Source: a virus (lineage: Duplodnaviria; Caudoviricetes). Taken from it: 64,000 bases of DNA. A program made the translations under genes and the position numbers. Where the stretch lies: IMG/VR virus record IMGVR_UViG_3300048670_001567, positions 1-64,000 of that record. The stretch is one strand, 5' to 3'. Of this stretch, positions 1 to 64,000 are shown in pieces; position 1 is the first letter of the stretch; every line of letters begins with the position of its first letter. The notes beneath the pieces are model-generated. The model was not told where the DNA came from, made no database searches, and saw nothing but the letters and a program-made list of their open reading frames with translations.

Positions 1-637
1 GACCTGGAGAGACGAAATATTTGATAGCAACAGCAAATTGTCGGTTCAATCAAAAAAACATATATTTAAAAATTTTATCAATTTTAATGAAAAATTAACC
101 ATTGATGGAGACAAAATACCAGGATCTGCCAGTGGTAGTATACCAATATGTGTAACAGTTGAAGATGCAAAAAAAAATATGTTAAATCTAGAAAGTTTCT
201 GGCACGTGGTCACAGAAACAGTTTTCTATTATGACAAACTGCACCTGACTGAAAAAATATTCAAACCCATAGTTAGCAAACAACCATTCATGTTGTTGGC
301 AGCACCTGGAAATCTGGCTTATCTAAAAAGATATGGATTCAAAACTTTTGACAGCGTCATCGATGAGAGTTACGATGACATACAGGACCCCGATCAGCGT
401 ATAGATGCAGTGGTGGATCAGTTGAATTGGTATTGTAATCTGACAGATGCAGAAAAATTAGACATTGCTAGGAAATTGGAACCCATAATTGAGCACAATT
501 TCCACCATTTCTACGGGGAATTCCGACACATCATCACACGGGAGTTATTGGACAACTGTCAAACACTGTTCAAAGAAATAGGCTATGACGATAGTAACAT
601 AGCCTACGATGACATATACCGAGTTGTTACTGCTTGA
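1..637 (+). CDS. 5'-truncated putative glycosyltransferase-like protein (GT10/fucosyltransferase-like C-terminus)
   Basis: Frame is open from the window edge; VTET...TEKIFKPI...PF...GFKTF...DESYD pattern; AT-rich; related to 37684..38799. Confidence 0.45.
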   Translation, partial: TWRDEIFDSNSKLSVQSKKHIFKNFINFNEKLTIDGDKIPGSASGSIPICVTVEDAKKNMLNLESFWHVVTETVFYYDKLHLTEKIFKPIVSKQPFMLLAAPGNLAYLKRYGFKTFDSVIDESYDDIQDPDQRIDAVVDQLNWYCNLTDAEKLDIARKLEPIIEHNFHHFYGEFRHIITRELLDNCQTLFKEIGYDDSNIAYDDIYRVVTA

Positions 638-650
638 GATTTAGTCGAAC

Positions 651-842
651 TTAACGGTAATCGCCACCCAGATTGGCAGCGTCAAAGATATAATCTCGGA
701 CACGCTCAGGCTGTAGAACAAACACATCAATTGGCATGGCACCGTCAAATGCCTGGTTGGGACGATTCCACCAACGCTCTACCAGAGTCTGATCTCCCAG
801 TATGGCAAATAGCAATCCGTCTAGTCGGGTTTTTTCAAGCAT
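651..842 (-). CDS. Xre/MbcA/ParS antitoxin C-terminal-domain-like small protein
   Basis: LGDxxLVERWWNRPNQAFDGAMPID resembles the W..PN..L.G..P.D motif. Confidence 0.5.
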   Translation of the reverse strand: MLEKTRLDGLLFAILGDQTLVERWWNRPNQAFDGAMPIDVFVLQPERVRDYIFDAANLGGDYR

Positions 843-892
843 GATTGTTACACTCCATCAAATTACTTATCTGATGGAGTGTTAACATTTTA

Positions 893-1156
893 CTACATGC
901 TCCAGTATCGTTCTGAACTGGGATCACAGCAGTGGGGAGTATTGATGGCGATTTCCTGTTCCTGGCCAGTCATAAGATTCTTAACAGTGCGAGTCAGCGG
1001 CTGGGCAAAGGCCTGATATTCACCGTCTTCCATAACAGCATATCTGACTGCTTTGGCATTGCGGTTCATGCAGGTGGCACCACGTTGCGCACCACTACGA
1101 CTGCGGTACCACTTGATGCTGACAAAGCTGATGGTATCGTAAACAGTATATCCCAT
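893..1156 (-). CDS. Hypothetical early phage protein
   Basis: GGAG RBS and consensus sigma70 promoter; C-terminal TPHCCDPSSERYWSM. Confidence 0.7.
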   Translation of the reverse strand: MGYTVYDTISFVSIKWYRSRSGAQRGATCMNRNAKAVRYAVMEDGEYQAFAQPLTRTVKNLMTGQEQEIAINTPHCCDPSSERYWSM

Positions 1157-1188
1157 GATCTGCACTCCTGTGCTGTTAATGTGTGTCT

Positions 1189-1217
1189 ATTATACGACCA
1201 ATACGTCAGTTTGTCAA
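1189..1217 (-). promoter_or_regulatory. Consensus sigma70 early promoter
   Basis: TTGACA-N17-TATAAT on the minus strand. Confidence 0.85.
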
Positions 1218-1224
1218 CTACTGG

Positions 1225-1494
1225 TTAAACTGCAGTCAGCATGCTGCCCGGCACACGGTAGCGAGTGTTGCCCACCACCACAATGACGTTCTTGACCTTG
1301 ACATCGGCCACCACGCCCTGTACTGCGGTGCCTTTGCTATTGGTGAACTTGACCTGAGCACCACGACGCAGAGTGAATGCATTCTTGCGAGCAAGGTTGT
1401 TGGCAGCAAACTTGTAGGCATCGTAGAAACTACGAACTTCGTCGGCGGTGAAGTTGCCAGCGACGATTTCACGAACGATTTCTTGTGCAGTCAT
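1225..1494 (-). CDS. Hypothetical early protein (possible SH3/KOW-like fold)
   Basis: AAGGAG RBS before MTAQE; own promoter. Confidence 0.7.
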   Translation of the reverse strand: MTAQEIVREIVAGNFTADEVRSFYDAYKFAANNLARKNAFTLRRGAQVKFTNSKGTAVQGVVADVKVKNVIVVVGNTRYRVPGSMLTAV

Positions 1495-1524
1495 TGTATG
1501 CTCCTTGTTGTTCACTGTACCGCT

Positions 1525-1553
1525 ATTATATGATCTTTTGGTTGGATTGTCAA
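1525..1553 (-). promoter_or_regulatory. Consensus sigma70 early promoter
   Basis: TTGACA-N17-TATAAT. Confidence 0.85.
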
Positions 1554-1563
1554 GCAAAAATTA

Positions 1564-1914
1564 TCAGGAATTATAGATACAAAGGTGATTAACATTGGCA
1601 TGACCACCCACGGGGCGATAAATCTGCATTTCGCCATCCCATCCATCTGGATCAAACAGCACATCTTCGGGGCCCACTACAGTAAAACGAACTACCCGGC
1701 CGGTGACATGGCTCTGAATAAACAGTGCCGGTGGCATGCCCACCACATCGCTGGTCAATTTGAGCACGCCGCGTTGCTTGTCATATTCACAATCCACCAA
1801 AGACACAGTGGGAATCGTGTAGGTTTCCATGAGTCGGGCAGTTTGTGCTTGCAGTTGTCGGCCACGCTCCTGGATACTGGCAAAGCTGATGCGATTGCGA
1901 TAAAATTTGGACAT
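1564..1914 (-). CDS. Hypothetical early protein
   Basis: AGGAG RBS; own promoter. Confidence 0.7.
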   Translation of the reverse strand: MSKFYRNRISFASIQERGRQLQAQTARLMETYTIPTVSLVDCEYDKQRGVLKLTSDVVGMPPALFIQSHVTGRVVRFTVVGPEDVLFDPDGWDGEMQIYRPVGGHANVNHLCIYNS

Positions 1915-1948
1915 GGCGTTTGCTCCTGTGTTGTTACGTTATGCAGCA

Positions 1949-1977
1949 ATTATACTGCTAGTTAAACTTCCTGTCAA
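1949..1977 (-). promoter_or_regulatory. Consensus sigma70 early promoter
   Basis: TTGACA-N17-TATAAT. Confidence 0.85.
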
Positions 1978-2018
1978 GCAAAATTAAATACTAAAGTAGT
2001 GAGTTTCTGGAGACAATC

Positions 2019-2300
2019 ATGGAAAACGCATTTGGTCTCATATCTGAAGTTGGGTTTCCCATCGCCGCTGCCCTGGCTGGCGGGTACTTTGTTTTTCTGA
2101 CACTCAAGTTTATCTTGGCTGGCGTGTTATCGTCTATCAAAAACCTAACCGCAATAATCGTGACTCTGGACAATCGTGTCAAAGTCATGGTGCACGATGT
2201 CATCAGAATTGACATCAGACTCAGTAATATTCTAGGTGTGGAACCTGACATCGAGCGTATTTCACGTGCTGATGGCAAGGAAGACGCAAGAAAGGATTGA
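2019..2300 (+). CDS. Small membrane protein (GFP-TM-coiled coil; YvrJ-like or holin-like)
   Basis: GGAG RBS; VGFPIAA TM helix; paralogous to the next gene. Confidence 0.7.
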   Translation: MENAFGLISEVGFPIAAALAGGYFVFLTLKFILAGVLSSIKNLTAIIVTLDNRVKVMVHDVIRIDIRLSNILGVEPDIERISRADGKEDARKD

Positions 2301-2304
2301 TATC

Positions 2305-2571
2305 ATGGAACTAGCAGCACTGATTAACAAATTTGGATTCCCTGTAGTGGCTGCTGTGGGAATCAGTTACATGGTCTATTATGTCTGGCATTGGGCAACC
2401 ACAGAAGTTAAACCTGTAATCAGCGAGGCCAGCACCATGCTGATTGCCCTGATTGATCGTGTGCGTTGCCTGGACAATGATCTGATTCGCCTGCAACAGA
2501 AATTAAATGTGGTGATTCAGTTGCGCCGCAAACAGATCAATCAAGAGCGCAGTGATTGGGAAAATCACTGA
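2305..2571 (+). CDS. Small membrane protein, paralog of the previous gene
   Basis: FGFPVVA TM; LIDRVRCLDNDLIRL is similar to LDNRVKVMVHDVIRI. Confidence 0.7.
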   Translation: MELAALINKFGFPVVAAVGISYMVYYVWHWATTEVKPVISEASTMLIALIDRVRCLDNDLIRLQQKLNVVIQLRRKQINQERSDWENH

Positions 2572-2575
2572 TCGT

Positions 2576-3343
2576 CTAGAGACTGGCAATAATAGACCGG
2601 GCTTCGGGGATTCTGGTACGAGTGTTTCTGCTGCCCAAGACCACCACTACCCTGGGTCCTTGTGCAGTGTCAATCAGCATGACGATGCAACCACCGCTGG
2701 CACCAATATAACCAGTCTTACTAACCAAAACATTTTCGTTACCTGTTCTGACTATGGGATTGGTGTTGGGAAAATCTTTATGACTCTTGCGGGTGAGTAT
2801 GCTTACTTTGCTTTTTCCACTGGCATTGACAATTTCATCATAATAATTGGCTGCCAAAACCAGTTTGGACAAATCACGAGCATTGCTGATGTTGCCTGCA
2901 TCCAAACCAGTGGGATCTTCAAACTGAGTGTTGGACATACCCAGTCGCTGGGCTTCCTGATTCATTGCAGCCACACAGAAATCCACACCGCCGGGGTAGT
3001 TGTCACACAGAGTATAGGCAGCAAAATTATCACTCTTGACCATGGCCAGCTGAATCAATTCACGACGTGACAACATCTTGAGACTACGTGGAAGCCGTGT
3101 GTGGTATTGGCGGCTCAGTTTAAAGTTCAGCGGCACTGATTCTTCCAGGCTCTGACGAGCATTTAGTATCACAATCACTGTCATCAATTTGGTAATGCTG
3201 GCAATGGGCTGAGGCCTGTCGGCATTCTTTTCCACCAATACTGATCCAGCAGTGTCAGTAACTAGAAATGATCTGGCAGTGATGGCGCTGGCGCTGGCTG
3301 TGACACTAAAAATAAAAAACAGCAAAAAAGACAATAATCTCAT
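2576..3343 (-). CDS. D-alanyl-D-alanine peptidase, S11 family (PBP7/PbpG-like), with signal peptide
   Basis: SxxK (SITK), SDN and KTG motifs; N-terminal signal peptide. Confidence 0.9.
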   Translation of the reverse strand: MRLLSFLLFFIFSVTASASAITARSFLVTDTAGSVLVEKNADRPQPIASITKLMTVIVILNARQSLEESVPLNFKLSRQYHTRLPRSLKMLSRRELIQLAMVKSDNFAAYTLCDNYPGGVDFCVAAMNQEAQRLGMSNTQFEDPTGLDAGNISNARDLSKLVLAANYYDEIVNASGKSKVSILTRKSHKDFPNTNPIVRTGNENVLVSKTGYIGASGGCIVMLIDTAQGPRVVVVLGSRNTRTRIPEARSIIASL

Positions 3344-3386
3344 GTTTAGACATTCCCATTCAAAAAATCCAAACTACGTCTAATAC

Positions 3387-3596
3387 TTATTCGGGATTTT
3401 CGATGTCGTGCAGGGCCTGAGTCATGGTTTTAGTGGGAAACTTTAACTCCAAATTATTTTTTTGAGCAATATATCTGGTCTTGGCAATCTCTCTGGCTCT
3501 GGCAGCAGCCACCAGAACCAAATTAAATTGGTTACCACCCACCTGCTTGACACATTTTTGAACGTTGATATCACTACTAAAAATCTTGGGTTTCAT
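3387..3596 (-). CDS. rpoZ: RNA polymerase omega subunit-like protein
   Basis: VGGNQFNLVLVAAARAREI...ALHDI matches the omega core; GGAG RBS. Confidence 0.75.
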   Translation of the reverse strand: MKPKIFSSDINVQKCVKQVGGNQFNLVLVAAARAREIAKTRYIAQKNNLELKFPTKTMTQALHDIENPE

Positions 3597-3650
3597 TAGC
3601 ACTCCTTGTGTTGTCATATAACATAACATTAACAAATAACATAGTCAACA

Positions 3651-3675
3651 AAAACCCCACAATTTGTGGGGTTTT
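3651..3675. terminator. Intrinsic terminator
   Basis: AAAACCCCAC-aattt-GTGGGGTTTT. Confidence 0.75.
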
Positions 3676-3695
3676 GTCTGTTCAGCTAACAAATT

Positions 3696-3917
3696 TTACT
3701 TGGCGGCGAACAATTTGGCAGGGTCAAAATTCTTAGCACTGTCATATACGGTGCCAGCAAGTGCTGTGGAATAGTTGACCACGGCCTTGGTATATTCATA
3801 CTGAGCATCAATCAGTGAGTTGATTGAAGTGCGAGCAACTTCATTCTTAACCAATGTGTTGGTCATACTCTTTGCGCTGCTAACTACTGGTTCAATAAAT
3901 GATTCAAACTTAAACAT
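3696..3917 (-). CDS. Phasin-like small amphipathic helical protein
   Basis: Ala/Ser/Thr-rich helical 73-aa protein; strong RBS; family call by pattern only. Confidence 0.45.
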   Translation of the reverse strand: MFKFESFIEPVVSSAKSMTNTLVKNEVARTSINSLIDAQYEYTKAVVNYSTALAGTVYDSAKNFDPAKLFAAK

Positions 3918-3976
3918 AATTTTCTCCTTGTATCAAGCGAGAACATATTTGAAAACCCGCCCCATGCGGCATTTTC
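3918..3976 (-). promoter_or_regulatory. ROSE-like RNA thermometer leader
   Basis: UUCUC(G)CUUG-aua-CAAGGAGAA pairs with the SD with a bulged G; second hairpin upstream. Confidence 0.6.
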
Positions 3977-4056
3977 TGATCTCTACTTTATTTATCTATT
4001 ATAAACGAAATATTGTTGCACTGCAACAATATTTATAATATTTTTCAATCGGAAAT

Positions 4057-4085
4057 AAAAAAGCCGCCTCAGGGCGGCTTTTTTT
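4057..4085. terminator. Bidirectional intrinsic terminator downstream of pqqA
   Basis: AAAAAAGCCGCC-tcag-GGCGGCTTTTTTT. Confidence 0.85.
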
Positions 4086-4101
4086 GGTACAGTCACTCAA
4101 A

Positions 4102-4173
4102 TTAACGAGCGGCGATGTACATGGTGACTTCAAAACCGAAACGTGCATCAATTGCTGTTGGCTTGGTCCACAT
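4102..4173 (-). CDS. pqqA: PQQ precursor peptide PqqA (23 aa, MWTKPTAIDARFGFEVTMYIAAR); absent from the ORF track
   Basis: MWTKP...RFGFEVTMY with the E-x-x-x-Y core; AAGGAG RBS 7 nt upstream; terminator downstream. Confidence 0.92.
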   Translation of the reverse strand: MWTKPTAIDARFGFEVTMYIAAR

Positions 4174-4300
4174 AGTCATTCTCCTTTGAAATAAATTAAG
4201 TAACTGCATACTGTTACACAATTACTTAGCAACTATGATATGGCAGAATCACCTGAAAAGCATGCATATAATCATTAAATTATACTAGTGCTAAATGCTA

Positions 4301-5188
4301 CTAAATTTTTAATTTGATGTAATCCACAATGCTTTGTGCCATGTCCTGATTGCAATATTTGTCCATGCCAGAAAATCCCGGGCTTGAGTTGGCCTCGCAG
4401 ACCAAGAATCCATTTTTATCAAACAGCAAGTCAACCCCAGCAATTTCCAGACCCAGTGCTGCAGCGGTCTGGGTGGCAATGCGATCTATTTCTTCTGTGA
4501 TTTCGTAAGACTCACCGTGACCACCGTTGCTGATATTTGCACGGAAGTCCCCATCAGCAGCCGTGCGCTTCATTGCAGCCACTGACTTGCCACCGATGAC
4601 CCAGACGCGCAAGTCTGCGCCAACCTGCGAGTCCACAAACTCCTGTATGATAAGAGTTTTCTTCAAAGCAATGGAACTCAACAGATTCATCAGACCCAGG
4701 AAGATCTTCTTGGTTTCACAGAGGTATACGGTTTTTCCTTTGCTGCCGCTGGTGGCTTTGACTACGCAAGGAAAACCAATTTCAGACTGTATCAGATCCA
4801 CATCCACGTCACCGTTAACCAGAATGGTTTTGGGTATGGGGATATGTGCTCGAGTTAGAATCTGACTGGTCCACAACTTGTCTTTGACAATGTGTATGCT
4901 TTCACTGTTGTTGATCACAGGGACCCCAAACTTTTCCAACTGTCTCATCAGTGCCAGGGTAAAATAGTTGGATCCCGCGCCAGTTCTGCTCAGAACCAAA
5001 TTGGGCAGACTGATTTTCTCCCCCCGATATCTGATACTTTTTACTGTGCCGCGGCTGACAATAATATCAAAATATTTGGGCTCATATATTTCTGCTTCGT
5101 AGCCATTCTGAATCAGACATTCTTTCAGTCTGATATTTTCGTAACCAGTAAGTTCAGTAGCGTAGTGTAGTATCCAGACTCGTTTCAT
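4301..5188 (-). CDS. RimK-family ATP-grasp ligase
   Basis: DKLWTSQIL, PKT, GFPCVVK, GSKG, IIQEF, DLRV, FRANISNGG, AGVDLL, EANSSPG. Confidence 0.9.
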   Translation of the reverse strand: MKRVWILHYATELTGYENIRLKECLIQNGYEAEIYEPKYFDIIVSRGTVKSIRYRGEKISLPNLVLSRTGAGSNYFTLALMRQLEKFGVPVINNSESIHIVKDKLWTSQILTRAHIPIPKTILVNGDVDVDLIQSEIGFPCVVKATSGSKGKTVYLCETKKIFLGLMNLLSSIALKKTLIIQEFVDSQVGADLRVWVIGGKSVAAMKRTAADGDFRANISNGGHGESYEITEEIDRIATQTAAALGLEIAGVDLLFDKNGFLVCEANSSPGFSGMDKYCNQDMAQSIVDYIKLKI

Positions 5189-5256
5189 TGTGGTGTCTCA
5201 AATGATGTGCAACATTCTACAATACTTATTATCTGGAATACTTTAATGTTTTATTA

Positions 5257-5580
5257 CTAAAGCATATGCGGTTCTTGTTGATCAATGCGTTTTAGAATTT
5301 CTTCATAAAACGTATCCGCTTCCCCACCAAATTTTCCCATTAAATGTTCGATGCATTGGCGGCAATATTCATATTGTTGAGTCCGATACCCGTGTAAGAA
5401 ATCATTATGCAGTTTGATCCAGTGTTCCAACTGGGGCAGTTCTGCAAGTCCGATTTTATCTCCAGGGATCAGACAAAAAACATCCAGAGTTTGTCCATCT
5501 TGTTCCAGAGTTTCCAGATCCAGGACTGTATATTTTTCTCTTAATTTTTCTGCGTTTTCTCGACCAAAAATTAATTGCAT
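5257..5580 (-). CDS. Hypothetical protein
   Basis: ORF in operon context (start MQLIF). Confidence 0.65.
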   Translation of the reverse strand: MQLIFGRENAEKLREKYTVLDLETLEQDGQTLDVFCLIPGDKIGLAELPQLEHWIKLHNDFLHGYRTQQYEYCRQCIEHLMGKFGGEADTFYEEILKRIDQQEPHML

Positions 5581-5585
5581 GACAT

Positions 5586-6125
5586 TTACCTTTCTTTTTT
5601 CTTTACACCAGTCTGAGCGAAAATAATTTGCACTGCCTGAGCCTGGCTTACACAATCCGCCAGTGCGTTGTGTAATCCTGCACTGTTCTTATTTCTGGGG
5701 TCTCCGTGCGTGCTCAATAAAGTGCGACTATCACGAATTTGCCAATAGTTCCAGGGTACAGGCTTACCCAGTTGTCTATAAAGATTTTCTAAAATTACAA
5801 TATCAAACACCGGTCCCTGTGCCCAGATGCAATCGACCCCCACTAGGAATCTGTTCAGCTCTGCAGTAAAATTTTCCAGACTGATTCGATTGTCTGGACC
5901 CAGAGCTTCTTCTCTGACATCTTCCGCCTGTCGTCCCCACCAGTCAACAGTGGTGTCATCCACGTGTCGACCCAAAGCGATCTGCTCATCTACATCAACA
6001 CGGTGATAGATTCCTGCGCCAAGATTTTCACTATGGGGATCAAACTTAACCGCACCCATGGTCAGTATGACTGCATCGGGTCTGGTGCTCAATGTTTCCA
6101 AATCCAACATAATTGAAAAACTCAT
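5586..6125 (-). CDS. DEDDh 3'-5' exonuclease
   Basis: MLDLETL, FD, RDSRT, HNALAD motifs. Confidence 0.85.
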   Translation of the reverse strand: MSFSIMLDLETLSTRPDAVILTMGAVKFDPHSENLGAGIYHRVDVDEQIALGRHVDDTTVDWWGRQAEDVREEALGPDNRISLENFTAELNRFLVGVDCIWAQGPVFDIVILENLYRQLGKPVPWNYWQIRDSRTLLSTHGDPRNKNSAGLHNALADCVSQAQAVQIIFAQTGVKKKER

Positions 6126-6176
6126 TTTATTCCTTTGCTGAAGAGCACAGAAATATCATGGTGTTTTCTGTAATTT

Positions 6177-6644
6177 TCATTTGGGTTTTTTAGTCTGGGC
6201 TTCTGCCACACGCTTGCGCAAGTTAGACGAGCTAAAACTATGATCGCGACCGTTATAAATTATTTCTATACCACGTTTACTGCAGATTTCTTTGCCGGTA
6301 AAATCTTTATCCGCATACTCCACCCCCAGTATTCTGGCATCAATGGGCAGAGTCAACAAAATATCTTCCAGATCTTTTTCAGTCTGATAGACCACAACTT
6401 CGTCCACATAACGAGTTGCAGCCAACTGAATTTGTCGTTCCACAATGCTCTGCACTGGTGGATTTTTGGTGTCGGGCCGGTCAATGGTGGGATCGGTTTG
6501 TAAACCTGCAATCAGATAATCACAGTGATTCTTGGCCTCGGCCAGCATGGCAATATGTCCAGCATGCAGCAGGTCAAAGGTACTAAAAGTAATACCTATC
6601 TTCAGACCCTTGTCTTTTAATTCTCTGACTTTGTTGAATATCAT
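6177..6644 (-). CDS. Cytidylyltransferase (TagD-like)
   Basis: TFDLLHAGH (HxGH); SSSNLR. Confidence 0.88.
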   Translation of the reverse strand: MIFNKVRELKDKGLKIGITFSTFDLLHAGHIAMLAEAKNHCDYLIAGLQTDPTIDRPDTKNPPVQSIVERQIQLAATRYVDEVVVYQTEKDLEDILLTLPIDARILGVEYADKDFTGKEICSKRGIEIIYNGRDHSFSSSNLRKRVAEAQTKKPK

Positions 6645-6967
6645 TCGGTTGGTTCTAATTTAATCTGCAAGGGGAATCCGTTATTTCTGGCCAATTGTGT
6701 GGCTTCAACACCCTTCTGCTCAGCCATTTCATAAGGCAACACCGCAACAACTCCAGCCCCTTGCTCATGTATGACTCGGGTCAAATCCTGGGCATTTTCT
6801 CTGCTGTGATCAAAAATGGCCACCAGAGTTTCAATCACAAACTCCATGGTGGTGACTTCATCATTGATGTAGATGACCTTGTACTGGGGAGGTTCTTTGA
6901 GATCAAAATTTGGTGTTGCACGTACCTTGACATCTGTCTGCTGCTGGCTCATTCGTATTATTTCCAT
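6641..6967 (-). CDS. clpS: Clp protease adaptor ClpS
   Basis: PPQYKVIYINDEVTTMEFV...IHEQG...FPL. Confidence 0.92.
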   Translation of the reverse strand: MEIIRMSQQQTDVKVRATPNFDLKEPPQYKVIYINDEVTTMEFVIETLVAIFDHSRENAQDLTRVIHEQGAGVVAVLPYEMAEQKGVEATQLARNNGFPLQIKLEPTE

Positions 6968-7016
6968 TTAAATTAAACAGGGGCAGCAAATCACCGCCCC
7001 TGTACTACTAATTATA

Positions 7017-7454
7017 TTACTTTTGGAAAGTAATCGCAATTTTCTTTGGCTTGGCTGACTCAGGAACAATGTGTTCCAGAGACACAGTCAGAATGCCATT
7101 TTTAACTGAAGCATTGCGAACTTCAACATTTTCGTGCAGAGCAAACGTGCGGACGAAATTGCGGGCAGCGATGCCCTGGTGCAGATATGTGGTGCCTTCA
7201 GGAATTGATCGCTTGTTTTCGCCGCGAATGATCAATTCCAGATCCACCACCTCAACGTCGAGTTCAGCTTCCTCAAATCCTGCCACAGCAACTTCAATCA
7301 GATAGGCAGTTTCGCTCTGCTTGATGATGTTGTAGGGCGGATAGTTAGTACCATTCAGTGTGCCTGCAGTGCGATGCAGTTCGTCAAAAATACGATCAAA
7401 GCCCACCGCAAAACGGTGAATATTTGGTAAATCTAGTGTATACATTTGTGTCAT
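7017..7454 (-). CDS. Small heat-shock protein (Hsp20/IbpA-like)
   Basis: GFDRIF, NYPPYNI, AVAGF, YLHQGIAARNF, NGIL, PKKIAI. Confidence 0.95.
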   Translation of the reverse strand: MTQMYTLDLPNIHRFAVGFDRIFDELHRTAGTLNGTNYPPYNIIKQSETAYLIEVAVAGFEEAELDVEVVDLELIIRGENKRSIPEGTTYLHQGIAARNFVRTFALHENVEVRNASVKNGILTVSLEHIVPESAKPKKIAITFQK

Positions 7455-7506
7455 TTTGGTTTCTCCTTTAATTAAGCAAGATAAATTTGGACCCTGTTAG
7501 GCGTCC
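7455..7506 (-). promoter_or_regulatory. ROSE-like RNA thermometer (hsp20)
   Basis: UCUU(G)CUU pairs with AAGGAGA; 22 bp identical to the dnaK leader (7461-7482 vs 9407-9428). Confidence 0.7.
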
Positions 7507-9401
7507 TTTTTCACTTCAGTAAATTCAGCATTGACTACTCCATCATCTGAATTTGCTGCAGTGTTGGTTTCGGCAGCAGGTTGTTCTGCTGCACGTGCCG
7601 CTTCATACAACGGCATTGCTGGTTCAAACAATTGACCCACTGCCTCAGTGATCTTGGTGGCATCATCGCCAGCCATGGCAGTTTCCAGTGCCGTAATGGC
7701 TGCATCAATTTTAGTGCGTTGTTCTTCAGTGATCTTGTCACCGTGTTCACTGAGATTCTTGCGAATATCATGCAGTTGTTGTTCGCCACTGTTCTTGGCA
7801 TCAATCAGCTCACGTGCCTGCTTGTCAGCATCGGCATTGGCTTCAGCATCCTGCACCATGCGTTGAATTTCTTCTTCAGTCAATCCACTGTTGGCTTTAA
7901 TGGTGATCTTATTTTCCTTGCCAGTGTTCTTGTCACGGGCTGAAACCTTGAGGATACCGTTGGCATCAATGTCCAGAGTGATTTCAATCTGCGGAGTGCC
8001 ACGTGGTGCTGGTTGAATTCCTTCCAGATTAAATTCGCCCAGACGCTTGTTGTCACGAACAAACTCACGCTCGCCCTGTGCAACCACCACAGTCACAGCA
8101 GGTTGGTTATCGTCTGCGGTGCTGAACACTTGTGTGGCTTTGGTGGGGATAGTGGTGTTTTTCTTGATCAACTTGGTCATAACACCACCCACTGTTTCAA
8201 TGCCCAGGCTCAGTGGAGTAACGTCCAGTAGCAACACATCCTTCTTGTCGCCACTCAGGACTGCGCCCTGAATAGCTGCGCCCACTGCCACTGCTTCGTC
8301 AGGATTGACGTCCTTGCGAGGAGTACGACCAAAGTATTTTTCCACTGCGGCTTGTACCAGAGGCATGCGAGTTTGGCCGCCCACCAGAATAACATCACTG
8401 ATGTCTTCCAGCTTGACACCAGCATCCTTGACTGCGACCTTGCAGGGCTCAATACTGCGATTGATCAGATCCTCCACCATGCTTTCAAACTTGGCACGGG
8501 TGATCTTGACCACCAGGTGCTTGGGACCGGTGGGGTCCATGGCAATATAGGGCTCGTTGACTTCCACCTGAGCACTGCTACTGAGTTCGATCTTGGCGCG
8601 CTCTGCAGCACTCTTGACACGTTGTAGCGCAATGGCATCCTTGGTTAGATCAATACCAGTCTGGCCACGGAATTCTTCACACAGATGATCAATCAGTCGT
8701 TGGTCAAAGTCTTCACCGCCCAGGAATGTATCACCGTTGGTGCTCAGGACTTCAAACTGTTTTTCACCATCAACACTGCTGATTTCAATAATACTGATGT
8801 CAAACGTGCCACCGCCCAGGTCATAGACTGCGATCTTGCGGTCAGCCTTCTCATTCTTGTCCATGCCAAATGCCAATGCAGCAGCAGTGGGTTCATTGAT
8901 AATGCGCTTGACTTCCAGTCCAGCGATGCGGCCAGCATCCTTGGTGGCCTGACGTTGCGCATCATTAAAGTATGCCGGCACAGTGATCACTGCTTCGGTG
9001 ACTTCATAGCCCAGGTAATCTTCGGCAGTCTTCTTCATCTTGCGCAGAACTTCAGCTGAAATCTGCGGTGGGGCTTTGCGGTCGCCACGAATGTTGACCC
9101 AGGCATCGCCATTATCAGCAGCCACGATTTCGTAGGGCATTAGGTCGATGTCTTTTTGTACAGCCTGCTCAGTGAACTTGCGACCAATCAGACGCTTGGA
9201 TGCATACACTGTGTTTTTGGGATTGGTTACTGCTTGTCGCTTGGCTGGTGCACCAACAAGAATTTCGTCGTCGGTGTAAGCAACAATGCTGGGTGTGGTG
9301 CGGGCGCCTTCTGAGTTTTCAATTACTTTGGCTGCGCCGTTTTCCAGGATGGCCACGCACGAATTCGTGGTTCCAAGATCAATGCCGATAATCTTAGACA
9401 T
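7497..9401 (-). CDS. dnaK: Chaperone DnaK (Hsp70)
   Basis: [25 protein letters not shown]; full length. Confidence 0.98.
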
Positions 9402-9460
9402 AAGAGTTCTCCTTTAATTAAGCAAGATTTATCGTGAAGCCTCACCATGAGCACTTCACA
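9402..9460 (-). promoter_or_regulatory. ROSE-like RNA thermometer (dnaK)
   Basis: Hairpin GUGAAG...CUUCAC followed by a UCUUGCU/AAGGAGA SD-sequestering hairpin. Confidence 0.65.
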
Positions 9461-9464
9461 TAGA

Positions 9465-9472
9465 TATTTATA
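9465..9472 (-). promoter_or_regulatory. T4-type late promoter TATAAATA
   Basis: Exact motif; also at 4030-4037, 11822-11829, 30586-30593, 32748-32755 and 40302-40309 upstream of genes. Confidence 0.7.
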
Positions 9473-9513
9473 CCTACAACTTAGTTTAATATACTAATAT
9501 TATTCCGTCAATA

Positions 9514-9753
9514 TCAGAATAATTTTTTTGGCAACTTTTGACTTTGCAGATGCTTGCGCCATCTGGCCTTGGCTGCGCCTTTTCTGCGCTTGCGTTCGGT
9601 TGTGGGCTTTTCGAAAAATTCTCTATCGCGCAATTCTTGTAGTAGTCCAAATTCCTGGATCTTCTTTTTGAATTTACGCAGTGCCTGTTCTACATTTTCG
9701 TTTTTGACGTAAACAGTGCTGCCTTTAAATTTTGAGTTTGAATTAAATTCCAT
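9514..9753 (-). CDS. rpsU: Ribosomal protein bS21
   Basis: V.VKNENVEQALRKFKKK...REFFEKPTTERKR. Confidence 0.92.
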   Translation of the reverse strand: MEFNSNSKFKGSTVYVKNENVEQALRKFKKKIQEFGLLQELRDREFFEKPTTERKRRKGAAKARWRKHLQSQKLPKKLF

Positions 9754-10081
9754 CAGTTATTCTTTCGTTGTCATAATTCTGATAATACTCCAATGCGGTT
9801 TTTAAATTTTGATTTGCGCCAAATCGATCGAGTTTGCGATGATTCTGCAGGGTAACCCCAGTGACTTCATTATGCAGTACATGATCTGCATGGTCAATGA
9901 CCCAACTCAACCATTCCAGATGATCTATATCTTCTCGATAAAGATAGACGTCGTGTTCATATTTACTGGTTTTGAGAAATAACGCAATATTTCCCACATC
10001 TTCCAGAGTGGCGTCAATTATTACTGTTACGTGATGGCCCATTCTATCGGCGGTGTCGGGATATGTGATGATTCTGCTCAT
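9743..10081 (-). CDS. Hypothetical protein
   Basis: Overlapping, translationally coupled ORF. Confidence 0.65.
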   Translation of the reverse strand: MSRIITYPDTADRMGHHVTVIIDATLEDVGNIALFLKTSKYEHDVYLYREDIDHLEWLSWVIDHADHVLHNEVTGVTLQNHRKLDRFGANQNLKTALEYYQNYDNERITDGI

Positions 10082-11814
10082 AGTTGGCTTCTTGTAGTAT
10101 AGTCTAATTTCTTTAGTACTTCTTCCTGCTCGGCTTTGTTGAGGTCAGCGAAATCGATTTCGCCAATTCTGACTTTTTCGGCCACATACTTTATATATTC
10201 TTCTTCGTAGACATACCGATCAGTTTTATTTCTGTCGGTCTCGATCCACTTGCGTCCGTTCCATTTATAGAGTTTGTTGGGCAACATATCCACTCTCAAA
10301 TACATATCACCCTTGAGAGGATTTGTTGGGAATTGTGTGCCAAATCCTGCATTGGTGGCTCGCTCTCGGTCTAAATTGTCGGCATCATCATCAGTCAGAG
10401 CAAATACACTGGACTTCTTAAACCTGTCAATCTCTGCTTCTTTTTCCTGAATCACCAGTATGGCACTGGCCAGATCTTTTTCTGTGTTTTCCAACTGCGC
10501 CTGTAACTCAGTGTTTTTTTGTTGAATTACAGAGTTTTCTTCTGTGAGCTCCTCGGCCTTTTGTACCAGCTGCACAAACTCTTCTGATACTGTATGGGGT
10601 TCTGTCAGGACAGTGTTGGGTTCATCATCTTGGGCAATGAATTCTTCAATCCATGACAGGTCTGTTTCTGCAGCAGGTTCTTCTGGAACCTCGCTGTCAG
10701 TGACTTCGGGCTGGGGTTGTGTAATAATTTCTGGTTGATAAACCACTTGCTGGGCTCCAGGCGGAAACCAGGACCACTTGCGATCCAGATAGGTTTCCAC
10801 TGGAACATCTGGAACAACATCACGAACATTCATTTCTTCCACAATGAATTCGTCCCGGACTGCTGAACCGATTTCCGTTGTGCTGTTTGCTGAATCCAGT
10901 GCTGCCAGTTCTTGTTCAGTCCAGGGCTCAACTTCATCGTCGTTGGGCGCATGAATATTCATGGCTGCAACATCATCCGCTGACGGCTGATGATCAGATA
11001 CGTCTTCAGTATCAGCTGGCTTCTGGTCTGATTCCAGTTGTTTTCGTCGTTCCTCCCGGGCCCAGGTAAATGTCTGTTCAGCCGCCAAGATCAACACCAG
11101 AGCCAGTGGGTCAAACACTGTGACCAACAACACAATTACCCATCGCACTGCCTTCTCCAGAACATTGGCGTCGGGATTGTCGCCGTAAATAAACGCCGCA
11201 ATATATTTTATGGGCCCAACTTCGGCTTCAACTTTACGCACATCCGCGGCCAGTGGGGCGCGTTGTTCGTTAAGTTTACTGATTGTTCGTTGTTCGGTAT
11301 CAATTTCAGATATCAATCTGGCACGTTCTTTCTGTTGCCCTCTGCGTATTCGAACTGCTTTGTCGGCACCCTGTTCATCAGAACTTCGGCCCATGGTCTG
11401 TTCCACTGCCTCGTCCATTTGCCGGAGTGCTCGGCGATTGGCCTCGATGTTTTCTCTGGCAGTTTTAATTTTCTCGTCGTATATGGCAACCTTGGCCGCT
11501 GCGTCACCGGTGACCAGACCCTGATCAGTGTGTGCTTTGCTCAAAAATCCAAATATACCCATGCTGGTGATGGTCATCAGCACCACAATGGCAGGCACCA
11601 GATACAGCTTAAACTGCAGACTCATGCGTGGCCAATACTTGTGCAACCAGACTGTGGTGGCCACCTTGCCAATTTCCAGAGCCGAACCCATGATCACAAT
11701 GGGCCAGAATGCAGTGGCAGCAGCAAAAATTGCTGTCAAACCAGCAATACTGTAAAATGCAGCCACTGAACTAATTGTCAGCGCCACTAATAGTAAAAGG
11801 TAGCCGAATAGCAT
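10078..11814 (-). CDS. Membrane protein with N-terminal TM helices, coiled coils and an acidic linker
   Basis: 3-4 TM segments, heptad repeats; TATAAATA upstream. Confidence 0.75.
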   Translation of the reverse strand: MLFGYLLLLVALTISSVAAFYSIAGLTAIFAAATAFWPIVIMGSALEIGKVATTVWLHKYWPRMSLQFKLYLVPAIVVLMTITSMGIFGFLSKAHTDQGLVTGDAAAKVAIYDEKIKTARENIEANRRALRQMDEAVEQTMGRSSDEQGADKAVRIRRGQQKERARLISEIDTEQRTISKLNEQRAPLAADVRKVEAEVGPIKYIAAFIYGDNPDANVLEKAVRWVIVLLVTVFDPLALVLILAAEQTFTWAREERRKQLESDQKPADTEDVSDHQPSADDVAAMNIHAPNDDEVEPWTEQELAALDSANSTTEIGSAVRDEFIVEEMNVRDVVPDVPVETYLDRKWSWFPPGAQQVVYQPEIITQPQPEVTDSEVPEEPAAETDLSWIEEFIAQDDEPNTVLTEPHTVSEEFVQLVQKAEELTEENSVIQQKNTELQAQLENTEKDLASAILVIQEKEAEIDRFKKSSVFALTDDDADNLDRERATNAGFGTQFPTNPLKGDMYLRVDMLPNKLYKWNGRKWIETDRNKTDRYVYEEEYIKYVAEKVRIGEIDFADLNKAEQEEVLKKLDYTTRSQL

Positions 11815-11913
11815 AGCTATATATTTATAGGTTTATCAAGTATATATTAGCGAAACGAGACTTGTATTGTCAACTAAAGTTGAGCAAATACATATCTAAA
11901 AAATCCCAAATTG

Positions 11914-13128
11914 TTAAATTTTTATTCCGATGAAAATGTGATCCACTCTGCTTGATGTCCAGGTGTTGCCGTTGGTGGAACCGTATCCTGCATTCAATAC
12001 TGATCGAACTGCAGAGTTTAGAGAACTGGCATCCCACACTGTTAGCACAACAACATTACCGATTGCCACGCTGTTTAGTGCATTTGCAAGTGCTGTCACT
12101 GCACCAGCATTGCCATACGTGTCATAAGTGGTGATACTGATGGTATCACCATATGGATTCAATATTGCCAGAGTGTGCCCACGACTTCCTGCATTGTATA
12201 TTTCAATGTCGTTGACTTTGATTACTGCATTTTGGTAAGACGGGACGTCGAAAGTTGAAGAATAAACGTAAATTTTATTGCCGCTGACATTGTATTGTGT
12301 GGTTTCTATTGCACTTGTAGTATTAAATGCTTCGTAGAATGTAAATGCCGCCACTGATGGAATCCAGGGACGCCCCGGAGTAAGAAGATTGCCATCAGAT
12401 ATATTATCTATTATGACATTGCCATCAAATTGTGTGGGTAGCAGACTGATATCATATGTGGCCCTGGGGTTACCATCACTCTCGCGTTTGGCAGCAGCCA
12501 AATTTAACTTGGCTTTTTGTCGGGCTTCTTTGTCTGCTAGGCCGCCTGTAGCCGGTGTTATGGTCCACTGTGTTGTGGTTGTTTTATCAACTCTCACCCA
12601 AGTGGCTCCATCATAGATGCGCCAGTCTTGTTCGCCATATGCTGGAAAAGCTCCACTTGTTCCAGCAGTCATTGTATCGTAAGCATCTCCCAAGGTACCA
12701 ACACCATCAGTCAGTGTGGGAGTGTTAGTAAAAGCGTTCCATGTGCCTTTGTATGTTGCAGCAGTTATTATAGTGTTAGACAATGAACCACAAACTGCCG
12801 CGGCTTTGGCCATGTAATTGTCTATTGTGGTATTACCCTTTATAATGCCAATGCTGGTTCCGTATTCATCATACAAGAAGTTGCCTGCTGTTACTGCATA
12901 ATCACCTGTTTGATGACTGGTCAATGTGACAGCAGATCCTATTCCCAACGATGTTACATACAGCTTGTATGAGACATCATTTGTTGCTCCCAAAGCGCCT
13001 GAGTAATTTAAACTCCAAATAGCTGAGTAAGGAGGAACAATCTCAGTATTAGAATGTGGTGGATTGACATTTTTTGTGAGAGTGGTCCCACTTGCTATCG
13101 TCAGTGTTGATATCCCGTTTGCGGCCAT
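11914..13128 (-). CDS. Putative virion or fibre protein with C-terminal ILEI/GG-type lectin-like domain
   Basis: Thr/Gly-rich; RGHTLAIL...TYDTYG...VVVLTVWDAS. Confidence 0.55.
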   Translation of the reverse strand: MAANGISTLTIASGTTLTKNVNPPHSNTEIVPPYSAIWSLNYSGALGATNDVSYKLYVTSLGIGSAVTLTSHQTGDYAVTAGNFLYDEYGTSIGIIKGNTTIDNYMAKAAAVCGSLSNTIITAATYKGTWNAFTNTPTLTDGVGTLGDAYDTMTAGTSGAFPAYGEQDWRIYDGATWVRVDKTTTTQWTITPATGGLADKEARQKAKLNLAAAKRESDGNPRATYDISLLPTQFDGNVIIDNISDGNLLTPGRPWIPSVAAFTFYEAFNTTSAIETTQYNVSGNKIYVYSSTFDVPSYQNAVIKVNDIEIYNAGSRGHTLAILNPYGDTISITTYDTYGNAGAVTALANALNSVAIGNVVVLTVWDASSLNSAVRSVLNAGYGSTNGNTWTSSRVDHIFIGIKI

Positions 13129-13155
13129 TTTTATATCCCCTGACAAGTATTTAAC

Positions 13156-13176
13156 AAAAAACCCGCCGAAGCGGGT
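13156..13176 (-). terminator. Intrinsic terminator with UUCG loop
   Basis: ACCCGC-TTCG-GCGGGT followed by a T-tract. Confidence 0.8.
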
Positions 13177-13183
13177 CTGATGT

Positions 13184-13474
13184 TTAGTCGTCAATCTTCA
13201 ACACATTCAGCAAGTAATGTTCAGTGATTCGTTCCTGAATCATCTGCGGGATGCTCAGATAGGGCCACTCTACTTCAAACGGACAAGTGGCAGAAGTCCA
13301 GGTGCCATGGACAACAAAGTGTCGATATTCTTTGAGATCTGACAGATTGCTGGGATCAAATGCTCGCTTGGTCTGACGATTGATCATGCTGGTTCGGGGT
13401 AGAATACGCTTGTTTTGGCTCATAAACTGCATGGTTAACTCCTGTATTAAAGTAATCTTAGGTGTGTTCAACAA
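13184..13474 (-). CDS. Hypothetical protein (true start probably ~13432)
   Basis: ORF in operon. Confidence 0.6.
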   Translation of the reverse strand: MLNTPKITLIQELTMQFMSQNKRILPRTSMINRQTKRAFDPSNLSDLKEYRHFVVHGTWTSATCPFEVEWPYLSIPQMIQERITEHYLLNVLKIDD

Positions 13475-13769
13475 ATTTGATGCCGGCCTGACGGATCACA
13501 CGCTCACAGACCGGACAAGGTTTGGCATTGGCAGGCTCACCATTCTTGGTAAATCTGGTGATGACAATTCGATGTGCTCGACTCCAGTCTTTGATCCTGA
13601 CCAATGCGTCAATTTCTGCGTGTAGGTAAATTTTGTGTTCCAGCCCCACTGCCTTGGCTGCTTGTGCCTGCAGGGGATGTGTCTTGTGATAGCTGTTTCG
13701 TCCCACGCTGAGAATACGACCACGACGGTCGTAGACCAGTGCTGTGATGGCCTGTTTCTGGGTGGTCAT
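13458..13769 (-). CDS. Cytidine/dCMP deaminase-fold zinc protein
   Basis: HAE...PCPVC. Confidence 0.85.
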   Translation of the reverse strand: MTTQKQAITALVYDRRGRILSVGRNSYHKTHPLQAQAAKAVGLEHKIYLHAEIDALVRIKDWSRAHRIVITRFTKNGEPANAKPCPVCERVIRQAGIKFVEHT

Positions 13770-13897
13770 TTATTTTTGGTAGTGGAACGACCAGTGACCA
13801 GATCCATAGTAATAAATGCAATCAACATGATCAAGATCACCGGAATTGACAACAGCAGCAATACTCCCTCAAACATTTCTGTCAGAAATTTACGCAT
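13766..13897 (-). CDS. 43-aa single-TM protein (not in the ORF track)
   Basis: MRKFLTEMFEGVLLLLSIPVILIMLIAFITMDL...; fills the gap with overlapping stop/start codons. Confidence 0.55.
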   Translation of the reverse strand: MRKFLTEMFEGVLLLLSIPVILIMLIAFITMDLVTGRSTTKNK

Positions 13898-14120
13898 TAT
13901 TCAACTCCAGTTGGGCTTGCCATTGTTCATACTCGTGTGCGGTCATATACTCCTGTAACACACGGTCCAGGGCTTGCAGTAGGTCTTGATCAGGATCGAT
14001 GACATCGTCACTGCAATCTATCTTGTTGGGCACGTTGCAGAGATTGTAGTAGTCTTTAAGTTCCTCTACCACAATATCTTCAATTACATCAACATCAAGT
14101 TCAATAGACTTTTTTATCAT
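13890..14120 (-). CDS. Hypothetical acidic protein
   Basis: Start lies within the GGAGTTGAAGAATGA repeat. Confidence 0.65.
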   Translation of the reverse strand: MIKKSIELDVDVIEDIVVEELKDYYNLCNVPNKIDCSDDVIDPDQDLLQALDRVLQEYMTAHEYEQWQAQLELNNA

Positions 14121-14138
14121 TCTTCAACTCCGAAATGT

Positions 14139-14318
14139 TCAAAATTCGCAAAGATAGGGTGCTTGTTCTACAGCTTCAGCAGATGACTTAAATCCATTGC
14201 CGACAATGACCCAATCTTCACTATCTTCTGAGTCACGCATTTGTACTTGCCAAAGTTTATCAATGTAAGCCACTCGCACAAGAGGAACACCAGCAAACTC
14301 AATGATTTTTTGTTTCAT
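14139..14318 (-). CDS. 59-aa hypothetical protein (MKQKIIEFAG...; not in the ORF track)
   Basis: ATGA overlap with the upstream gene; GGAG RBS supplied by the repeat. Confidence 0.6.
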   Translation of the reverse strand: MKQKIIEFAGVPLVRVAYIDKLWQVQMRDSEDSEDWVIVGNGFKSSAEAVEQAPYLCEF

Positions 14319-14545
14319 TCTTCAACTCCGAAATGTTCTTGTAAATCTCGTCTAATAAACTTCACGGCATTGTCCCAAATATCATTACTACCACCTCGTT
14401 CAGCATCGTCTACAATGCCTAAACATTCCGCCACAATCAACTCGGCGAACTTTGCAGGATTACAACCAGCAGGTGTAATAAACCCAGTCTTGTCAGTATA
14501 ATAAAATCCAGCCTGTTCAGCAAGTTCTCGAATTCGTTCGTTCAC
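14315..14545 (-). CDS. Small phage protein, MNERIRELA...KFAELIV.EC...HFGVEE family
   Basis: Paralog of 14718..14924. Confidence 0.75.
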   Translation of the reverse strand: MNERIRELAEQAGFYYTDKTGFITPAGCNPAKFAELIVAECLGIVDDAERGGSNDIWDNAVKFIRRDLQEHFGVEE

Positions 14546-14721
14546 AATTTATCCTTGGGAATCTGGTTATAGGGCATATTGTGTTTGAAACTTTCTTCTA
14601 TAATATGGGCCAAGTCATCTTCAAATTTTTTGTATCCGGGACTTGCCTTTAGTCGTTGCCAGAATGGATTATTGAGATCATCGCTGAACACTTCCTTGAT
14701 ACTGGTCTTATATGCTTTCAT
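14542..14721 (-). CDS. 59-aa hypothetical protein (MKAYKTSIKE...; not in the ORF track)
   Basis: Overlapping start/stop codons on both sides. Confidence 0.6.
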   Translation of the reverse strand: MKAYKTSIKEVFSDDLNNPFWQRLKASPGYKKFEDDLAHIIEESFKHNMPYNQIPKDKL

Positions 14722-14924
14722 TTTTCTTCAACTCCGAAATGTTTTAACATTGCTCTATGGTCTTGTTCATCGGAAAAGGCATAATCGGCACATTCCCTGA
14801 CAATCAACTGCACAAACTCAGGCAGGTCTGCAACAGCGACCCATTTGCCGCTGCTGTCTGTGGCCACTTGCGCAACCAATTCATCAACAATCTTATTCAT
14901 TACTGGCCTCACAAGATATCTCAC
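14718..14924 (-). CDS. Small phage protein, HFGVEE family
   Basis: EFVQLIVRECA...KHFGVEE; TTGACT-N17-AATAAT promoter at 14933-14961. Confidence 0.7.
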   Translation of the reverse strand: MRYLVRPVMNKIVDELVAQVATDSSGKWVAVADLPEFVQLIVRECADYAFSDEQDHRAMLKHFGVEEK

Positions 14925-14967
14925 AAAGCAGTATTATTGCACATTACGGGAGGTCAGTCAACCCTAA

Positions 14968-15990
14968 TCAGGCAATGGCGTTCAACAATGATCCCACCAT
15001 CTCGTTCTGAACCTTCAACACCAGACTGGCGGCTTCATAAACTTTCTGATATTGTTGCAATTTAATGGTTTCATCCACAAAGTTGACACCATACGCCTGC
15101 TGTGCCTGAATCTTCAGCTGATCCACAGTGCTGTTTTCATTCTGGAGTTGGCCGTCAACGCCTGCTGCCTGAGCCCCCACTGACACTTGCATCACAGCAA
15201 AATTCTCCACAAATTCGCCGCCATCAGTCTGAGCCAAAGCCGTAACATCGCCAGCTGGCTTGTAATTCCAGCGACCATTGGTGTCAATCAGATCTTTTCC
15301 GTAACTGTTGTTGATGTTATCGGTGACTTTTTGTCGGGCATCAAAAAATTGTCCCAAAATGGGCGGAATAATGCTACTCATCAGCTTGTTATAACCGCTG
15401 ATGCTGCCGGTCAACATCTGTGCGCGTGATTGCAAGGCAGAAATCTGATTGGCCACCTCATCGCTCATGGGCTGAGATGCCAAACGGGTCAGATCAGCCT
15501 GCACACTTTGCAATTCAATATTGTGGAGGTCCAGACGTTGTTTGATACCCCGTTGAATTTGACCAAATTGCACGGTCAGATTGTTCATACTTTCGGTCAG
15601 TGTGCGGCCTTTGATGTCGAAATCTTTCTGACGAACTGGATTGTCGGGGGTTACCATCAACTCCCGAGTGGAATTCATAAAATTATCATAAGCAGCAGTG
15701 ACACCACTGTTGCTGATGGCTGCATCAATCTGATCCAGCCCTTCTTTTAACGCAGTTGATTCGGCAGATGATTGCTGTGCACGATTCAATTCGGACTCCA
15801 GATATTGGTCCTGTTTCTGACGAATTTCTGTACGCACTCCGGAATTGGAACCCAGTTCATAATTGGTTTCTTCCAGACGATGATAACCGGGGGTATCCGC
15901 ATTGGCAATATTTTTGCTGGTCATGGCCGCCACACGATCGACCATCAGTAGTGCGGATACCGCGGCATTAGTTGCAGATGAAATTGACAT
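14968..15990 (-). CDS. flgK: Flagellar hook-associated protein FlgK-like (compact, 340 aa)
   Basis: N-terminal NIANADTPGYHR; C-terminal GVNFVDE..KLQQYQKVYEAAS.VL axial-protein motifs. Confidence 0.8.
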   Translation of the reverse strand: MSISSATNAAVSALLMVDRVAAMTSKNIANADTPGYHRLEETNYELGSNSGVRTEIRQKQDQYLESELNRAQQSSAESTALKEGLDQIDAAISNSGVTAAYDNFMNSTRELMVTPDNPVRQKDFDIKGRTLTESMNNLTVQFGQIQRGIKQRLDLHNIELQSVQADLTRLASQPMSDEVANQISALQSRAQMLTGSISGYNKLMSSIIPPILGQFFDARQKVTDNINNSYGKDLIDTNGRWNYKPAGDVTALAQTDGGEFVENFAVMQVSVGAQAAGVDGQLQNENSTVDQLKIQAQQAYGVNFVDETIKLQQYQKVYEAASLVLKVQNEMVGSLLNAIA

Positions 15991-16016
15991 AGTGAATACC
16001 CCCTGTTATTAAGTCA

Positions 16017-16838
16017 TTAACGCAACAAGCCTAGTGCATATGCTGGGAATTGGTTGACAATGCCCATTACTTGCACAGACAATTGTTGCTTGGCTTGCAA
16101 CTGTTGCAACTTACTGGTTTCAGCAGCAATGTCAGTATCTTCAATACGTGAAATTGATGCTTCCAGGTTCAACTGGACTGATTTGGCATTTTCCATCTGG
16201 ACCTTCATGGCATTTTGCTGTGCACCAACAATGGCTTGGTTACCAGCAACTGTTCCCACAGCAGTGCCAATGGCTGTCAATGCTGCCTTGGCCTTGGTGG
16301 AATCTGTCAGGTCAATGGTGGCGTCATCAACAGCCAGTGTTGCGGCATCGCTCTTGACTGCGGTCAGGGTGGTGGTCTGACCCGAAGCAATACCACTCTG
16401 AATAACCACATCAGCACCAGTGGCGCCAGTCAGATTCTTACCAAAAATTGTGGCCTTGTTAACTGCGTCGTCCAACTGGGTCTGAAGTTCCTGGAAGGTC
16501 TTCTGCAGTGCGGTGCGCTGATCTGCAGTCAACAAATCTGAACTGGCTTGTGTGGCCAGCTGCTTCATTTGCGTAAGAATACCTTGTTGATTTTGTAAAC
16601 TACTGGCACCCACTTCCAGCATACTCAGACCCGAACTCAGGTTGGAGTTTACTGAATTGTATGATGCGTAGTCAGACTTCAGAGTGGACAAAATACCCAC
16701 AGCAGCAGGATCATCAGCAGCACTGGTAATACGCTTACCGGTGGCAATGCGCTGTGATGATTGCTGAATATCCAGCGTAAGTCGGTTAAGCTGGTTGGCT
16801 AGCTGGCTGGCTAGTGGGTTTGAATTGATTGAAAGCAC
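16017..16838 (-). CDS. fliC: Flagellin, minimal D0-D1 type (273 aa)
   Basis: SINSN, RIATGKRITSAADDPA, MKQLATQAS, SRIEDTDIAAETS, ALGLLR; AGGAG RBS with GTG start. Confidence 0.92.
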   Translation of the reverse strand: MLSINSNPLASQLANQLNRLTLDIQQSSQRIATGKRITSAADDPAAVGILSTLKSDYASYNSVNSNLSSGLSMLEVGASSLQNQQGILTQMKQLATQASSDLLTADQRTALQKTFQELQTQLDDAVNKATIFGKNLTGATGADVVIQSGIASGQTTTLTAVKSDAATLAVDDATIDLTDSTKAKAALTAIGTAVGTVAGNQAIVGAQQNAMKVQMENAKSVQLNLEASISRIEDTDIAAETSKLQQLQAKQQLSVQVMGIVNQFPAYALGLLR

Positions 16839-17175
16839 GGTTAGTCTCCTTTAGGTTAGTGAGTATAAATTGTACCGCACCGATAGCAGGTTCAAAATTC
16901 ACTGTTTGACCAGATAAAGCACTAACAATATCGCGACTGATACCTGAGAAAATGGACAGATAAATCTGTTGCTCCACTGCAGGAATTGAATTGTCCATGT
17001 GTACCACAAACAATTCACAGATCTGTGCTGCTTTGTTTAGTTCCTCTACTCGGAGCACCTTCTTGATCGAAGTGTCTCGCCAAAGAACCATACAACGCAC
17101 TAGCTTTTCAAGAAACTGAATGTTCTGAGACTTGGAGTCCAGTGCGGCAACCATTTGATATTGTTCAATACCCAA
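16786..17175 (-). CDS. Putative FliS-like flagellin chaperone
   Basis: 129-aa helical protein; GIEQYQMV and LNKAAQICELFVVHMD echo FliS motifs; overlaps the flagellin start. Confidence 0.45.
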   Translation of the reverse strand: MGIEQYQMVAALDSKSQNIQFLEKLVRCMVLWRDTSIKKVLRVEELNKAAQICELFVVHMDNSIPAVEQQIYLSIFSGISRDIVSALSGQTVNFEPAIGAVQFILTNLKETNRAFNQFKPTSQPASQPA

Positions 17176-17374
17176 TTTTGACCTCTTCGGTTATTTTAGA
17201 CTCTTGCGACAGAGTCAAGGAAAGTTGCCACACTTTAGCCTTCGTTAATATTTAGCTCAGACAAATAAAAACGCAAATTTTTTTTTGCGTTACTGATGTT
17301 TTGTATCAGTAGAACTATATTAACACCAAACAGATACCAAGTCAACAGGTATTTGGTTTGATTTTTGTCTACAA

Positions 17375-17650
17375 TTGTGTTACACTGTATCTATGTTTGA
17401 TATTTCACAAAAAAATCGATCCTGGGTCATGCGGTTACATAACCTCAATGATGATGAGTTTTGGTCGCAGATCCAACCCGGCGCCATAAATAACATTATT
17501 GAACGTTTGGAAAATGAACTGCGTGACGTGCCTGAAGCAAAGCGCATGAGTTACGACAGCTGGTACTGGAGAGATCAAGAGGCAATGCAAAAGTTTATGA
17601 CTTATTGGCATTTGAAATACTCAACAGGTTCATATGGCTCAGACCTTTGA
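17375..17650 (+). CDS. Hypothetical protein
   Basis: Divergent ORF coupled to def. Confidence 0.6.
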   Translation: MCYTVSMFDISQKNRSWVMRLHNLNDDEFWSQIQPGAINNIIERLENELRDVPEAKRMSYDSWYWRDQEAMQKFMTYWHLKYSTGSYGSDL

Positions 17651-18080
17651 GTTCACCCATCAATTATTATTCCAGGTGGCCGAGCCTGCCACTTTTGACA
17701 ATCCCGAACAAAACCTAATACTAGCCAGAAAATTATTGACCTGTGTGAACCAATATCAGGCACAGGGCATATCTGCACCTGAAGTTGGTGTCAACTGTCG
17801 ACTATTCGTAATCAAGGTTGGCGCTTTGCCCTGCTTTTGCTTTAATCCCGAAATCATAGAAATCAGTCCTGAAAACATTGAGCAGTCAGAAACCTGCTTG
17901 AGTTTTCCTGGGGAAACTGTGACAACACGTCGCTCACGCCATGTAGTGGCCAGATTCCAAAACTATCGGGGACAATGGGTTGAAGCCAGATTCCACGGCG
18001 CGGCCAGTGTGCGCTTTCAGCATGAACTAGACCATTTGCAGGGTCTAGTCATGCATGACAGAGCTGTGGATTTAGTGTAA
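17634..18080 (+). CDS. def: Peptide deformylase
   Basis: GISAPEVG, ETCLS, QHELDHLQG; motifs 1 and 2 are slightly divergent. Confidence 0.88.
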   Translation: MAQTFEFTHQLLFQVAEPATFDNPEQNLILARKLLTCVNQYQAQGISAPEVGVNCRLFVIKVGALPCFCFNPEIIEISPENIEQSETCLSFPGETVTTRRSRHVVARFQNYRGQWVEARFHGAASVRFQHELDHLQGLVMHDRAVDLV

Positions 18081-18329
18081 GGTTGGTGGTCCTGTTAAAA
18101 GATCGTCGGGATCATCTACTCCCAGTGCTTTAAATACTGCCAATAATTGTTCACTATATTCAGTTACTTCATCTGAAGGAAAAATCACTGTTTTGATTCC
18201 GCCATCGGGTTTGATGACAAAAACATAGTCATCTGGTCCAATGTCATCATCATATTCGTCGTTATACTCGTCATACTCTTGCTGTTCAACTTGATCCTTG
18301 GTGATCTTTGACATTTTTATTTTCCTCAA
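18072..18329 (-). CDS. Hypothetical acidic protein
   Basis: ORF with RBS. Confidence 0.6.
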   Translation of the reverse strand: MRKIKMSKITKDQVEQQEYDEYNDEYDDDIGPDDYVFVIKPDGGIKTVIFPSDEVTEYSEQLLAVFKALGVDDPDDLLTGPPTLH

Positions 18330-18502
18330 GATGTTTTAGATTATTTGCTATCAGAACCGATAGCGATGAATGTCTGCATGACTCCGTGTATTTTATGAAA
18401 TCCAGTAGATCCAATGTATCTGGAACTACACATATATTTAACGTCTTTGAGAAATAGTAAAACCTAGCACTTTTAACCGTCAATACCCACTTAAATATAC
18501 GT

Positions 18503-20107
18503 TCAGGGAGTGCCCTGACCACCCAATATGGCGCTGGCAGCTGAACCGGCTTTTATCCCGCCAGTGCCGGGTATGAACTTGCCCTGTTTGAGATTATTTG
18601 CAGCCTCGCCCAGGGGCACACCACTGAAATCCAATGGTGCTATTCCACTGGCCTGCATGAGTGCCCGGTTCTTGCCTTCAGCCAGGCTGGCAGTGATACT
18701 TTCCCCAAACTTGCTGTCAGTATTGGCCATGTTCTTCAACATGTCCGAGATGCCCGACCCTGAGGTGTCTGCTCCAAATTTATGCAAGTTTGTGGCAAAT
18801 CCCATGGCACTGCCCAGACAGGGCTTGGGTGGACTGTCAATATCGATGCCCGCTGTGCCCAATAATGAGGTGGATTTGCCCACAGACGACTTGACCCCAC
18901 TGACAATACTGCTGATGTCATTGCTTTTGGCCAGACCAGCCATGGCACCACCACCACCCACCACCTGCATGAGGTCTGACATTTTGGGTATACCACTGAC
19001 CGCTCCACCATTCATCATATTACTGACATCTCCACTCATTCCACCCATTAAACTGCCCAGACTGGGCGCAGCAGCATTCAATTTGGGCAGTTGTGGCACT
19101 TCCAGACTACCCATCATGTTTTTTGCTGCAGCAGGGCTGGCAAAACTGGCACCCAGGTCTCCAAATTTTTTGCCTATGTCACTGAAATTTCCACCGAATC
19201 CTGTCAGTTTGTCGGGACTGACTACTTTTTTTACATCAGTAAAGTCGGCCAGACTGGTGATGTTACCGCCACCTCCGCCAAAGTATGTTGTGGTGCCGGT
19301 TTCCACAAACGAAGTTGTGGTTCCAGTGTCGTCAGATGTGACTTCCATCTGAGTGGCCACTGTTCGGATAATCGCTGGGTCCTTGATATTGCCCATGACT
19401 TGTTTTATTTTATCGGCATACACAGGATCACTCAGATTGTTGGTGTCTACTCCCGCAGACTTCAGTGCTGCGTTCAGCCCAGTGGCATTGCCCAATTTGT
19501 TGGCGTTGAGTTGGTTAATTAGTCCTGCTGGGCTACCGAAATTGGCCATATCCTTGACATCAAACAATTTGCCACATCCGCCCAGGGCAGCACCTGCGCC
19601 AGACAGTGACCCCAGGCTGCCGGTCAATCCCTGATCTGTCATGGAACTCATGTTGGTGATACCGCTACCAAAGTCTCCAAAATTGGAATTGGATATGAAA
19701 TTTGTAGCATTTTGAACTTCTATGCTGTCATTGATGTGCCCCTGTGCCTGATTCAGGAATGAACCAAATGCTGCATGGTTGCCGGGTGGCATGATTTTAT
19801 TCTGCAAACTGGTCAGACTGGACAGAGTGCTTGCAGCTTCGGGGTGATAGTCGGGATTGGCTATGGGGACTGTGACGCCGTTCACAACAGAATTGCCCAG
19901 AGTGGGCAACTTTGCTCGTTCCAATTTGGCCATGACTGCCTTGACGTCGGGCGCCATGGTCAATGCTTCGCCTCGGGCAATGCCCACCATGGCTGTGATG
20001 GTGCTGGGTGTCAACCCACCACCGGGCGTGGCCAGGCTGAGTTTGAGATTCTCAGCTATGACTGAGCCGGCTTTGGCAGTGACAAGTGTTATATCGTGTT
20101 CAGACAT
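18503..20107 (-). CDS. Gly/Ser-rich putative virion protein
   Basis: 534-aa ORF with low-complexity composition. Confidence 0.55.
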   Translation of the reverse strand: MSEHDITLVTAKAGSVIAENLKLSLATPGGGLTPSTITAMVGIARGEALTMAPDVKAVMAKLERAKLPTLGNSVVNGVTVPIANPDYHPEAASTLSSLTSLQNKIMPPGNHAAFGSFLNQAQGHINDSIEVQNATNFISNSNFGDFGSGITNMSSMTDQGLTGSLGSLSGAGAALGGCGKLFDVKDMANFGSPAGLINQLNANKLGNATGLNAALKSAGVDTNNLSDPVYADKIKQVMGNIKDPAIIRTVATQMEVTSDDTGTTTSFVETGTTTYFGGGGGNITSLADFTDVKKVVSPDKLTGFGGNFSDIGKKFGDLGASFASPAAAKNMMGSLEVPQLPKLNAAAPSLGSLMGGMSGDVSNMMNGGAVSGIPKMSDLMQVVGGGGAMAGLAKSNDISSIVSGVKSSVGKSTSLLGTAGIDIDSPPKPCLGSAMGFATNLHKFGADTSGSGISDMLKNMANTDSKFGESITASLAEGKNRALMQASGIAPLDFSGVPLGEAANNLKQGKFIPGTGGIKAGSAASAILGGQGTP

Positions 20108-20116
20108 CTCAACACC

Positions 20117-20434
20117 TTAGGTGATAATTTTGTTGCCTGCGCTGACTGGCTGAATACCGGTAGTGGTCTGAATGTAATGATTTTTAACATCATTTTGTGT
20201 CAGTGCATGCAGCATGACATGTTGTTTTTCCAGAGTCATGGAGTCTTCCAGATCACAAGTAAACAAGCTCTGAATCAGCCCCAGTCCTCGGGCGCTGGGC
20301 ATGGCTGTGGTGGGTTTGGAAATAACATAATTATTGTCATTGATTTCCACAATCTTGGCCACAATTTCGTCCCCGTTGACCAGTTTAAAACTTACAATGT
20401 CGTCTTTTGAATACCCTGATTTATTGATTAGCAT
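20117..20434 (-). CDS. Hypothetical protein (possible Sm-like fold)
   Basis: FKLVNGDEIVAK pattern common in T4-like phages. Confidence 0.6.
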   Translation of the reverse strand: MLINKSGYSKDDIVSFKLVNGDEIVAKIVEINDNNYVISKPTTAMPSARGLGLIQSLFTCDLEDSMTLEKQHVMLHALTQNDVKNHYIQTTTGIQPVSAGNKIIT

Positions 20435-20445
20435 GATTTTTCCGT

Positions 20446-20694
20446 TTAAGCTGTTAGTTTTGACTGCAACTCGTCATCTGACAGTGCAGATAATCCCTTG
20501 TAACCACCTTCCACAAATACCTGGCCATCCTTGTAAATCTGTGGCACAGTTCGATGACCCTGATCCACCAGCCAGGCTCGGGCGTTCAAATCCAGATCCA
20601 CATTTACCACTTGAAATTCCACGCCCTTGGTGGTCAGCAGATGCTTGGTTTGATCGCAATAGGGACAATTCTTTTTTGAATATACAGTTAGCAT
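20446..20694 (-). CDS. Glutaredoxin
   Basis: CPYC, TVPQI, GGY. Confidence 0.93.
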   Translation of the reverse strand: MLTVYSKKNCPYCDQTKHLLTTKGVEFQVVNVDLDLNARAWLVDQGHRTVPQIYKDGQVFVEGGYKGLSALSDDELQSKLTA

Positions 20695-20703
20695 GTTTTC
20701 CTC

Positions 20704-21804
20704 TTATAAATTTGGCAGTTCATCGTAATTGATGGCATCGGACATGACACCGATCACATAGTTGGTGCTTTCATTTTCCTGCAGGGCTGTCTGTTTCTTG
20801 CTGGTGTCTGAATGTTTGTTAAACCAGGGGATGGGTGTGGTTTTGGGTGCTGGGCTCAGATATTTGACTCCAATTTCTTTCAGCGCCGCTGCCGCAGTGT
20901 AGTCTACAAAATCCTTGAGAATGTTGGCATTTAAACCAATCACTGGTCCCAGTTTAAACAGATAGTCAGCCCAGGCCTTTTCTTCACGTATGACGTCCAT
21001 GTACATATTATACACTTCTTGTTCACATTCTACCCGGGCTTTGGCAAATCTGGGGTCTTCTTTGACCACCTGATTGATGATCCAGGCGGTCCATTCTTTG
21101 TGCAGAATTTCGTCCTGCAGGATCAGGCTGATAATATTGCCATTACCAATAAAAATTTTATTTTCCACCATGGCCAGACTGGTGGCAAAGCTGACCATGA
21201 ATCTGAATGCTTCCAGAGCATAACTGGCATTCAGTGCCAGCCATATGGCCTTGACATGTTCATATTCATCCACCGATTGTCCCATTTCCTTCTGACAATT
21301 GATTGCATGTAGTGCATCGTAATATTCACCCACACTGGACGCCATGTCAACAATTTCTTTGGTGTTGTGAATTTTATTGAATTCTTCCTTGGGCACGTTA
21401 TAGATATTACGAATGATATGACTGTAACTGCGACTATGTATGTTGGTTTCGAAAAAACTCCAGTTATACATCAGGGCTTCCAGTTCGGGAATACTGACCA
21501 CTGGTGTAAACACCTGAGCAGGACCACGGCCCTGCAGACTATCCAGAGCAGTCTGTCTCAGCAAGTTGCTGGTGAAGATATGTCTGACAGTGGTACTGGC
21601 ATCTTTAAAATCACCGGCATCCTTGGTCAGGCTGATTTCCTCCGGTACCCAGAAAAAACCTCTGGCAGTTTGTTCCAACTTTTGAAGTTTGTTGTATTTT
21701 ACTTCTTCAAATCGTTGGACAGTGACCGGGCCTGCGGGATCCAGGAACATCTTTCTGTTCAGATAGTCAGTGTTCTTGGATAAATCGTATTGTTGTTTTG
21801 ACAT
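20704..21804 (-). CDS. nrdB: Ribonucleotide reductase class Ia beta subunit
   Basis: FWVPEE, ETNIHSRSY, DEILH, QENE...Y. Confidence 0.96.
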   Translation of the reverse strand: MSKQQYDLSKNTDYLNRKMFLDPAGPVTVQRFEEVKYNKLQKLEQTARGFFWVPEEISLTKDAGDFKDASTTVRHIFTSNLLRQTALDSLQGRGPAQVFTPVVSIPELEALMYNWSFFETNIHSRSYSHIIRNIYNVPKEEFNKIHNTKEIVDMASSVGEYYDALHAINCQKEMGQSVDEYEHVKAIWLALNASYALEAFRFMVSFATSLAMVENKIFIGNGNIISLILQDEILHKEWTAWIINQVVKEDPRFAKARVECEQEVYNMYMDVIREEKAWADYLFKLGPVIGLNANILKDFVDYTAAAALKEIGVKYLSPAPKTTPIPWFNKHSDTSKKQTALQENESTNYVIGVMSDAINYDELPNL

Positions 21805-21809
21805 AATTT

Positions 21810-23927
21810 TTACCTAGTAATTTTTCCTACAATATAGCACAATGGCTCTAGCACTGCGCGATAGACTCGTCCCAGTGTATCTCTACGCCGGCCCTTCATT
21901 TCCAGATAGATGTCGCTGGTTCTATGACGAGCGACGTGCTCTAATGCTGTCTTGACCCACTGATTGGTTTGGCCTGTGCCCTTGGCATAAGCCACCAATG
22001 GCAAGAACAATGTGTGATAGCCACGTTGATAAACATCGGCTTTGGGCAAGTTGGCACCATAACGCAACCATATGGCGTTGCGATATGATCCAAAACCGTA
22101 TTCTTCGTTCATCATGGTACATACAATTTTCTTTCCACCTGATACAAACTTCATTGCCTTACCGGCCGCATCTGTACAAGAATCGGCAATCTTACCGCCT
22201 GTTTTGACAATACCGTTTTCAATTTGATAACCAGCATCAACGAATGTTTTTGCTGTGTTGTTTGCTGTAGTCTGTGCCAAATTGCTTACATAGGTAGTGG
22301 CTTGATTAGATGCTGATACCGCATTGTTATAAATCTGTTTGCTGGTTTCGTAGACCGCTTTTCTTGTTTGATAAACAGTCACAGCATCTTTGATACACTT
22401 GTTTGTGTCAATGTCAGTGGACAAATCAACTTCGAGTCCAACAAATGCAGCCGCTTCTCCACTTATGCCTAAGCGTAAGTGTCCGTCTTTAAATTGTGAT
22501 TGTGCACCTGCTCCTATTTCAAAGTGATCTTCTCCGTAACTGGCACTTGCGCCAGTAGTTTGGCTAACACCACTGAATGTCACAGTACTTTCACCTTCTA
22601 CTCCTACGCAAGTGCCTATGCTCATACCACCTTCAAGTTGGTATCCGTTCATCCCAACTTCAACTACCACTTCTGCTTTGACACCGGATTCAGCATAAAC
22701 ACATCCGTTGGCACTTTGACCAGCTGGCCCGGCATGCATACTAACCTCTCCACCTGCTTCAGCACGAACCGTACAATTTACGCCTGCTGTTGTGTAAACG
22801 TTGTATCCGTCAAGGCCAGCACCTGCGTGTGTTTCGGCTACAGCTTCTACGCTTACCCAAACACGAACATCACAACCCACATATTCATTGCCAACACTGG
22901 CTTCTGCACTGGCTCCTACTCCTGCACTGGCACCTGCGTGTGCTTGGGCACCAGTACTGGTATAACTGGCTCCGGCTCCTGCTTCGCTACTGGCTTTGGC
23001 TTCTGCGGTAGCTGACGCACTAAAACCTCCAGGCAAGTCTGTTTGAAGTGTCACACTTTCAACATCAAGAACTATCCACTTGGCTTCAACAAATTTTCCT
23101 TCTGCTTCTGCTAGATCGGCGGCAGCTTTATTTTCTGCGGCTTTGGCTGAATTAGCACTGGCCTTGGCGGCTACCAGATCTTTAATAGAGCCTTCGATAA
23201 CCATACAGGCTGCTTTAGGGCCACCGGTGTTTTTGCCCGTGACACGCAGGGCTTTTCTACCAGCAGTGATAAACTTGGTAGAGTTATATTCTTTGGTCTG
23301 TCCGCCAATGTCGGCCAACTGTTGACCGTCTATCCAGGCCTGACCTGAATTATCAACTGCGCCTCTAAAGTTATAGTAGGCATCAACTGGAAAGTCAACC
23401 ATCCAAGTGTTGTCAAAAGTTTCACCTGTGCTGGGCCAAACACCAAAGTCATTCAACAGTTTACAGTAATTGCCCTGAGTAGGCTGACGCACTATGTTGA
23501 CTGGATTGTTTTGCCAGTTTGTAGCGCCATTGGTCATCAGGTTCCAGACACGAACCAACTGTGTGTCATCATCAATAATCATAGCACAACTTCTGTTGGT
23601 GTTGCCTTTGTCACTGGCTTTACAACGGATAGTGTGGTTGCCCGCCGTGACCCATACTATTTCACTGAATATTTTTGTAAAGTCGTTGCTTTCGGGAAGT
23701 TCAAACCCGTCAATGATATATCTGGCATAATTGTCAGCAGTATACTTGAAGTTGTAATAACCATCTGCTGGAAAGTACACCGTGGCGGTGACATCAAAAC
23801 ACCACTTGTTATCTTTGACCCATACTCCATTGTCACGCAACCACTGGGGGTATTTGTTGTCTTGATCACCTGTTCGCCATTGCGCTATGGTGGTATTCTT
23901 TAAATTAAAAATCTGATTTACGGCCAC
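21810..23927 (-). CDS. 705-aa multidomain protein: two PA14-like domains, coiled coil, Ala/Gly beta-rich region, C-terminal GGKKIVCT domain
   Basis: Duplicated FP.D.YYNF...DN units; AEAGA-type repeats. Confidence 0.6.
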   Translation of the reverse strand: MAVNQIFNLKNTTIAQWRTGDQDNKYPQWLRDNGVWVKDNKWCFDVTATVYFPADGYYNFKYTADNYARYIIDGFELPESNDFTKIFSEIVWVTAGNHTIRCKASDKGNTNRSCAMIIDDDTQLVRVWNLMTNGATNWQNNPVNIVRQPTQGNYCKLLNDFGVWPSTGETFDNTWMVDFPVDAYYNFRGAVDNSGQAWIDGQQLADIGGQTKEYNSTKFITAGRKALRVTGKNTGGPKAACMVIEGSIKDLVAAKASANSAKAAENKAAADLAEAEGKFVEAKWIVLDVESVTLQTDLPGGFSASATAEAKASSEAGAGASYTSTGAQAHAGASAGVGASAEASVGNEYVGCDVRVWVSVEAVAETHAGAGLDGYNVYTTAGVNCTVRAEAGGEVSMHAGPAGQSANGCVYAESGVKAEVVVEVGMNGYQLEGGMSIGTCVGVEGESTVTFSGVSQTTGASASYGEDHFEIGAGAQSQFKDGHLRLGISGEAAAFVGLEVDLSTDIDTNKCIKDAVTVYQTRKAVYETSKQIYNNAVSASNQATTYVSNLAQTTANNTAKTFVDAGYQIENGIVKTGGKIADSCTDAAGKAMKFVSGGKKIVCTMMNEEYGFGSYRNAIWLRYGANLPKADVYQRGYHTLFLPLVAYAKGTGQTNQWVKTALEHVARHRTSDIYLEMKGRRRDTLGRVYRAVLEPLCYIVGKITR

Positions 23928-23928
23928 G

Positions 23929-24246
23929 TTATTTCTCCTCTGCTTTTGATTTGCTTAACGCACTTCCTGTTAGTAGCGCACCAAACGCCAGATGAAATAC
24001 TCCTGCCCCTTGAAGTGTAAAGGGGGCATAGTCTTTTGCTACTGCCTGTAATATCTGTGTTTGTATTCCAGGGTCAAATGTTCTTAGATTATTGATAATG
24101 AAATCCTGAAGGCCGTGTCCTTTAAATGCTGTAATAGCCACGGGCATGATCACAAAGTCTACCAGACATATAATAGCATAGATCACAGCCATTATGGTTT
24201 TCCAGCCTTCGTCACGTTGCATCCAAATAAAGAACTGTTTTAGCAT
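23929..24246 (-). CDS. Small membrane protein (holin-like)
   Basis: W...MAVIYAIICLVDFVIMP and TLQGAGVFHLAFGALL hydrophobic segments. Confidence 0.55.
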   Translation of the reverse strand: MLKQFFIWMQRDEGWKTIMAVIYAIICLVDFVIMPVAITAFKGHGLQDFIINNLRTFDPGIQTQILQAVAKDYAPFTLQGAGVFHLAFGALLTGSALSKSKAEEK

Positions 24247-26564
24247 TATAGTTTACAGCTTTCGCAGTCCTCTTCGTTGTCGAAATCAATTGGTTCCAGA
24301 TGATCTGGAGGTGTTTCTGAGTCCATTTTACTGCCTTGTTTATTAATCAAACTGTAATAGAAGGTCTTCAACCCCCAGGCACAGGCCTGCATCAAATTTT
24401 TGGCAATCAGTGTGGTTGGCACCTTGCGGTCTGCGAAATGCGCAGGATTGTAAAAAGTATTGGTGCTGATGCTCTGATCCACATACGCTGCCAACACAGC
24501 AGCCGTCTTGAGATAGCCCACACAATCCCGCTGATCCCACATCAATTGGTACCGGTTCCGGAGTTTCTGATATTCTGGAACCACCTGTATAAAACTGCCG
24601 GCCTTGCTTTCTTTGACAGTGATCAGACTCATGGGCATTTCAATACCATTGGTTGAGTTAATGACCACACTGCTGGACTCCACTGGAGCAATGGCCATCA
24701 GGGTGGCATTGCGAACACCGTGACTACGCATATCACTGCGCAACTGTTCCCAGTCCAGTTCTGGAGTAAAGTCTGCCAGCTCATTGACTGCATGAGCTCT
24801 CAATTCCCAGGGGAATATGCCCTGTCCATATCTGGTTCGATCACTGTCCCGACACTTGCCACGTTCTTTGGCTAGCTCAACAGTGGCCTCGGTCAGATAG
24901 AAAGACTGATGCTCCATCCAGGTCTTGACCTCCTGTAGAGCATCACTTTCGCCGTAACGTAGGCTCCGTTTGGCATGCCAGTAGGCCAAGTTTGTCACGC
25001 CAATGCCCAGGGGTTGAATCTCCTCATTGCTGAGTCGACTCTGAACACTTAGGAAATCCTGGTAGTCCAAAATATTACACAGACTGCGTTGGAGTATACG
25101 GCAAGCTCTACGCATATCTTCAGGATTACGGAATGCTCCCCAATTTATACTGCCTAGGGTACAGAGAGCAATTCTGCCGGTTTCGTCATCCAACCGCCGA
25201 AACGGTTTGGTGGGCAGTAAAATCTCGCAACACAGATTGCTTTGATAGATGGTATGATACTCAGGATCAAATGGGCCCTGGTTCATGACATTGTCGATGA
25301 ACACCAGATAGATGCGACCAGTGTCTGTGCGTTCTTTAAGTATGCCACCCTTGAATACTTCTTCAGCACTCATGGTTTTTTTGCGTAGGTCACGGCGCCG
25401 TTCATACTTGACATAGAGTTCTTCAAATTTCTGCGTGTTGGTATAAAATGCCTCATACAGATCCGGAACTTCATTGGGGTCAAAGAAGGTAATGTTTTCT
25501 TTGTTCCTGAACCGACGCCAAAAGAATGCACTCAACACCACGCCATAGTCCATGTGTCTGACACGAGTTTCTTCTGTGCCTTGATTATTTTTCAGCACAA
25601 TCAGATCATCAAACTGCAGATGCCAGATGGGATAAAACACTGTGGCACTGGCATTTCGGATTCCGCCCTGACTGCAACTGCGCAGATCAGCAAACCATTT
25701 CTTCAGGAAGGGCAGCATGCCAGTGTGCATGATTTCTCCACCCCTAATGGGACTGCCCAGAGGTCTGAGTCTGCCAATTTCTAAACCAATACCAGCGCGT
25801 TTGCTGGCATACTTGGCCATCATCTCTCCGCTGGCAAAAATACTATCGAGATCGTCATCGCTACGAATGAGCACACAACTGCTGAATTGCTTGGTGGGAG
25901 TACCAAGGCCAGCAAGAACAGGAGTGGCCAGAGTAAACAAACCGTCACTAGATGCATTATAATATTCTTTGATAAATTTTAGTCGTTGACCAGGGTTTTC
26001 TGCATGGAACACAGTGGCAGCAGCCACCATATAGCGAATCTGTGGTGTTTCATAAATGGCCTTGGTTGCTCGATTGCGTACCAGATATTTCTCAATCAAT
26101 TGTTCGATTGCGGCATAGCTGTATTCTTCGTCTTTGGCATGATCCAGTAGATCATTCATGCGATTCCACTCGTCTTCAGTGTACCATTCCAGAAGTTCTG
26201 AAGTATACAAACCAACTGACACATTGCGTTTGACGATTTCATACAGATGTGGTGGCTCGTAGCTGCCGTAGACGTCTTTGCGCAACATGCTCAGGCGCTG
26301 CTTGCCTGCCACATACTGATAATTTGTATTTCCAATGTCGGGGTTTTGTTCAACGTCGATCAAATCCACAATGGCACGCAGAGTAATTTCATCAATCTCT
26401 CGGGTGGTGATGCCATCATAAAAATGAGGCTGTGCTTTGATTTCTATCATACTCTGACTTACGTCAGCAATTCCTGCACACACTTTGGAAATCTGAGCCT
26501 GCCATTTGTCGATGGCCAATGGCACGCTGGCACCGCCACGTTTGATGACTTGAATATTACTCAA
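24246..26564 (-). CDS. nrdA: Ribonucleotide reductase class Ia alpha subunit with ATP cone
   Basis: VIKRGG, TPVL, SSC, SNLCCEI, APVESSS, C-terminal CESC. Confidence 0.97.
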   Translation of the reverse strand: MSNIQVIKRGGASVPLAIDKWQAQISKVCAGIADVSQSMIEIKAQPHFYDGITTREIDEITLRAIVDLIDVEQNPDIGNTNYQYVAGKQRLSMLRKDVYGSYEPPHLYEIVKRNVSVGLYTSELLEWYTEDEWNRMNDLLDHAKDEEYSYAAIEQLIEKYLVRNRATKAIYETPQIRYMVAAATVFHAENPGQRLKFIKEYYNASSDGLFTLATPVLAGLGTPTKQFSSCVLIRSDDDLDSIFASGEMMAKYASKRAGIGLEIGRLRPLGSPIRGGEIMHTGMLPFLKKWFADLRSCSQGGIRNASATVFYPIWHLQFDDLIVLKNNQGTEETRVRHMDYGVVLSAFFWRRFRNKENITFFDPNEVPDLYEAFYTNTQKFEELYVKYERRRDLRKKTMSAEEVFKGGILKERTDTGRIYLVFIDNVMNQGPFDPEYHTIYQSNLCCEILLPTKPFRRLDDETGRIALCTLGSINWGAFRNPEDMRRACRILQRSLCNILDYQDFLSVQSRLSNEEIQPLGIGVTNLAYWHAKRSLRYGESDALQEVKTWMEHQSFYLTEATVELAKERGKCRDSDRTRYGQGIFPWELRAHAVNELADFTPELDWEQLRSDMRSHGVRNATLMAIAPVESSSVVINSTNGIEMPMSLITVKESKAGSFIQVVPEYQKLRNRYQLMWDQRDCVGYLKTAAVLAAYVDQSISTNTFYNPAHFADRKVPTTLIAKNLMQACAWGLKTFYYSLINKQGSKMDSETPPDHLEPIDFDNEEDCESCKL

Positions 26565-26668
26565 TTCGAAAACCTCTTTTAAAAATTTATTTACTGATCG
26601 GATTCAGACACTAATCTGTTTAGTTTACATTAAACTTCAGATGATTGCAATGATGTGGCAATAATTTA

Positions 26669-28237
26669 TCAAATAAATGATCTGATTGCATAGGCAAATT
26701 CTGCATCCCCAGTATCTGAAGACACTGAATAATTCAAAACCACAGAGTTGGAAACGGTATTGCCTAAAAATTGAAAGGCCACACCTGTATCAGCAGATTC
26801 TGAATAATCGTCAGTGAAAACAACATTCTGACCGCTATTGTGACTTATGTGCATGACCCCAACTCTAACAATGCCGTTTCTTTTGATGGAATAATCAATG
26901 GTTGCTAATGACAAGGTGGACAATATTGTTGAACCAATATTTGCAGTTGTGTTACTGCCCAGTGTTATTTTGTGTCCTGGTGTGGTTTGGTCTGAGCCAA
27001 TGGTGGTGGCCTGAGAGACCGGCGAAACGTTGCTGGACAGATTTAATGCTATTAGTCCTGTGGTCTGTTGCTGCGCCAGTGTCCTGGCAAACAATTCACT
27101 GATGCTGTAATTGTCAGAAGTGCTCCAGCGTAGGACAGGATAAGTTGCTGTGCCTGTATTCATCTGACTGCCGTTGGTCAATCCCACAGACTTATAATAG
27201 TTGAATGCACTGGTGATGGAACTGGAGTCTTGGGAATATATGGCCTCGGTGGCTATCTGATCAAATTCACATGACATAATACGTATGCCCCGGGGGCTGG
27301 TGATGTTGGCATTGGCCAGGAATCCCTGGTATAAGGTGTTGAACTTGCTGGTATTGATGGTTACAGACGACACATCTCCTGATGCCCGGATCCCATATAT
27401 GACATTGGAAAATTCACAGGAATTAAAAATCACTGAATGCACTGGTGTAACTGTATCCAATATACAGACCGCCGCTGTCTCAGTGTCTGGGGTCACAGGA
27501 TTTATGACAGCTCCCTGAAATCCCACACGATCAAAACTGATATTGTGACAACTCTCCAGCTGGGCCACGTGATTGTTCCTGGTGGTTTCCAATGTGAGAT
27601 CTCTCAGAGCAATCTGAAAAGGTGCTGCAGATGTCAACAGATCTATGGACGTTCCCGAGTTTCCTCGACTGTCTTTGAAACTGATCACCGGATCATTACC
27701 ATAGATCAATCGAATGGTGGTGGAAGATATGCCGTCACCTTGCAAACAAGCATAGGGTGGTAATTTAATTCCTGCAGAAATAGTCCATACCCCAGCAGGG
27801 ATTCTTAAAACTCTGCGCACACTGGCTTGATTAAAGTAGTCTCTGGGAAATACCTGATCTATGGCTCTTTGCAAGGTTACTGTGTAGTCATCGTTGGCAA
27901 CGTCTTGAGCACGAATAAAATCACGAAAATTAACAAAATCATCAAATTTATTCTGCAGGGTTCGTCTGACTGGAGAATTACTACTCAGCCCAGTCTGACT
28001 GACATACCCAGATTCACGACCCTGGTAGGTGTAAGATTCTATGGCCGCCAACACATCACTGTTGTTGGTTAAGATTTCAGTGTTACCGATACTGGGCGCA
28101 CCTTCTTGCAAGGTGCCGTTGCCGATCCAGAGTCTGCGCTGATCCACACTCCAGCCAAATTCTCCACTGGCCAATTGTGGCAGGTCCTCTTGAAGACCTC
28201 TGCGCACCTGTATCCTGCTGATTTGGATTACCGCCAT
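26669..28237 (-). CDS. Tail fibre/spike with pectate-lyase-like beta-helix
   Basis: N-terminal RIQVRRG..LPQLASGEFG..D..RLWIG; D.T..LQRAID, IPAG, L.GDG. Confidence 0.75.
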   Translation of the reverse strand: MAVIQISRIQVRRGLQEDLPQLASGEFGWSVDQRRLWIGNGTLQEGAPSIGNTEILTNNSDVLAAIESYTYQGRESGYVSQTGLSSNSPVRRTLQNKFDDFVNFRDFIRAQDVANDDYTVTLQRAIDQVFPRDYFNQASVRRVLRIPAGVWTISAGIKLPPYACLQGDGISSTTIRLIYGNDPVISFKDSRGNSGTSIDLLTSAAPFQIALRDLTLETTRNNHVAQLESCHNISFDRVGFQGAVINPVTPDTETAAVCILDTVTPVHSVIFNSCEFSNVIYGIRASGDVSSVTINTSKFNTLYQGFLANANITSPRGIRIMSCEFDQIATEAIYSQDSSSITSAFNYYKSVGLTNGSQMNTGTATYPVLRWSTSDNYSISELFARTLAQQQTTGLIALNLSSNVSPVSQATTIGSDQTTPGHKITLGSNTTANIGSTILSTLSLATIDYSIKRNGIVRVGVMHISHNSGQNVVFTDDYSESADTGVAFQFLGNTVSNSVVLNYSVSSDTGDAEFAYAIRSFI

Positions 28238-28265
28238 TGCTCTGACTCCCAACTAAGTTTAATAT

Positions 28266-28949
28266 TTAGTCGAGTTTGTAATACTGTTCAATTCTGTCAA
28301 ACCAACGATTTTTCCAAGTTTCCCATTCTGCGCCCTCAACTACCCAGGTCTGAAACTCGTAATTCTGACTGCACATTAAGATCACACCTTGTTTGATGTC
28401 TGTGCCGTAAGTTTCATTATGGGCCACTGCGTAGGCACAGAGTTGTAGAAAGTAGTCTTCAATCCATTCGGTCCGTTTGGGCTTGTTGGTTTGTTTGTAA
28501 TCGATGATACTGGGTTGTCCGTTATATATGCCGCAGGCATCTGTGGTCCCGGCATACAGTCCGCTGACATAAAGTGGCACTTCAATGCCCCACATTTCAT
28601 CAACATTTCTCAAACCATTTTCCACAATAACACGGGCCATTTTATGGCTCTGTTGACTGTTGGGATTGGTGCCGGGTTGACCCATGTCCCGATTGTTTTT
28701 CACATAATCTTCCAGCCATTTGTGCATTCTGGTGCCGCGACTGGCTGCTTCTGTGGTGATTTCCTGTGCCCGCTTTTCTCCCACTGACTTGCGCCAGTTC
28801 AGTAGGGCTTGTTTCTTTTCTTCAGGTTTGGTTTTATCCAAAATAGTGGTCACACTGGGAACTCTGCTGCCGTCTGGCAAGCAGTAATGTCGTTTTCCGT
28901 CCACAGTTTCTCTGCCGATGTTTTTGTATTCGTAACGATTAACCAGCAT
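28266..28949 (-). CDS. PD-(D/E)XK exonuclease
   Basis: PSVTTIL, RGTRMH, AGTTD, IIDYK, Q...Y. Confidence 0.85.
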   Translation of the reverse strand: MLVNRYEYKNIGRETVDGKRHYCLPDGSRVPSVTTILDKTKPEEKKQALLNWRKSVGEKRAQEITTEAASRGTRMHKWLEDYVKNNRDMGQPGTNPNSQQSHKMARVIVENGLRNVDEMWGIEVPLYVSGLYAGTTDACGIYNGQPSIIDYKQTNKPKRTEWIEDYFLQLCAYAVAHNETYGTDIKQGVILMCSQNYEFQTWVVEGAEWETWKNRWFDRIEQYYKLD

Positions 28950-29733
28950 TATTGACCATTTCTTTATATTGTTGGATCATCAGATCAGCTATGTCCTGAT
29001 GTATTGCTGGTGACCAATGCTGACAATCTCTGGCAGCGTGCACTTGCTCGGGAGTATATTTTTTTCTCATAATCCTTGATACGATATCGTCGTCTTGTAG
29101 TGATACCACCTTAAAATTATAAAGTCGTGTTAACAACTCCACAATTAGTTTATTTTTACAGTATAAATTATGGCACTGTGCATCACTGTATAGATCGACA
29201 ATGTCCCTGGGTTGATCAACTAACAGTTCAGACTTGACTGACAAGCATTGTTTATTCTGATAATACTTTTCGAATCTGGCGGGAGACGGCCAAAGAATAA
29301 ACACCACAGTAGGATGTATGTAATCAATGGAATTGGTCAACAATCTCGCCACTGTGTCGCTACTACCGCCACCGATTCCCAAATTGTAACAGTTATATTC
29401 GGTCTTATCAAAAATTTGACTAACATAATACACCCAACCCTCTGTTTCTCTGAGACCAACACCCATGGTGTGACTGCATCCCAAAAATAAAACATTCTTC
29501 TTGTCAGAATTTAATTCAAATTCTCGTGTTCTGAATCCGTGCGAGTTAAAATCATAAGTTATAGAATCTTCAGTGTAATTTGTGGGTTGATTTTTAATAA
29601 AATTTTCATAAGAATCTGTTGAAATCCACTTGACTTTTTCTGATTTGGGTTGATAACTGCCATTCAGACCCCCACCAATCTGCCAGTGATTTATTGCATC
29701 GTTTTCATTCATACAGTAAAACTTTCCCCGCAT
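28939..29733 (-). CDS. SGNH-like accessory protein (AT-rich)
   Basis: NSHGFR, LGCSHTMG, NLGIGGGS, RD..H. Confidence 0.55.
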   Translation of the reverse strand: MRGKFYCMNENDAINHWQIGGGLNGSYQPKSEKVKWISTDSYENFIKNQPTNYTEDSITYDFNSHGFRTREFELNSDKKNVLFLGCSHTMGVGLRETEGWVYYVSQIFDKTEYNCYNLGIGGGSSDTVARLLTNSIDYIHPTVVFILWPSPARFEKYYQNKQCLSVKSELLVDQPRDIVDLYSDAQCHNLYCKNKLIVELLTRLYNFKVVSLQDDDIVSRIMRKKYTPEQVHAARDCQHWSPAIHQDIADLMIQQYKEMVNNAG

Positions 29734-30035
29734 CCGCAGCGAGCACTTTCGTTGGGATTGACGAATTCAAATCCTTCATTAAGACCTTTTTTGGCCCAGT
29801 CCATGGTCAAACCGTCCAGATATACCAAACTTTTGGCATCGGTCCAGACACCAATGCCCTGATTGTCATATTTAATATGATCTGGGTCTGTGATTGGATC
29901 ATCCACATATTCCAGAGTGTATGCCAACCCACTGCAACCGGTGGTTTTTACTCCGATCATGATACCTATACCCCGTCCGCGTTTAGCTAGCATTTCTCTG
30001 ACTTTGGCAACGGCTGTTTCAGTTAACGTTATCAT
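29709..30035 (-). CDS. iscA: Fe-S assembly protein IscA
   Basis: GCSG...CGCGESF. Confidence 0.95.
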   Translation of the reverse strand: MITLTETAVAKVREMLAKRGRGIGIMIGVKTTGCSGLAYTLEYVDDPITDPDHIKYDNQGIGVWTDAKSLVYLDGLTMDWAKKGLNEGFEFVNPNESARCGCGESFTV

Positions 30036-30195
30036 CGAATATCCTATCTAAAACAGATTGTTTTTGTTCATCAGTGAACTCATTCCACAAGCCAACTTCT
30101 CGGTAAGTTCGTTTGCAGCCTACACAGATGCGGTGCTCATTGTACTGGCAAACACCAATGCAGGGACTGTCAACTGTGTTTTTTTCTGTAGTCAT
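30019..30195 (-). CDS. DUF1289-like Cys-rich protein (58 aa; not in the ORF track)
   Basis: SPCIGVC...CVGCKRT..E...W. Confidence 0.8.
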   Translation of the reverse strand: MTTEKNTVDSPCIGVCQYNEHRICVGCKRTYREVGLWNEFTDEQKQSVLDRIFDDNVN

Positions 30196-30550
30196 CTATA
30201 GCAGCCTGGATAGCATCTTCAGCAAGGATCGAGCAATGTATTTTAACTGGGGGCAGTGCCAGGTGTTCGGCAATTTCAGTATTTTTGATAGTGGCTGCTT
30301 GATCCAGAGTCTTGCCCTTGAGCCATTCTGTTACGAGTGATGAACTTGCAATGGCTGATCCGCAACCGTAGGTTTTAAATTTCGCATCTTCAATAATGCC
30401 CGTATCATTGACTTTTATCTGTAATTTCATAACATCGCCACAAGCCGGGGCTCCCACCATGCCTGTTCCCACATTGGCGTCGTCTTTGTCAAAACTTCCC
30501 ACATTTCTGGGATTCTCATAATGATCAATTACCTTGTCTGAATAGGCCAT
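30170..30550 (-). CDS. iscU: Fe-S scaffold IscU
   Basis: HYENPRNVG, APACGD, GCGSA, LPPVKIHCS. Confidence 0.97.
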   Translation of the reverse strand: MAYSDKVIDHYENPRNVGSFDKDDANVGTGMVGAPACGDVMKLQIKVNDTGIIEDAKFKTYGCGSAIASSSLVTEWLKGKTLDQAATIKNTEIAEHLALPPVKIHCSILAEDAIQAAIDDYRKKHS

Positions 30551-30614
30551 AAATATCCCTCGATAATAGAATGTACACTAAAAATTATTTATAATCTAGT
30601 ACCAAGATACCAAA

Positions 30615-30986
30615 TTATATAGAGGCACCACGCTCTTTGGCGGCTCGTTTGGCCATGCTGGCGACGGTGTCAACTGGGCCTGTTGTCGCCTGATCACCCA
30701 CATTTGTAGTAGGGGCATCGGATTCAGCATCTGTCGTCAATTCCACATATTTACGATTAAAACTCTTGATTAGATTTCGAACTGTGTCGCTGTGTTCGTT
30801 GGCGGAAACCAGTGCGTCGTAATTAAAGTTTTTGTCAGTGTTTATGACAAGATTTATCAGACTCTGTGTGCTGATTTTTGGTGGTTTATTCTCATGCTGA
30901 TATCGATTTCGGATCAACTCCAGAGCCGTCACCAGACTGGCCACTGACGGGTCAGATTCAGAGTTATCAAATTCTCTGAGTCGCAT
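30615..30986 (-). CDS. Hypothetical protein (MRLREF...)
   Basis: Start reassigned to avoid a long overlap. Confidence 0.65.
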   Translation of the reverse strand: MRLREFDNSESDPSVASLVTALELIRNRYQHENKPPKISTQSLINLVINTDKNFNYDALVSANEHSDTVRNLIKSFNRKYVELTTDAESDAPTTNVGDQATTGPVDTVASMAKRAAKERGASI

Positions 30987-30987
30987 A

Positions 30988-31677
30988 TTAACGACGTTCT
31001 CTGCCCAATTCCTCAGCACCACCCACAGCAGCGTCGGTTGCCCCAAATCCGTCGGTTTCATCAGAATCCAGATCACTCTCGGGCGCTGGTGGAGTCATAC
31101 TGGCATCCATGCCAGTCTGATCACCAGTGGCTGGCATGGCCATGGGCTGATCCACTGCTTCTCCGCTGAGAATTCTAACACCAGTATCAACTCCCTCACG
31201 AGCAGTTTGCAAATTCTGCATAAGTGTTGACAATGTTTCACCCACTGCATTCTTGAATCCTTCAGCCTGCTCTGAACCAATCTGGTCACGAATACTGTCC
31301 AGTAGCTGTGGCAGTTGCTCATTCTGCATCTTGCCAACTTTTTCAATGGCGTCTTGAATTGAATCCACCATGTCTTTGGCAGCCAACAGAACCTCGGCAT
31401 TGCCGACCTCACCCTCGTTGAGTTGTGTGCGTTGTTCACTTAACCAGGCGGCCAGACTTTCTCGAACAGTCAGCAATTCCATATAACGTGGATTGCGTTC
31501 TGCAGTGTGAATGTCCACACTGTAACGAATTTTGTTCAAATTGTTATCAATGGTCTCACTGAGTTTCTCAGCACGCTCAACGGTGAGCTTACGGAAATCA
31601 ATGGCAAAGCCGAAACGACTTTCCATCAACTTGTTGATTCTTTTACTTGTGGTTTTTGCAACTTCTGTTAGTCTCAT
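30988..31677 (-). CDS. Hypothetical protein, possibly head/scaffold-associated
   Basis: Helical with an acidic tail; MRLTEV N-terminus. Confidence 0.6.
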   Translation of the reverse strand: MRLTEVAKTTSKRINKLMESRFGFAIDFRKLTVERAEKLSETIDNNLNKIRYSVDIHTAERNPRYMELLTVRESLAAWLSEQRTQLNEGEVGNAEVLLAAKDMVDSIQDAIEKVGKMQNEQLPQLLDSIRDQIGSEQAEGFKNAVGETLSTLMQNLQTAREGVDTGVRILSGEAVDQPMAMPATGDQTGMDASMTPPAPESDLDSDETDGFGATDAAVGGAEELGRERR

Positions 31678-31691
31678 GGTGATGGTTCCAA

Positions 31692-32183
31692 TTACAATTT
31701 AGTATATTTAGCCAAATCAAAGTTTTTTTTCAGTTCTTTTTTGGTGTAGTTTATTCGGAGAGTTACTTCATTATATTTATTACTGTAATACTCCCTGGCC
31801 CAGGTATCCGAAATCTCGGCAGCGCGACGATATCTGTGTCGATACAATGCCGCTTCGAATTCCAGAGTGGACAATGCCTGATCATTTTTTATTATTTCGT
31901 TGGCCACAGCATTTTGTTTCTGGTGTACCGCAATACAATAAAAGATGGCATCTTTGCGATGGAAAAAATCAAAAATTTGTTGGCCCTGCACAAAAACACG
32001 CCAGCAGTCTGTGTCAATTTTGATTACTCGACTTTTGCCCACCAACACATCAGTGCCAATCTGATAGCAAAATGGCAGATCGCTGTGACTGAGTTTGGCT
32101 AACTCGGTTTCGGTAAATCTGCGAATTTTTTCCAGTTCAAATTCTTCAGATGCGTTTTCTGTAGTAGATTTTGCCGTTTTCAT
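31692..32183 (-). CDS. Hypothetical protein
   Basis: ORF in operon. Confidence 0.6.
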   Translation of the reverse strand: MKTAKSTTENASEEFELEKIRRFTETELAKLSHSDLPFCYQIGTDVLVGKSRVIKIDTDCWRVFVQGQQIFDFFHRKDAIFYCIAVHQKQNAVANEIIKNDQALSTLEFEAALYRHRYRRAAEISDTWAREYYSNKYNEVTLRINYTKKELKKNFDLAKYTKL

Positions 32184-32352
32184 TGGTACGTAATAGAACG
32201 TCTCGAACAGTCAACTGATTGGCCAATAACTGTTCTCTTTCGTTGAGTTGGTTTTTTGATAGGACATCGCCATCACTGAAGCGATCGAGTAGTTGACTCT
32301 CTTCATTGGTGATGGGCATCAGGATCTTGGTGGTTAGTTCTACAATTTTCAT
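32146..32352 (-). CDS. Hypothetical protein
   Basis: MKIVEL N-terminus. Confidence 0.6.
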   Translation of the reverse strand: MKIVELTTKILMPITNEESQLLDRFSDGDVLSKNQLNEREQLLANQLTVRDVLLRTNENGKIYYRKRI

Positions 32353-32392
32353 ATTGTAACAGTTTTAATATTGTAACTTTTAGTTTTTATTG

Positions 32393-32659
32393 CTATTTAT
32401 TTAAGATACTGTTACAGACAAATCCAAGGAATGCCGCCAGAATAGCCCCGCCAATTGATACAAATATGCTTATGGTCTGTTTATTCTGGTCGTTGAGCTT
32501 GCCAGTGACCGCGTCTTTGATGTCAACAATATGCGACTCAAGTTTATCCATACGTGACTCAAGATTTTCTAGTTTGGTTTCCAAGTTCTTGTACCTTTCA
32601 GCACAAAGTTCAACGTGGGCTTCTAGATTTTGTTTTTCAATCTCAGTAGTGGTTGACAT
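32393..32659 (-). CDS. Coiled-coil protein with C-terminal TM helix
   Basis: IEKQNLEAHVELCAERY; paralog of 60668..60919. Confidence 0.7.
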   Translation of the reverse strand: MSTTTEIEKQNLEAHVELCAERYKNLETKLENLESRMDKLESHIVDIKDAVTGKLNDQNKQTISIFVSIGGAILAAFLGFVCNSILNK

Positions 32660-32750
32660 AATATCGCTTTCAGTTACAAGCGATGCCTTCAGATGTGCCA
32701 GAGTTGTGCCTTGATATGTGCCTTGATGAATGCCCGAGCATCACAATTAT

Positions 32751-33191
32751 TTATATCAGGCTGGCGCTAGTAAAGTATATGTTTTTACCAGGGCCCGTGG
32801 TATAAAACAATGCCAGGGGCAGGGCAATAGTTTCGTCCAGCCCTGTTATTACCGGAGTCTGTGCAAAATCACTTTTTAACACCCCGTAATCATCATCAGA
32901 TTTCAGATACAAGTCAGCGTACTCAACGTCAAACTCAAACGCCCAAATTCTGTGTTTGCCTTTGTAATCTTCGCCAAACTCGAAATTCTTGACATCTGAC
33001 TTTTCTGTCTTGAGAATCCTCACACCCAATAACTGTGTTCGCATGCTGAGCATTTGTATCACAGTTTCCCAGTTGCGTTGCTTGTTGCGCATGCGCTCGT
33101 ATTCTGGGTTGTTGGATGTGACTCCAGTTTTGGTAATGTCTATCAGAGTATAAACTCGATGGCGGTGTATTCGTTGGTCTTCAAAATGCAT
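32751..33191 (-). CDS. Hypothetical protein
   Basis: ORF with upstream ATAAATA. Confidence 0.65.
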   Translation of the reverse strand: MHFEDQRIHRHRVYTLIDITKTGVTSNNPEYERMRNKQRNWETVIQMLSMRTQLLGVRILKTEKSDVKNFEFGEDYKGKHRIWAFEFDVEYADLYLKSDDDYGVLKSDFAQTPVITGLDETIALPLALFYTTGPGKNIYFTSASLI

Positions 33192-33223
33192 GGTAAACTT
33201 ATTTATCGTTTTTTTGTGATCAT

Positions 33224-33252
33224 AAAAAAAGCACGGCTGGGCCGTGCTTTTT
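33224..33252. terminator. Intrinsic terminator
   Basis: AAAAAAAGCACGGC-tgg-GCCGTGCTTTTT. Confidence 0.85.
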
Positions 33253-33267
33253 GGGGTTGGCTAACTA

Positions 33268-33624
33268 TTAAGCGAATGTGTTGCCACTTAGACCGTTGTA
33301 GATGGTCCAGGTTGTGGTCAAACCACTGGCCGCGTCAGCGTCAGTTGCTAGCACTGTGGCGATAGCTGCTGATGTACCGGTGACGTCAGTAACTGAACCT
33401 GATGGCAACCCTTCTACCATGAACATGCAGTTGCCTGAAGCTGGTGTGCCAACGATGGTGACTGTGCAGAACTTTTGTAGAACGCGAACAACCTTTTCGA
33501 AGTTGCTGTCTGCTGCGTCGTATGCTGTTTCCAAACCTGTTGCTGCGCACTTGACGAACTTAACGTCACGTCCGATAAATTCTCCTGGTGCTGCATAGCC
33601 GTTTACTCTTGTGAATGATGCCAT
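33268..33624 (-). CDS. Putative abundant virion structural protein
   Basis: Strong RBS, own terminator, late-type motif upstream, Ala/Thr-rich. Confidence 0.5.
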   Translation of the reverse strand: MASFTRVNGYAAPGEFIGRDVKFVKCAATGLETAYDAADSNFEKVVRVLQKFCTVTIVGTPASGNCMFMVEGLPSGSVTDVTGTSAAIATVLATDADAASGLTTTWTIYNGLSGNTFA

Positions 33625-33663
33625 TTTATTTCTCCTAATTTTGTTACGCTTTCGCGCTTGTAA

Positions 33664-35295
33664 TTATTTATGCCTGATTATTTTTTTCTGAGCTTTTGAT
33701 TCTGGCAATCCTTGTGCTCGACGTTGACGTAAGAGGTCACTCATTGACGGCTCTGCTGACTGTGCTGCGGAGGATGGTGCTGAAGTAGATGGTGCTGGTG
33801 TCATCGCAGGCGCAGGTGCGGACACAGTGGTGCCACCCTTCTTTGCTAGCACAGTGTCAACAAATTTTTTAAGGCTCTGTAAGTCTCTGGTTTTTAAGGT
33901 TGGTAAAATTTTGTTAATTTGCCCCACTTGCATTGTTGCCGTTGTTGAAGGTGCTGCTGCAGGCGTGGGTGCAGGCGACGCTGCTGGTGCTTCTGCTGGT
34001 GCTGCTGCAGGCGTTGCTGCAGGCGTTGCTACTGCGGGCGTTGCTACTGCGGGCGTTGCTACTGCGGGCGTTGCTGCGGGTGCTGCGTACGGAATATTGT
34101 TAGATTGAAAAACGGTCTGGATAACTTCTTCGCCGACCCCCTCTTTTCTCAGAATATCGGCAATAGCCACGGAATCTGTGGGCTTCCCAGCTGCGCGCCA
34201 GGCCTGCATTAGTCTATCACTGGAAACTTTGGCTGTGAATGCACGACCAACTTTTCCCAACCCCGAGCCGACGGCACCCAGTCCTTTTTCAACTGCTCCC
34301 GCAGCACCTTTAAGTCCATCTAGTATACCTTCTTTCAACATTTGTTGTTTTTCTAATTTCAAACACAACAATACCATGTTGCTTTCTGTAAATTGATAAC
34401 TTTCTCCCAACTGTTGAAATAATGCCAATGACTCAATTGGCTGTCTAGTGAGTTTGTCAAGTATGTATAGGGTGCCTCCATCATTTTGAAAAAATACATT
34501 TTCAGGAGAATATTTGCTGGCAATGTAGTTTCTCATGCTGGCAGTAACCCCACGACCAAGATTGCCCAGGGCCTCGCCAGCAGGGGTGGTAACAGTTTGC
34601 TGTATAATTTGAACGGGGTCTCCTGCTGCAGGAGCAGTTTGCACTTGTGCAGCAGAATGCCCCTGTGCAGGAGCAGGTTGTCCAGCAGCGGCAGAATGTC
34701 CTTGCATGGCCTTGCCAATTTGCCCTGCGGCATAGGCCATGGCGCCGGTTTCGGCACCTGCAACGGCTGCCCGACTAAATTTTTCTCCCTGCAGTAGTTT
34801 GTCTACCATTTTAAACAAGCCCAACGCAGCGGCTCCGCCCAGCCCTGCGCCACTGATACCTGCTGCAGCAATCAGTGCCGAATAGATGAGTCCCTGTGCT
34901 ATGGGGTGCTTTTTGGCAAAGTCACGATATTTTTGCACATACTGCATGGCACCCTGATCACCACCAGTGGCCTGTTTGAGTTTTTCTGCGGCTTGATCGT
35001 AGATGGCATCAAAGTTTTTCATGATATTGCTATTCAAGGCCCGCTGCTTGAGGTCATCGTATGCAGCGAAAACAGCCTTGGGAACATCCACAGCGCGACC
35101 AATGGCAGTGCGATTGGATTTGTCGTTTTGTACTTGTTGGAATATCTGATTGATCTGATCTGCAGTCAACTGTGCCGCCATCAGGGAGCTGCCGGCGTAT
35201 TCCCAGAGCATCATGGATCTCTGAGCAGATTTATTCAACCCTTCATAAAGGTATTGATTTTTATTTCTGGGGCGTTCGATTTCGGTTATCTTCAT
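33664..35295 (-). CDS. Hypothetical protein with Pro/Ala/Thr-rich linker
   Basis: MKITEI start; PAVAT repeats. Confidence 0.65.
   Translation of the reverse strand: MKITEIERPRNKNQYLYEGLNKSAQRSMMLWEYAGSSLMAAQLTADQINQIFQQVQNDKSNRTAIGRAVDVPKAVFAAYDDLKQRALNSNIMKNFDAIYDQAAEKLKQATGGDQGAMQYVQKYRDFAKKHPIAQGLIYSALIAAAGISGAGLGGAAALGLFKMVDKLLQGEKFSRAAVAGAETGAMAYAAGQIGKAMQGHSAAAGQPAPAQGHSAAQVQTAPAAGDPVQIIQQTVTTPAGEALGNLGRGVTASMRNYIASKYSPENVFFQNDGGTLYILDKLTRQPIESLALFQQLGESYQFTESNMVLLCLKLEKQQMLKEGILDGLKGAAGAVEKGLGAVGSGLGKVGRAFTAKVSSDRLMQAWRAAGKPTDSVAIADILRKEGVGEEVIQTVFQSNNIPYAAPAATPAVATPAVATPAVATPAATPAAAPAEAPAASPAPTPAAAPSTTATMQVGQINKILPTLKTRDLQSLKKFVDTVLAKKGGTTVSAPAPAMTPAPSTSAPSSAAQSAEPSMSDLLRQRRAQGLPESKAQKKIIRHK
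34022..34075. repeat. 15-bp coding tandem repeat (about 3.5 copies) encoding TPAVA
   Basis: GGCGTTGCTACTGCG repeated. Confidence 0.85.
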
Positions 35296-35308
35296 ACAAT
35301 GGAATCCA

Positions 35309-36022
35309 TCAAGTGGTGGGGGTTTTTGTTCGTGATGCCAAGATAGCATCAATATTTTTCTTGACACTTAACAGGTCTCTGGTGCGCAGACCACCAATTG
35401 CACTTTTTATACCTGTGTTTGCTGTGGTAGACGTAGTTGCTGCTGCGGGTGTGGTTGACTGTGGTCTAGATGCTGCAGACATTTTGGCGGCCATTGATGC
35501 ACCAACATTTGTGGCTGATGCTGCAGGCGCTGTTTGCGTGGTTGCGGTGGGCGCAGGTGCTGTTTGTGCAGCGGCGGCAGGTGCAGGTGCAGTGCTGGAA
35601 CCAGACTGCGTAAACTGTTGTTTGGTCATGCCTCCGGAAGTTCCGCCCAGTGTGCGATCAGTGACATTGACATTCTGTTGCTGTAGAAGGCCCACAAATC
35701 GGTTGACTACCGCTTGGCGTTGTTTTGCATCGGGGTATTTTCCCGATTGGGCCACCAGCTTATCAATTTCATCCACAGATATGCCATTTTTCATCACCGC
35801 ACGTTGTTTCATGGTCTGAACCAACGGCCCTTCTTTTGCATACTGTGCTGCTAATTTGGGGTCGTTAATTTTCATGTAGCCGTCTGCATCAAGACTGGCG
35901 GGGCCTTGAGTAATTTTAGCAGTGTCTCGGGCTTTCTGATATGCTGCAGAAACGTTGGGCGCCAACCCCTGAGCAAGCCCACTCATGAACCCTTCCTCTG
36001 ACAGGATTTCTTTAACTTTCAT
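35309..36022 (-). CDS. Hypothetical Ala/Thr-rich protein
   Basis: C-terminal LRTRDLLSVKKNIDAILA is shared with the downstream protein (LKTRDLQSLKKFVDTVLA). Confidence 0.65.
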   Translation of the reverse strand: MKVKEILSEEGFMSGLAQGLAPNVSAAYQKARDTAKITQGPASLDADGYMKINDPKLAAQYAKEGPLVQTMKQRAVMKNGISVDEIDKLVAQSGKYPDAKQRQAVVNRFVGLLQQQNVNVTDRTLGGTSGGMTKQQFTQSGSSTAPAPAAAAQTAPAPTATTQTAPAASATNVGASMAAKMSAASRPQSTTPAAATTSTTANTGIKSAIGGLRTRDLLSVKKNIDAILASRTKTPTT

Positions 36023-36260
36023 CTTTGAGTTTCCTTATGCCTCGGGCAAATTTAGCTGGATCCTGACCACGTATGGCGTTCAACAATCTGCGTTCCAGAG
36101 CATCTGCAGTTTCTGCATCATAACTCTCTCGGAGCAAATTGATAAAATTGATAGCACCGTTGATGATGTTATTGGCGCGAGATTCGATCAGTCGCTCTCG
36201 ATCACGATGTATCAATAGTTCGTCTAGTTCTGTTAGGATGCCACGTGTACGTTTTTGCAA
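36012..36260 (-). CDS. Hypothetical protein
   Basis: Coupled ORF. Confidence 0.6.
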   Translation of the reverse strand: MQKRTRGILTELDELLIHRDRERLIESRANNIINGAINFINLLRESYDAETADALERRLLNAIRGQDPAKFARGIRKLKDES

Positions 36261-36302
36261 GATTTCAATCCAATTTAATTTATTTATTATCGTAAATGAA
36301 TT

Positions 36303-37691
36303 TCAATCTGCACGTTTTAGTCCAGCCAACATACTTTTTAACTTACTGCTGTCAACTGTGGCAGAAACTTTTGCTGGTTCGTCTCGATTGGTGAGCGTGC
36401 TGCCAGTTTTAATTTGACTTAGGATGCTACTACCAGAAGGTCTTGTGCCATTTTCCTGAGCGTCTTCGCCCGCATCAGTAATGCGCAGGGTCTCAAGATC
36501 GTATTCCAAATCCACTTTGGTACCCACCCCACTGCTGCTGCGAGTCTTCATCAGTTGCAATTGATAACGCCCGCGCTCACGCATGGCTCGGCTAGTAAAA
36601 ATACCAAACACATTATCTGCTGTGTTAATTTTGCTTAAGCCGCCAGCGATATGACTGTGGTCAAATTCAATTTCTTCCACTGCTCCACGATTCAACTGAC
36701 TGGCAGTGATCATGAGAATGTTGAGTTCTCGGGCCAGATTGCGTAGTTCTTCTGATACATATTTGTCCTTGACAAACAGATCATTAGGGCTGACTTTGGC
36801 ACTGACTGGCATCACCAGATCCAAGTAATCCACCATGATAAAATCCAACTTCATACCAGTCTGTATCTGTAGTTCTTTCAAATAACTGCGTATCTGATTG
36901 ACATTGCTCTGTGCTGGCATGTATTTGATGCGTAGAGCACCACTTTTCTTGCCCACCATCTTGATCTTCATTTCCACAGTGTCTAGTTCTTTAAACACCT
37001 CTTTGGTACTGACATTGGCCACCATGCTATCCATACGCATGGCGCACAGGCCTTCGCTAAGTTCCAGACTCAGGTAAACGCCATTTAGCCCAGCAGTGGC
37101 CCAGTTGATGGCAATGTTCTGCATGAACAAACTCTTGCCACTGCCGGATCCACCAGCAAAAATATTGAGCTCGCCGCGATTCATGCCACCAAACAATCGC
37201 TTGTCCAAAGTAGGCCACCCAGTCGATACTTGCCCATTGTTGCTCTTGATGGCCATGAGTCGAGTTCTGGGATCGTCAAAATAGTCTGTTCCCATGTCCT
37301 TGGTCAGACTGATCTGCACTGCGTCTTTGATAAGTTTCTCAACAGGATCATATTCGCCCTTTTCCAACATGTCGGCGGCTTTGAGAATTGCTCGCTCTAA
37401 CTCCTGACGTTTGGTAAAACTTTCAAATTCAGTTAAAAACCAACTGTAATGGTCCTCAGTTAAGTCCGGAACATGTTTGAAGTCAATACCAGTAACAGCC
37501 TGTGTCTGCGCCAGTGTGGGCAGAACTTTGTGTTCTTGAGCATGCTGTTTAACGAATCTAGCAGCTTCTCTAAGACTACGATCAAAATTTTCTGGATTGT
37601 AGATATTCTGCACACGTACATAGCTCTGCGCATCCTGCAGCATCATTTCCAAAAATAATTTTTGCAGTTCTGAAGAATATTCTTTAGTCAT
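36303..37691 (-). CDS. Replicative DnaB-family helicase (T4 gp41-like)
   Basis: GGSGSGKS, SLEL, VDYLDL, TASQLNR. Confidence 0.92.
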   Translation of the reverse strand: MTKEYSSELQKLFLEMMLQDAQSYVRVQNIYNPENFDRSLREAARFVKQHAQEHKVLPTLAQTQAVTGIDFKHVPDLTEDHYSWFLTEFESFTKRQELERAILKAADMLEKGEYDPVEKLIKDAVQISLTKDMGTDYFDDPRTRLMAIKSNNGQVSTGWPTLDKRLFGGMNRGELNIFAGGSGSGKSLFMQNIAINWATAGLNGVYLSLELSEGLCAMRMDSMVANVSTKEVFKELDTVEMKIKMVGKKSGALRIKYMPAQSNVNQIRSYLKELQIQTGMKLDFIMVDYLDLVMPVSAKVSPNDLFVKDKYVSEELRNLARELNILMITASQLNRGAVEEIEFDHSHIAGGLSKINTADNVFGIFTSRAMRERGRYQLQLMKTRSSSGVGTKVDLEYDLETLRITDAGEDAQENGTRPSGSSILSQIKTGSTLTNRDEPAKVSATVDSSKLKSMLAGLKRAD

Positions 37692-38799
37692 TTAATAAGT
37701 TTTGCACATTATGATAAATTTTTTCAAACAATTTACCGGAGACGATATAATCATAATTATGCATTAAGATCTCTTTTCGATCAAGTATTAGCTGTTCTAA
37801 ATCTTTTAAACTATACCGTTGTTTTAATTTGCCAACTTGTTCACTTACAAGTTGTGCACGTTTGTAAAAATTCGGCTCTTCCTGATAACTGTAATCAATC
37901 AAATCATGATCAAATAGAAGTCCCAAATTTTCCAGATGTCTTATTGATTGGAAACCCAGAGGGATTATAAATTGTAAATTTAAAAACCCCTTGAGAGTTT
38001 TTTCAGTTAGAATAGAGAAATTTTGATTATCCATTGTTTCTCTAATTATCTGACAGGCACTTACTGAATGCACATTGCTGTTATATGCAACATTTTTAAC
38101 CAGTTGCATTTTATCTATATTCTTTCTAGAAGCAAATTGAAGAAGTTTTTTATTTTCTACTAGTTGATCACAAGCGTTGCGATCACAAAAGTTGGTCAAC
38201 TGTTCTAGATACCCGTCGAATTTGCCAGTGTTATTCGTAAATCCACCCAGATAATCCACATGCCCAATACTTTGATGTGTTAAAAATAACGATACCAAAA
38301 AGTCTCTGTTTAAACTTCCATAGGTGCCACCGTAAAAATCAAAATAATATTTTAGTTCTTTATTGATATGGGGCTTATTTAAATTTTCATAAGAATTGAT
38401 TACACCAGGCATATAAAAAGTATATAGTGGAACTTCCACCACCACAAACCCTGTTTGGCCAAATAACCGTAAGTATTTTTGGTACCACTCACCCAAACCC
38501 AGAGTGTGAGTGGACACAAACAAAATATTTTTTATATTACAACACTTCTTTAAAAACCAATTGTGTATCGAGATAAAAATTTCTGTCGTTATTGTTTCAT
38601 CGTAAACAAATACTATTTTTCTATTAAAACTTTCCAGCAAACTATTGCTATCTATATAATCATCCAAAAATTTATGTATATATTTTTCTTTATGTTCAAG
38701 TTCAGGAACACTGGACACCAAATCCAACAATTCTCCCTTAATTGAACAAATTTTCTTGTATTTACTGAATAGTTCATCTATGCGTTGAATGTAATTCAT
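37684..38799 (-). CDS. AT-rich glycosyltransferase-like accessory protein
   Basis: IRET...LTEKTLKGF...DYSY, as in 1..637. Confidence 0.45.
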   Translation of the reverse strand: MNYIQRIDELFSKYKKICSIKGELLDLVSSVPELEHKEKYIHKFLDDYIDSNSLLESFNRKIVFVYDETITTEIFISIHNWFLKKCCNIKNILFVSTHTLGLGEWYQKYLRLFGQTGFVVVEVPLYTFYMPGVINSYENLNKPHINKELKYYFDFYGGTYGSLNRDFLVSLFLTHQSIGHVDYLGGFTNNTGKFDGYLEQLTNFCDRNACDQLVENKKLLQFASRKNIDKMQLVKNVAYNSNVHSVSACQIIRETMDNQNFSILTEKTLKGFLNLQFIIPLGFQSIRHLENLGLLFDHDLIDYSYQEEPNFYKRAQLVSEQVGKLKQRYSLKDLEQLILDRKEILMHNYDYIVSGKLFEKIYHNVQNLLND

Positions 38800-38801
38800 A
38801 A

Positions 38802-39836
38802 TTAATTATATAACCTTTTTTTCAATTCAATTTTTAGTTTACCAGTTTCTTTGGCATCCAGTATACTTTTGATCACAAACAGTCGACCATATTTGACCAC
38901 TGCCTCGTTGATGTCCTTGCAAGTTTCTTGCCACACTGGAAAACTCACCGACCAGCCATACTCAATGGCATCGTTTATCAATTTAGTTCCTGCTCGATCA
39001 CGATCAGCCACTACTATGACTTCTCTGGCCAGACCATCAATGATTTCGGCCTGCGGTTCCGAACACTCACTGCCCAAAACTGCCACACCATCAATGCTCA
39101 TGGCATCAAATGGACCTTCACAGACTATGACAAATTTAGAGTCTGGGCGCTGCTGATCGACATTGAATACGTAGCCTGTGGGAATATCACTGTAGTATTT
39201 GGGCTTGACCCCGTCAACCACGGATCTGGCAGTCCAACCAACAATTTTGTCCTGCCAGCGACAAGGTATGATCACTTTCTGATGCAGACTATGTTCAGTA
39301 TCATCGGTGATATAAAAATCATATTTTTTTGTATCTATCCAGCGACCTTGAACATACTCGACTTTGTTCTGAATCATCAGACTCTGAGGAATTTCATAGT
39401 CGGCATCAGTCAGTGCAAGAAATGTGCGCAATTGTTCAAAGCTCACCACTCCCTCAGGCAAGGTGCGTTCTGGAAAATCAATGACCTCATCAGCCGCAAT
39501 TTTAATTTCTTCAGGCGCAACAATATCTCGGATCCTGACTGCTTCAATCACCAGACGGCGTATTTCTGATTCATCTGCGCCCAGCCAGCGTAGAAGTTTA
39601 CGAAATTTAAGTGTAAGGTGCCGGCCTGGTTGATATCCAGTTTTATAACCACAGTTAAAGCAATGGTAGGAAACTCCACCATTCGCGTTGGCAGTTATAC
39701 CAGCACGACCACGAGTGTCTGGCGTTTCGCCATTATGAACACAGCAGACGCCAGAAAAACTAATCCACCCACTGGGACTGGTTTTTCGTCTGGCTGGCAG
39801 AATTGACTTTACAAAGTCCTGAATCAGCGTTATCAC
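38802..39836 (-). CDS. DNA primase (T4 gp61-like)
   Basis: Zn finger (HCFNC); TOPRIM CEGPFD, DRD, KDIN. Confidence 0.88.
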   Translation of the reverse strand: MITLIQDFVKSILPARRKTSPSGWISFSGVCCVHNGETPDTRGRAGITANANGGVSYHCFNCGYKTGYQPGRHLTLKFRKLLRWLGADESEIRRLVIEAVRIRDIVAPEEIKIAADEVIDFPERTLPEGVVSFEQLRTFLALTDADYEIPQSLMIQNKVEYVQGRWIDTKKYDFYITDDTEHSLHQKVIIPCRWQDKIVGWTARSVVDGVKPKYYSDIPTGYVFNVDQQRPDSKFVIVCEGPFDAMSIDGVAVLGSECSEPQAEIIDGLAREVIVVADRDRAGTKLINDAIEYGWSVSFPVWQETCKDINEAVVKYGRLFVIKSILDAKETGKLKIELKKRLYN

Positions 39837-39847
39837 AAATCTCAGTA

Positions 39848-40285
39848 TCAGTACAAGTTTTTAATTACCTGAAGTTGCCCAGCGGCGCCCCAATTGTCAT
39901 CCACATATGCTGGCAATGTAAGGTCACCATCAGTATAACTCACTGTGTAATTATAATACTCTTGTGAGAGATTGTCTACACTTGACTTGTCCAATACCAC
40001 TGTGCCCACGGCAGTAACCACGTTACCAATTGTAACATTACCGGTCCAGACAGCAGCTTCGCCCTGGGCAGCAGTCAGTGTCAGGGCAAATGACTTGCCA
40101 GCAATGTTCGCAGCCTTCTGGTCGTTGTTACGGAACTGTAGAGTAATAACATTATCTACACCCTGATAAACCTTGATAGGTCTGCTGTACACAATACGGT
40201 TCCTTGTTTTTATCTCGGGGTCATCATCCAAAATCTGAACAATGACTTTATTGTCATATAAATAACTGGTAATTGTGGTCATCAA
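39848..40285 (-). CDS. Hypothetical beta-rich late protein
   Basis: TATAAATA upstream. Confidence 0.6.
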   Translation of the reverse strand: MMTTITSYLYDNKVIVQILDDDPEIKTRNRIVYSRPIKVYQGVDNVITLQFRNNDQKAANIAGKSFALTLTAAQGEAAVWTGNVTIGNVVTAVGTVVLDKSSVDNLSQEYYNYTVSYTDGDLTLPAYVDDNWGAAGQLQVIKNLY

Positions 40286-40321
40286 TCATGCCCTGTAGGA
40301 CTATTTATACCGACACCATCA

Positions 40322-40696
40322 ATGGACGAATCTTATAAGAACTTACTGGACCAATACCCGTTCATCAGTTATCTGACCTATGGTGGCAATGAATATCTGG
40401 GCATTATTCAGAATTCAGATGAGATCATAACTACAATCTACGACTACGGACTACTAAAAACTCTGGAGCAAAAATCCCGGTTCCTGGAATTGGCTGATCA
40501 GTGGTGGTGGGAAAGCAATCGACTGGTGCCCATCAATGTATTTCTAAAACACGACTGGGCCGAATTCAAAATTTGCATCAAGACATTCAACAGCAAAGAT
40601 GTCGTCATACAACACGGTCCACAAATCAGTCTTAAAGAAATTGCTCAAAAACGCAGCAAACGCAGATCCATCACACTTGTTCGCAAAGTAAGTTAA
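40322..40696 (+). CDS. Hypothetical protein
   Basis: WWWESNRLVPINVFL. Confidence 0.65.
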   Translation: MDESYKNLLDQYPFISYLTYGGNEYLGIIQNSDEIITTIYDYGLLKTLEQKSRFLELADQWWWESNRLVPINVFLKHDWAEFKICIKTFNSKDVVIQHGPQISLKEIAQKRSKRRSITLVRKVS

Positions 40697-41246
40697 GATT
40701 TACCACCACCAGTTGTGCGTAACTCACACTATGCGACCTCTTGAAATAATACCCGTCATCCGCAGGTTTGTCCCAGATGGTTTTGGCAACTTCTGACCAG
40801 GGACGACCAATCAGGTGCCGTTTGGCTGGGCGTATCACAGCCAAAAACATAGCCAGTCTGGGTATACTGTCCACAGGCTCGGGCATCTTGAGCAGTGTTT
40901 CATAATGATTGTTGATGTGCACCAGTTGTTGACATATTTCAGGATCGTAGAGTCGGGCCCAGTCGGGTTCCCGCATCAGCTCAATCAGATGTTCTTCGCT
41001 TCGCACTTGCCGATAGACGTGAACATTCAACAAGTCCAATTTGATGTATCCACGCTGCTCGGCTATCTGATAATCCAGACTCGCACACCCTGAAAAGGGG
41101 TCCACAGGTATCTGTGTGGCATACACTCCGGTATTGTGTTTGACAAGTTTACCATCGCGCAATTGACTGGCAGGGATCACATCCAAAACATCTATCAACT
41201 GTTGTCTGTCAGCCAGATCTATATCAATGTCCGAATTAAATTTCAT
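40671..41246 (-). CDS. Miniature DnaE (Pol III alpha) catalytic-core-like protein
   Basis: DIDID, KHNTGV, KLDLL, AVIRP, YYFKRSHSVSYA. Confidence 0.7.
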   Translation of the reverse strand: MKFNSDIDIDLADRQQLIDVLDVIPASQLRDGKLVKHNTGVYATQIPVDPFSGCASLDYQIAEQRGYIKLDLLNVHVYRQVRSEEHLIELMREPDWARLYDPEICQQLVHINNHYETLLKMPEPVDSIPRLAMFLAVIRPAKRHLIGRPWSEVAKTIWDKPADDGYYFKRSHSVSYAQLVVVNLNLLCEQV

Positions 41247-42699
41247 TTCTATGACAATCCAAGTCCGGTATATAATCCATTAGTCGCAATCCTCTGGAAT
41301 TATCTAGCAAATCATTAAACTCAAAAAACTTTTTCAAAGTATTTGCATTAATTTGATTGGTATTAAATGTTTTAATCAAACCATCAACAAATGTTTCTAA
41401 TAGTTTGGTATTTTTGTAACATTTTAAATCCTGAATTTTAATTAATTCCCCCAAAATCAATTCACTGTCAGGAAAATTAAATGGGGAGAATATGTCATCT
41501 GACGATTCCGCTAATTGACAATGTATTAATCCTGAAGGATAATTATGTTCTAAAAATGACAGTATTTTATATAATGAAGAAATATTATAAATTGACACAG
41601 TTATATTAAACGATAAACTATGTCCGGATTCAACAATCCAATTAATATTATCGCAAATGTTTTTCCAATTTGATGGCCACCTTACATAATAATTTAGTTC
41701 ATCAACTCCATCAACACTTACAATAAAGCATACATTTGAAAATTTGCTAATTTGATCTTTAAATTTCTTAGAAAACTTGTGAGCATTGGTGTTAATCATC
41801 AGTTCAAAATCGGTATTTTCTTGCCCAATACAATGATCTAGAAACCGATAAAACTCAGCCATCGCAGTTGGTTCACCGCCAGCCACATACATTTTAAATA
41901 AATTATCAAAATCCACAAAATCAAAGTCAGTGTAGGTAGGTGTTGGAATTTCTGTTGGTATTAATTTCAGTAATTTATACTCTTGTTCAATCTGGTTGCT
42001 GGACGTTGGTCCACAGGTTCTGCACAGCAAATTGCATACGTTACTAGCACGAACTTCGTAGTAGGCAGGTTTGGTAATTTTAAGCAGATCGTCAATGGAT
42101 TTTAAATTGAGTCTGTTGGCCCATTCAACAGTTTCTTGTTGTCTGGCACTTCGCATCCCCAGTTCCTCAATTCGATAGCAGGCAGAACAATGCTCAGGCA
42201 ACCGGCTGCCTTCAATCATATGTTGTCTGATGTGTTGATATTCGGGATTGTTATGAAAATCCAACCCCCGCAAAGGTGCTACTGGAGTTGCAGAACGGCA
42301 GCAAACAGTGGTATTCCCGTTGTTGACTAGCAATTCAATAAAAGGAAAAATACAAAAACTTGTATTTTGATCCACTAGATTTTCAAAAAAACTAACATCG
42401 GTCATATAGGACTTGTCTAAAAATTCAGCATTTACCTCTTGCCCAACACTGACAGTTACATAAAATGCGTCTGGGTGGTTGTATTGTTCTTTTGGTTGAT
42501 CTAATACAATAATCTTATCAAACTTTTCTGAAATATCAATAAGTTCTGCTCGAGACAAATCAAATAGACTAGTTTGATAAAACCCATCACAAATTTCCTG
42601 ATCAACACTACTTAGAAGTCCCCGATATTGTGTCCCAGATAACTGCTGCGTTTTAATTTCAGTGTCTATGGTATTATTTCCAATACACAAAACTTTCAT
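41236..42699 (-). CDS. Radical SAM protein with extra Cys-rich region
   Basis: CNLLCRTC, GGEP, NTN, VSVDG. Confidence 0.85.
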   Translation of the reverse strand: MKVLCIGNNTIDTEIKTQQLSGTQYRGLLSSVDQEICDGFYQTSLFDLSRAELIDISEKFDKIIVLDQPKEQYNHPDAFYVTVSVGQEVNAEFLDKSYMTDVSFFENLVDQNTSFCIFPFIELLVNNGNTTVCCRSATPVAPLRGLDFHNNPEYQHIRQHMIEGSRLPEHCSACYRIEELGMRSARQQETVEWANRLNLKSIDDLLKITKPAYYEVRASNVCNLLCRTCGPTSSNQIEQEYKLLKLIPTEIPTPTYTDFDFVDFDNLFKMYVAGGEPTAMAEFYRFLDHCIGQENTDFELMINTNAHKFSKKFKDQISKFSNVCFIVSVDGVDELNYYVRWPSNWKNICDNINWIVESGHSLSFNITVSIYNISSLYKILSFLEHNYPSGLIHCQLAESSDDIFSPFNFPDSELILGELIKIQDLKCYKNTKLLETFVDGLIKTFNTNQINANTLKKFFEFNDLLDNSRGLRLMDYIPDLDCHRNEI

Positions 42700-43388
42700 A
42701 AACCTGCCTCTCTCAATATCAATTTGACCCATTCAGTGTCTGCCACATAATCTTTGAACTTACGCTGCCAGAAGTCGGGATCTATCCAGGGCAGAATAAT
42801 GGAGATATTTTCCTCGTTGAGTGTTTCCAGAAACTCCACGCCACTGGCACAATTATAAACAATCCAGGGACTGACACGACCATTGCTGATATGATGGCAA
42901 ATACGATTGGCATTGCCATATCTGAAATAATCGTTGAAATTTGCTAGTGTTTGCACTTCATCTGCATAACTTTGCATCTCCATGAGTGCACGTTCTACTG
43001 CATCCTGAACTGCTTCGCGACGCATATATTGGTGCAGGTATTCCACATAGATGCTTTCTTTACACCAGTGATCTAGCTTTTTGTTTTCCCGAATAACCCA
43101 GTCTATAAATGCGCCAGAATTAACTGCTCGGATAGCAACCAGGTGGCGTCCAAATTTTACAAATGCCGTGTAGTAGGAACTGGCTACAAAATCCTCATAG
43201 CTCTTGAGTTTGGCAGATCCTTGTGTGACTTCGTAAAATCGCAGGTAGGCCCTGAAGCCCAGTTGAACTCCCACCTCTTTTTCCTGCTGCCATCTGCGTT
43301 TGGTTTCGCAAATGTGTGCGGCCAGAGTGCTTTCTCGTCGGAATTCTTTGTGACAATAGATACATTTATATGCTTTTATTTCGCTCAT
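42696..43388 (-). CDS. Hypothetical zinc-finger protein
   Basis: CIYC...HIC. Confidence 0.65.
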   Translation of the reverse strand: MSEIKAYKCIYCHKEFRRESTLAAHICETKRRWQQEKEVGVQLGFRAYLRFYEVTQGSAKLKSYEDFVASSYYTAFVKFGRHLVAIRAVNSGAFIDWVIRENKKLDHWCKESIYVEYLHQYMRREAVQDAVERALMEMQSYADEVQTLANFNDYFRYGNANRICHHISNGRVSPWIVYNCASGVEFLETLNEENISIILPWIDPDFWQRKFKDYVADTEWVKLILREAGL

Positions 43389-44212
43389 AAATTATAAGCT
43401 TCAATGATTTCTCTGGTGTTAGTCCAATAATCATTTTTAAGTTTCACATTTACATCGTACGTTGAAACTAACCAATTGTCAATCCATGCTTGTTTTATAA
43501 AATTTTCTGAATTAAATTCGTAATTTTGTTTACTAACAATCGATTGAGTGATTAAATCAATATCTTTATCAATATTCCTATATCGATTGTTTTTTTTGAA
43601 TGCGGAAAGATACTCAGTTATATTTGCAACAGGGAATATTGGTAAATTAAATTTATGCAATATCAATTTACACTGCTCTAACAATAGTTCATCATTATAA
43701 AAACATTCAAAATTCAAAAAATAATCGGCTGAAGGATATTTTGTTGGATTGGTGAATTTTTTTATAGTTGCACCATTGTTACCAAAAAAACACAACCTGG
43801 CCCATTCCCTTAGGTATTTAATTTCAACATCACCAGAACTAATTCCAGACACAGTTTTTAGAGATGGCAAAAAATGGGAAAATATTCTGTGATGTTTAAT
43901 TTTATCAAAAGTGTCTTGATGTAATTCTTCTAAAATAATGTTTATGCCTGATGTTCGATTAAAACACACTGCAATATATTTCATGTAGGAACAAGGAGTT
44001 ATTCTGATATTAATAATCTCATCACACGACGAGGACAAATAATCCATTCGATGCGTTGCTTCAAAAATCTTTGGCGGCTGGTAGGCAACTCCATCATAGA
44101 CATGGCAATTGTCAGTAATTGGATTGGACTCAAGCTGCAGACCACTGAATAAGTTCAATAGCATTTCTAAAAACTTGCCATGACTGCCACTAGAGTATAA
44201 AATCCCAATCAT
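43385..44212 (-). CDS. AT-rich accessory protein (possible sulfotransferase-like P-loop)
   Basis: YSSGSHGKFL N-terminus; weak. Confidence 0.35.
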   Translation of the reverse strand: MIGILYSSGSHGKFLEMLLNLFSGLQLESNPITDNCHVYDGVAYQPPKIFEATHRMDYLSSSCDEIINIRITPCSYMKYIAVCFNRTSGINIILEELHQDTFDKIKHHRIFSHFLPSLKTVSGISSGDVEIKYLREWARLCFFGNNGATIKKFTNPTKYPSADYFLNFECFYNDELLLEQCKLILHKFNLPIFPVANITEYLSAFKKNNRYRNIDKDIDLITQSIVSKQNYEFNSENFIKQAWIDNWLVSTYDVNVKLKNDYWTNTREIIEAYNL

Positions 44213-44679
44213 TATAATTCTAATTTGATTTGCTTGTCGTCGAGTCCAAGGTTTCGTGCCAGGCTGTCAATATCTCGTTTATCATTAATTTTTGCCAGCA
44301 ATTCTATTTCATCAGATTTCATGTTGGGATAGAATTTAGCCAAGAACTTACTGGCTTTGTTGTTGCCTTCTTTCTTTTTGGTGCCCAACCAATAGTGCCG
44401 TTGACGACCCATGCCAGGGCCAACACTGGTACATAGCAACCACTGTAATTTGGGATGACGGCCAATGTCAAAGAAGTTAATGTTGACTCGTTCATTGGTT
44501 GCTCGCAAATACCATTCCTGTAAATCTGCACTGCCTTCCACACTGGCACCATAACGCAGCATCAGGTAAGTGGAAAACTTTTTGCGTTCTTCATCAGTAA
44601 ACTTGTCATAATAAGCACGATCTTTGCGATCGAACGCCGCCATTTCGTTGCCAATGTACAGAGGATCTGTGTTGCTCAT
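44212..44679 (-). CDS. Hypothetical protein, possibly clamp-loader small-subunit-like
   Basis: Replication context; weak resemblance only. Confidence 0.35.
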   Translation of the reverse strand: MSNTDPLYIGNEMAAFDRKDRAYYDKFTDEERKKFSTYLMLRYGASVEGSADLQEWYLRATNERVNINFFDIGRHPKLQWLLCTSVGPGMGRQRHYWLGTKKKEGNNKASKFLAKFYPNMKSDEIELLAKINDKRDIDSLARNLGLDDKQIKLEL

Positions 44680-44927
44680 GATCTGCGCCTTATAAATTCT
44701 AACAGCATGGCGATACTGCTTTGCATGTCTCGGACCTGACTCTGCAGACGATGAATCTCTGTATCTTGTTTCCTGACTTGTAATTCCAGATCCATCATGC
44801 TGGCAGTGGTTTCTTTGATCTTCTTTTCATGACTAAACAGGTTGGGACGAGGGATATCGGGATTTGCCGCTCGCTTTTTCTTCCGGTTAAACTGTGCTGG
44901 ATTAAAGGCCATCTGTGTGGGTCTCAC
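44676..44927 (-). CDS. Hypothetical coiled-coil protein
   Basis: Coupled ORF. Confidence 0.6.
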   Translation of the reverse strand: MRPTQMAFNPAQFNRKKKRAANPDIPRPNLFSHEKKIKETTASMMDLELQVRKQDTEIHRLQSQVRDMQSSIAMLLEFIRRRS

Positions 44928-45171
44928 TTAACTTATATATCATGATACACTGATCCAGGGCAGCTTGTAAAGTTGGGTTGGTCTGGGCAGCCAGCCTTAT
45001 GTCATGCCAGAGTTGATTTTGTCGCAACTGATCCACCCGGTTTCGGGCATCATCACTGACACTGTACAGAGTACGCTGGGCACCACCAGCTTGACGAGCG
45101 TAGACGGTCTCGCCACCATCTGGCGATTCATATACTATATATTCACTGATGTGTTGTACCGGTCCTACCAT
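44902..45171 (-). CDS. Hypothetical protein
   Basis: YESPDGGETVYAR motif. Confidence 0.65.
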   Translation of the reverse strand: MVGPVQHISEYIVYESPDGGETVYARQAGGAQRTLYSVSDDARNRVDQLRQNQLWHDIRLAAQTNPTLQAALDQCIMIYKLSETHTDGL

Positions 45172-45665
45172 ATCTTACCATAATTCACAATTTCGCTCTG
45201 TCTGCTAATGTCTTTGACGAAGTATGCACACAAGGGACTGGGACCATTATTCAAGGGCACAGCCAGCATCTGACCAGGTTTGAGTTTGGGAAAATACCAT
45301 CGGACATCCTGATAGATGTCAACGATTTCCACTGGATGAAACTCGGGTTTAAAACTATTCAGAGGGTTGAATGTGAATGCACTGAAACCACGATCATTGA
45401 TGGATGTCAGTGGTATTACCTCCAGATCACCAAACTCTTGTTCACCAATCAGCAACTGCCAGTCCACTGGCATCCGGATGATATTGCCACCAATGTTCAG
45501 CACCAGTGCCGGACCATTGAAACTTTCCAGGAATATCAGAGGGATAAAAAAATAGTCGGGATTTTTTGGGTCACTGTTGTCTAAAATAGCAAACCGCAGG
45601 TCATCCACCTCGTCTGGTATTTCATTCATTTCAAATGCCTGATTTTCTAAAGTCAATATCATCAT
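45165..45665 (-). CDS. Hypothetical protein
   Basis: Coupled to the helicase gene. Confidence 0.65.
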   Translation of the reverse strand: MMILTLENQAFEMNEIPDEVDDLRFAILDNSDPKNPDYFFIPLIFLESFNGPALVLNIGGNIIRMPVDWQLLIGEQEFGDLEVIPLTSINDRGFSAFTFNPLNSFKPEFHPVEIVDIYQDVRWYFPKLKPGQMLAVPLNNGPSPLCAYFVKDISRQSEIVNYGKIW

Positions 45666-45668
45666 TGG

Positions 45669-47126
45669 TTATTGCCACTCCACTCGTTCTTGGGCATAAG
45701 GATAATTAGCATCCTTATAGAACTGTTTACGTTTGGTTAAATGCCGTTTGGCAAACTTACAGGTACTGGTCACATCCCAGATCTGGACAAAGTCCTTGTC
45801 TTCCGCCTTGCGAATGCCGCGACCGATGCTCTGGATGACCCTGACAAAGCTCTTGCCAGGCTCCACAAGTACAAGGTTGAATATGCGAGGAATATTAATG
45901 CCAACAGCAGCCACACCATAAGTGGCCACAATAACTTTGTCATCACTGACTGCGACTTCTTCATACTGCTCTTTTCTGTCATCCGACTTTGTGCTGCCCG
46001 AAACAAATACTGCATCCTTTATCTTCTCCACCAACAGTTGCCCTGGTGCAATTCTGTCCACCAGGACCAGGGTATTGCCTGTCTTGCGCAGAGACTCCAC
46101 CAGTCTGGCAATGTACTCCATTCGACCGTCGGTCTCTAACAAGTATTTAAGCTCGGACTGATAATCTCGATATTCCACATGATCCACCAGTTGCAATATG
46201 TTGACATGACAGTTGGCCAGCACGCCCTGGTCTTGCAGTTCACTGGCACTGAGTCTGCCTATGACTTCACCCAGGCTGCAACGCAGACTCATGAACTCAT
46301 ATTCTTCCTTGGGGATGGTACCAGTCAGGCCCCATCTGATGGGTATGTGTGCCATGACTCCTGTCAGCAGAGTTTTCAGTGCATCGGCTTTGGCCATGTG
46401 GCACTCGTCCACTATCACACACACCACATCCTGCAGGAACTCTGTGATGGTGATGTCCACTTCATGATTTCTGGACCCTTTGAGCAGAATGTTCAGACTC
46501 TGCCAGGTACAGATGGTGTGAGTGTGCCCAAACTCTTTGCGATCACCAAAGTAGACGCCCACATCCAGGCCCATGTTGCGATAATCTGCTTCAGTCTGAG
46601 TCACCAGGCTCTTGTTGGGCACGATAACCACTGTGCGACCATGCGGCTCACAACTGTGACTCAACACTGCTGTCATGATGGTTTTACCAGCACCAGTGGC
46701 CACTTCCTGCAGACACTGAGGATTTTCCAGAAATCTGTTGATGATTTCCACCTGATAATCTCGCAACAGTATGGGCTGGCCAGCTGCTGGATGTTTTTCT
46801 GGCCAGACTCGATCAGCATAGCTCTGCTCGGTGACCTGTGCGAATTCAAATTGTGTGGAATAGTCGCGTAGATCCTGGACTTCAATATCATATCCACGCT
46901 CTTCCAGATAGGACAAGATTTCCGGCAGCAGGTTGATATAAGTGCTGCCACCCAACTGAAAAAATCCAATCTTACCATCCCAACGCCCCAGTCTGACTGC
47001 AGGCAAGTATCTGGCACCAGGAATGTCATACTTGAACTTGTTGCTCAGAGTCTTGCGTTCAGTCAATTCAAGACCTTCGATCTTGATGTTAACTTCGTCT
47101 CGGATAATCAGTCTGGCTATGGCCAT
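45669..47126 (-). CDS. SF2 DNA helicase (UvsW-like)
   Basis: LRDYQ, ATGAGKT, DECH, TGT, QSIGRGIR. Confidence 0.92.
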   Translation of the reverse strand: MAIARLIIRDEVNIKIEGLELTERKTLSNKFKYDIPGARYLPAVRLGRWDGKIGFFQLGGSTYINLLPEILSYLEERGYDIEVQDLRDYSTQFEFAQVTEQSYADRVWPEKHPAAGQPILLRDYQVEIINRFLENPQCLQEVATGAGKTIMTAVLSHSCEPHGRTVVIVPNKSLVTQTEADYRNMGLDVGVYFGDRKEFGHTHTICTWQSLNILLKGSRNHEVDITITEFLQDVVCVIVDECHMAKADALKTLLTGVMAHIPIRWGLTGTIPKEEYEFMSLRCSLGEVIGRLSASELQDQGVLANCHVNILQLVDHVEYRDYQSELKYLLETDGRMEYIARLVESLRKTGNTLVLVDRIAPGQLLVEKIKDAVFVSGSTKSDDRKEQYEEVAVSDDKVIVATYGVAAVGINIPRIFNLVLVEPGKSFVRVIQSIGRGIRKAEDKDFVQIWDVTSTCKFAKRHLTKRKQFYKDANYPYAQERVEWQ

Positions 47127-48253
47127 TAATGTGTCGCTCTCAATTTACCATCACTAAAGTAGACAATTTTTTCTGCCCGACTAATCCAATTCAATTTGCG
47201 GCCGCCATACATCATCTCCACGGTGCTGGCCAGCAAGGGGATAGGATGCTGCCAATTGTCAGGAATTTTTCTAGCATAGACTATTTTAACATCTCCAATG
47301 TCATAGTGCAAACGATCGGGTCGGCCATTCTGATCAAACATCAGTATTTCTTCTGAAGAAAACCCGCTGAGGTCCAAATCAAACAATTTGGGATCATAGA
47401 TGCAAATGGGGTATCGATCAGTCAGTCGGGCATATTCAAATAACCATGACATCATGTCGGATTCCGGCGATAGATATGTGATGTGTCGGGTGCCCATGTG
47501 CACCAATGCCGGACCGTAATGCTGCTGGCAGTATTCCAGAATGTCAGCCGACACTGTGTAACCCAATACCCCAGCATGGTCCACCAATTTTATTAAATCA
47601 TTGCCCAGGTGTTGATCAATATAGGCCTGCAGAGTATCAGCAGCATGGGTGACCTGATAAGTATCACCTGTTCGCACCAATTGAATGTCATAGGGTTGCT
47701 TTTCTGCCTGCAGGATCTGATCAAACAGGGTCAGAACCTCTGGACCGACATCAAATCCCCGGGGTAGGGCCCAGACCACCAACCAATTGATATTCCACTC
47801 AGTGACAGCACAGTGCCAGACTTTTAAATCGTGGTGCCATTCCATTCGGCCCTGACTTGTTTCTTTGAACTTGCGTAGATCTGTGACCATCTGCACATCG
47901 TAGGGAAACCTGATTTTAACAATGCCGTCTTCCAGATAGATCATTTTAGTTCGGTCAATGGTTCTGACCGGCAGTCTAAAACTGGGTGTTTCAACCGGAG
48001 CAACATCTATATTAAATTTGGCAAACTGCCGACGATATTTGAGTATGAGCTTGACCGCCAGATCAGCCTGACGGTCTGTCAGTGGTATGCCACTCAAGAC
48101 CTGCCAGCTCATGTTGTTGACAATCTGTACATCATACCTGGCCAATTTGATAGTCACACGATTGGCGGTTGGTGTAATTGCCGTGGCCAGCCAGGTCCAA
48201 TCGTCATCGGACAGCAATCCCAGATAATCTTCAACGTAGGGAAATGTCTGCAT
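47126..48253 (-). CDS. Hypothetical protein
   Basis: 375-aa ORF; TTGCAC-N17-TATAAT promoter at 48260-48288. Confidence 0.7.
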   Translation of the reverse strand: MQTFPYVEDYLGLLSDDDWTWLATAITPTANRVTIKLARYDVQIVNNMSWQVLSGIPLTDRQADLAVKLILKYRRQFAKFNIDVAPVETPSFRLPVRTIDRTKMIYLEDGIVKIRFPYDVQMVTDLRKFKETSQGRMEWHHDLKVWHCAVTEWNINWLVVWALPRGFDVGPEVLTLFDQILQAEKQPYDIQLVRTGDTYQVTHAADTLQAYIDQHLGNDLIKLVDHAGVLGYTVSADILEYCQQHYGPALVHMGTRHITYLSPESDMMSWLFEYARLTDRYPICIYDPKLFDLDLSGFSSEEILMFDQNGRPDRLHYDIGDVKIVYARKIPDNWQHPIPLLASTVEMMYGGRKLNWISRAEKIVYFSDGKLRATH

Positions 48254-48718
48254 TCAAATATTATACAGCGAGGAAAATATTTGTGCAATATCTTCTAACA
48301 AATAAAAAGTCACTGAAGTCAATCCGCACCAAATCGCAATGCATTGACAGAAAATAGATAATAAAAATCTTAGCCGGCACTTCATTCAATCAAAGTGTAT
48401 TTAAAAAGTATAAGAACACAACCAATAACATACCCAGGCAAACAAATTTAACATGATTGACCACCAGCAGCATAGGTTAGTTTTACTACAAGTGGACTGA
48501 GTGGGGATTGATATTTGAAAGGAAAAAAATTGTGTGAAGGTGTAATTTCTCATTTTTCAATGTCAAAAATGTATGAAAAATACAATATGATAAGTAGTAT
48601 CTGGAAAATTATAAAAGCTCTTGGGATCGTCCTAGGACTAAATAAATAGGTCTAGTGCTTGATCCATTTTTGTGCCATGCTTGTATCTAGAGGCTTAACT
48701 TGTAAGTCATAATCTGTT

Positions 48719-49327
48719 TTGCCGTTTGTGAGAGTGATAAATATTTTAGACATGAACCCTATCTCTGTAAAAATCGAAGTTGAGGGAACTTGGTGCAATC
48801 AATGGCCTTGCCTTCGAATTGAAGGCAACAATTCCATTTATTTTGATGGAGAGATCGTTGGCAATAAAATCATTAATTTTGTTATACCTGCTAACGATTA
48901 CAATCAGTTAACGCTGTGTCATTATGGCAAGAGATTCGGAGAAAATAATATTTGGGATACTCGAATCAATGAACACAATGTTATCATTGAAGATAGAGCT
49001 ATTAAATTAGTGGGATTGGAATTTGATCAGGTCAACATCATTGAATATCTGTTAACACATTGTTACTTTGTAACTGAATCTGGTGACATTGTCAAAACAC
49101 ATTACTTTGGATTTAACGGATCGCTAATAATTAATTTTACTGCCCCAGTCTATGAGTGGATCATAACACAACTAGTAAGACCTAGAGTAAATAAAACACA
49201 AGATTTTATATTGGAAACCAGTCACAGCGACTTGTTTGACTACAGAAATGATCTTAGAGAATTAAAAGAGATCGAACACCTACTGGAAAAACATGCACAT
49301 TTGTTTAATAAATCTTCCCAGATATGA
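48719..49327 (+). CDS. Hypothetical AT-rich protein
   Basis: Coupled to the radical SAM gene. Confidence 0.6.
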   Translation: MPFVRVINILDMNPISVKIEVEGTWCNQWPCLRIEGNNSIYFDGEIVGNKIINFVIPANDYNQLTLCHYGKRFGENNIWDTRINEHNVIIEDRAIKLVGLEFDQVNIIEYLLTHCYFVTESGDIVKTHYFGFNGSLIINFTAPVYEWIITQLVRPRVNKTQDFILETSHSDLFDYRNDLRELKEIEHLLEKHAHLFNKSSQI

Positions 49328-50780
49328 AATTCATCGGCCACCGTTGAGTTTGGCTATTCTTAGTAGCATATGCGATAGCGAAGGCGTTGATTATAGTTGT
49401 TTGGACTTTAGTTTATTAATTTGGCAAAAGTTACCAGATGATTTTACGAATATTGATAATTTTTGTATAACCAGACGAATTGACAGCAAGGTAAAGGACC
49501 GCCTTCAACAGTTGATTGATGACTCGGTTCTAAAGATTCTATCACTACATCCCTCTGCAACATTTGCACTAAGTCTGCTCAGTGTATGGAGCCAACCGGT
49601 TACTGAGATGGTCTGCAAGAGTATAAAAAAATTTAGTAATAATGAAGTTTTAATAGGTGGGCAGGGACTAAGTACCGAGTCATGGACTAATGAAATGGTG
49701 CGCCAAGGGCTAGTAGATTGTTACATAGTTGGGGAAGGAGAAATTTCATTTCGACGGTATCTCAAAGGTGATAGAAATTCTCCCGGAATTAATAATTATA
49801 ACTTTGAGCAGATTGATGATTTGGATCAACATTGTGTAATTCCCAATTATAGTAAATTGCCATTAACTCAATACCCTTGGCTAGATGATGAGCCGAGTCT
49901 GTTTATTACGGCCAGTCGTGGATGTGTGCGCAAATGTGGTTATTGCGATGTCGGACATCAGTGGAAAAAATATCGTTATCGTAGTGCACAACACGTGGCA
50001 TTGGAAATGATTACACAATACGAGCGCCACGGCATACAACAATTCTTTTTTACTGATAGTTTAATCAACGGTAGTATGAAAATGTTAAATGAACTATGTG
50101 ACAAGTTAATTGAATATAAGAACAGCAATCCCCACGCTAATTTTCAGTGGAAGGGGCAGTACATTTTTAGACCCAAGGATCAGGTTAAGGAAACGCATAT
50201 TAAAAAAATGGCCGATGCCGGAGTTAAATACCTTATAGTTGGATTGGAAACCGGCAGTGATAGAGTTCGATTTGATATGGATAAAAAACACACAACCGAT
50301 GATGCCGACTGGTTTCTTGAAATGTTTAAAAAATATGGAATCACTTGTCATTTGTTGATGCTGGGCGGGTGGGTAACTGAAACACTTGAAGATCACCGAG
50401 CCACTCTGTCCCTATTTTCTCGTTGGCAAAAATATGTGGCTAGCAAAACTGTTATTGGAATTGAATTGGGTTCGACTTTAATGATATTAGACCACAGTCC
50501 AGTGGGACAACGTGTTGGCGATCTGGAAATCAATTTTATTAATGATAAACCATATCTCTGGCAAAGTGGAGCTAATTCAGAGTTGACTATTGCCGAGCGA
50601 GTTAGGCGTAGAGTCGAAACACATTATGAAGCCATCAAATATCATTGGCCAATTACTCGAGGCCTATATCGGTTAAACACAATCAAAAATAACTTACAAG
50701 AGGCGATAGAACATCTGAGTGCAAACTCAACCGCAACACCTCGACGAAGTTTTGAAATAAAAAAAGAGGCAACATTTTAG
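49293..50780 (+). CDS. B12-binding-type radical SAM protein
   Basis: PPLSLA, IGG, GEGE, SRGCVRKCGYC, GLETGS. Confidence 0.85.
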   Translation: MHICLINLPRYEIHRPPLSLAILSSICDSEGVDYSCLDFSLLIWQKLPDDFTNIDNFCITRRIDSKVKDRLQQLIDDSVLKILSLHPSATFALSLLSVWSQPVTEMVCKSIKKFSNNEVLIGGQGLSTESWTNEMVRQGLVDCYIVGEGEISFRRYLKGDRNSPGINNYNFEQIDDLDQHCVIPNYSKLPLTQYPWLDDEPSLFITASRGCVRKCGYCDVGHQWKKYRYRSAQHVALEMITQYERHGIQQFFFTDSLINGSMKMLNELCDKLIEYKNSNPHANFQWKGQYIFRPKDQVKETHIKKMADAGVKYLIVGLETGSDRVRFDMDKKHTTDDADWFLEMFKKYGITCHLLMLGGWVTETLEDHRATLSLFSRWQKYVASKTVIGIELGSTLMILDHSPVGQRVGDLEINFINDKPYLWQSGANSELTIAERVRRRVETHYEAIKYHWPITRGLYRLNTIKNNLQEAIEHLSANSTATPRRSFEIKKEATF

Positions 50781-50849
50781 GGTGCCTCTTAAACAACTCG
50801 CCTAGGGTTCAATCTTTGACGAGTTGGATAAACTTGTTAACCGTAATTT

Positions 50850-51695
50850 TTATGCAACCTTCATACAGGTGCTGCTGGCCAGGGCCTGCCACTTGGTGGG
50901 AAAGCTCTTGTAGAGCTGCGCAATCTTGACAGCCATGCGCAGGCTGATCTCACGCAGACGCTCCTGATTGGTTTCCATGAAACTGATGACTTCGTCCTGA
51001 GCAACTGCACTCAGGTCCTGATCTTCAAAAAGTTCACCAGTGCGAGCAATCTGGCGAATACGCAACAACTTGTCGCGAGTGGTATCCAGAGTCAGATCCA
51101 GATAGTGACAGCGGCTCTGCAAGGCATCCAGGTGATCCCTGAGCTTGGCATTCTTGATCTGATCAAACTTGAGATTGGTGATGAAGATTACCGAACCTTT
51201 GAAATCAAACTGATTGGGCACGCCTTCACGACGCAGCATGTGGCTGTCACTGAGCCAGCTGATGCGGCGCTTCTTGCCCGAGTCCAGGGCACCTTTCAGC
51301 AGGTTCAGACACAGCTCGTCCATGAGGATGCTGTCACAGTCATCAAACACCACCACCGAATTGGCATCACTGTACTTGTACAGAGTGCTGTAAAGTCCCA
51401 GAGCAGTGCTGGCGCCCTTGATGACTTCGGCGCGCAGACGCTTGCCAGCCACCTGATCAAACAACACTGCCTTGTCAATGATACGTTCAACGCCAAAACT
51501 CTTGCCCACGCCCGGGGGGCCTGAAACGATCATGGCACGAATCTCACCATTGGTGGCAGCCTTGGTCATGACATCTAGAATTTCAAAACGTTCAGCAATG
51601 CGCTGCATGACCTGCTCATCGGTTTCGACCGCAGCAGTGACCTGCGATTTGGCGGTGAACGGGACAACCGAGTTCTTACGGGTGGTGGTCTTCAT
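50850..51695 (-). CDS. P-loop/AAA+ ATPase
   Basis: GPPGVGKS, VVVFDDCD, FITN, SRC. Confidence 0.8.
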   Translation of the reverse strand: MKTTTRKNSVVPFTAKSQVTAAVETDEQVMQRIAERFEILDVMTKAATNGEIRAMIVSGPPGVGKSFGVERIIDKAVLFDQVAGKRLRAEVIKGASTALGLYSTLYKYSDANSVVVFDDCDSILMDELCLNLLKGALDSGKKRRISWLSDSHMLRREGVPNQFDFKGSVIFITNLKFDQIKNAKLRDHLDALQSRCHYLDLTLDTTRDKLLRIRQIARTGELFEDQDLSAVAQDEVISFMETNQERLREISLRMAVKIAQLYKSFPTKWQALASSTCMKVA

Positions 51696-51742
51696 GGTCT
51701 GTGCTCCTGAAAGATTGTTGTGGTCGGTGCTGCAGTTTCAGT

Positions 51743-51771
51743 ATTATATGCGATGCTGCTGGATTTGTCAA
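51743..51771 (-). promoter_or_regulatory. Consensus sigma70 early promoter
   Basis: TTGACA-N17-TATAAT. Confidence 0.85.
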
Positions 51772-51777
51772 CCGGTA

Positions 51778-52119
51778 TCAGGCCACCAGCCAGTGTTGAT
51801 CCAATTCCAGACGCAGAGTTTCTGAGCCATCATATTCGTCGATTTGGAATCGGGTACCGCGCGGCACCCAATGTATGGTCAGACCATCGGCCCCGTCGTA
51901 ATAGTCTTCTCCGTAGGTTTTATCACAGTAAGATACGATGTCATCAGCCGATGCTTTATTCAGGACCATGTGCACAACCTGAGGATCGTACACCAGTTGC
52001 TCTACCTGATGCCAGGTATACCAGCCAGCACCATGGCCATGAGACAACAGTACTGCCACCCGACCTTGAGGGTCATAGGCACGATTTGCAATGATTTCCA
52101 GACTGTGTACAGCCATCAT
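51778..52119 (-). CDS. Hypothetical protein
   Basis: GHGAGW...EYDGSE phage motif. Confidence 0.7.
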   Translation of the reverse strand: MMAVHSLEIIANRAYDPQGRVAVLLSHGHGAGWYTWHQVEQLVYDPQVVHMVLNKASADDIVSYCDKTYGEDYYDGADGLTIHWVPRGTRFQIDEYDGSETLRLELDQHWLVA

Positions 52120-52139
52120 GGACTCCTATTGTGGCAGGG

Positions 52140-52535
52140 TTAGGCCGCTGCGGCCAGCAGTTGATCAGCAATTGCAGCCGATGCCCTGGCTTCCTGAATA
52201 TAGCCAAAACGCAGACCCAGTCGGAACTCCAGGTACTCGTCGTCACCCCGACTGTCATAAGTGTCGTGCAGCCAACGCAAAGCCATTTCAAAATCCCTAG
52301 CACCCAAGTGCTGGAGGCCGGCGATACGGCATTGGAAGTCATGCTCGGCTGCCTTTTGCGATTCACGCTCCAGCTCGCAGTTGCGCTCCATGGTGCCCAA
52401 CATGCTGTCCCACAGGGCCTGTTTCTGATCACCGTTGAATGCGGCCCAGGCACTCCAGAAGTTGGCCTGGGGTCGGAAGCCATAGGCATCCTTGTGCAGG
52501 TCGCTGACGGTGTCTTCGTCGAAAGTGTAGGTCAT
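52140..52535 (-). CDS. Hypothetical early protein
   Basis: SDLHKDAYGFRP motif; AGGAG RBS. Confidence 0.7.
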   Translation of the reverse strand: MTYTFDEDTVSDLHKDAYGFRPQANFWSAWAAFNGDQKQALWDSMLGTMERNCELERESQKAAEHDFQCRIAGLQHLGARDFEMALRWLHDTYDSRGDDEYLEFRLGLRFGYIQEARASAAIADQLLAAAA

Positions 52536-52568
52536 TTGATGTTGCTCCTGGTTGTTCACTGTATGGCC

Positions 52569-52597
52569 ATTATACGACCTTGACAAGAATTTGTCAA
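52569..52597 (-). promoter_or_regulatory. Consensus sigma70 early promoter
   Basis: TTGACA-N17-TATAAT. Confidence 0.85.
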
Positions 52598-52610
52598 CCA
52601 AAATCAGACG

Positions 52611-52985
52611 TCAATTGGGATTATCAAATTCCCAGTCATGATTGAACACTGTGATGTCTGTTCGATCAGCTAACTCATCCATGGTGTTCCCAATGGCCCG
52701 ATCAGTCAGCGCATGATGCAACGCAGCCATTTCATCGTCAGTGATGTGACTGGGTTCCAACCGTCCGTCAAACACTGCTCGAATATACAATTTACGTTCA
52801 TCAGAAAAGAGATCAGGAGCCCCTAAGAAAATATCATTATCGCTGCCACCGACCACCGTATCACAGATCGACGAATTCATCGAATGTACCTCCCAATAAG
52901 AATACCCAGAACCAACAGCAGCACAATCAACCCAATCAGACTCATCGGTTGTTCTCCATAAAAAAACGACAGGCCTCATTTTCAT
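52611..52985 (-). CDS. Hypothetical protein (true start probably ~52881)
   Basis: Run of small ORFs linked by CGATGA overlaps. Confidence 0.5.
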   Translation of the reverse strand: MKMRPVVFLWRTTDESDWVDCAAVGSGYSYWEVHSMNSSICDTVVGGSDNDIFLGAPDLFSDERKLYIRAVFDGRLEPSHITDDEMAALHHALTDRAIGNTMDELADRTDITVFNHDWEFDNPN

Positions 52986-53266
52986 CCGGCCAAAAATGTT
53001 TGACTTGCCCGTTGACCTGGTACTCCAGATACTCCTGAATAACCTGATAGATGGTCACGCTGCGTTCGCGAGCCATTTGTTGCAGGATACCATTGGCGTA
53101 GTCAGATTCCATTATGCCTCCTCAAATGCTATTTGGTTGCTCAACTCACGTAACCAACTGTTTACATCCAGTACCCAGGCATCACTATCCAGCCATTCCT
53201 GGTGTTGTTGTTCCTGACAGGCAATTTCTGCTGCGGCATCAGAATGATCTAACATACAACGTCTCC

Positions 53267-53656
53267 TTAAGCAGTCACAATATAACCACGGTTCCAGCGG
53301 CCAATGTTGACATCCACATACCAACCCTTGTCAAAGTAATCGGTTTGGATGTCACTGTTGTCCCAGTTGCCGATATTCAGGGCGTCAATCAGTTCAGCCA
53401 GGGCCTCACGGGCCTCGCCTGCAAAATGATTGCGATAGTGGTAGACATTGACGTCCAGGTTGGTGGGGCGTTGAGCCCAGGTGCGGCCCATAGTCTCCTG
53501 ATTGTTGCCGATGAAGTCGATCTTGCCGCTGTTGATGGTCAGTGTCACAGTGCTGTGATTGCGCACACTGATGCTGCCTTTGAGACCGTGCTTCTTGAGA
53601 ATGGCCTTGACCTGGGGGGCGATTTGGGCCTTGCGTTCTTGACTAAAGTATGCCAT
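53267..53656 (-). CDS. Hypothetical early protein
   Basis: DNSDIQTDYFD.GWY motif; TTGACT-N17-TATAAT promoter at 53691-53719. Confidence 0.75.
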   Translation of the reverse strand: MAYFSQERKAQIAPQVKAILKKHGLKGSISVRNHSTVTLTINSGKIDFIGNNQETMGRTWAQRPTNLDVNVYHYRNHFAGEAREALAELIDALNIGNWDNSDIQTDYFDKGWYVDVNIGRWNRGYIVTA

Positions 53657-53738
53657 GGTCGCTGCTCCTGTATCGTTACGTTATGTAGCTATTATACGAC
53701 CTGTGCACCAAAAAGTCAACCAGAATTTATTCTGCCAT

Positions 53739-54185
53739 CTATGTTTTCTTTAACGCCCAGCCCAGTTGACGAAAGTCGGCAGCAATTTCATCAGTGACTG
53801 TGCCCTCAGGAACAAATTTGTGTTGCTTCATAAATTTCTCCGCTGCTTCAGCATCATAGTCTGCTATGCCGCCCATGCCTGAACAATACCAGTCCATGTA
53901 ATCACCTTCCTGCCTCATGCCGGCCACTATGCCACCAGCATGCCGCCAGCTGCAACTCCAGGTCTGATCTTTCAATATCTCCAGGATCTCCAACTTTTGC
54001 CACTTGGTATTGCATAAAGCAGCATAGACGTTTTGTGCATAGTCCTGGCGTGCGCATGCTTTGGCCAGAATCCAATCAGTGTTTAATAGATCTGACTCCA
54101 GACCGGGGTTTACAGGTTCCGTGTCTGATGACATCTGATCTGGAAAATTTTTTCCGAGGTCACCCAAGTAATCCTGATCGGACAT
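53739..54185 (-). CDS. Hypothetical protein
   Basis: YAALCN, WSCSWR, DYMDWYCSG. Confidence 0.7.
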   Translation of the reverse strand: MSDQDYLGDLGKNFPDQMSSDTEPVNPGLESDLLNTDWILAKACARQDYAQNVYAALCNTKWQKLEILEILKDQTWSCSWRHAGGIVAGMRQEGDYMDWYCSGMGGIADYDAEAAEKFMKQHKFVPEGTVTDEIAADFRQLGWALKKT

Positions 54186-54196
54186 TCAGATCACTG

Positions 54197-54382
54197 TTAG
54201 GAAAAAAGCAGTCCCAGGGCAACAAACAAACAAACCACTGCAATGGCCATCTGAAATGCGCTGACTTCTCGTTCAATCAATTCTTCGTAATGTTCCAAAT
54301 CTTCCTGACGCTTTTGCTGAATCTTAATCATGTCCATTTTCACCGTCTCCTTTGGAGTTAAATTGCTGCTCACCTCGAACAA
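54197..54382 (-). CDS. Small membrane protein
   Basis: C-terminal TM. Confidence 0.5.
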   Translation of the reverse strand: MFEVSSNLTPKETVKMDMIKIQQKRQEDLEHYEELIEREVSAFQMAIAVVCLFVALGLLFS

Positions 54383-54542
54383 CCTCTGCTGCTATCTGCT
54401 GTGCCGTGAATGGAAATAAATCAGGAAACACGGCGTGTATAAAACTACTTATACTGGCTATAAGAAATTTAAAACCCATGTTTGCAGCATAATAGAAATG
54501 TTGCCAGTAACCAATTTTTCTTAGTTTTAAATGTTTAAACAT
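54324..54542 (-). CDS. Small membrane protein
   Basis: HL...GYWQHF...IHAVFP. Confidence 0.6.
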   Translation of the reverse strand: MFKHLKLRKIGYWQHFYYAANMGFKFLIASISSFIHAVFPDLFPFTAQQIAAEVVRGEQQFNSKGDGENGHD

Positions 54543-55347
54543 CAAATCCCTCGCTGGGATCAAACTCATCAGGACGACTTTCGTGCCCCACGTATCCACG
54601 GGGATTGCACATGACACGAGTGTCGCCGATGATATAATCAAATGGATCATGAGTGTGTCCGTGCACCCAATACCGAATCTGTGGATGATCCAGGATCAGA
54701 TCACTAAGATCGCTGCGATACCCACCGCACATATAAAGATCATTGCAATAAGGAGGCGCAATGCTGAGATCGCTGGGAGCATGGTGTGTGATGACCACTA
54801 CTTTTCGATCCTGGTGTTCAGACAATTGCCCCCCAAGCCAGTCCTTGGTCTGCTGATGAATTTTGGCAGTATCGCGAGGATGCAATTTTCTATAACCACC
54901 GCCGTCCCAGGTAATGACTCGGTAATCATTCATACCGGACTTCAAAGTTTCCATGGTCACAGGACACCCACGATTACAGTCAGTCCACATGGTGGCACCC
55001 AGAAATACCACATCGTCGATGATGACAGTGTCTTGTTCCAGCAGCTGAACCTTTTCCGGCAGGCAGGTCCTGAGCTCACGGGCAGTCCGGTTCAATTTGC
55101 CGTGGTAGTGCTCGTGGTTGCCCATGACATACAGCACGTGCTGATACTTTGTGCATTCTTCCCAGAAAAAACGTGCTGCGCGGTCTGGGCAACGGCCGCT
55201 GGGGTCTTTGAGGGTGTCAGGGGTGTATGGGTGCTTGGCCAAGGTACGACTTTCACAGGCATCACCCGCAATGATCAGAACTTCTCCGCCAGGCAGTTCC
55301 AAATCGCCAAATTCCAAATGAAGATCTGATATTAAATTGACTTTCAT
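54535..55347 (-). CDS. Metallophosphoesterase
   Basis: SDLH, AGD, GNHE, THH, HGHTH. Confidence 0.9.
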   Translation of the reverse strand: MKVNLISDLHLEFGDLELPGGEVLIIAGDACESRTLAKHPYTPDTLKDPSGRCPDRAARFFWEECTKYQHVLYVMGNHEHYHGKLNRTARELRTCLPEKVQLLEQDTVIIDDVVFLGATMWTDCNRGCPVTMETLKSGMNDYRVITWDGGGYRKLHPRDTAKIHQQTKDWLGGQLSEHQDRKVVVITHHAPSDLSIAPPYCNDLYMCGGYRSDLSDLILDHPQIRYWVHGHTHDPFDYIIGDTRVMCNPRGYVGHESRPDEFDPSEGFDV

Positions 55348-55400
55348 GTGATTGATCTGTTTTTATCCAGGTTATACCAGATAATATAGCATGAAATTAT

Positions 55401-56153
55401 TCAGACAGTCAAATTTTGATCAGATATTTCAAAAATCCAGCGTTCAAAAATATTATCGTCAGCGTAATCTAGAGTTATCCAGCAATAGCCACCGGCTCCC
55501 CAGAAAATGCCATAACTGTTCTTGGCCAGAAACAATTTTTTATCCAGGTCATAACCCACCAGTACCATGGCATGATCTCCCTCTGACTCGGTGTTGGCGT
55601 CGGGCAAAGAAATTGTTGCATTGTTGGCTCTTAGATTTTCAAATCCTGGGTATATACTCATGCCTATGACCACTGGCAGATTCTGATTGAGTGCATCCAA
55701 GGTGTCTGCGTTATCATTCAGTCTTTGATAATTGGTAATGGATCTGGTGTCAGCTTCCCGATAGCAGTCATCAGTGGGTCGCACATTGACCAGATCACGC
55801 TGATAGGGCCACAACTCTTCTTTACAAACACCATATTGCTGCAGGCTTTTTAATGCACTTCTCAGTGTGGTTATTCCTGCATCTGTTGTTTCTGATCCTT
55901 CCAGTAGTCTGGCATTGTAATAAACAAACAATCTGCTCAGTTCAACAAACTGATCGGGATACCTTTGTTTTACCTGCAATTCATAACTGTTGGTGATGGC
56001 ATTGCCCGAGCAACTGCCCAACAGATGCTGATCTTCTATCAGAGAATCCCAGGATCTCAGATCTACTGATTTTCTGAGATCTTTACCCGTTTTCTGATAG
56101 ATGTGATCACGACCATCAGGCCGACTCTGACCGATGGGAAAATCATTCAGCAT
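55401..56153 (-). CDS. Papain-like cysteine peptidase (C1A)
   Basis: Q...GSC, SRLFVYY, HAMVLVGY, KNSYG..WG..GY. Confidence 0.9.
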   Translation of the reverse strand: MLNDFPIGQSRPDGRDHIYQKTGKDLRKSVDLRSWDSLIEDQHLLGSCSGNAITNSYELQVKQRYPDQFVELSRLFVYYNARLLEGSETTDAGITTLRSALKSLQQYGVCKEELWPYQRDLVNVRPTDDCYREADTRSITNYQRLNDNADTLDALNQNLPVVIGMSIYPGFENLRANNATISLPDANTESEGDHAMVLVGYDLDKKLFLAKNSYGIFWGAGGYCWITLDYADDNIFERWIFEISDQNLTV

Positions 56154-56709
56154 TGTTGTTCCTGGTGCCACGTATTTCTTCTATCTTTCGAAGCAGAGAC
56201 GGCAGTATACCTGTAGGCTCGGGCTCTGCCGCTCGGGCTTCTTTCATATAATCCATCAACTCCTGCACTGTGGGTGTGGGGGTAACTGTTGACGTTGTAT
56301 CCGCTACTTCAACGTTGACAGTTTCCCTGACGTTGGCATCCATAGGTTCAGTAAATTCAATACTTTCCACAGCAACATCAGATTCAGGCTCTACAACAAC
56401 AATATCTGGAGAAATGTCAGTATCAGATTTTACTGGTTCAGTGTTTGGTGGTTTTAACTCCTTTGTTGATGATTGACTCAGAAACTCCAGAAGTTTCTGA
56501 GCTCGAGCAATGATGTCATTTTCGTTAGGGTAGGGTGGAATTGGTGGATATGCCAGACGGACACGGCGTGTGCGCCAGAGTTCGTTGGATTCCACCAGCC
56601 ACTGATTGTGCATTTCTGCTCGACGATCTGTGTGCTCGTTAATCACCAGTTCACGAGCCATGCGTAATATTTCCAAACTGTTAGAATCGAACTCAGGCAT
56701 CATGCTCAC
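56143..56709 (-). CDS. Hypothetical protein, paralog of 60244..60675
   Basis: EILRMARE...W......W......YPPIPPYP.E.DIIARA. Confidence 0.75.
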   Translation of the reverse strand: MSMMPEFDSNSLEILRMARELVINEHTDRRAEMHNQWLVESNELWRTRRVRLAYPPIPPYPNENDIIARAQKLLEFLSQSSTKELKPPNTEPVKSDTDISPDIVVVEPESDVAVESIEFTEPMDANVRETVNVEVADTTSTVTPTPTVQELMDYMKEARAAEPEPTGILPSLLRKIEEIRGTRNNNAE

Positions 56710-57419
56710 CCAAAGATTGGATTGTCAAATCTGGTGGGCCTCAGAGATATAATTCCTCGGGCCAGGACTTCTGATAGGCCCAGATCAGGAGGATTTCCTG
56801 ATATCAGATATTCTGACGCTCTGCGTAGACCGTCACTGTCCAGGGACCAATTTTTGGCCATTCGGGCCTGAGTCTGGTCAACAATTGCTCCAGCGATTGC
56901 TGTCAATAAATCCATTACAGACTGCTGTGGCCATTGATTGGGAGCCAGATCATACAGGGCTTTAGATAAAGAGCCGATTTGATTTCTCAATTCAGTTTGT
57001 GCCATGGATACATCTTTATTTTCCACCAGACTATCAATCACTGCAACCAGACGATTGGTCAGATTGGAAAATTCTGTGCCTATTCCTTGAGCATCTGCCG
57101 ACAAAAAAAACGGACTAACCAAGGGCATGAGTTTCGTCAGATTCTGATCGATTAATTTTCTAGCATCAACAGTAGCAGCAGCATCGCCAGAAATTTTGTT
57201 GACAATATAATTTCTCAGGTATGTCAAATAGTTGCTAAAATAATCCTTGGACATCATTCTCAGGGCCACTGCAGCAGGATTATATTCTATATTGCTGAAG
57301 GCGCCAGCCATTATGCGTTGTCCCTGAGTCATGGTGTTGCCACACTGCATTGCTGCAGTTGCTATTGCGGGGTGATCGTAATGTTCTTCTACAATATTGT
57401 GTGTAATTTTTTTGTACAT
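56706..57419 (-). CDS. Helical protein, paralog of 60925..61629
   Basis: MYKKITHNIVEEH; P.QWP; ARGII. Confidence 0.75.
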   Translation of the reverse strand: MYKKITHNIVEEHYDHPAIATAAMQCGNTMTQGQRIMAGAFSNIEYNPAAVALRMMSKDYFSNYLTYLRNYIVNKISGDAAATVDARKLIDQNLTKLMPLVSPFFLSADAQGIGTEFSNLTNRLVAVIDSLVENKDVSMAQTELRNQIGSLSKALYDLAPNQWPQQSVMDLLTAIAGAIVDQTQARMAKNWSLDSDGLRRASEYLISGNPPDLGLSEVLARGIISLRPTRFDNPIFG

Positions 57420-57436
57420 TTTAAATTCTCCTTGTG

Positions 57437-58048
57437 TTAAGTTTGACTCATGTAAGTTACTGTGCCCACCAGAATGGTTCCAACTTTGACATCATCTATG
57501 ACAAGATTGGTCAAACTCTGGCCAGGGTTCTGCTGATACCACATGGTGGCCGAAGTGCTGGCAGATATAACAGTGCCGCCCAGGTAATTGACATTTTTAT
57601 CAAAGTCTTTGTAGTAGGAAATCAGAACCGATCCCACTGCACCAGTGTCGGTGATGCTGGTGAATGGCAGTCCGGTCAGTACTATTGGCTTATCAGAACC
57701 GCCTGTGATGGCAGTGATTTTAATGTCAAAAGTGCAAGTAACCAATTGACCAATTTTTGTGTATTTGGCATTACGTGTGCTGATGGTGATGCTGCCGGTG
57801 GGGCTGGGCACCAATGCAGGTGTCCAGGTGCCAAAGGCATAACTGGGACCACCACCGCCACCATTGGCACTGATGGTACCATCGGGGGTGACTGATATGT
57901 TGGCACCAATCTTGACCACACCCAGGGTAGTGGTGGTGGCTATTTCAGCATCCAGCACCACAGGTGCTATGGCCTGCGTGGGTGGCAAGGGAGTCTGTTT
58001 CAATCCCTGTCCTGCTCGGGTCACTGCTGGTGGTCTGGTGTATGCCAT
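57437..58048 (-). CDS. Short fibre-like protein
   Basis: ATTTTLGVVKIGANISV.DG fibre repeat; GTWTP...YTKIG.LV...GLPF fibre-tip motif. Confidence 0.65.
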   Translation of the reverse strand: MAYTRPPAVTRAGQGLKQTPLPPTQAIAPVVLDAEIATTTTLGVVKIGANISVTPDGTISANGGGGGPSYAFGTWTPALVPSPTGSITISTRNAKYTKIGQLVTCTFDIKITAITGGSDKPIVLTGLPFTSITDTGAVGSVLISYYKDFDKNVNYLGGTVISASTSATMWYQQNPGQSLTNLVIDDVKVGTILVGTVTYMSQT

Positions 58049-58057
58049 GATTTTTCC

Positions 58058-58669
58058 TTAGACTGCGTTCCAGTTGGTGCCACGGAAGATCAGTGTCACA
58101 CTGCCATCAGTGTCGGCAATGATGGCATAACTGCTGGTGTTTTCAATGGTTTCAGCACCATTGGGCACAATGGTGATGTTGCCAGTGTTGGTGACTTCAC
58201 TCTTGATGATATAGGTGTTGCCGGCTCCGCCCACTGGCAAATTGATGGTCACCGCAGCGTTGGCTCTGACACCAATATAATAGTCGGATGCCAGGGCAGT
58301 GTAGGGACTGTCGGCCTGACTGATCAACCGGGTGGCCACATTGGGGCTGGCTGATGCTGCTATGGTCAGACTGGGCGCAACACCGGTGATGGTGATGTTA
58401 TCGCCAGCTGTCAGCGAGGTGATGACTCGATTGCCGTTGTCCAACACCTGCCCACCACTGATGTTACCCAGAGCAACTATGTCATTGATGACATTTATGG
58501 TGTTGCCCACAAACAGATCAAAAGTGGATGAAATATTACCAAATGTCACATTGGCAGTGGTGGAAATATCTTGTGGTATATCAACAACACCAGTGGTGAC
58601 ACTGATGTTGGCTCCTACTTCTACTACGCCATACCGGGTTTTTGATGCCAAGGGTGAATTATATGCCAT
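58058..58669 (-). CDS. Short fibre-like protein
   Basis: MAYNSP..YGVVEVGANISV; C-terminal domain shared with 59768..60247. Confidence 0.65.
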   Translation of the reverse strand: MAYNSPLASKTRYGVVEVGANISVTTGVVDIPQDISTTANVTFGNISSTFDLFVGNTINVINDIVALGNISGGQVLDNGNRVITSLTAGDNITITGVAPSLTIAASASPNVATRLISQADSPYTALASDYYIGVRANAAVTINLPVGGAGNTYIIKSEVTNTGNITIVPNGAETIENTSSYAIIADTDGSVTLIFRGTNWNAV

Positions 58670-58672
58670 TTT

Positions 58673-59200
58673 TTATTTTCCTTTTAATTTAATTTCTAAA
58701 ACAACTTTCTGTGTGTTGGTGCCGTCCTCAGTTTCAGCGGTGGCGCCAGTCGCAGTTTCGGTGTCTGTTTCGGTATCATCGTCACCGCCGATGATTTCTT
58801 CATAGTTTTTCATATTCAAAACATCACCGTCTTCACTGAGATCAATTAAATTTTCAGTAATTTCATGTAATACCACATCAGTGCCAGCATCTTCCTTGGC
58901 ATATTCCAGCAATCTGATCATCAGGGGCACTGTTACCTTGATGGCATTGGATTCATCAGCCAGGACTGGATTGGAGTTACCATTCATGATACCAGCATGT
59001 TGTTGCCAGCCTGCGCACCAGTAGCGTGGTTTGACTCGGGCTGACCATTTGTTACAGTAGTAGGATCTCAGATCAAAATGCTGACAATTGCTGCAAAATT
59101 GGTCGGCAGGAGCATTGCCGTAGACTGCAGGCTGGTAACTGTCGGGCAGTGACTCTGGTATGGGTTGTCCGTTGGGGTAAACTCGGGGTCTGACGTACAT
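58673..59200 (-). CDS. Protein with a 4-Cys HiPIP-like motif and acidic tail
   Basis: CSNCQHF...C...V....WCAGW. Confidence 0.5.
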   Translation of the reverse strand: MYVRPRVYPNGQPIPESLPDSYQPAVYGNAPADQFCSNCQHFDLRSYYCNKWSARVKPRYWCAGWQQHAGIMNGNSNPVLADESNAIKVTVPLMIRLLEYAKEDAGTDVVLHEITENLIDLSEDGDVLNMKNYEEIIGGDDDTETDTETATGATAETEDGTNTQKVVLEIKLKGK

Positions 59201-59211
59201 GATGGTTTCCT

Positions 59212-59766
59212 TTATAATTGTATGATGGTGCATCTTGCGCTGGTGGTCACTGGTCTGACCGGAGCCACTTGGGCAGGGGTACTCAATATTCGCATGGCTG
59301 TGTCGGTGCTCTGCCAGGCCACTTGCGTATTGTCTCCTGCATTAAGTGCCAGAGTAAAGTTCCAGCTGGCCACCAAAACCCCCAATCCCCCAGTAATAGA
59401 AATTTGAGAGTTGGTGTCTGGATAGTTGACACCGTTGCGCACCAACCAGATGTCTGCCAAATCGGTGCCGGCGTCGGTTTTGTCCATCTGCAATACGAAT
59501 TGAAAATTATAGTTGGCAGTTTTACTCACAGTGACCTGTGTGCCAGCCACCAGAGTGATGCCCACGTTAATGGCTGCGTTGTTGAAGCTGACAATATTAA
59601 CAGCACCGGCCACGGGGTTGGTCTGTGTGACCGTGCTGTAAAAATATGCCTGATTCAACAGCGCCACAGGTACCACACTGACTACTCCATCGCTGGAGGT
59701 CAGGTTATTGCCCGGACGCATTACACCGTATTTGACATTTGATGTGATGGGCGCGTTATAGGACAT
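59212..59766 (-). CDS. C1q/BclA-CTD-like beta-sandwich protein
   Basis: AYF..., GITL, V....YNFQF.LQ, W...NG, L.AGD pattern. Confidence 0.55.
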   Translation of the reverse strand: MSYNAPITSNVKYGVMRPGNNLTSSDGVVSVVPVALLNQAYFYSTVTQTNPVAGAVNIVSFNNAAINVGITLVAGTQVTVSKTANYNFQFVLQMDKTDAGTDLADIWLVRNGVNYPDTNSQISITGGLGVLVASWNFTLALNAGDNTQVAWQSTDTAMRILSTPAQVAPVRPVTTSARCTIIQL

Positions 59767-59767
59767 T

Positions 59768-60247
59768 TTAGGTCACGTTCCATTCAGTTCCATTAAACAC
59801 CACGGTGATGCTGCCATAGTCCAGGTCGATGACATAATTGGCCTGACCGTCAATGGTGGTACCAGCAGGCACCACGTTGATGTTGTTGGTGGTGGCGTCA
59901 CCGTCAATGTCCTTGATCACATAAACTTTACCAGTCACACTGACCGGCAAGTTCAGTGTCACGGGACCTGCCACATCCACACCCAGAAAGTATTGAGCAC
60001 TGTTGGCAGTGAAGGGTGTAGTAGTAATTATTGTCACTGGCACGTTTGCAAGTGTGCCGGCAGGCCCTGGTGGCCCTGGTGGCCCAGGTGGCCCAGGTGG
60101 TCCGACACCACCACCAATGTTGATGATGTCATTGCCCAGCCCACCAAAATTACTGGTGGCAATCTGCGGGACTGCGGTGGGCACAACTGGGCGTCGGAAT
60201 ATTGCAGGACGTCTGCGAGCAGGCAGAAACAATGATAATGGTATCAT
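59768..60247 (-). CDS. Collagen-like (GPP)n protein with C-terminal beta domain
   Basis: GPPGPPGPPGPPGPAG. Confidence 0.75.
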   Translation of the reverse strand: MIPLSLFLPARRRPAIFRRPVVPTAVPQIATSNFGGLGNDIINIGGGVGPPGPPGPPGPPGPAGTLANVPVTIITTTPFTANSAQYFLGVDVAGPVTLNLPVSVTGKVYVIKDIDGDATTNNINVVPAGTTIDGQANYVIDLDYGSITVVFNGTEWNVT

Positions 60248-60675
60248 GATTTACTCCAAGTGGCTCGAAGCCGATTGAATCGGTCCATGATGCCGTCGGT
60301 GGCTGCGGTGACCTCTGTGAATAAGTTGTTGTCCACAGTTGCAGCTGGCTCAGTGTTGGCTTCAGTATTGACGGGTTCAACTACAATTGCAGGTTGAACT
60401 TGTGTTGTTGTGGTGTCAACTGAAGGGTCACTGACTAATAGTGTCTTGCTTAACTCAATGGCGCGGGCCAATATGTCAGTCTCTGAAGGATATAGTGGTG
60501 GTATGGGATAGGGCAGCAATGCACCTTTGGTGCGCCAGGCCTCATCAGCATCTCGCAACCACTGCAGATGATCTTCAGCACGTTGAGCGATAAACTCGCT
60601 GACCAATTGCTCTCGGGCCATCTTTAAAATTTCCACATTTTTTGATAGGGTTTCTGAAGTCATGATGTTATCCAA
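60244..60675 (-). CDS. Hypothetical protein, paralog of 56143..56709
   Basis: EILKMARE...YPIPPLYPSETDILARA. Confidence 0.75.
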   Translation of the reverse strand: MDNIMTSETLSKNVEILKMAREQLVSEFIAQRAEDHLQWLRDADEAWRTKGALLPYPIPPLYPSETDILARAIELSKTLLVSDPSVDTTTTQVQPAIVVEPVNTEANTEPAATVDNNLFTEVTAATDGIMDRFNRLRATWSKS

Positions 60676-60919
60676 TACGATCTAAAAAAATCATGGTCAA
60701 TGACACAGTCAATGACATCACGGCAGTGGCCACACCAATGGCCTTGATGATTTGTTCGCGGCCCTGTGACCTCATTCGAGTGAGTTCGTCAATCTCTGCT
60801 TCAGCCTGGGCCAGTCTGCGCTCAATGGCTCGATAACGATGACCACATATTTCCACATGTGCTTCCAAATTGTCTTTTTCAATGTCATCTGACTTTTTTG
60901 TGGTGTGGTGAACTATCAT
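60668..60919 (-). CDS. Coiled-coil protein with C-terminal TM helix, paralog of 32393..32659
   Basis: IEKDNLEAHVEICGHRY. Confidence 0.7.
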   Translation of the reverse strand: MIVHHTTKKSDDIEKDNLEAHVEICGHRYRAIERRLAQAEAEIDELTRMRSQGREQIIKAIGVATAVMSLTVSLTMIFLDRIG

Positions 60920-60924
60920 TTAAA

Positions 60925-61629
60925 TTATCCTATGACGAACGACAGAGGATACTGTGATATTATCCCTCTGCTAATTAGATCAGCAATGCTGGTATATCCC
61001 CGATTGGTGTGATTGGGAATGCCACTGACTGCCACTTTGAGGATATTATCCAGGGCAATACTGTCAGCAGCAAAATCTTTATCGTATCTGGCCTGGAAGT
61101 CTTCCAGCCAGAATCTGGTCAGAGTGACCATCATTTCCGACATCAGGTCTCGAGGCCACTGACTGGGATTGAGTTCGTTAAGGTACAGGGCCAACTCATC
61201 AGCCTGTTTGCTCCAGATGGTTTCAAATACTTCGACATCACGTCGATTCTTTATGGCATCAACCACCTTGGTGCCGTTGACGGCTATGGCAGTCAACAAG
61301 TTGCCCACCCGGGTACCAGCAGCTATACCATAGTAGGGCACAAAAAAATTACCAATTTCTGCTGCAGATTTTTTTAGATTTTTCTCCACAGTGGGCGTAC
61401 TGTCCAGATTACCAAAGTCACTGACACTGAAGTTGATCATGCCCAGACTGAATCTGGTCCAGAGTGTTCGGCTATCCATTCTGAATACCAGTGTGCGTTC
61501 GTTGATCACCAGAGCAGGCAGTTCGCCTGTGACGGGAGTCACCACCGATGCTGCTTTGATTGCACGAGATAGACCCGCAACATCATCGAAATGTTCTTCA
61601 ACAATATCGTGTGTGATTTTTTTGTACAT
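60925..61629 (-). CDS. Helical-bundle protein
   Basis: MYKKITHDIVEEH; R.LW, PYYG, ADELA..L..LNP..W. Confidence 0.75.
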   Translation of the reverse strand: MYKKITHDIVEEHFDDVAGLSRAIKAASVVTPVTGELPALVINERTLVFRMDSRTLWTRFSLGMINFSVSDFGNLDSTPTVEKNLKKSAAEIGNFFVPYYGIAAGTRVGNLLTAIAVNGTKVVDAIKNRRDVEVFETIWSKQADELALYLNELNPSQWPRDLMSEMMVTLTRFWLEDFQARYDKDFAADSIALDNILKVAVSGIPNHTNRGYTSIADLISRGIISQYPLSFVIG

Positions 61630-61640
61630 GTGTTGTTCTC

Positions 61641-61826
61641 TTAGTAAATTGCAGTGGGTGAAAAAATCTGGTTGATGCCAGCAGCCGCACCAGTATTGAT
61701 GACACTCTGATTGGCCAGCTGACTTTGAAAAGCATTAACGCCATAGTTTGCGTAGTATGATTGATAGGGTGGATACAAGGGTTGCATATATGGACTTCTG
61801 TAGTACGGATAGTAATAACCAAACAT
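61641..61826 (-). CDS. Tyr/Pro-rich 61-aa peptide ending in the NAFQSQ..Q.VINTG motif
   Basis: AGGAG RBS; motif shared with 62062..62619 and 62631..63191. Confidence 0.8.
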   Translation of the reverse strand: MFGYYYPYYRSPYMQPLYPPYQSYYANYGVNAFQSQLANQSVINTGAAAGINQIFSPTAIY

Positions 61827-61846
61827 TTTGTTAATCTCCTATTAAA

Positions 61847-61871
61847 ATAGCGGGCTCTAAGAGCCCGCTAT
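61847..61871 (-). terminator. Perfect 11-bp hairpin (terminator or attenuator)
   Basis: ATAGCGGGCTC-3 nt-GAGCCCGCTAT with a short T-tract on the minus strand. Confidence 0.7.
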
Positions 61872-61879
61872 CACTACTT

Positions 61880-62041
61880 TTAGTACGGATAACCGTAGAA
61901 GCCGCCCCAGTATGGATATGCAAAACCTCCATAGTAGGGATATCCTATGCCTGCTGCCAGGTATGGTCTCATACCAAACCCACCGCAGCCGCCATATGGA
62001 TAACAACCGCCAAAGCCACCGTAACCCCATGGTCTAAACAT
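61880..62041 (-). CDS. Gly/Tyr-rich 53-aa peptide (MFRPWGYGGFGGCYPYGGCGG...YGYPY; not in the ORF track)
   Basis: AAGGAGG RBS; fills the gap exactly. Confidence 0.8.
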   Translation of the reverse strand: MFRPWGYGGFGGCYPYGGCGGFGMRPYLAAGIGYPYYGGFAYPYWGGFYGYPY

Positions 62042-62061
62042 AATGCTTTTCCTCCTTTGGG

Positions 62062-62619
62062 TTAAGTCCCAATACGTGTTGGATTATTGTTCTGTGTGGT
62101 GTTGGCAATGTTGCCAGTATTAACCACACGTTGACCGCTAATCTGACTACCAAATGCATTGATTAAACTATTGGTGTTGGCACTTTGTACTGCACTGTTC
62201 AACCCACCGTACGCCAGACCCAGACCACCATAGGCAACACCCACGCCAGTCAAGGCAGTGTTGGTGTTGATCAATGCTGTGTTCAGGTTCTGTGTGTTCA
62301 GGAAGTTGACCAAACCACGAGTGGCTTCGCCTTGTTCCATGACCAAACGCTGGGTTGACATGGCCGAGGCGCCCACTGCAGCACCACCGCGCGATTCGGC
62401 CAACATGGCTTCCACAGTGCCTTTGTTAACTGCCTGCTTGAGATCAGCAAATGCTGATGTATTACGCAAGGCCACCTGCATGCCACGATTGTTGATGTCG
62501 TTGGTCTGTGCAACACTTAGTTTATATCCTTCAAACACACCATCAGAAACCTTGGTCTTGGTAGCCTCGATTTCTCTTGATAGTGCGTAGAAGGGATCCA
62601 TTGTAAATTCTCCAGCCAT
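62062..62619 (-). CDS. Asn/Gly/Ala-rich protein, tandem paralog B
   Basis: MDPFYALSREIEATKTKVSD; LNTQNLNTALINTNTAL; AYGGLGLAYGGL. Confidence 0.85.
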   Translation of the reverse strand: MAGEFTMDPFYALSREIEATKTKVSDGVFEGYKLSVAQTNDINNRGMQVALRNTSAFADLKQAVNKGTVEAMLAESRGGAAVGASAMSTQRLVMEQGEATRGLVNFLNTQNLNTALINTNTALTGVGVAYGGLGLAYGGLNSAVQSANTNSLINAFGSQISGQRVVNTGNIANTTQNNNPTRIGT

Positions 62620-62630
62620 TTTATATCTCC

Positions 62631-63191
62631 TTAAAGGATGTTAGTGGGGTTCGCTGTCTGAGTTGTACCAGTCATTGTCCCAGTATTGATAACACCTTGG
62701 CTTGCTAGTTGGCTTTGAAAAGCATTGATCGCACTGTTGGTGTTAGCACTCTGATAGGCAGTGTTCAAACCACCATAAGCCAGACCCAAACCACCGTAAG
62801 CCAGACCACCACCAACCAATGCTGTGTTGGTATTGATCAGTGCTGTGTTTAGGTTCTGTGTGTTCAGTGCGTTGACCAAACCACGTGTGCGCTCGGCTTC
62901 TTCCATGATCAGACGTTGTGTTGCCATGGCAGTTGCGCCAATCTGTGCGTCTGTGCGACTTGCTGCCAACATGGTTTGCAGTGTACCGTCTGCTACGGCT
63001 TGCTTGAGATCAGCCAATGCTGTGGCATCATGCAGAGCAACCTGCATGGCACGATTGTTGATGTCGTTGGTTTGAGCTACTTGTAGTTTGTAGTTCTCAA
63101 AAATACTGTCTGAAACTTTGGTCTTGGTTGCTTCTATTTCTCTGCTTAGAGCATAGAAAGGATCCATTACATAACTTGTTCCGTCGGCCAT
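62631..63191 (-). CDS. Asn/Gly/Ala-rich protein, tandem paralog A
   Basis: Same blocks as paralog B; strong AGGAG RBS. Confidence 0.85.
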   Translation of the reverse strand: MADGTSYVMDPFYALSREIEATKTKVSDSIFENYKLQVAQTNDINNRAMQVALHDATALADLKQAVADGTLQTMLAASRTDAQIGATAMATQRLIMEEAERTRGLVNALNTQNLNTALINTNTALVGGGLAYGGLGLAYGGLNTAYQSANTNSAINAFQSQLASQGVINTGTMTGTTQTANPTNIL

Positions 63192-63292
63192 TTTATATAT
63201 CTCCTAATTAAGATTATGAGCATTTTTTCATACTCATAGATACTTAGAAGATATATGGTGGCGATTTGCTCGACTTGAGTCTGACCTGTACT

Positions 63293-63997
63293 TTAATTGA
63301 TAGTACTTTTACTTCGCTGATTAAACAGCACCAACTGAGTACGATTCTTGACACCGTATTTTTTAAATATGGCACTCATGTGCAATTTTACAGTGCTTTC
63401 GGATATCCGGAGCAGTCTGGCGATGACCTTGTTGCTGGCGCCCCGTTCAGACACCAACTTCAAAATTTGATCCTGGCGGGGAGTCAGTATGATATCACCG
63501 TCCCGTATCAGATCTCGAGAAGTTTTCTTGCGAGGGTGCATCAACTGTTGGATCTTTTCCGGAATGTGTGGATGGCCTGCTTCCAGTTCATCCAGAGCCA
63601 GCTTTTTCTCCAGTGGAGTAAACTCATCACCACCGGGATAGATACCCAATATGCCAGTACTCAGGGCATCTCTGATTAGGTGTGTGTCAGTGCTCATATC
63701 TGCTCGAACTGCCACCCAAGTGGCCCTGCGTTGAGTTCGACCCTGTTCTGTCCTGTACACAGTGCATTTTATCAGAGTCAGCAATGTCTGCAATATTTCA
63801 TAAACTTCACTGATTTGATTTTTAGCGAAATGTGACAGGTCCACCACAATCAAATCAATACAGACGTTGGCGTCACTGATCAAAGGAAATAGTTCCTGAA
63901 TGGTGTCAATTTTACTATAGCATCTGCCAGAACTGGCGGCTGTTCGTTGCATGTCCAGACAGTGTTCTTGTGCATTTACATAAATTATATTAGGCAT
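63293..63997 (-). CDS. LuxR/NarL-family regulator (degenerate receiver domain + HTH)
   Basis: LTPRQ.QIL.LV..GASNK.IA..L.ISESTVKLHM..IFKK.GV.NRTQ. Confidence 0.9.
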   Translation of the reverse strand: MPNIIYVNAQEHCLDMQRTAASSGRCYSKIDTIQELFPLISDANVCIDLIVVDLSHFAKNQISEVYEILQTLLTLIKCTVYRTEQGRTQRRATWVAVRADMSTDTHLIRDALSTGILGIYPGGDEFTPLEKKLALDELEAGHPHIPEKIQQLMHPRKKTSRDLIRDGDIILTPRQDQILKLVSERGASNKVIARLLRISESTVKLHMSAIFKKYGVKNRTQLVLFNQRSKSTIN

Positions 63998-64000
63998 GTT

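Follow-up and report, generated by a model that had tools for sequence, protein, structure and literature searches.

Phage-encoded flagellins in described systems

To our knowledge, the swapping of the filament subunit by a temperate Enterobacter prophage is the one setting in which a flagellin encoded by a phage has been shown to work. This flagellin-remodeling prophage, FRphi, carries fliC-P and TldR, an RNA-guided repressor (Walker et al., Nat Microbiol 2026, PMC13418256). In that paper, FliC-P is reported to be strongly divergent from host flagellins, to assemble into Enterobacter host filaments, and to replace the host filament subunit through the host export and assembly machinery. A second case is the Nitrosospira jumbo phage roc1 with a 338.7-kb genome, for which two FlaA flagellins, FlaG, and the export apparatus parts FliI and FliJ are listed (bioRxiv 10.64898/2026.05.02.722434). 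These genes appear in a bare annotation list, which names neither FlgK nor a chaperone of FliS type.

The window, i.e. the whole 64,000-nt stretch that was analyzed, contains three ORFs of flagellar type with the following features:

17317..17345, minus strand: sigma-70-like promoter candidate, from a consensus match only (TTGACT, 17 nt, TAATAT, upstream TG)
17176..17315, minus strand: 5' leader predicted to fold into several hairpins (-35.9 kcal/mol, z -3.3 relative to shuffled sequences)
16786..17175, minus strand: FliS-fold protein of 129 aa, presumed flagellin export chaperone (fold and gene position)
16017..16838, minus strand: flagellin of 273 aa, D0-D1 only (Pfam Flagellin_N/Flagellin_C, tree)
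14968..15990, minus strand: compact homologue of FlgK (hook-associated protein 1) of 340 aa, D0 and D1 (TIGR02492, Flg_bbr_C, model)

An earlier note on this DNA had described a three-gene operon among phage genes, and the three co-oriented ORFs were found at exactly the positions it gave. As in FRphi, the phage-borne flagellin is strongly divergent from its bacterial counterparts. The two systems differ in several respects (PMC13418256). FRphi is a temperate siphovirus that acts in the lysogen, whereas no tyrosine integrase was found in the source record of the window (94.5 kb, G000) or in its near-complete relatives G001 and G002, and the replication genes resemble those of lytic jumbo myophages. 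FRphi has TldR beside its flagellin gene, whereas no Cas12f1-like/TnpB zinc-ribbon (TldR-type) domain was found in the 94.5-kb record, itself a fragment. The flagellin studied here lacks outer domains. The module also includes a dedicated chaperone with the FliS fold, together with either a compact FlgK or FlaG; none of these is described for FRphi in the accessible text of its paper, in which the term "FliS" does not occur.

Bacterial late operons (fliC-flaG-fliD-fliS; flgK-flgL with FlgN) share with the module the same protein families, the same logic of a substrate with its cognate chaperone, and the N- and C-terminal motifs of axial proteins. Unlike them, the module resides in phage genomes and has the order fliS-like, fliC, flgK, without fliD, flgL, or flgN. 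Even the shortest bacterial FlgK among those listed exceeds the phage FlgK by about 110 aa, and the presumed chaperone of the module is invisible to the FliS profile.

Phage context and organization of the module

The IMG/VR source record is a metagenomic fragment with a CheckV completeness of 27%. It encodes DnaB, DnaK, RNR, primase, exonuclease, and helicases, and its DnaB shares 50-53% identity with the DnaB proteins of two jumbo phages, PA5oct and Atu_ph07. The record is a fragment of a jumbo phage related to the PA5oct/Atu_ph07 group, and the phage context proposed earlier is borne out by the IMG/VR classification, the replication genes, and the kinship of DnaB. GC content is flat through the module region. 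Weak virion-type matches were obtained for three neighbors: the 426-aa protein at 11914-13194 (tail-like), a 578-aa protein ("virion structural"), and a 705-aa protein with a PA14 domain. The 705-aa protein is absent from the related genomes G001-G005, so the flagellin clade spans different phage lineages.

The promoter candidate sits in a 199-bp divergent intergenic region. The leader that would follow it matched no Rfam family and includes an A/T-flanked hairpin at 17270-17291 that is terminator-like on both strands. All three ORFs are preceded by Shine-Dalgarno-like motifs: GAGG before the TTG start at 17175, AGGAG before the GTG start of the flagellin at 16838, and AGGGGG before the ATG start of FlgK at 15990. 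The 129-aa ORF extends 53 nt past the flagellin start, an overlap that covers its final ~17 residues. A scan for a sigma-28-type promoter gave nothing convincing ahead of the module, either in the window or in 10 related loci.

Identity of the three proteins

The 273-aa protein matched Flagellin_N at residues 4-136 (76.1 bits, cut-off 26.6, 3.5e-21) and Flagellin_C at residues 187-272 (48.1 bits, cut-off 23, 1.5e-12). The best NCBIfam flagellin model scored 128 bits against 78 bits for FlgL (TIGR02550), both under their equivalog cut-offs. All of the 60 best PDB sequence matches were filament flagellins, with E-values down to 7e-49 and including end-to-end alignments with filament subunits of 270-282 aa. 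Its sequence thereby identifies this protein as a filament flagellin and not as FlgL. The D0 and D1 regions that mediate polymerization are complete and conserved. The earlier note had pointed out that the flagellin lacks the variable outer domains. The protein does consist of D0-D1 only, but this size is ordinary, since many solved filaments are built from 270-282-aa flagellins and those of Caulobacter are ~273 aa. The C-terminal region is also matched by phrog_16088, a PHROG family with unassigned function.

For the 340-aa protein, the TIGR02492 profile (flgK_ends) matched two stretches, at the ends (105.3 bits, 4.6e-30, below its cut-off of 170.75). Flg_bbr_C passed its cut-off (23.6 against 23 bits), Flg_bb_rod fell just under it (19.9 against 20.7 bits), and FlgK_D1 was also below (24.6 against 28.6 bits). 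The motifs NIANA..G..R and GV..ExxxL..Y.A are invariant across relatives. The AF2 model (pLDDT 88) is almost entirely helical, the exceptions being a hairpin (39-58) and a short loop (231-257), and the outer beta-rich D2/D3 domains, which are inserted in D1, are missing. Salmonella FlgK accounts for the top eight Foldseek matches, among them the hook-filament junction complex (E 3.6e-10 to 5e-3, probability 1.00), with a TM of 0.71-0.78 on the query for the best of these. Profiles and model together thus identify the protein as a FlgK homologue with a predicted FlgK-type D1 fold. The earlier note had called it compact, and it is indeed unusually short. It is exactly 340 aa in eight of eight aligned relatives, whereas the open frames for FlgK in Pseudomonadota are 450-915 aa long (150 best of 303 genomes). 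A search for close bacterial relatives in 401 genomes returned a single weak partial match.

The 129-aa ORF had been called a FliS-like chaperone. The sequence part of this assignment did not hold up. No Pfam, NCBIfam, or PHROG family matched the ORF, and the FliS profile (PF02561) gave no match to it at E up to 1. Two of 39 relatives matched that profile, at E 0.038 or worse, a scan of 11 members returned noise, and PDB searches with profiles of the 129-aa family found no FliS chain. The fold and the position beside the flagellin stood. The AF2 model (pLDDT 81) shows an N-terminal cap and an antiparallel four-helix bundle, with helices at 4-10, 14-33, 39-58, 66-87, and 95-116. VIA-align placed FliS at all of ranks 1-9 (Z 12.6-16.1, 97-113 residues aligned), with unrelated bundles at 11.7 or lower, and Foldseek placed FliS at ranks 1-6, with weak E-values of 0.017-0.19. 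The ORF belongs to a conserved family of 100-120 aa, represented by 85 clusters at 50% identity among 1.8 billion proteins. This family adjoins the flagellin in the window and 10 related loci, and in nearly all of them it lies directly upstream. The TTG start is backed by a conserved N-terminus in which Y6 is nearly invariant. From fold and gene position, the protein is presumed to be a FliS-like chaperone.

Other flagellar genes

No other gene of the rod/hook family, the flagellin family, FliD, or FlaG passed its cut-off in the 94.5-kb record. With no second flagellin-family gene above its cut-off, no FlgL was found in the record. The same holds for G001 and G002 (91-100% complete) beyond their own module genes, which are FlgK in G001 and FlaG in G002. 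Each searched phage record has a single Flagellin_N gene and never more than one rod-family C-terminus, and FliD was found in none of them. Profile searches of the record and of two near-complete relatives therefore agree with the earlier claim, made for the window, that basal-body, hook, flgL, and fliD genes are lacking.

Two other ORFs were considered and set aside. A FliD_C match at 32492-32674 (13 bits) falls in an 88-aa coiled-coil/transmembrane ORF and is coiled-coil noise. The Gly/Ser/Ala-rich 534-aa neighbor of the module was considered as a cap or junction protein; it has no Pfam or PHROG match, an Atlas pLDDT of 0.42, and no usable neighbors.

Distribution and evolution

An alignment-based scan found related flagellins, 48-61% identical, on at least 14 IMG/VR contigs; two single-sequence pattern scans of viral contigs gave no matches. 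Among the carriers, a 318-kb genome is 91% complete and a 328-kb genome, with terminal repeats, is 100% complete. The 340-aa FlgK gene is directly downstream of the flagellin gene in five loci and FlaG takes this place in others, so that the module occurs in two variants, with FliS-like protein and flagellin combined with either FlgK or FlaG. An order of RNR beta, a 105-aa gene, a 534-600-aa gene, FliS-like gene, flagellin, FlgK, and small "HFGVEE" genes recurs in the loci L004, L005, and L010 from three other samples. This shared synteny in independent assemblies excludes an assembly chimera, a concern raised at the outset. In these three loci, a PAAR-like gene and a gene for a 583-600-aa protein lie just upstream of the module.

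Divergence is far more rapid in the module than in the genes beside it: compared with L004/L005, FliC is 54% and FlgK 31% identical, whereas RNR beta is 80% and the 705-aa protein 87% identical. Among close relatives, dN/dS is 0-0.2 for all three genes, and the module is under purifying selection. The nearest bacterial flagellins in 185,579 species genomes are 29-36% identical; together with the low dN/dS, this is not the picture of a near-identical, decaying host operon. A phylogeny, proposed earlier as a check, placed the flagellin in a long-branch phage clade (SH-aLRT 98) apart from 79 of 80 sampled bacterial flagellins, the outcome that the earlier note had named as supportive. The closest neighbors in the tree are flagellins from multi-flagellin loci. 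The remaining bacterial flagellin, L044, is a long-branch sister of the phage clade. It is a divergent paralogue in an ordinary locus with three flagellins and FlaG, in a MAG from a lake, and gives no evidence for a donor.

A search of cultured-phage DNA with 4.2 kb around the module gave no match. In a tblastn search of 50,697 phage records, FlgK had no match and the flagellin had three weak ones (24-31% identity) in low-quality records. Since homologues are absent from the cultured relatives of this phage group, the module is not a core structural part of these phages.

Proposed role during infection

Our best explanation, held with roughly even confidence, is that the genes form an accessory module, conserved among uncultured jumbo myophages, that rebuilds or alters host flagella during infection. 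The gene content, which comprises only late filament-type substrates of flagellar type III export and a chaperone, fits the earlier proposal that the phage uses the host exporter to replace or poison the filament. We infer that the chaperone binds the flagellin, and that export, assembly on host flagella, and a benefit to the phage follow. The phage chaperone would hold the phage flagellin unpolymerized in the infected cell and pass it to the host export gate. Phage flagellin and FlgK would then be added to pre-built host hook-basal bodies and to filament tips, with host FlgL and FliD used for assembly. In this way, subunits specified by the phage would come to make up the distal flagellum of the infected cell. 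Because existing host filaments persist, remodeling would be only distal or confined to newly made flagella. The likely pay-off would be continued or altered motility while a long latent period lasts, or else an altered filament surface to which further phages would not adsorb. The earlier note had suggested superinfection exclusion, altered motility, or reduced recognition by grazers as possible outcomes. In the only studied precedent, FRphi, superinfection exclusion was tested and excluded (PMC13418256).

Besides the persistence of host filaments and the FRphi result, three points count against this explanation. No sigma-28-type promoter ties the operon to the host flagellar regulon, and the FliS assignment is without sequence support. 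In addition, flagellin polymerizes on FlgL and not on FlgK, which makes a FlgK without FlgL hard to square with a role in adapting the host junction to a foreign flagellin.

Alternative explanations

The phage proteins could instead interfere with host flagella as dominant-negative or decoy subunits, which we consider unlikely. The truncated FlgK might cap host hooks, or the flagellin/FliS-like pair might occupy the export gate or titrate host partners (FliS, FlgN, FlgM, FliW). The result would be an end to host filament assembly and to the energy spent on it, or a rewiring of flagellar gene regulation. Such a role would suit a FlgK that lacks the outer domains seen in the bacterial FlgKs listed (those of the 150 best genomes above) and has no close bacterial relative, as well as the fast divergence of the module. 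It would also suit the lack of phage FlgL and FliD, without which the phage alone cannot complete junction and cap. However, the flagellin has complete D0/D1 regions and aligns end to end with filament formers of 270-282 aa, and a poison has no obvious need for a polymerizable full-length subunit or a dedicated anti-polymerization chaperone. Nor would it obviously need FlaG, the filament-length factor found in sister phages.

Use of the flagellin-like and FlgK-like proteins in the virion (fiber, whisker, or tail appendage) or in an intracellular phage filament is improbable in our judgment. FlgK would then act as an adaptor and the FliS-like protein as an assembly chaperone preventing premature polymerization. 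The weak virion-type matches of the 426-, 578-, and 705-aa neighbors, the PAAR-like gene and the 583-600-aa protein upstream in L004/L005/L010, and the phrog_16088 match to the flagellin C-terminal region speak for such a use. Against it, flagellin, FlgK, FlaG, and the FliS-type chaperone are all late substrates of the flagellar type III system or their chaperone, and it is not apparent what FlaG would do in a virion. Flagellin polymerization normally requires a FliD cap at the end of the export channel, and the searches of cultured relatives gave the near-empty result described above. A specific form, in which flagellin and compact FlgK build a phage-owned axial filament as virion fiber or whisker, with FlgK as adaptor and the FliS-fold protein as chaperone, and bypass the host flagellum, appears distinctly improbable. 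If true, it would mean that flagellar axial proteins had been recruited into a virus structure. As a variant, virion-borne flagellin may dock onto host filaments via homotypic polymerization.

An artefact or passenger (assembly chimera, host contamination, or a recently captured, functionless host operon) is scarcely credible even for a metagenomic fragment that is merely 27% complete, given the gene order repeated in three other samples, the presence of the clade in the terminally repeated, complete 328-kb genome, the identity of at most 36% to bacterial flagellins, the low dN/dS, and the flat GC content.

Implications

The analysis reveals a distinct, old, and fast-evolving flagellin clade distributed across uncultured jumbo phages that are apparently lytic. 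The clade is accompanied by its own presumed chaperone family, unseen by FliS profiles, and by a stripped-down FlgK or FlaG. The FliS-fold family, with its 85 clusters, would widen the range of flagellar chaperones, and the 340-aa FlgK homologue would be a natural minimal junction protein, useful in structural work on the hook-filament junction. If the phage proteins are exported as we propose, motility organelles would be added to the host machinery, such as photosystems and nucleotide pools, that viruses keep up or re-specify during infection, with consequences for the chemotaxis of infected cells, the adsorption of flagellotropic phages, and grazing.

The flagellar operon and its leader

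Three flagellar-type ORFs follow one another in the same direction on the minus strand (17175-14968), which confirms the observation made in the earlier note. The features of the operon and its upstream region are:

17345-17317, minus: sigma-70-like promoter match, in the 199-bp divergent intergenic region 5' of the module
17176-17315, minus: structured leader with several hairpins (folding z -3.3 vs shuffles)
16786-17175, minus: FliS-fold protein, 129 aa; TTG start, GAGG six bases before
16017-16838, minus: flagellin, 273 aa; GTG start, AGGAG seven bases before
14968-15990, minus: compact FlgK, 340 aa; ATG start preceded by AGGGGG

The start of the flagellin ORF overlaps the end of the 129-aa ORF by 53 nt. 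A symmetric, A/T-flanked, terminator-like hairpin lies in the leader between the promoter match and the 129-aa ORF and may act as an attenuator or represent a small RNA. An Rfam search of the leader matched no family, and no sigma-28-type promoter is present upstream of the module. On the plus strand, 17375-18080 holds two genes divergent from the operon, one for a peptide deformylase (Pfam 4.4e-29) and one of 91 aa. Both are missing at the corresponding site in three related viral contigs (L004, L005, L010), which looks like a local insertion or inversion.

Identity of the three products

The 273-aa protein passed both Pfam flagellin domains, flagellin models outscored FlgL models, and the best 60 solved structures for its family profile were all filament flagellins, so it is a flagellin. 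It had been described as minimal; the outer domains are indeed absent, but the form is not rare, as many of these 60 structures are 270-282 aa long (e.g. Caulobacter FljK/L/M/N).

Both termini of the 340-aa protein bear axial-protein motifs, and it gives a FlgK D1 signal but scores under the FlgK equivalog cut-off. Its AlphaFold model (pLDDT 88) is helical almost throughout, with Salmonella FlgK of the hook-filament junction as the closest structures (E 3.6e-10), and its length is exactly 340 aa in all eight aligned relatives. FlgK was found above cut-off in 303 of 401 sampled Pseudomonadota genomes, with open frames of 450-915 aa in the best 150 of the 303; the phage FlgK profile gave a single weak partial match in the same 401 genomes. 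The protein is a genuine FlgK that is conserved, compact and devoid of D2/D3, and the claim of compactness holds.

No sequence family was found for the 129-aa protein, and FliS was not reached by sequence from its family members or their profiles. Its structural model (pLDDT 81) shows a cap helix and a four-helix bundle, and FliS took all nine top places among the structure matches (Z 16.1-12.6), with unrelated bundles well below. The model points to a FliS-fold protein, presumed to be a chaperone. In related loci, members of its family (100-120 aa; 85 clusters among 1.8 billion representatives) sit beside the flagellin gene, nearly always immediately 5' of it.

Distribution and phylogeny

We found 209 flagellin relatives in a metagenome protein collection, mostly 271-275 aa long (45-88% identity). 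An alignment-based scan yielded 22 viral contigs, 14 of which have flagellins at 48-61% identity. Two of these 14 are complete or nearly so: one of 318 kb (91%) and one of 328 kb that has terminal repeats (100%).

Order of the module genes
FliS-like, flagellin, FlgK: window, L004, L005, L009, L010, L013
FliS-like, flagellin, FlaG: L002; L012 more weakly
flagellin, FlaG, FliS-like: complete genome behind L015

Every searched phage record holds exactly one flagellin-family gene, hence no FlgL, and at most one rod-family C-terminus; FliD was found in none.

A maximum-likelihood tree built from 109 flagellins, 80 of them bacterial, groups the window sequence with 9 metagenome proteins and those of 11 viral contigs in one clade (SH-aLRT 98), and 79 of the 80 bacterial sequences fall on the other side. 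The exception, sister to the clade, is a divergent, oppositely oriented, long-branched paralogue on L044, a contig of 4.2 kb from a lake Gammaproteobacteria MAG; its locus is an ordinary one with three ~280-aa flagellins and FlaG. With one genome for each of 185,579 species, the closest flagellins among the matches listed show 29-36% identity and are mostly from Sphingomonadales. Other viral flagellins (L016-L023) were placed within the bacterial part of the tree and appear to have been captured separately.

Each of the three genes has a dN/dS of 0-0.2 among close relatives. Compared with the window, L004, L005 and L010 show 80% identity in RNR beta and 87% in a 705-aa protein (87% in L005), but 54% in flagellin, 31% in FlgK and about 21% in the chaperone. 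The module is therefore much faster-evolving than its neighbours, or has been swapped between phages. Among the jumbo phages searched, the others with a flagellin have no 705-aa protein; the same flagellin clade occurs in them too.

Phage context

The IMG/VR record that includes the window comprises 94,535 bases with a CheckV completeness of 27%, indicating a full genome of several hundred kb. It codes for DnaK, both RNR subunits, DnaB helicase, primase, exonuclease and further helicases, together with peptide deformylase and tail-like proteins. DnaB has 50-53% identity to that of jumbo myophages PA5oct and Atu_ph07, and a second window protein shows the same affiliation; Rak2-like phages belong to this group as well. 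No tyrosine integrase was found in the record or in two near-complete relatives. GC content is even over the module region. Other genes of the window are:

4301-5188, minus: RimK-like 'ribosomal protein S6 glutaminyl transferase' homologue (PHROG 3e-29)
7497-9401, minus: full-length DnaK (Hsp70), 67% identity to enterobacterial and Pseudomonas-phage DnaK
11914-13194, minus: tail-like 426-aa protein, C-terminal ILEI (interleukin-like EMT inducer) domain (Pfam 1.7e-8, above cut-off)
14315-14545 and 14718-14924, minus: small paralogues (about 68-76 aa), C-terminal motif HFGVEE
18503-20107, minus: Gly/Ser/Ala-rich 534-aa protein, predicted disordered
21810-23927, minus: 705-aa protein, PA14 domain and weak 'major head protein' PHROG matches
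41236-42732, minus: radical-SAM protein (PHROG 2e-17)

The RimK-like and radical-SAM proteins are further host-like accessory genes; other huge phages likewise carry DnaK, and the ILEI domain is unusual for a phage protein. The HFGVEE proteins matched no family and occur in several copies 3' of the module in related phages, including L003, L005 and L013. Conserved 5' of the module, the 534-aa protein has homologues of 583-600 aa in relatives (L004: 7162-8913), where a PAAR-like gene of 96 aa (PAAR 5.7e-5 in Pfam, under cut-off) comes before it. The protein may be spike- or tail-associated.

Possible function of the module

The earlier note proposed that the phage uses the host export apparatus to replace or poison the filament, an interpretation that is partly supported. 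All module components are late substrates of flagellar export or the presumed chaperone of one, with nothing from earlier assembly steps, which fits the proposal: it is the set expected if the products join structures already built by the host. Flagellin and FlgK would be added to host-made hook-basal bodies and filament tips, and would depend on host FlgL and FliD. That the flagellin has its own presumed chaperone, for targeting and against polymerisation, favours export over cytoplasmic use. We give export and addition to host-built flagella roughly an even chance. Its main difficulty is that fitting a foreign flagellin should call for FlgL, not FlgK. For this reason a dominant-negative or regulatory role stays in play, though we consider it unlikely. 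A role in virion structure is more doubtful still. An artefact is very unlikely, as the synteny recurs in contigs of different samples, which rules out a chimera.

A prophage counterpart is FRphi of Enterobacter (PMC13418256). It encodes the flagellin FliC-P together with TldR, an RNA-guided repressor, and its lysogens have a remodelled filament. Its authors call FliC-P the first known prophage-encoded flagellin and rule out superinfection exclusion in that system. For a 338.7-kb Nitrosospira phage, FlaA, FlaG, FliJ and FliI appear in an annotation list without analysis (bioRxiv 10.64898/2026.05.02.722434), and flagellin was not discussed in the general jumbo-phage surveys covered by our literature search. 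The module in the window differs from FRphi, as that prophage is described, in its setting in an apparently lytic jumbo phage, in having its own chaperone family and a compact FlgK, and in that no TnpB-type domain was found; it is directly testable and of clear interest.

Follow-up and report, generated by a model that had tools for sequence, protein, structure and literature searches.

Background

The T4 baseplate complex gp10-gp11-gp12 and the TSP1-4 proteins of phage CBA120 (7REJ/7RFO/7RFV, 5IV5; PMC8825819) are among the described systems that come closest to the locus reported here, a cassette of 16 co-oriented genes on the minus strand that occupies positions 55401-63997 of a 64,000-nucleotide stretch of phage DNA (the window). 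Several short trimeric fibres are co-encoded in these systems, as appears to be the case here, and in both the fibres share N-terminal anchors as well as an XD1-like beta-sandwich (profile matches with E values of 7e-4 to 6e-3), which suggests a modular fibres-on-fibres assembly in both. Different from the T4 and CBA120 complexes, however, the cassette carries its XD1-like domain C-terminally on proteins of about 130-200 aa, lacks enzymatic spike bodies, is unlinked to baseplate genes and includes a private regulator and a cysteine protease besides its rod, bundle, tether and Tyr-rich families.

Capsid-attached fibres and spikes, such as gp52 of Pseudomonas phage Pa223, are thought to prolong host contact (bioRxiv 10.1101/2025.06.11.659172). 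The phi29 head fibre, Pa223 gp52 and the fibritin whiskers of T4 may be regarded as analogous to the cassette fibres in being accessory trimers that attach by a short N-terminal segment and carry their C-terminal knob on a shaft, yet each of them is a single protein whereas the cassette is a regulated 16-gene kit.

In the exosporium nap of Bacillus the collagen-like glycoprotein BclA stands on a basal layer of BxpB/ExsFA, and late coat genes are controlled by GerE. By analogy the cassette might work like this nap, as it too holds collagen-like repeats, a C1q/TNF-like knob and a GerE-type HTH, and as terminal address motifs on unrelated proteins and assembly-linked proteolysis could have their counterparts in it. 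However, the two have no sequence family in common except for insignificant matches to ExsF/BxpB, collagen and knob reside on different proteins and not on one as in BclA, Cys-rich proteins of the ExsY/CotY type are lacking, and the cassette proteins are phage-encoded and probably cytoplasmic.

Composition of the cassette

The features of the cassette are as follows.

63293-63997, minus strand: regulator with an atypical receiver-like N-domain and a GerE/LuxR HTH (NarL/VraR/VpsT-like)
63240-63249, minus strand: cassette-specific promoter-like motif TTCTAAGTAT (family consensus T-T/C-TAA-G/C-TAAT)
63215-63238, minus strand: 9-bp dyad/hairpin directly 3' of the motif (putative 5' leader stem-loop or operator)
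62631-63191, minus strand: A1, rod protein with a continuous helix of ~150 residues and a Gly/Asn/Thr-rich C-terminal tag
62062-62619, minus strand: A2, rod protein, tandem paralog of A1
61880-62041, minus strand: Gly/Tyr micro-protein (53 aa, 32% Gly, 23% Tyr) with a conserved core motif of the RGYLAAGIGYPY type
61847-61871, minus strand: GC-rich hairpin 3' of the Gly/Tyr gene (putative attenuator or RNA-stabilising stem)
61641-61826, minus strand: Tyr/Pro micro-protein (61 aa), C-terminal tag common with A1/A2
60925-61629, minus strand: H1, soluble 7-helix bundle with the invariant N-terminal tag MYKKITHxIVEEHF
60668-60919, minus strand: tail-anchored coiled coil, TM segment at 61-79 (hydropathy scan)
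60244-60675, minus strand: N1, helical domain of ~85 aa, variable acidic Pro/Glu/Val/Thr linker, short amphipathic basic C-end
59768-60247, minus strand: F1, basic N-end, GPP collagen stretch, C-terminal beta-sandwich like XD1
59212-59766, minus strand: F2, fibre N-anchor and C1q/TNF-like knob
58673-59233, minus strand: Cys4 domain (C-x2-C...C...C) fused to an acidic helical domain
58058-58669, minus strand: F3, N-anchor as in F2, XD1-like C-domain as in F1
57437-58048, minus strand: F4, short fibre with a T4-type G-V-V-K-I-G repeat and a distinct C-terminal knob
56706-57419, minus strand: H2, paralog of H1 sharing its N-terminal tag
56143-56709, minus strand: N2, paralog of N1
55401-56171, minus strand: papain-family (C1) cysteine protease, catalytic set intact

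Checking of the ORF coordinates placed every gene listed in the initial annotation where it had been called and on the minus strand, and from 61629 down to 55401 the genes are separated by gaps of only 1-17 nt or overlap by 4-29 nt. The Cys motif, the C-terminal TM segment, the collagen stretch (GPP x4 plus GPA) and the two duplicated helical pairs noted there were all recovered, the pairs being H1/H2 (26% identity, E 1e-24) and N1/N2 (40% identity over ~105 aa). A1 and A2, which had been described as near-identical Asn/Gly/Ala-rich proteins, are indeed paralogs, each of 186 aa with a long helix, but are only 73% identical.

The rod is the best-conserved member of the cassette (47-87% identity) and has its strongest ribosome-binding sites. 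The helix of A1 is predicted to span residues 11-161 (AF2, 25 sequences, pLDDT 71). A1 has more than 777 metagenomic homologues and no match in Pfam, PHROG, PDB or cultured phages. In a tree of rod sequences the copies cluster by genome and one copy always evolves faster. Long rod forms contain amphipathic repeats of 11/22 residues and show a weak match to the apolipoprotein family (3e-5, below cut-off).

Both Tyr-rich micro-peptides, which are low-complexity Tyr/Gly/Arg sequences, are real genes as had been proposed, with Tyr-rich ORFs of these two classes at the same place and on the coding strand in 87 of 97 related loci; orthologues of the Gly/Tyr protein occupy the same position in most of these. 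An alignment of 20 orthologues gave the tag consensus of the Tyr/Pro protein as N-I-I-G-S-A-I-A-N-Q-S-x-x-N-T-G...Q-I-A-T-P-T-V-I-W. The N-terminal tag of H1 and H2 occurs only on cassette proteins, and orthologues of the Cys4 protein often bear its MYKKITH part. That short end tags are common to otherwise unrelated members would fit co-assembly.

The predicted model of H1 (AF2; pLDDT 88.8, pTM 0.82) has no specific relative in PDB, and BFVD returned only homologues from uncultured phages and weak giant-virus look-alikes. N1, whose domain layout comes from an alignment of 23 sequences, has no Pfam or PHROG match; the N family combines a folded head and a long acidic disordered linker with an amphipathic basic C-end (e.g. 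LLxxWLxK or LFTKWGGRG) that, judged by eye, we take to recall membrane-targeting helices of the MinD/FtsA type. The TM protein is found in 13-21 loci and the N family in 7 of 37 distant loci; since both are missing from many carriers, they are accessory to the core. A 19-residue hydropathy scan detected no clear TM- or signal-like segment in cassette proteins other than the one in 60668-60919, and as clear hydrophobic N-terminal segments are lacking, assembly is probably cytoplasmic, as for virions.

Matches of the fibre domains are all weak, with E values between 1e-3 and 1e-5 that miss the curated cut-offs. F1 matches PHROG tail fibre (5e-5) and baseplate (8.5e-4) families and, by profile against PDB, 7RFV/7REJ/7RFO (7e-4 to 3e-3) and T4 gp10 (6e-3), the XD1 boundaries in CBA120 TSP4-N and T4 gp10 being taken from PMC8825819. 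F3 is 43% identical to the C-end of F1 and 42% identical to the N-end of F2. Knobs homologous to that of F2 form the C-ends of longer proteins in small freshwater phages and Acinetobacter phage phiAC-1; some of the small-phage proteins are annotated as C1q/cerebellin-like, and one lies directly 3' of a capsid gene. The best PDB profile matches of the F2 knob are to exosporium ExsF/BxpB but are insignificant (E 0.02-0.5); of the proposed C1q/BclA-CTD likeness a C1q-like knob is retained, on the strength of these weak profiles and the small-phage annotations. F4 is syntenic in 31 loci and matches PHROG families of unknown function. The fibre N-ends have a common anchor and G-V-V-K-L repeats of the T4 gp12 type, and the number and type of fibres differ between relatives. 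A homologous small fibre of one relative matches Pfam T4_gp9_10_N (3.4e-5), for which this record gave nothing even at E 1; relatives carry a separate gp9/gp10-like gene elsewhere.

The papain-type protease, too, was assigned correctly (Peptidase_C1, E 6.3e-13), with Gln48/Cys54/His200/Asn218/Trp224 invariant in 14 homologues. Its closest solved relative is 3OIS (E 6.5e-30), and it resembles such xylellain-type bacterial enzymes over ~200 residues including the full catalytic set, but differs from them in having only a short N-terminal extension and no clear hydrophobic N-end.

Regulator and promoter motif

The LuxR-type HTH heading the cluster is confirmed as PF00196 (E 2.3e-15). The regulator profile matches NarL, VraR and VpsT also outside the HTH. 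The protein lacks an autoinducer-binding domain, and its homologues do not conserve the Asp at the phospho-acceptor position. TTCTAAGTAT is the sole match to the motif in the 94.5-kb record that falls no more than 200 nt upstream of a called gene start. Across loci, the promoter motif and hairpin track the regulator: 43 of 46 regulator-bearing loci have TAA[G/C]TA no more than 220 nt upstream of the rod gene, as opposed to 6 of 27 loci without the regulator (Fisher p 4e-10), and most of the 29 matched relatives (39 scanned) show a hairpin after the motif, although the hairpin sequences differ.

Distribution

The order from regulator to protease is syntenic in ~40 IMG/VR contigs with non-conserved flanks, and a reduced core of rod, collagen-like fibre, protease and Tyr-rich peptides recurs in ~37 further, more distant non-redundant loci, on contigs that reach 400 kb and carry T4 gp23 capsid genes. 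Among 185,579 prokaryote species genomes the cassette was present in one MAG only, on contigs of 10 kb and 3 kb, and no cultured phage had rod or bundle proteins. The cassette is tightly conserved and essentially confined to large uncultured T4-like phages. What is upheld is a structural module of several components that are inherited together with a regulator of their own; it is kept in dozens of large phages and essentially not found in bacteria. T4 gp23 was found in 4 of 5 carrier records tested, 32-237 kb from the cassette, and the cassette sits among auxiliary genes; a UvsW-like helicase shares 51-56% identity with Phosso and Atu_ph07. The source record is a fragment of estimated 27% completeness, and therefore the lack of capsid, portal or sheath genes pointed out initially is uninformative. 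We found no paper describing the cassette, and its rod, bundle, tether and Tyr-rich families have no described match.

Discussion

Our preferred explanation, held tentatively and at slightly below even probability, is that the cassette encodes an accessory fibre apparatus presumably located on the virion of large T4-like phages. It would be a multi-protein fibrous appendage, most likely virion-attached in the form of extra fibres, 'hair' or a branched adhesin, and encoded apart from the core genes for head and tail. The regulator, going by its co-occurrence with the motif, would switch on the cassette promoter with its leader hairpin. The long helices of A1/A2 may form a coiled-coil rod, to which the Tyr/Pro and perhaps also the Gly/Tyr peptide would be joined by the shared C-terminal Gln/Asn/Thr/Gly tag. 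On this scaffold four short trimeric fibres with a common N-anchor would dock as distal binding units; the collagen-like F1 and also F3 would present an XD1-like beta-sandwich at the tip, F2 a C1q-like knob and F4 a knob of another kind. The bundles H1/H2, the tether-like pair N1/N2 and the coiled coil with its tail anchor may act as assembly factors or platform, and the protease may mature parts, possibly by tag removal. The PHROG tail hits, XD1, T4_gp9_10_N in a relative and the C1q-like knob speak for such an apparatus, as do the synteny and strictly viral distribution of the cassette, the T4-like character of its carriers, the conservation of the rod and the lack of clear hydrophobic N-ends. 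The weakness of the fibre matches, the auxiliary-gene setting far from the capsid gene and the ordinary spike/fibre candidates elsewhere in the window speak against it, as does the private regulator, which is unusual for virion genes. To our knowledge, moreover, phage fibres are not known to contain Tyr-rich micro-proteins, a tail-anchored membrane protein or tether-like proteins whose ends resemble membrane-targeting segments.

Might the cassette instead build a non-virion structure in the infected cell, such as a scaffold, matrix or condensate tethered to the inner membrane at its cytoplasmic face? Rods and aggregation-prone Gly/Tyr/Asn-rich segments would then be fixed to the membrane by the tail-anchored coiled coil and N1/N2. 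The tail anchor, the N-family architecture, the amphipathic repeats and apolipoprotein match of long rods, the low-complexity peptides, the private regulator and the position among auxiliary genes would all fit. We nevertheless consider this unlikely, as it is not obvious what four fibres bearing knobs of the receptor-binding type and tail-fibre motifs would do intracellularly, many carriers dispense with the TM protein and N family, and the membrane-targeting reading was made by eye only.

It is rather improbable that the cassette is the ordinary receptor-binding periphery of a tail fibre or baseplate, that is a divergent branched complex like those of CBA120 or T4 gp10 with its chaperones. 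Its fibres do in part map to ordinary tail or baseplate components (PHROG tail, T4 gp10, CBA120 TSP4-N XD1), their G-V-V-K-L repeats and common N-anchor agree with this, and their variation in number and type is as expected of host-range genes. However, they are only 159-203 aa long, and 11 of the 16 genes (rods, bundles, tethers, Tyr-rich peptides, TM protein, Cys4 protein, protease and regulator) have no counterpart in known baseplates. In addition, the cassette is unlinked to the structural block, relatives have their separate gp9/gp10-like gene, and the window holds ordinary spike/fibre candidates elsewhere (26669-28252, 11914-13194).

The initial annotation had seen in the cluster a Tyr cross-linked, protease-matured shell resembling a spore coat or exosporium, either an occlusion-body-like case or a cyst-like coat, for neither of which we found anything in favour. 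The conserved, regulated structural module stands, and the peptides presumably recall CotT/CotC-type coat proteins in composition, as the shared terminal tags recall the targeting motif of the BclA family; the collagen-like protein, the C1q-like knob with its insignificant ExsF/BxpB matches, the GerE-type HTH and, just upstream but confined to this record, a SleB-type hydrolase, enzymes of sugar modification and a weak CotH-like match (E 1.6e-4, below cut-off) point the same way. Yet such a shell is highly improbable, since no member matches a coat, exosporium or curli family, the cassette has no cross-linking enzyme (transglutaminase, laccase or peroxidase) and no Cys-rich basal-layer protein, the collagen stretch and the C1q-like domain do not share one protein, synteny of the upstream neighbours does not extend to relatives, cellular genomes essentially lack the cassette and the fibre domains point towards phage tail parts. 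The likeness would be an analogy of composition only, without shared ancestry.

Promoter use likewise speaks for the virion-attached fibre apparatus that we favour. The T4 late promoter TATAAATA stands before the rod gene in 7 or 8 regulator-less variants. In this record it is enriched (7 observed, 1.8 expected) and stands before a virion structural gene as well as before a paralog of the tail-anchored coiled coil at 32393-32659.

Composition of the cassette

The cassette lies on the minus strand of the window. The virus record to which the window belongs is 94.5 kb long, of which the window takes the first 64 kb, and CheckV estimates its completeness at 27%. From regulator to protease the sixteen genes of the cassette are as follows.

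Genes of the cassette
63293-63997, minus strand, regulator
62631-63191, minus strand, A1, rod protein
62062-62619, minus strand, A2, rod protein
61880-62041, minus strand, GY, Tyr-rich micro-protein of 53 aa
61641-61826, minus strand, YP, Tyr-rich micro-protein of 61 aa
60925-61629, minus strand, H1, helical bundle
60668-60919, minus strand, TMcc, tail-anchored coiled coil
60244-60675, minus strand, N1, tether-like protein
59768-60247, minus strand, F1, fibre
59212-59766, minus strand, F2, fibre
58673-59233, minus strand, Cys4, protein with a C-x2-C...C...C motif
58058-58669, minus strand, F3, fibre
57437-58048, minus strand, F4, fibre
56706-57419, minus strand, H2, helical bundle
56143-56709, minus strand, N2, tether-like protein
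55401-56171, minus strand, protease

The ORFs are arranged head to tail; from 61629 down to 55401 they are 1-17 nt apart or overlap by 4-29 nt. All-against-all BLASTP of the record's proteins showed that A1 and A2 are paralogs with 73% identity, not the near-identical Asn/Gly/Ala-rich proteins of the initial annotation. H1 and H2 share 26% identity (E 1e-24) and N1 and N2 40% across about 105 residues; F1 and F3 have a C-terminal domain in common (43%), F2 and F3 their N-terminal 31 residues (42%), and TMcc has a paralog at 32393-32659. By a 19-residue hydropathy scan TMcc contains a hydrophobic segment (residues 61-79), and no clear one was seen in the other cassette proteins. Pfam and PHROG scans of all members gave matches for the regulator and the protease only, plus weak tail matches for the fibres.

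A1 is predicted, from 25 homologues, to form a single continuous helix (residues 11-161, pLDDT about 90 over 30-110) followed by a Gly/Asn/Thr tail of low confidence. Neither a profile search of the PDB nor Foldseek with the A1 model returned a specific relative. More than 777 rod homologues occur on contigs of up to 400 kb, and a profile of A, run as an HMM against 1.84 billion representatives, returned 107 proteins. Besides the 186-aa orthologues there are long rod forms of 230-450 aa, the last ~130 residues of which match A1 55-185; their N-terminal parts carry 11/22-residue amphipathic repeats and they end in a near-invariant Gln-Gly-Met-Val-Asn-Phe-Gly-Thr-Met...Asn-Asn-Val-Arg tail. In a maximum-likelihood rod tree the two copies cluster by genome and not by type, with one copy always on a longer branch. 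A1 and A2 are thus no ancient pair of orthologous clades; tandem copies either arose repeatedly or are homogenised by gene conversion.

The two Tyr-rich micro-peptides of the initial annotation hold up as conserved genes, since Tyr-rich ORFs (at least 15% Tyr) of the same two classes are present on the coding strand in 87 of the 97 loci scanned. H1 is predicted to be a soluble seven-helix bundle (pLDDT 88.8, pTM 0.82), for which profile searches of the PDB and Foldseek with the H1 model found no specific relative; the best hits of VIA-align wide (Z 8.7) were designed barrels and rhodopsins, which is unspecific for a helical bundle. The 32 members of the bundle family have no Pfam family in common. 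In BFVD the H1 model matches homologues from uncultured phages and, weakly, some giant-virus proteins, with no others. A search of the ESM Atlas yielded unnamed clusters only, including one candidate Bacillota cluster at 0.93. Members of the N family start with a helical head of 85 aa, continue with an acidic Pro/Glu/Val/Thr linker that is hypervariable, and close with a short basic amphipathic C-terminal end. The cassette holds at least four protein families without a described relative. Among the giant-virus matches to H1 in BFVD is a 209-aa protein of Bodo saltans virus that carries a glycosyltransferase annotation (E 1.9e-5, TM 0.66/0.73, rmsd 2.7 across 194 columns); Tupanvirus and Pithovirus ORFans resemble H1 as well.

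Shared terminal tags

Short terminal sequences recur on otherwise unrelated members of the cassette. A1, A2 and YP have about 30 C-terminal residues in common (Asn-x-x-x-Ser-x-x-x-x-Gln-x-x-x-Asn-Thr-Gly...Gln...Pro-Thr-x-Ile), and in the distant group the tag is likewise common to long rods and Tyr-rich peptides. H1 and H2 both begin with MYKKITHxIVEEHF(D)HP, and in relatives a tag of the MYKKITH type is also found at the start of the Cys4 protein, of its acidic domain on its own and of proteins of 39-62 aa. Finally, an N-terminal anchor is common to the fibres F2 and F3 and, in looser form, to F4. Such a distribution of three kinds of module would be expected of parts that dock onto common sites within one assembly.

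The N-terminal tag, about 12 residues long with an Ile-x-Glu, resembles the capsid-targeting tag of T4. In a six-frame scan of the 94.5-kb record and of 1.58 Mb of related loci it was not found outside cassette proteins; this confinement makes a general head-targeting role, and with it a T4-type capsid-targeting sequence, unlikely.

Regulator and promoter

The LuxR/GerE-type helix-turn-helix (HTH) noted in the initial annotation, by definition a C-terminal four-helix domain, is borne out by a match to PF00196 (E 2.3e-15; 56 bits, with the cut-off at 23.5). A profile of 17 orthologues matches NarL at 1.3e-16 and GerE at 3.9e-9, and its alignment to NarL, VraR and VpsT reaches past the HTH into the receiver region, whereas with LasR, RhlR, CviR and SdiA it is confined to the HTH. 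Together with the lack of a Pfam match to an N-terminal autoinducer-binding domain, this rejects a quorum-sensing LuxR, that is, an AHL receptor. The position of the phospho-acceptor Asp that marks the receiver domain of NarL/FixJ response regulators is occupied by His, Asn or other residues in many orthologues. The match beyond the HTH and the poor conservation of this site point to an atypical response-regulator-like factor of the VpsT/CsgD kind, with an atypical receiver. The likeness to curli that had also been drawn does not hold. CsgA/CsgB with CsgD combine curlin repeats and Sec signal peptides with a CsgD-type regulator, whereas the cassette gave no match to Curlin_rpt and no clear hydrophobic N-terminal segment, its proteins carry a single Gln/Asn/Gly tag each, and the regulators are alike only in broad class.

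The stretch between regulator and A1 holds TTCTAAGTAT (63240-63249), then a hairpin with a 9-bp stem (63215-63238) and a strong ribosome-binding site. Elsewhere in the record no match to the motif falls in the 200 nt ahead of a called gene start. In relatives the rod gene is preceded at 25-100 nt by the same motif, and a hairpin of differing sequence comes after the motif. Of 46 loci with the regulator, here taken as a regulator within 2.5 kb, 43 have TAA[G/C]TA in the 220 nt upstream, as compared to 6 of 27 loci without the regulator (Fisher p 4e-10). In 7 or 8 regulator-less loci the motif is replaced by TATAAATA, the T4 late-promoter sequence, followed by a hairpin. This octamer occurs seven times in the window against 1.8 expected (4030, 9465, 11822, 30586, 32748, 40257 and 40302), just upstream of gene starts; the genes behind it include dnaK (7497-9401), the TMcc paralog and a gene for a 578-aa protein with a virion-structural PHROG match. 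We infer that the cassette is a late-type function which in most carriers has been brought under a private activator. A further hairpin (61847-61871), 3' of GY, divides the A1-A2-GY block, which is predicted to be highly expressed, from the remaining genes.

Two other leader types were seen. In L004 (~9870-9960), L005 (~9900-9990) and L080 (~9760-9850) the usual motif and hairpin are replaced by a conserved GC-rich element upstream of the rod gene, with the core GGTAGCGGCGACG-N-ACACCGTTAGTC, which may be a structured RNA. In a distant regulator-less group the long rod gene is preceded by a conserved leader of ~120 nt (L056 9840-9990, and at the same place in L055, L058, L067, L069, L074, L075 and L100), in which an AAGTAAT-like element is combined with a long hairpin, CCCAGACGACTC...GAATCGTCTGG, and an inverted repeat that flanks it.

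Distribution and carriers

A search of IMG/VR with back-translated A1 and H1 yielded 48 loci. In about 40 of these tblastn with the cassette proteins recovered a common order of regulator, A (usually two copies), GY, YP, H, (TMcc), N, fibres, (Cys4), H', (N') and protease; the synteny that the initial annotation proposed to test in other large phages is indeed there. The genes on both sides of the window's cassette are not kept in the relatives, where the recurrent flanks are of mixed auxiliary type (GIY-YIG, TauD, UvdE, GH19, SPFH, DD-carboxypeptidase, glycosyltransferases). Conserved order and variable flanks together mean that the cassette behaves as a unit among variable accessory genes.

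Long rod forms were found in 49 further viral loci on contigs of up to 400 kb, with collagen-like or XD1-type fibres and the same protease within 1-2 kb downstream and often the regulator upstream. Among the 37 non-redundant distant loci a rod is present in 35, fibres in 33, the protease in 19, the regulator in 15 and the N family in 7. The complete 258-kb genome to which locus L056 belongs has a five-gene module of rod, collagen fibre, protease and two Tyr-rich proteins, one of 53 aa with 45% Tyr and one of 82 aa that ends in the rod's tag. To judge by gene content, the evolutionary core is rod, fibre, protease and Tyr-rich peptides.

Four of five cassette-bearing relatives encode the T4 gp23 major capsid family that marks T4-like large myophages (E 1e-78 to 1e-150); the capsid gene lies 32-237 kb from their cassette and is absent from the present 27%-complete fragment. 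In its UvsW-type helicase the window shares 51-56% identity with the jumbo phages Phosso and Atu_ph07, and from the nearest cultured relatives a proteobacterial host is plausible. No rod or bundle was found among the cultured phages of INPHARED. Of 185,579 prokaryote species, represented by one genome each, a single Chitinophagales MAG contained fragments of the cassette, on contigs of 10 kb and 3 kb that are most likely binned phage DNA; the search of bacteria thus leaves the system viral. A literature search, tag sequences included, found no description of the cassette.

Upstream of the regulator, just past the window's end (record positions 64411-71276, L001 1411-8276) and beyond a terminator (~64144-64174), the record encodes a cell-wall hydrolase of the SleB type, whose N-terminal end is hydrophobic, and a sugar-modification block of a GT2, a C-methyltransferase, two epimerases/dehydratases and a weak CotH-like match (E 1.6e-4, below cut-off). 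These sugar, CotH-like and SleB-type genes lack synteny elsewhere and were rejected as cassette members; one distant relative also has glycosyltransferases adjoining the cassette.

Protease and fibre proteins

The protease belongs, as had been noted initially, to the papain family Peptidase_C1 (PF00112, E 6.3e-13; PHROG peptidase, 7e-18). Its closest solved relative is the bacterial protease 3OIS (E 6.5e-30), the Gln-Cys-His-Asn catalytic set is intact, and Gln48, Cys54, His200, Asn218 and Trp224 are invariant across 14 homologues. Three weak matches in INPHARED cultured phages all lie outside a cassette. The cysteine protease of the 595-kb phage LR756511 was discarded as a guide, since it stands alone there and tells nothing about the cassette.

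F2, F3 and F4 start with a motif of the Tyr-Gly-Val-Val-x-Val-Gly type, presumably akin to the repeats of T4 gp12/gp34. F1 instead has a basic N-terminal end and a GPP stretch; its five uninterrupted Gly-X-Y triplets (4-9 in orthologues) agree with the collagen-like protein first described, and are short for a stable triple helix on their own. A profile of the C-terminal domain of F1 and F3 (23 sequences) weakly matches the beta-sandwich domain XD1 of CBA120 TSP4-N (E 7e-4 to 3e-3) and of T4 gp10 (6e-3), with domain limits taken from PMC8825819. The orthologous small fibre of a relative hits Pfam T4_gp9_10_N (PF07880) at 3.4e-5 and 20 bits, below the cut-off of 25, and the 94.5-kb record gave no match to this family at E 1. 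The F2 knob has homologous domains at the C-terminal ends of longer proteins in small freshwater phages and in Acinetobacter phage phiAC-1; in the latter the gene comes directly after that of the capsid. Some of these homologues are annotated as C1q/cerebellin-like. The best PDB profile matches of the F2 knob are the jelly-roll ExsF/BxpB proteins of the exosporium basal layer, at insignificant values (7R1M, E 0.022; 9H3D, 0.11; 8D02, 0.49). From these profiles the folds would be XD1-like in F1 and F3 and C1q-like in F2. A BclA-type architecture is not what the genes encode: BclA carries its targeting motif, collagen and C1q/TNF-like C-terminal domain on one chain, whereas here the collagen-bearing F1 ends in an XD1-like domain and the C1q-like knob belongs to a separate protein, F2, without collagen.

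Discussion

What, then, does the cassette build? We tentatively favour a virion-attached accessory fibre apparatus. This would fit the combination of fibre-type domains with anchors, the late promoters of some variants, the strictly viral distribution, assembly in the cytoplasm, and the strong conservation and expression signals of the rod. However, all fibre-domain matches are weak and the location on the particle is putative. For the cassette we likewise infer the oligomer states, binding through the tags, the substrates of the protease, when the genes are expressed and where the products are located.

Some of the same proteins could instead form a cell-internal, membrane-tethered scaffold, which we consider unlikely. 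TMcc, the architecture of the N family, the low-complexity Tyr/Gly segments and the private regulator would all be in keeping with it, but the knobbed fibres would be left without explanation.

We give little credence to an ordinary baseplate or fibre module. The XD1-like domains and tail-fibre motifs speak for one; eleven genes without a baseplate counterpart, the lack of linkage to structural genes and the presence of other spike genes in the window speak against it. Just as doubtful is a new viral assembly system with a coiled-coil scaffold, to which unrelated proteins would be brought by their N-terminal MYKKITHxIVEEHF and C-terminal Gln/Asn/Thr/Gly tags; the Tyr-rich mini-proteins would cement or cross-link the assembly, and its maturation would fall to the papain-type protease. 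Expression of the cassette would be conditional, under the control of its dedicated response-regulator-like factor, and the resulting coat, nap or matrix, around virions or at the host membrane, would have an exosporium-like function rather than that of a simple fibre.

The spore-coat- or exosporium-like envelope of the initial annotation is very improbable. Collagen, a C1q-like knob, shared targeting tags, proteolysis, Tyr-rich peptides and a GerE-type HTH make it a fair analogy in function, but it fails for want of family membership, a cross-linking enzyme and a cellular homologue.

Large T4-like phages are abundant in natural waters, and to our knowledge their accessory genes are mostly unexplained. 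The cassette is widespread, evolves as a unit, has its own transcription factor and promoter, and places short end tags on unrelated proteins. Extra virion fibres, if that is what it encodes, would matter for host range and for how the phage adsorbs to surfaces or particles; any other product would represent a new kind of structure made by a virus. Direct tests are possible for the tags, for the promoter with its regulator and for the putative self-assembling rods.

Ordinary receptor-binding or virion candidates are encoded elsewhere in the window, namely a pectate-lyase-fold protein with an Mtd_N head (26669-28252) and, in 21810-28252 and 10078-13194, a 705-aa PA14-domain protein and PHROG tail/virion-structural matches. 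The region 14968-17175 encodes a 340-aa FlgK/rod-like protein (FlgK_D1 and Flg_bbr_C matches), with no other flagellar genes seen beside it except that for a true minimal flagellin of 273 aa (Flagellin_N, 3.5e-21; Flagellin_C, 1.5e-12).
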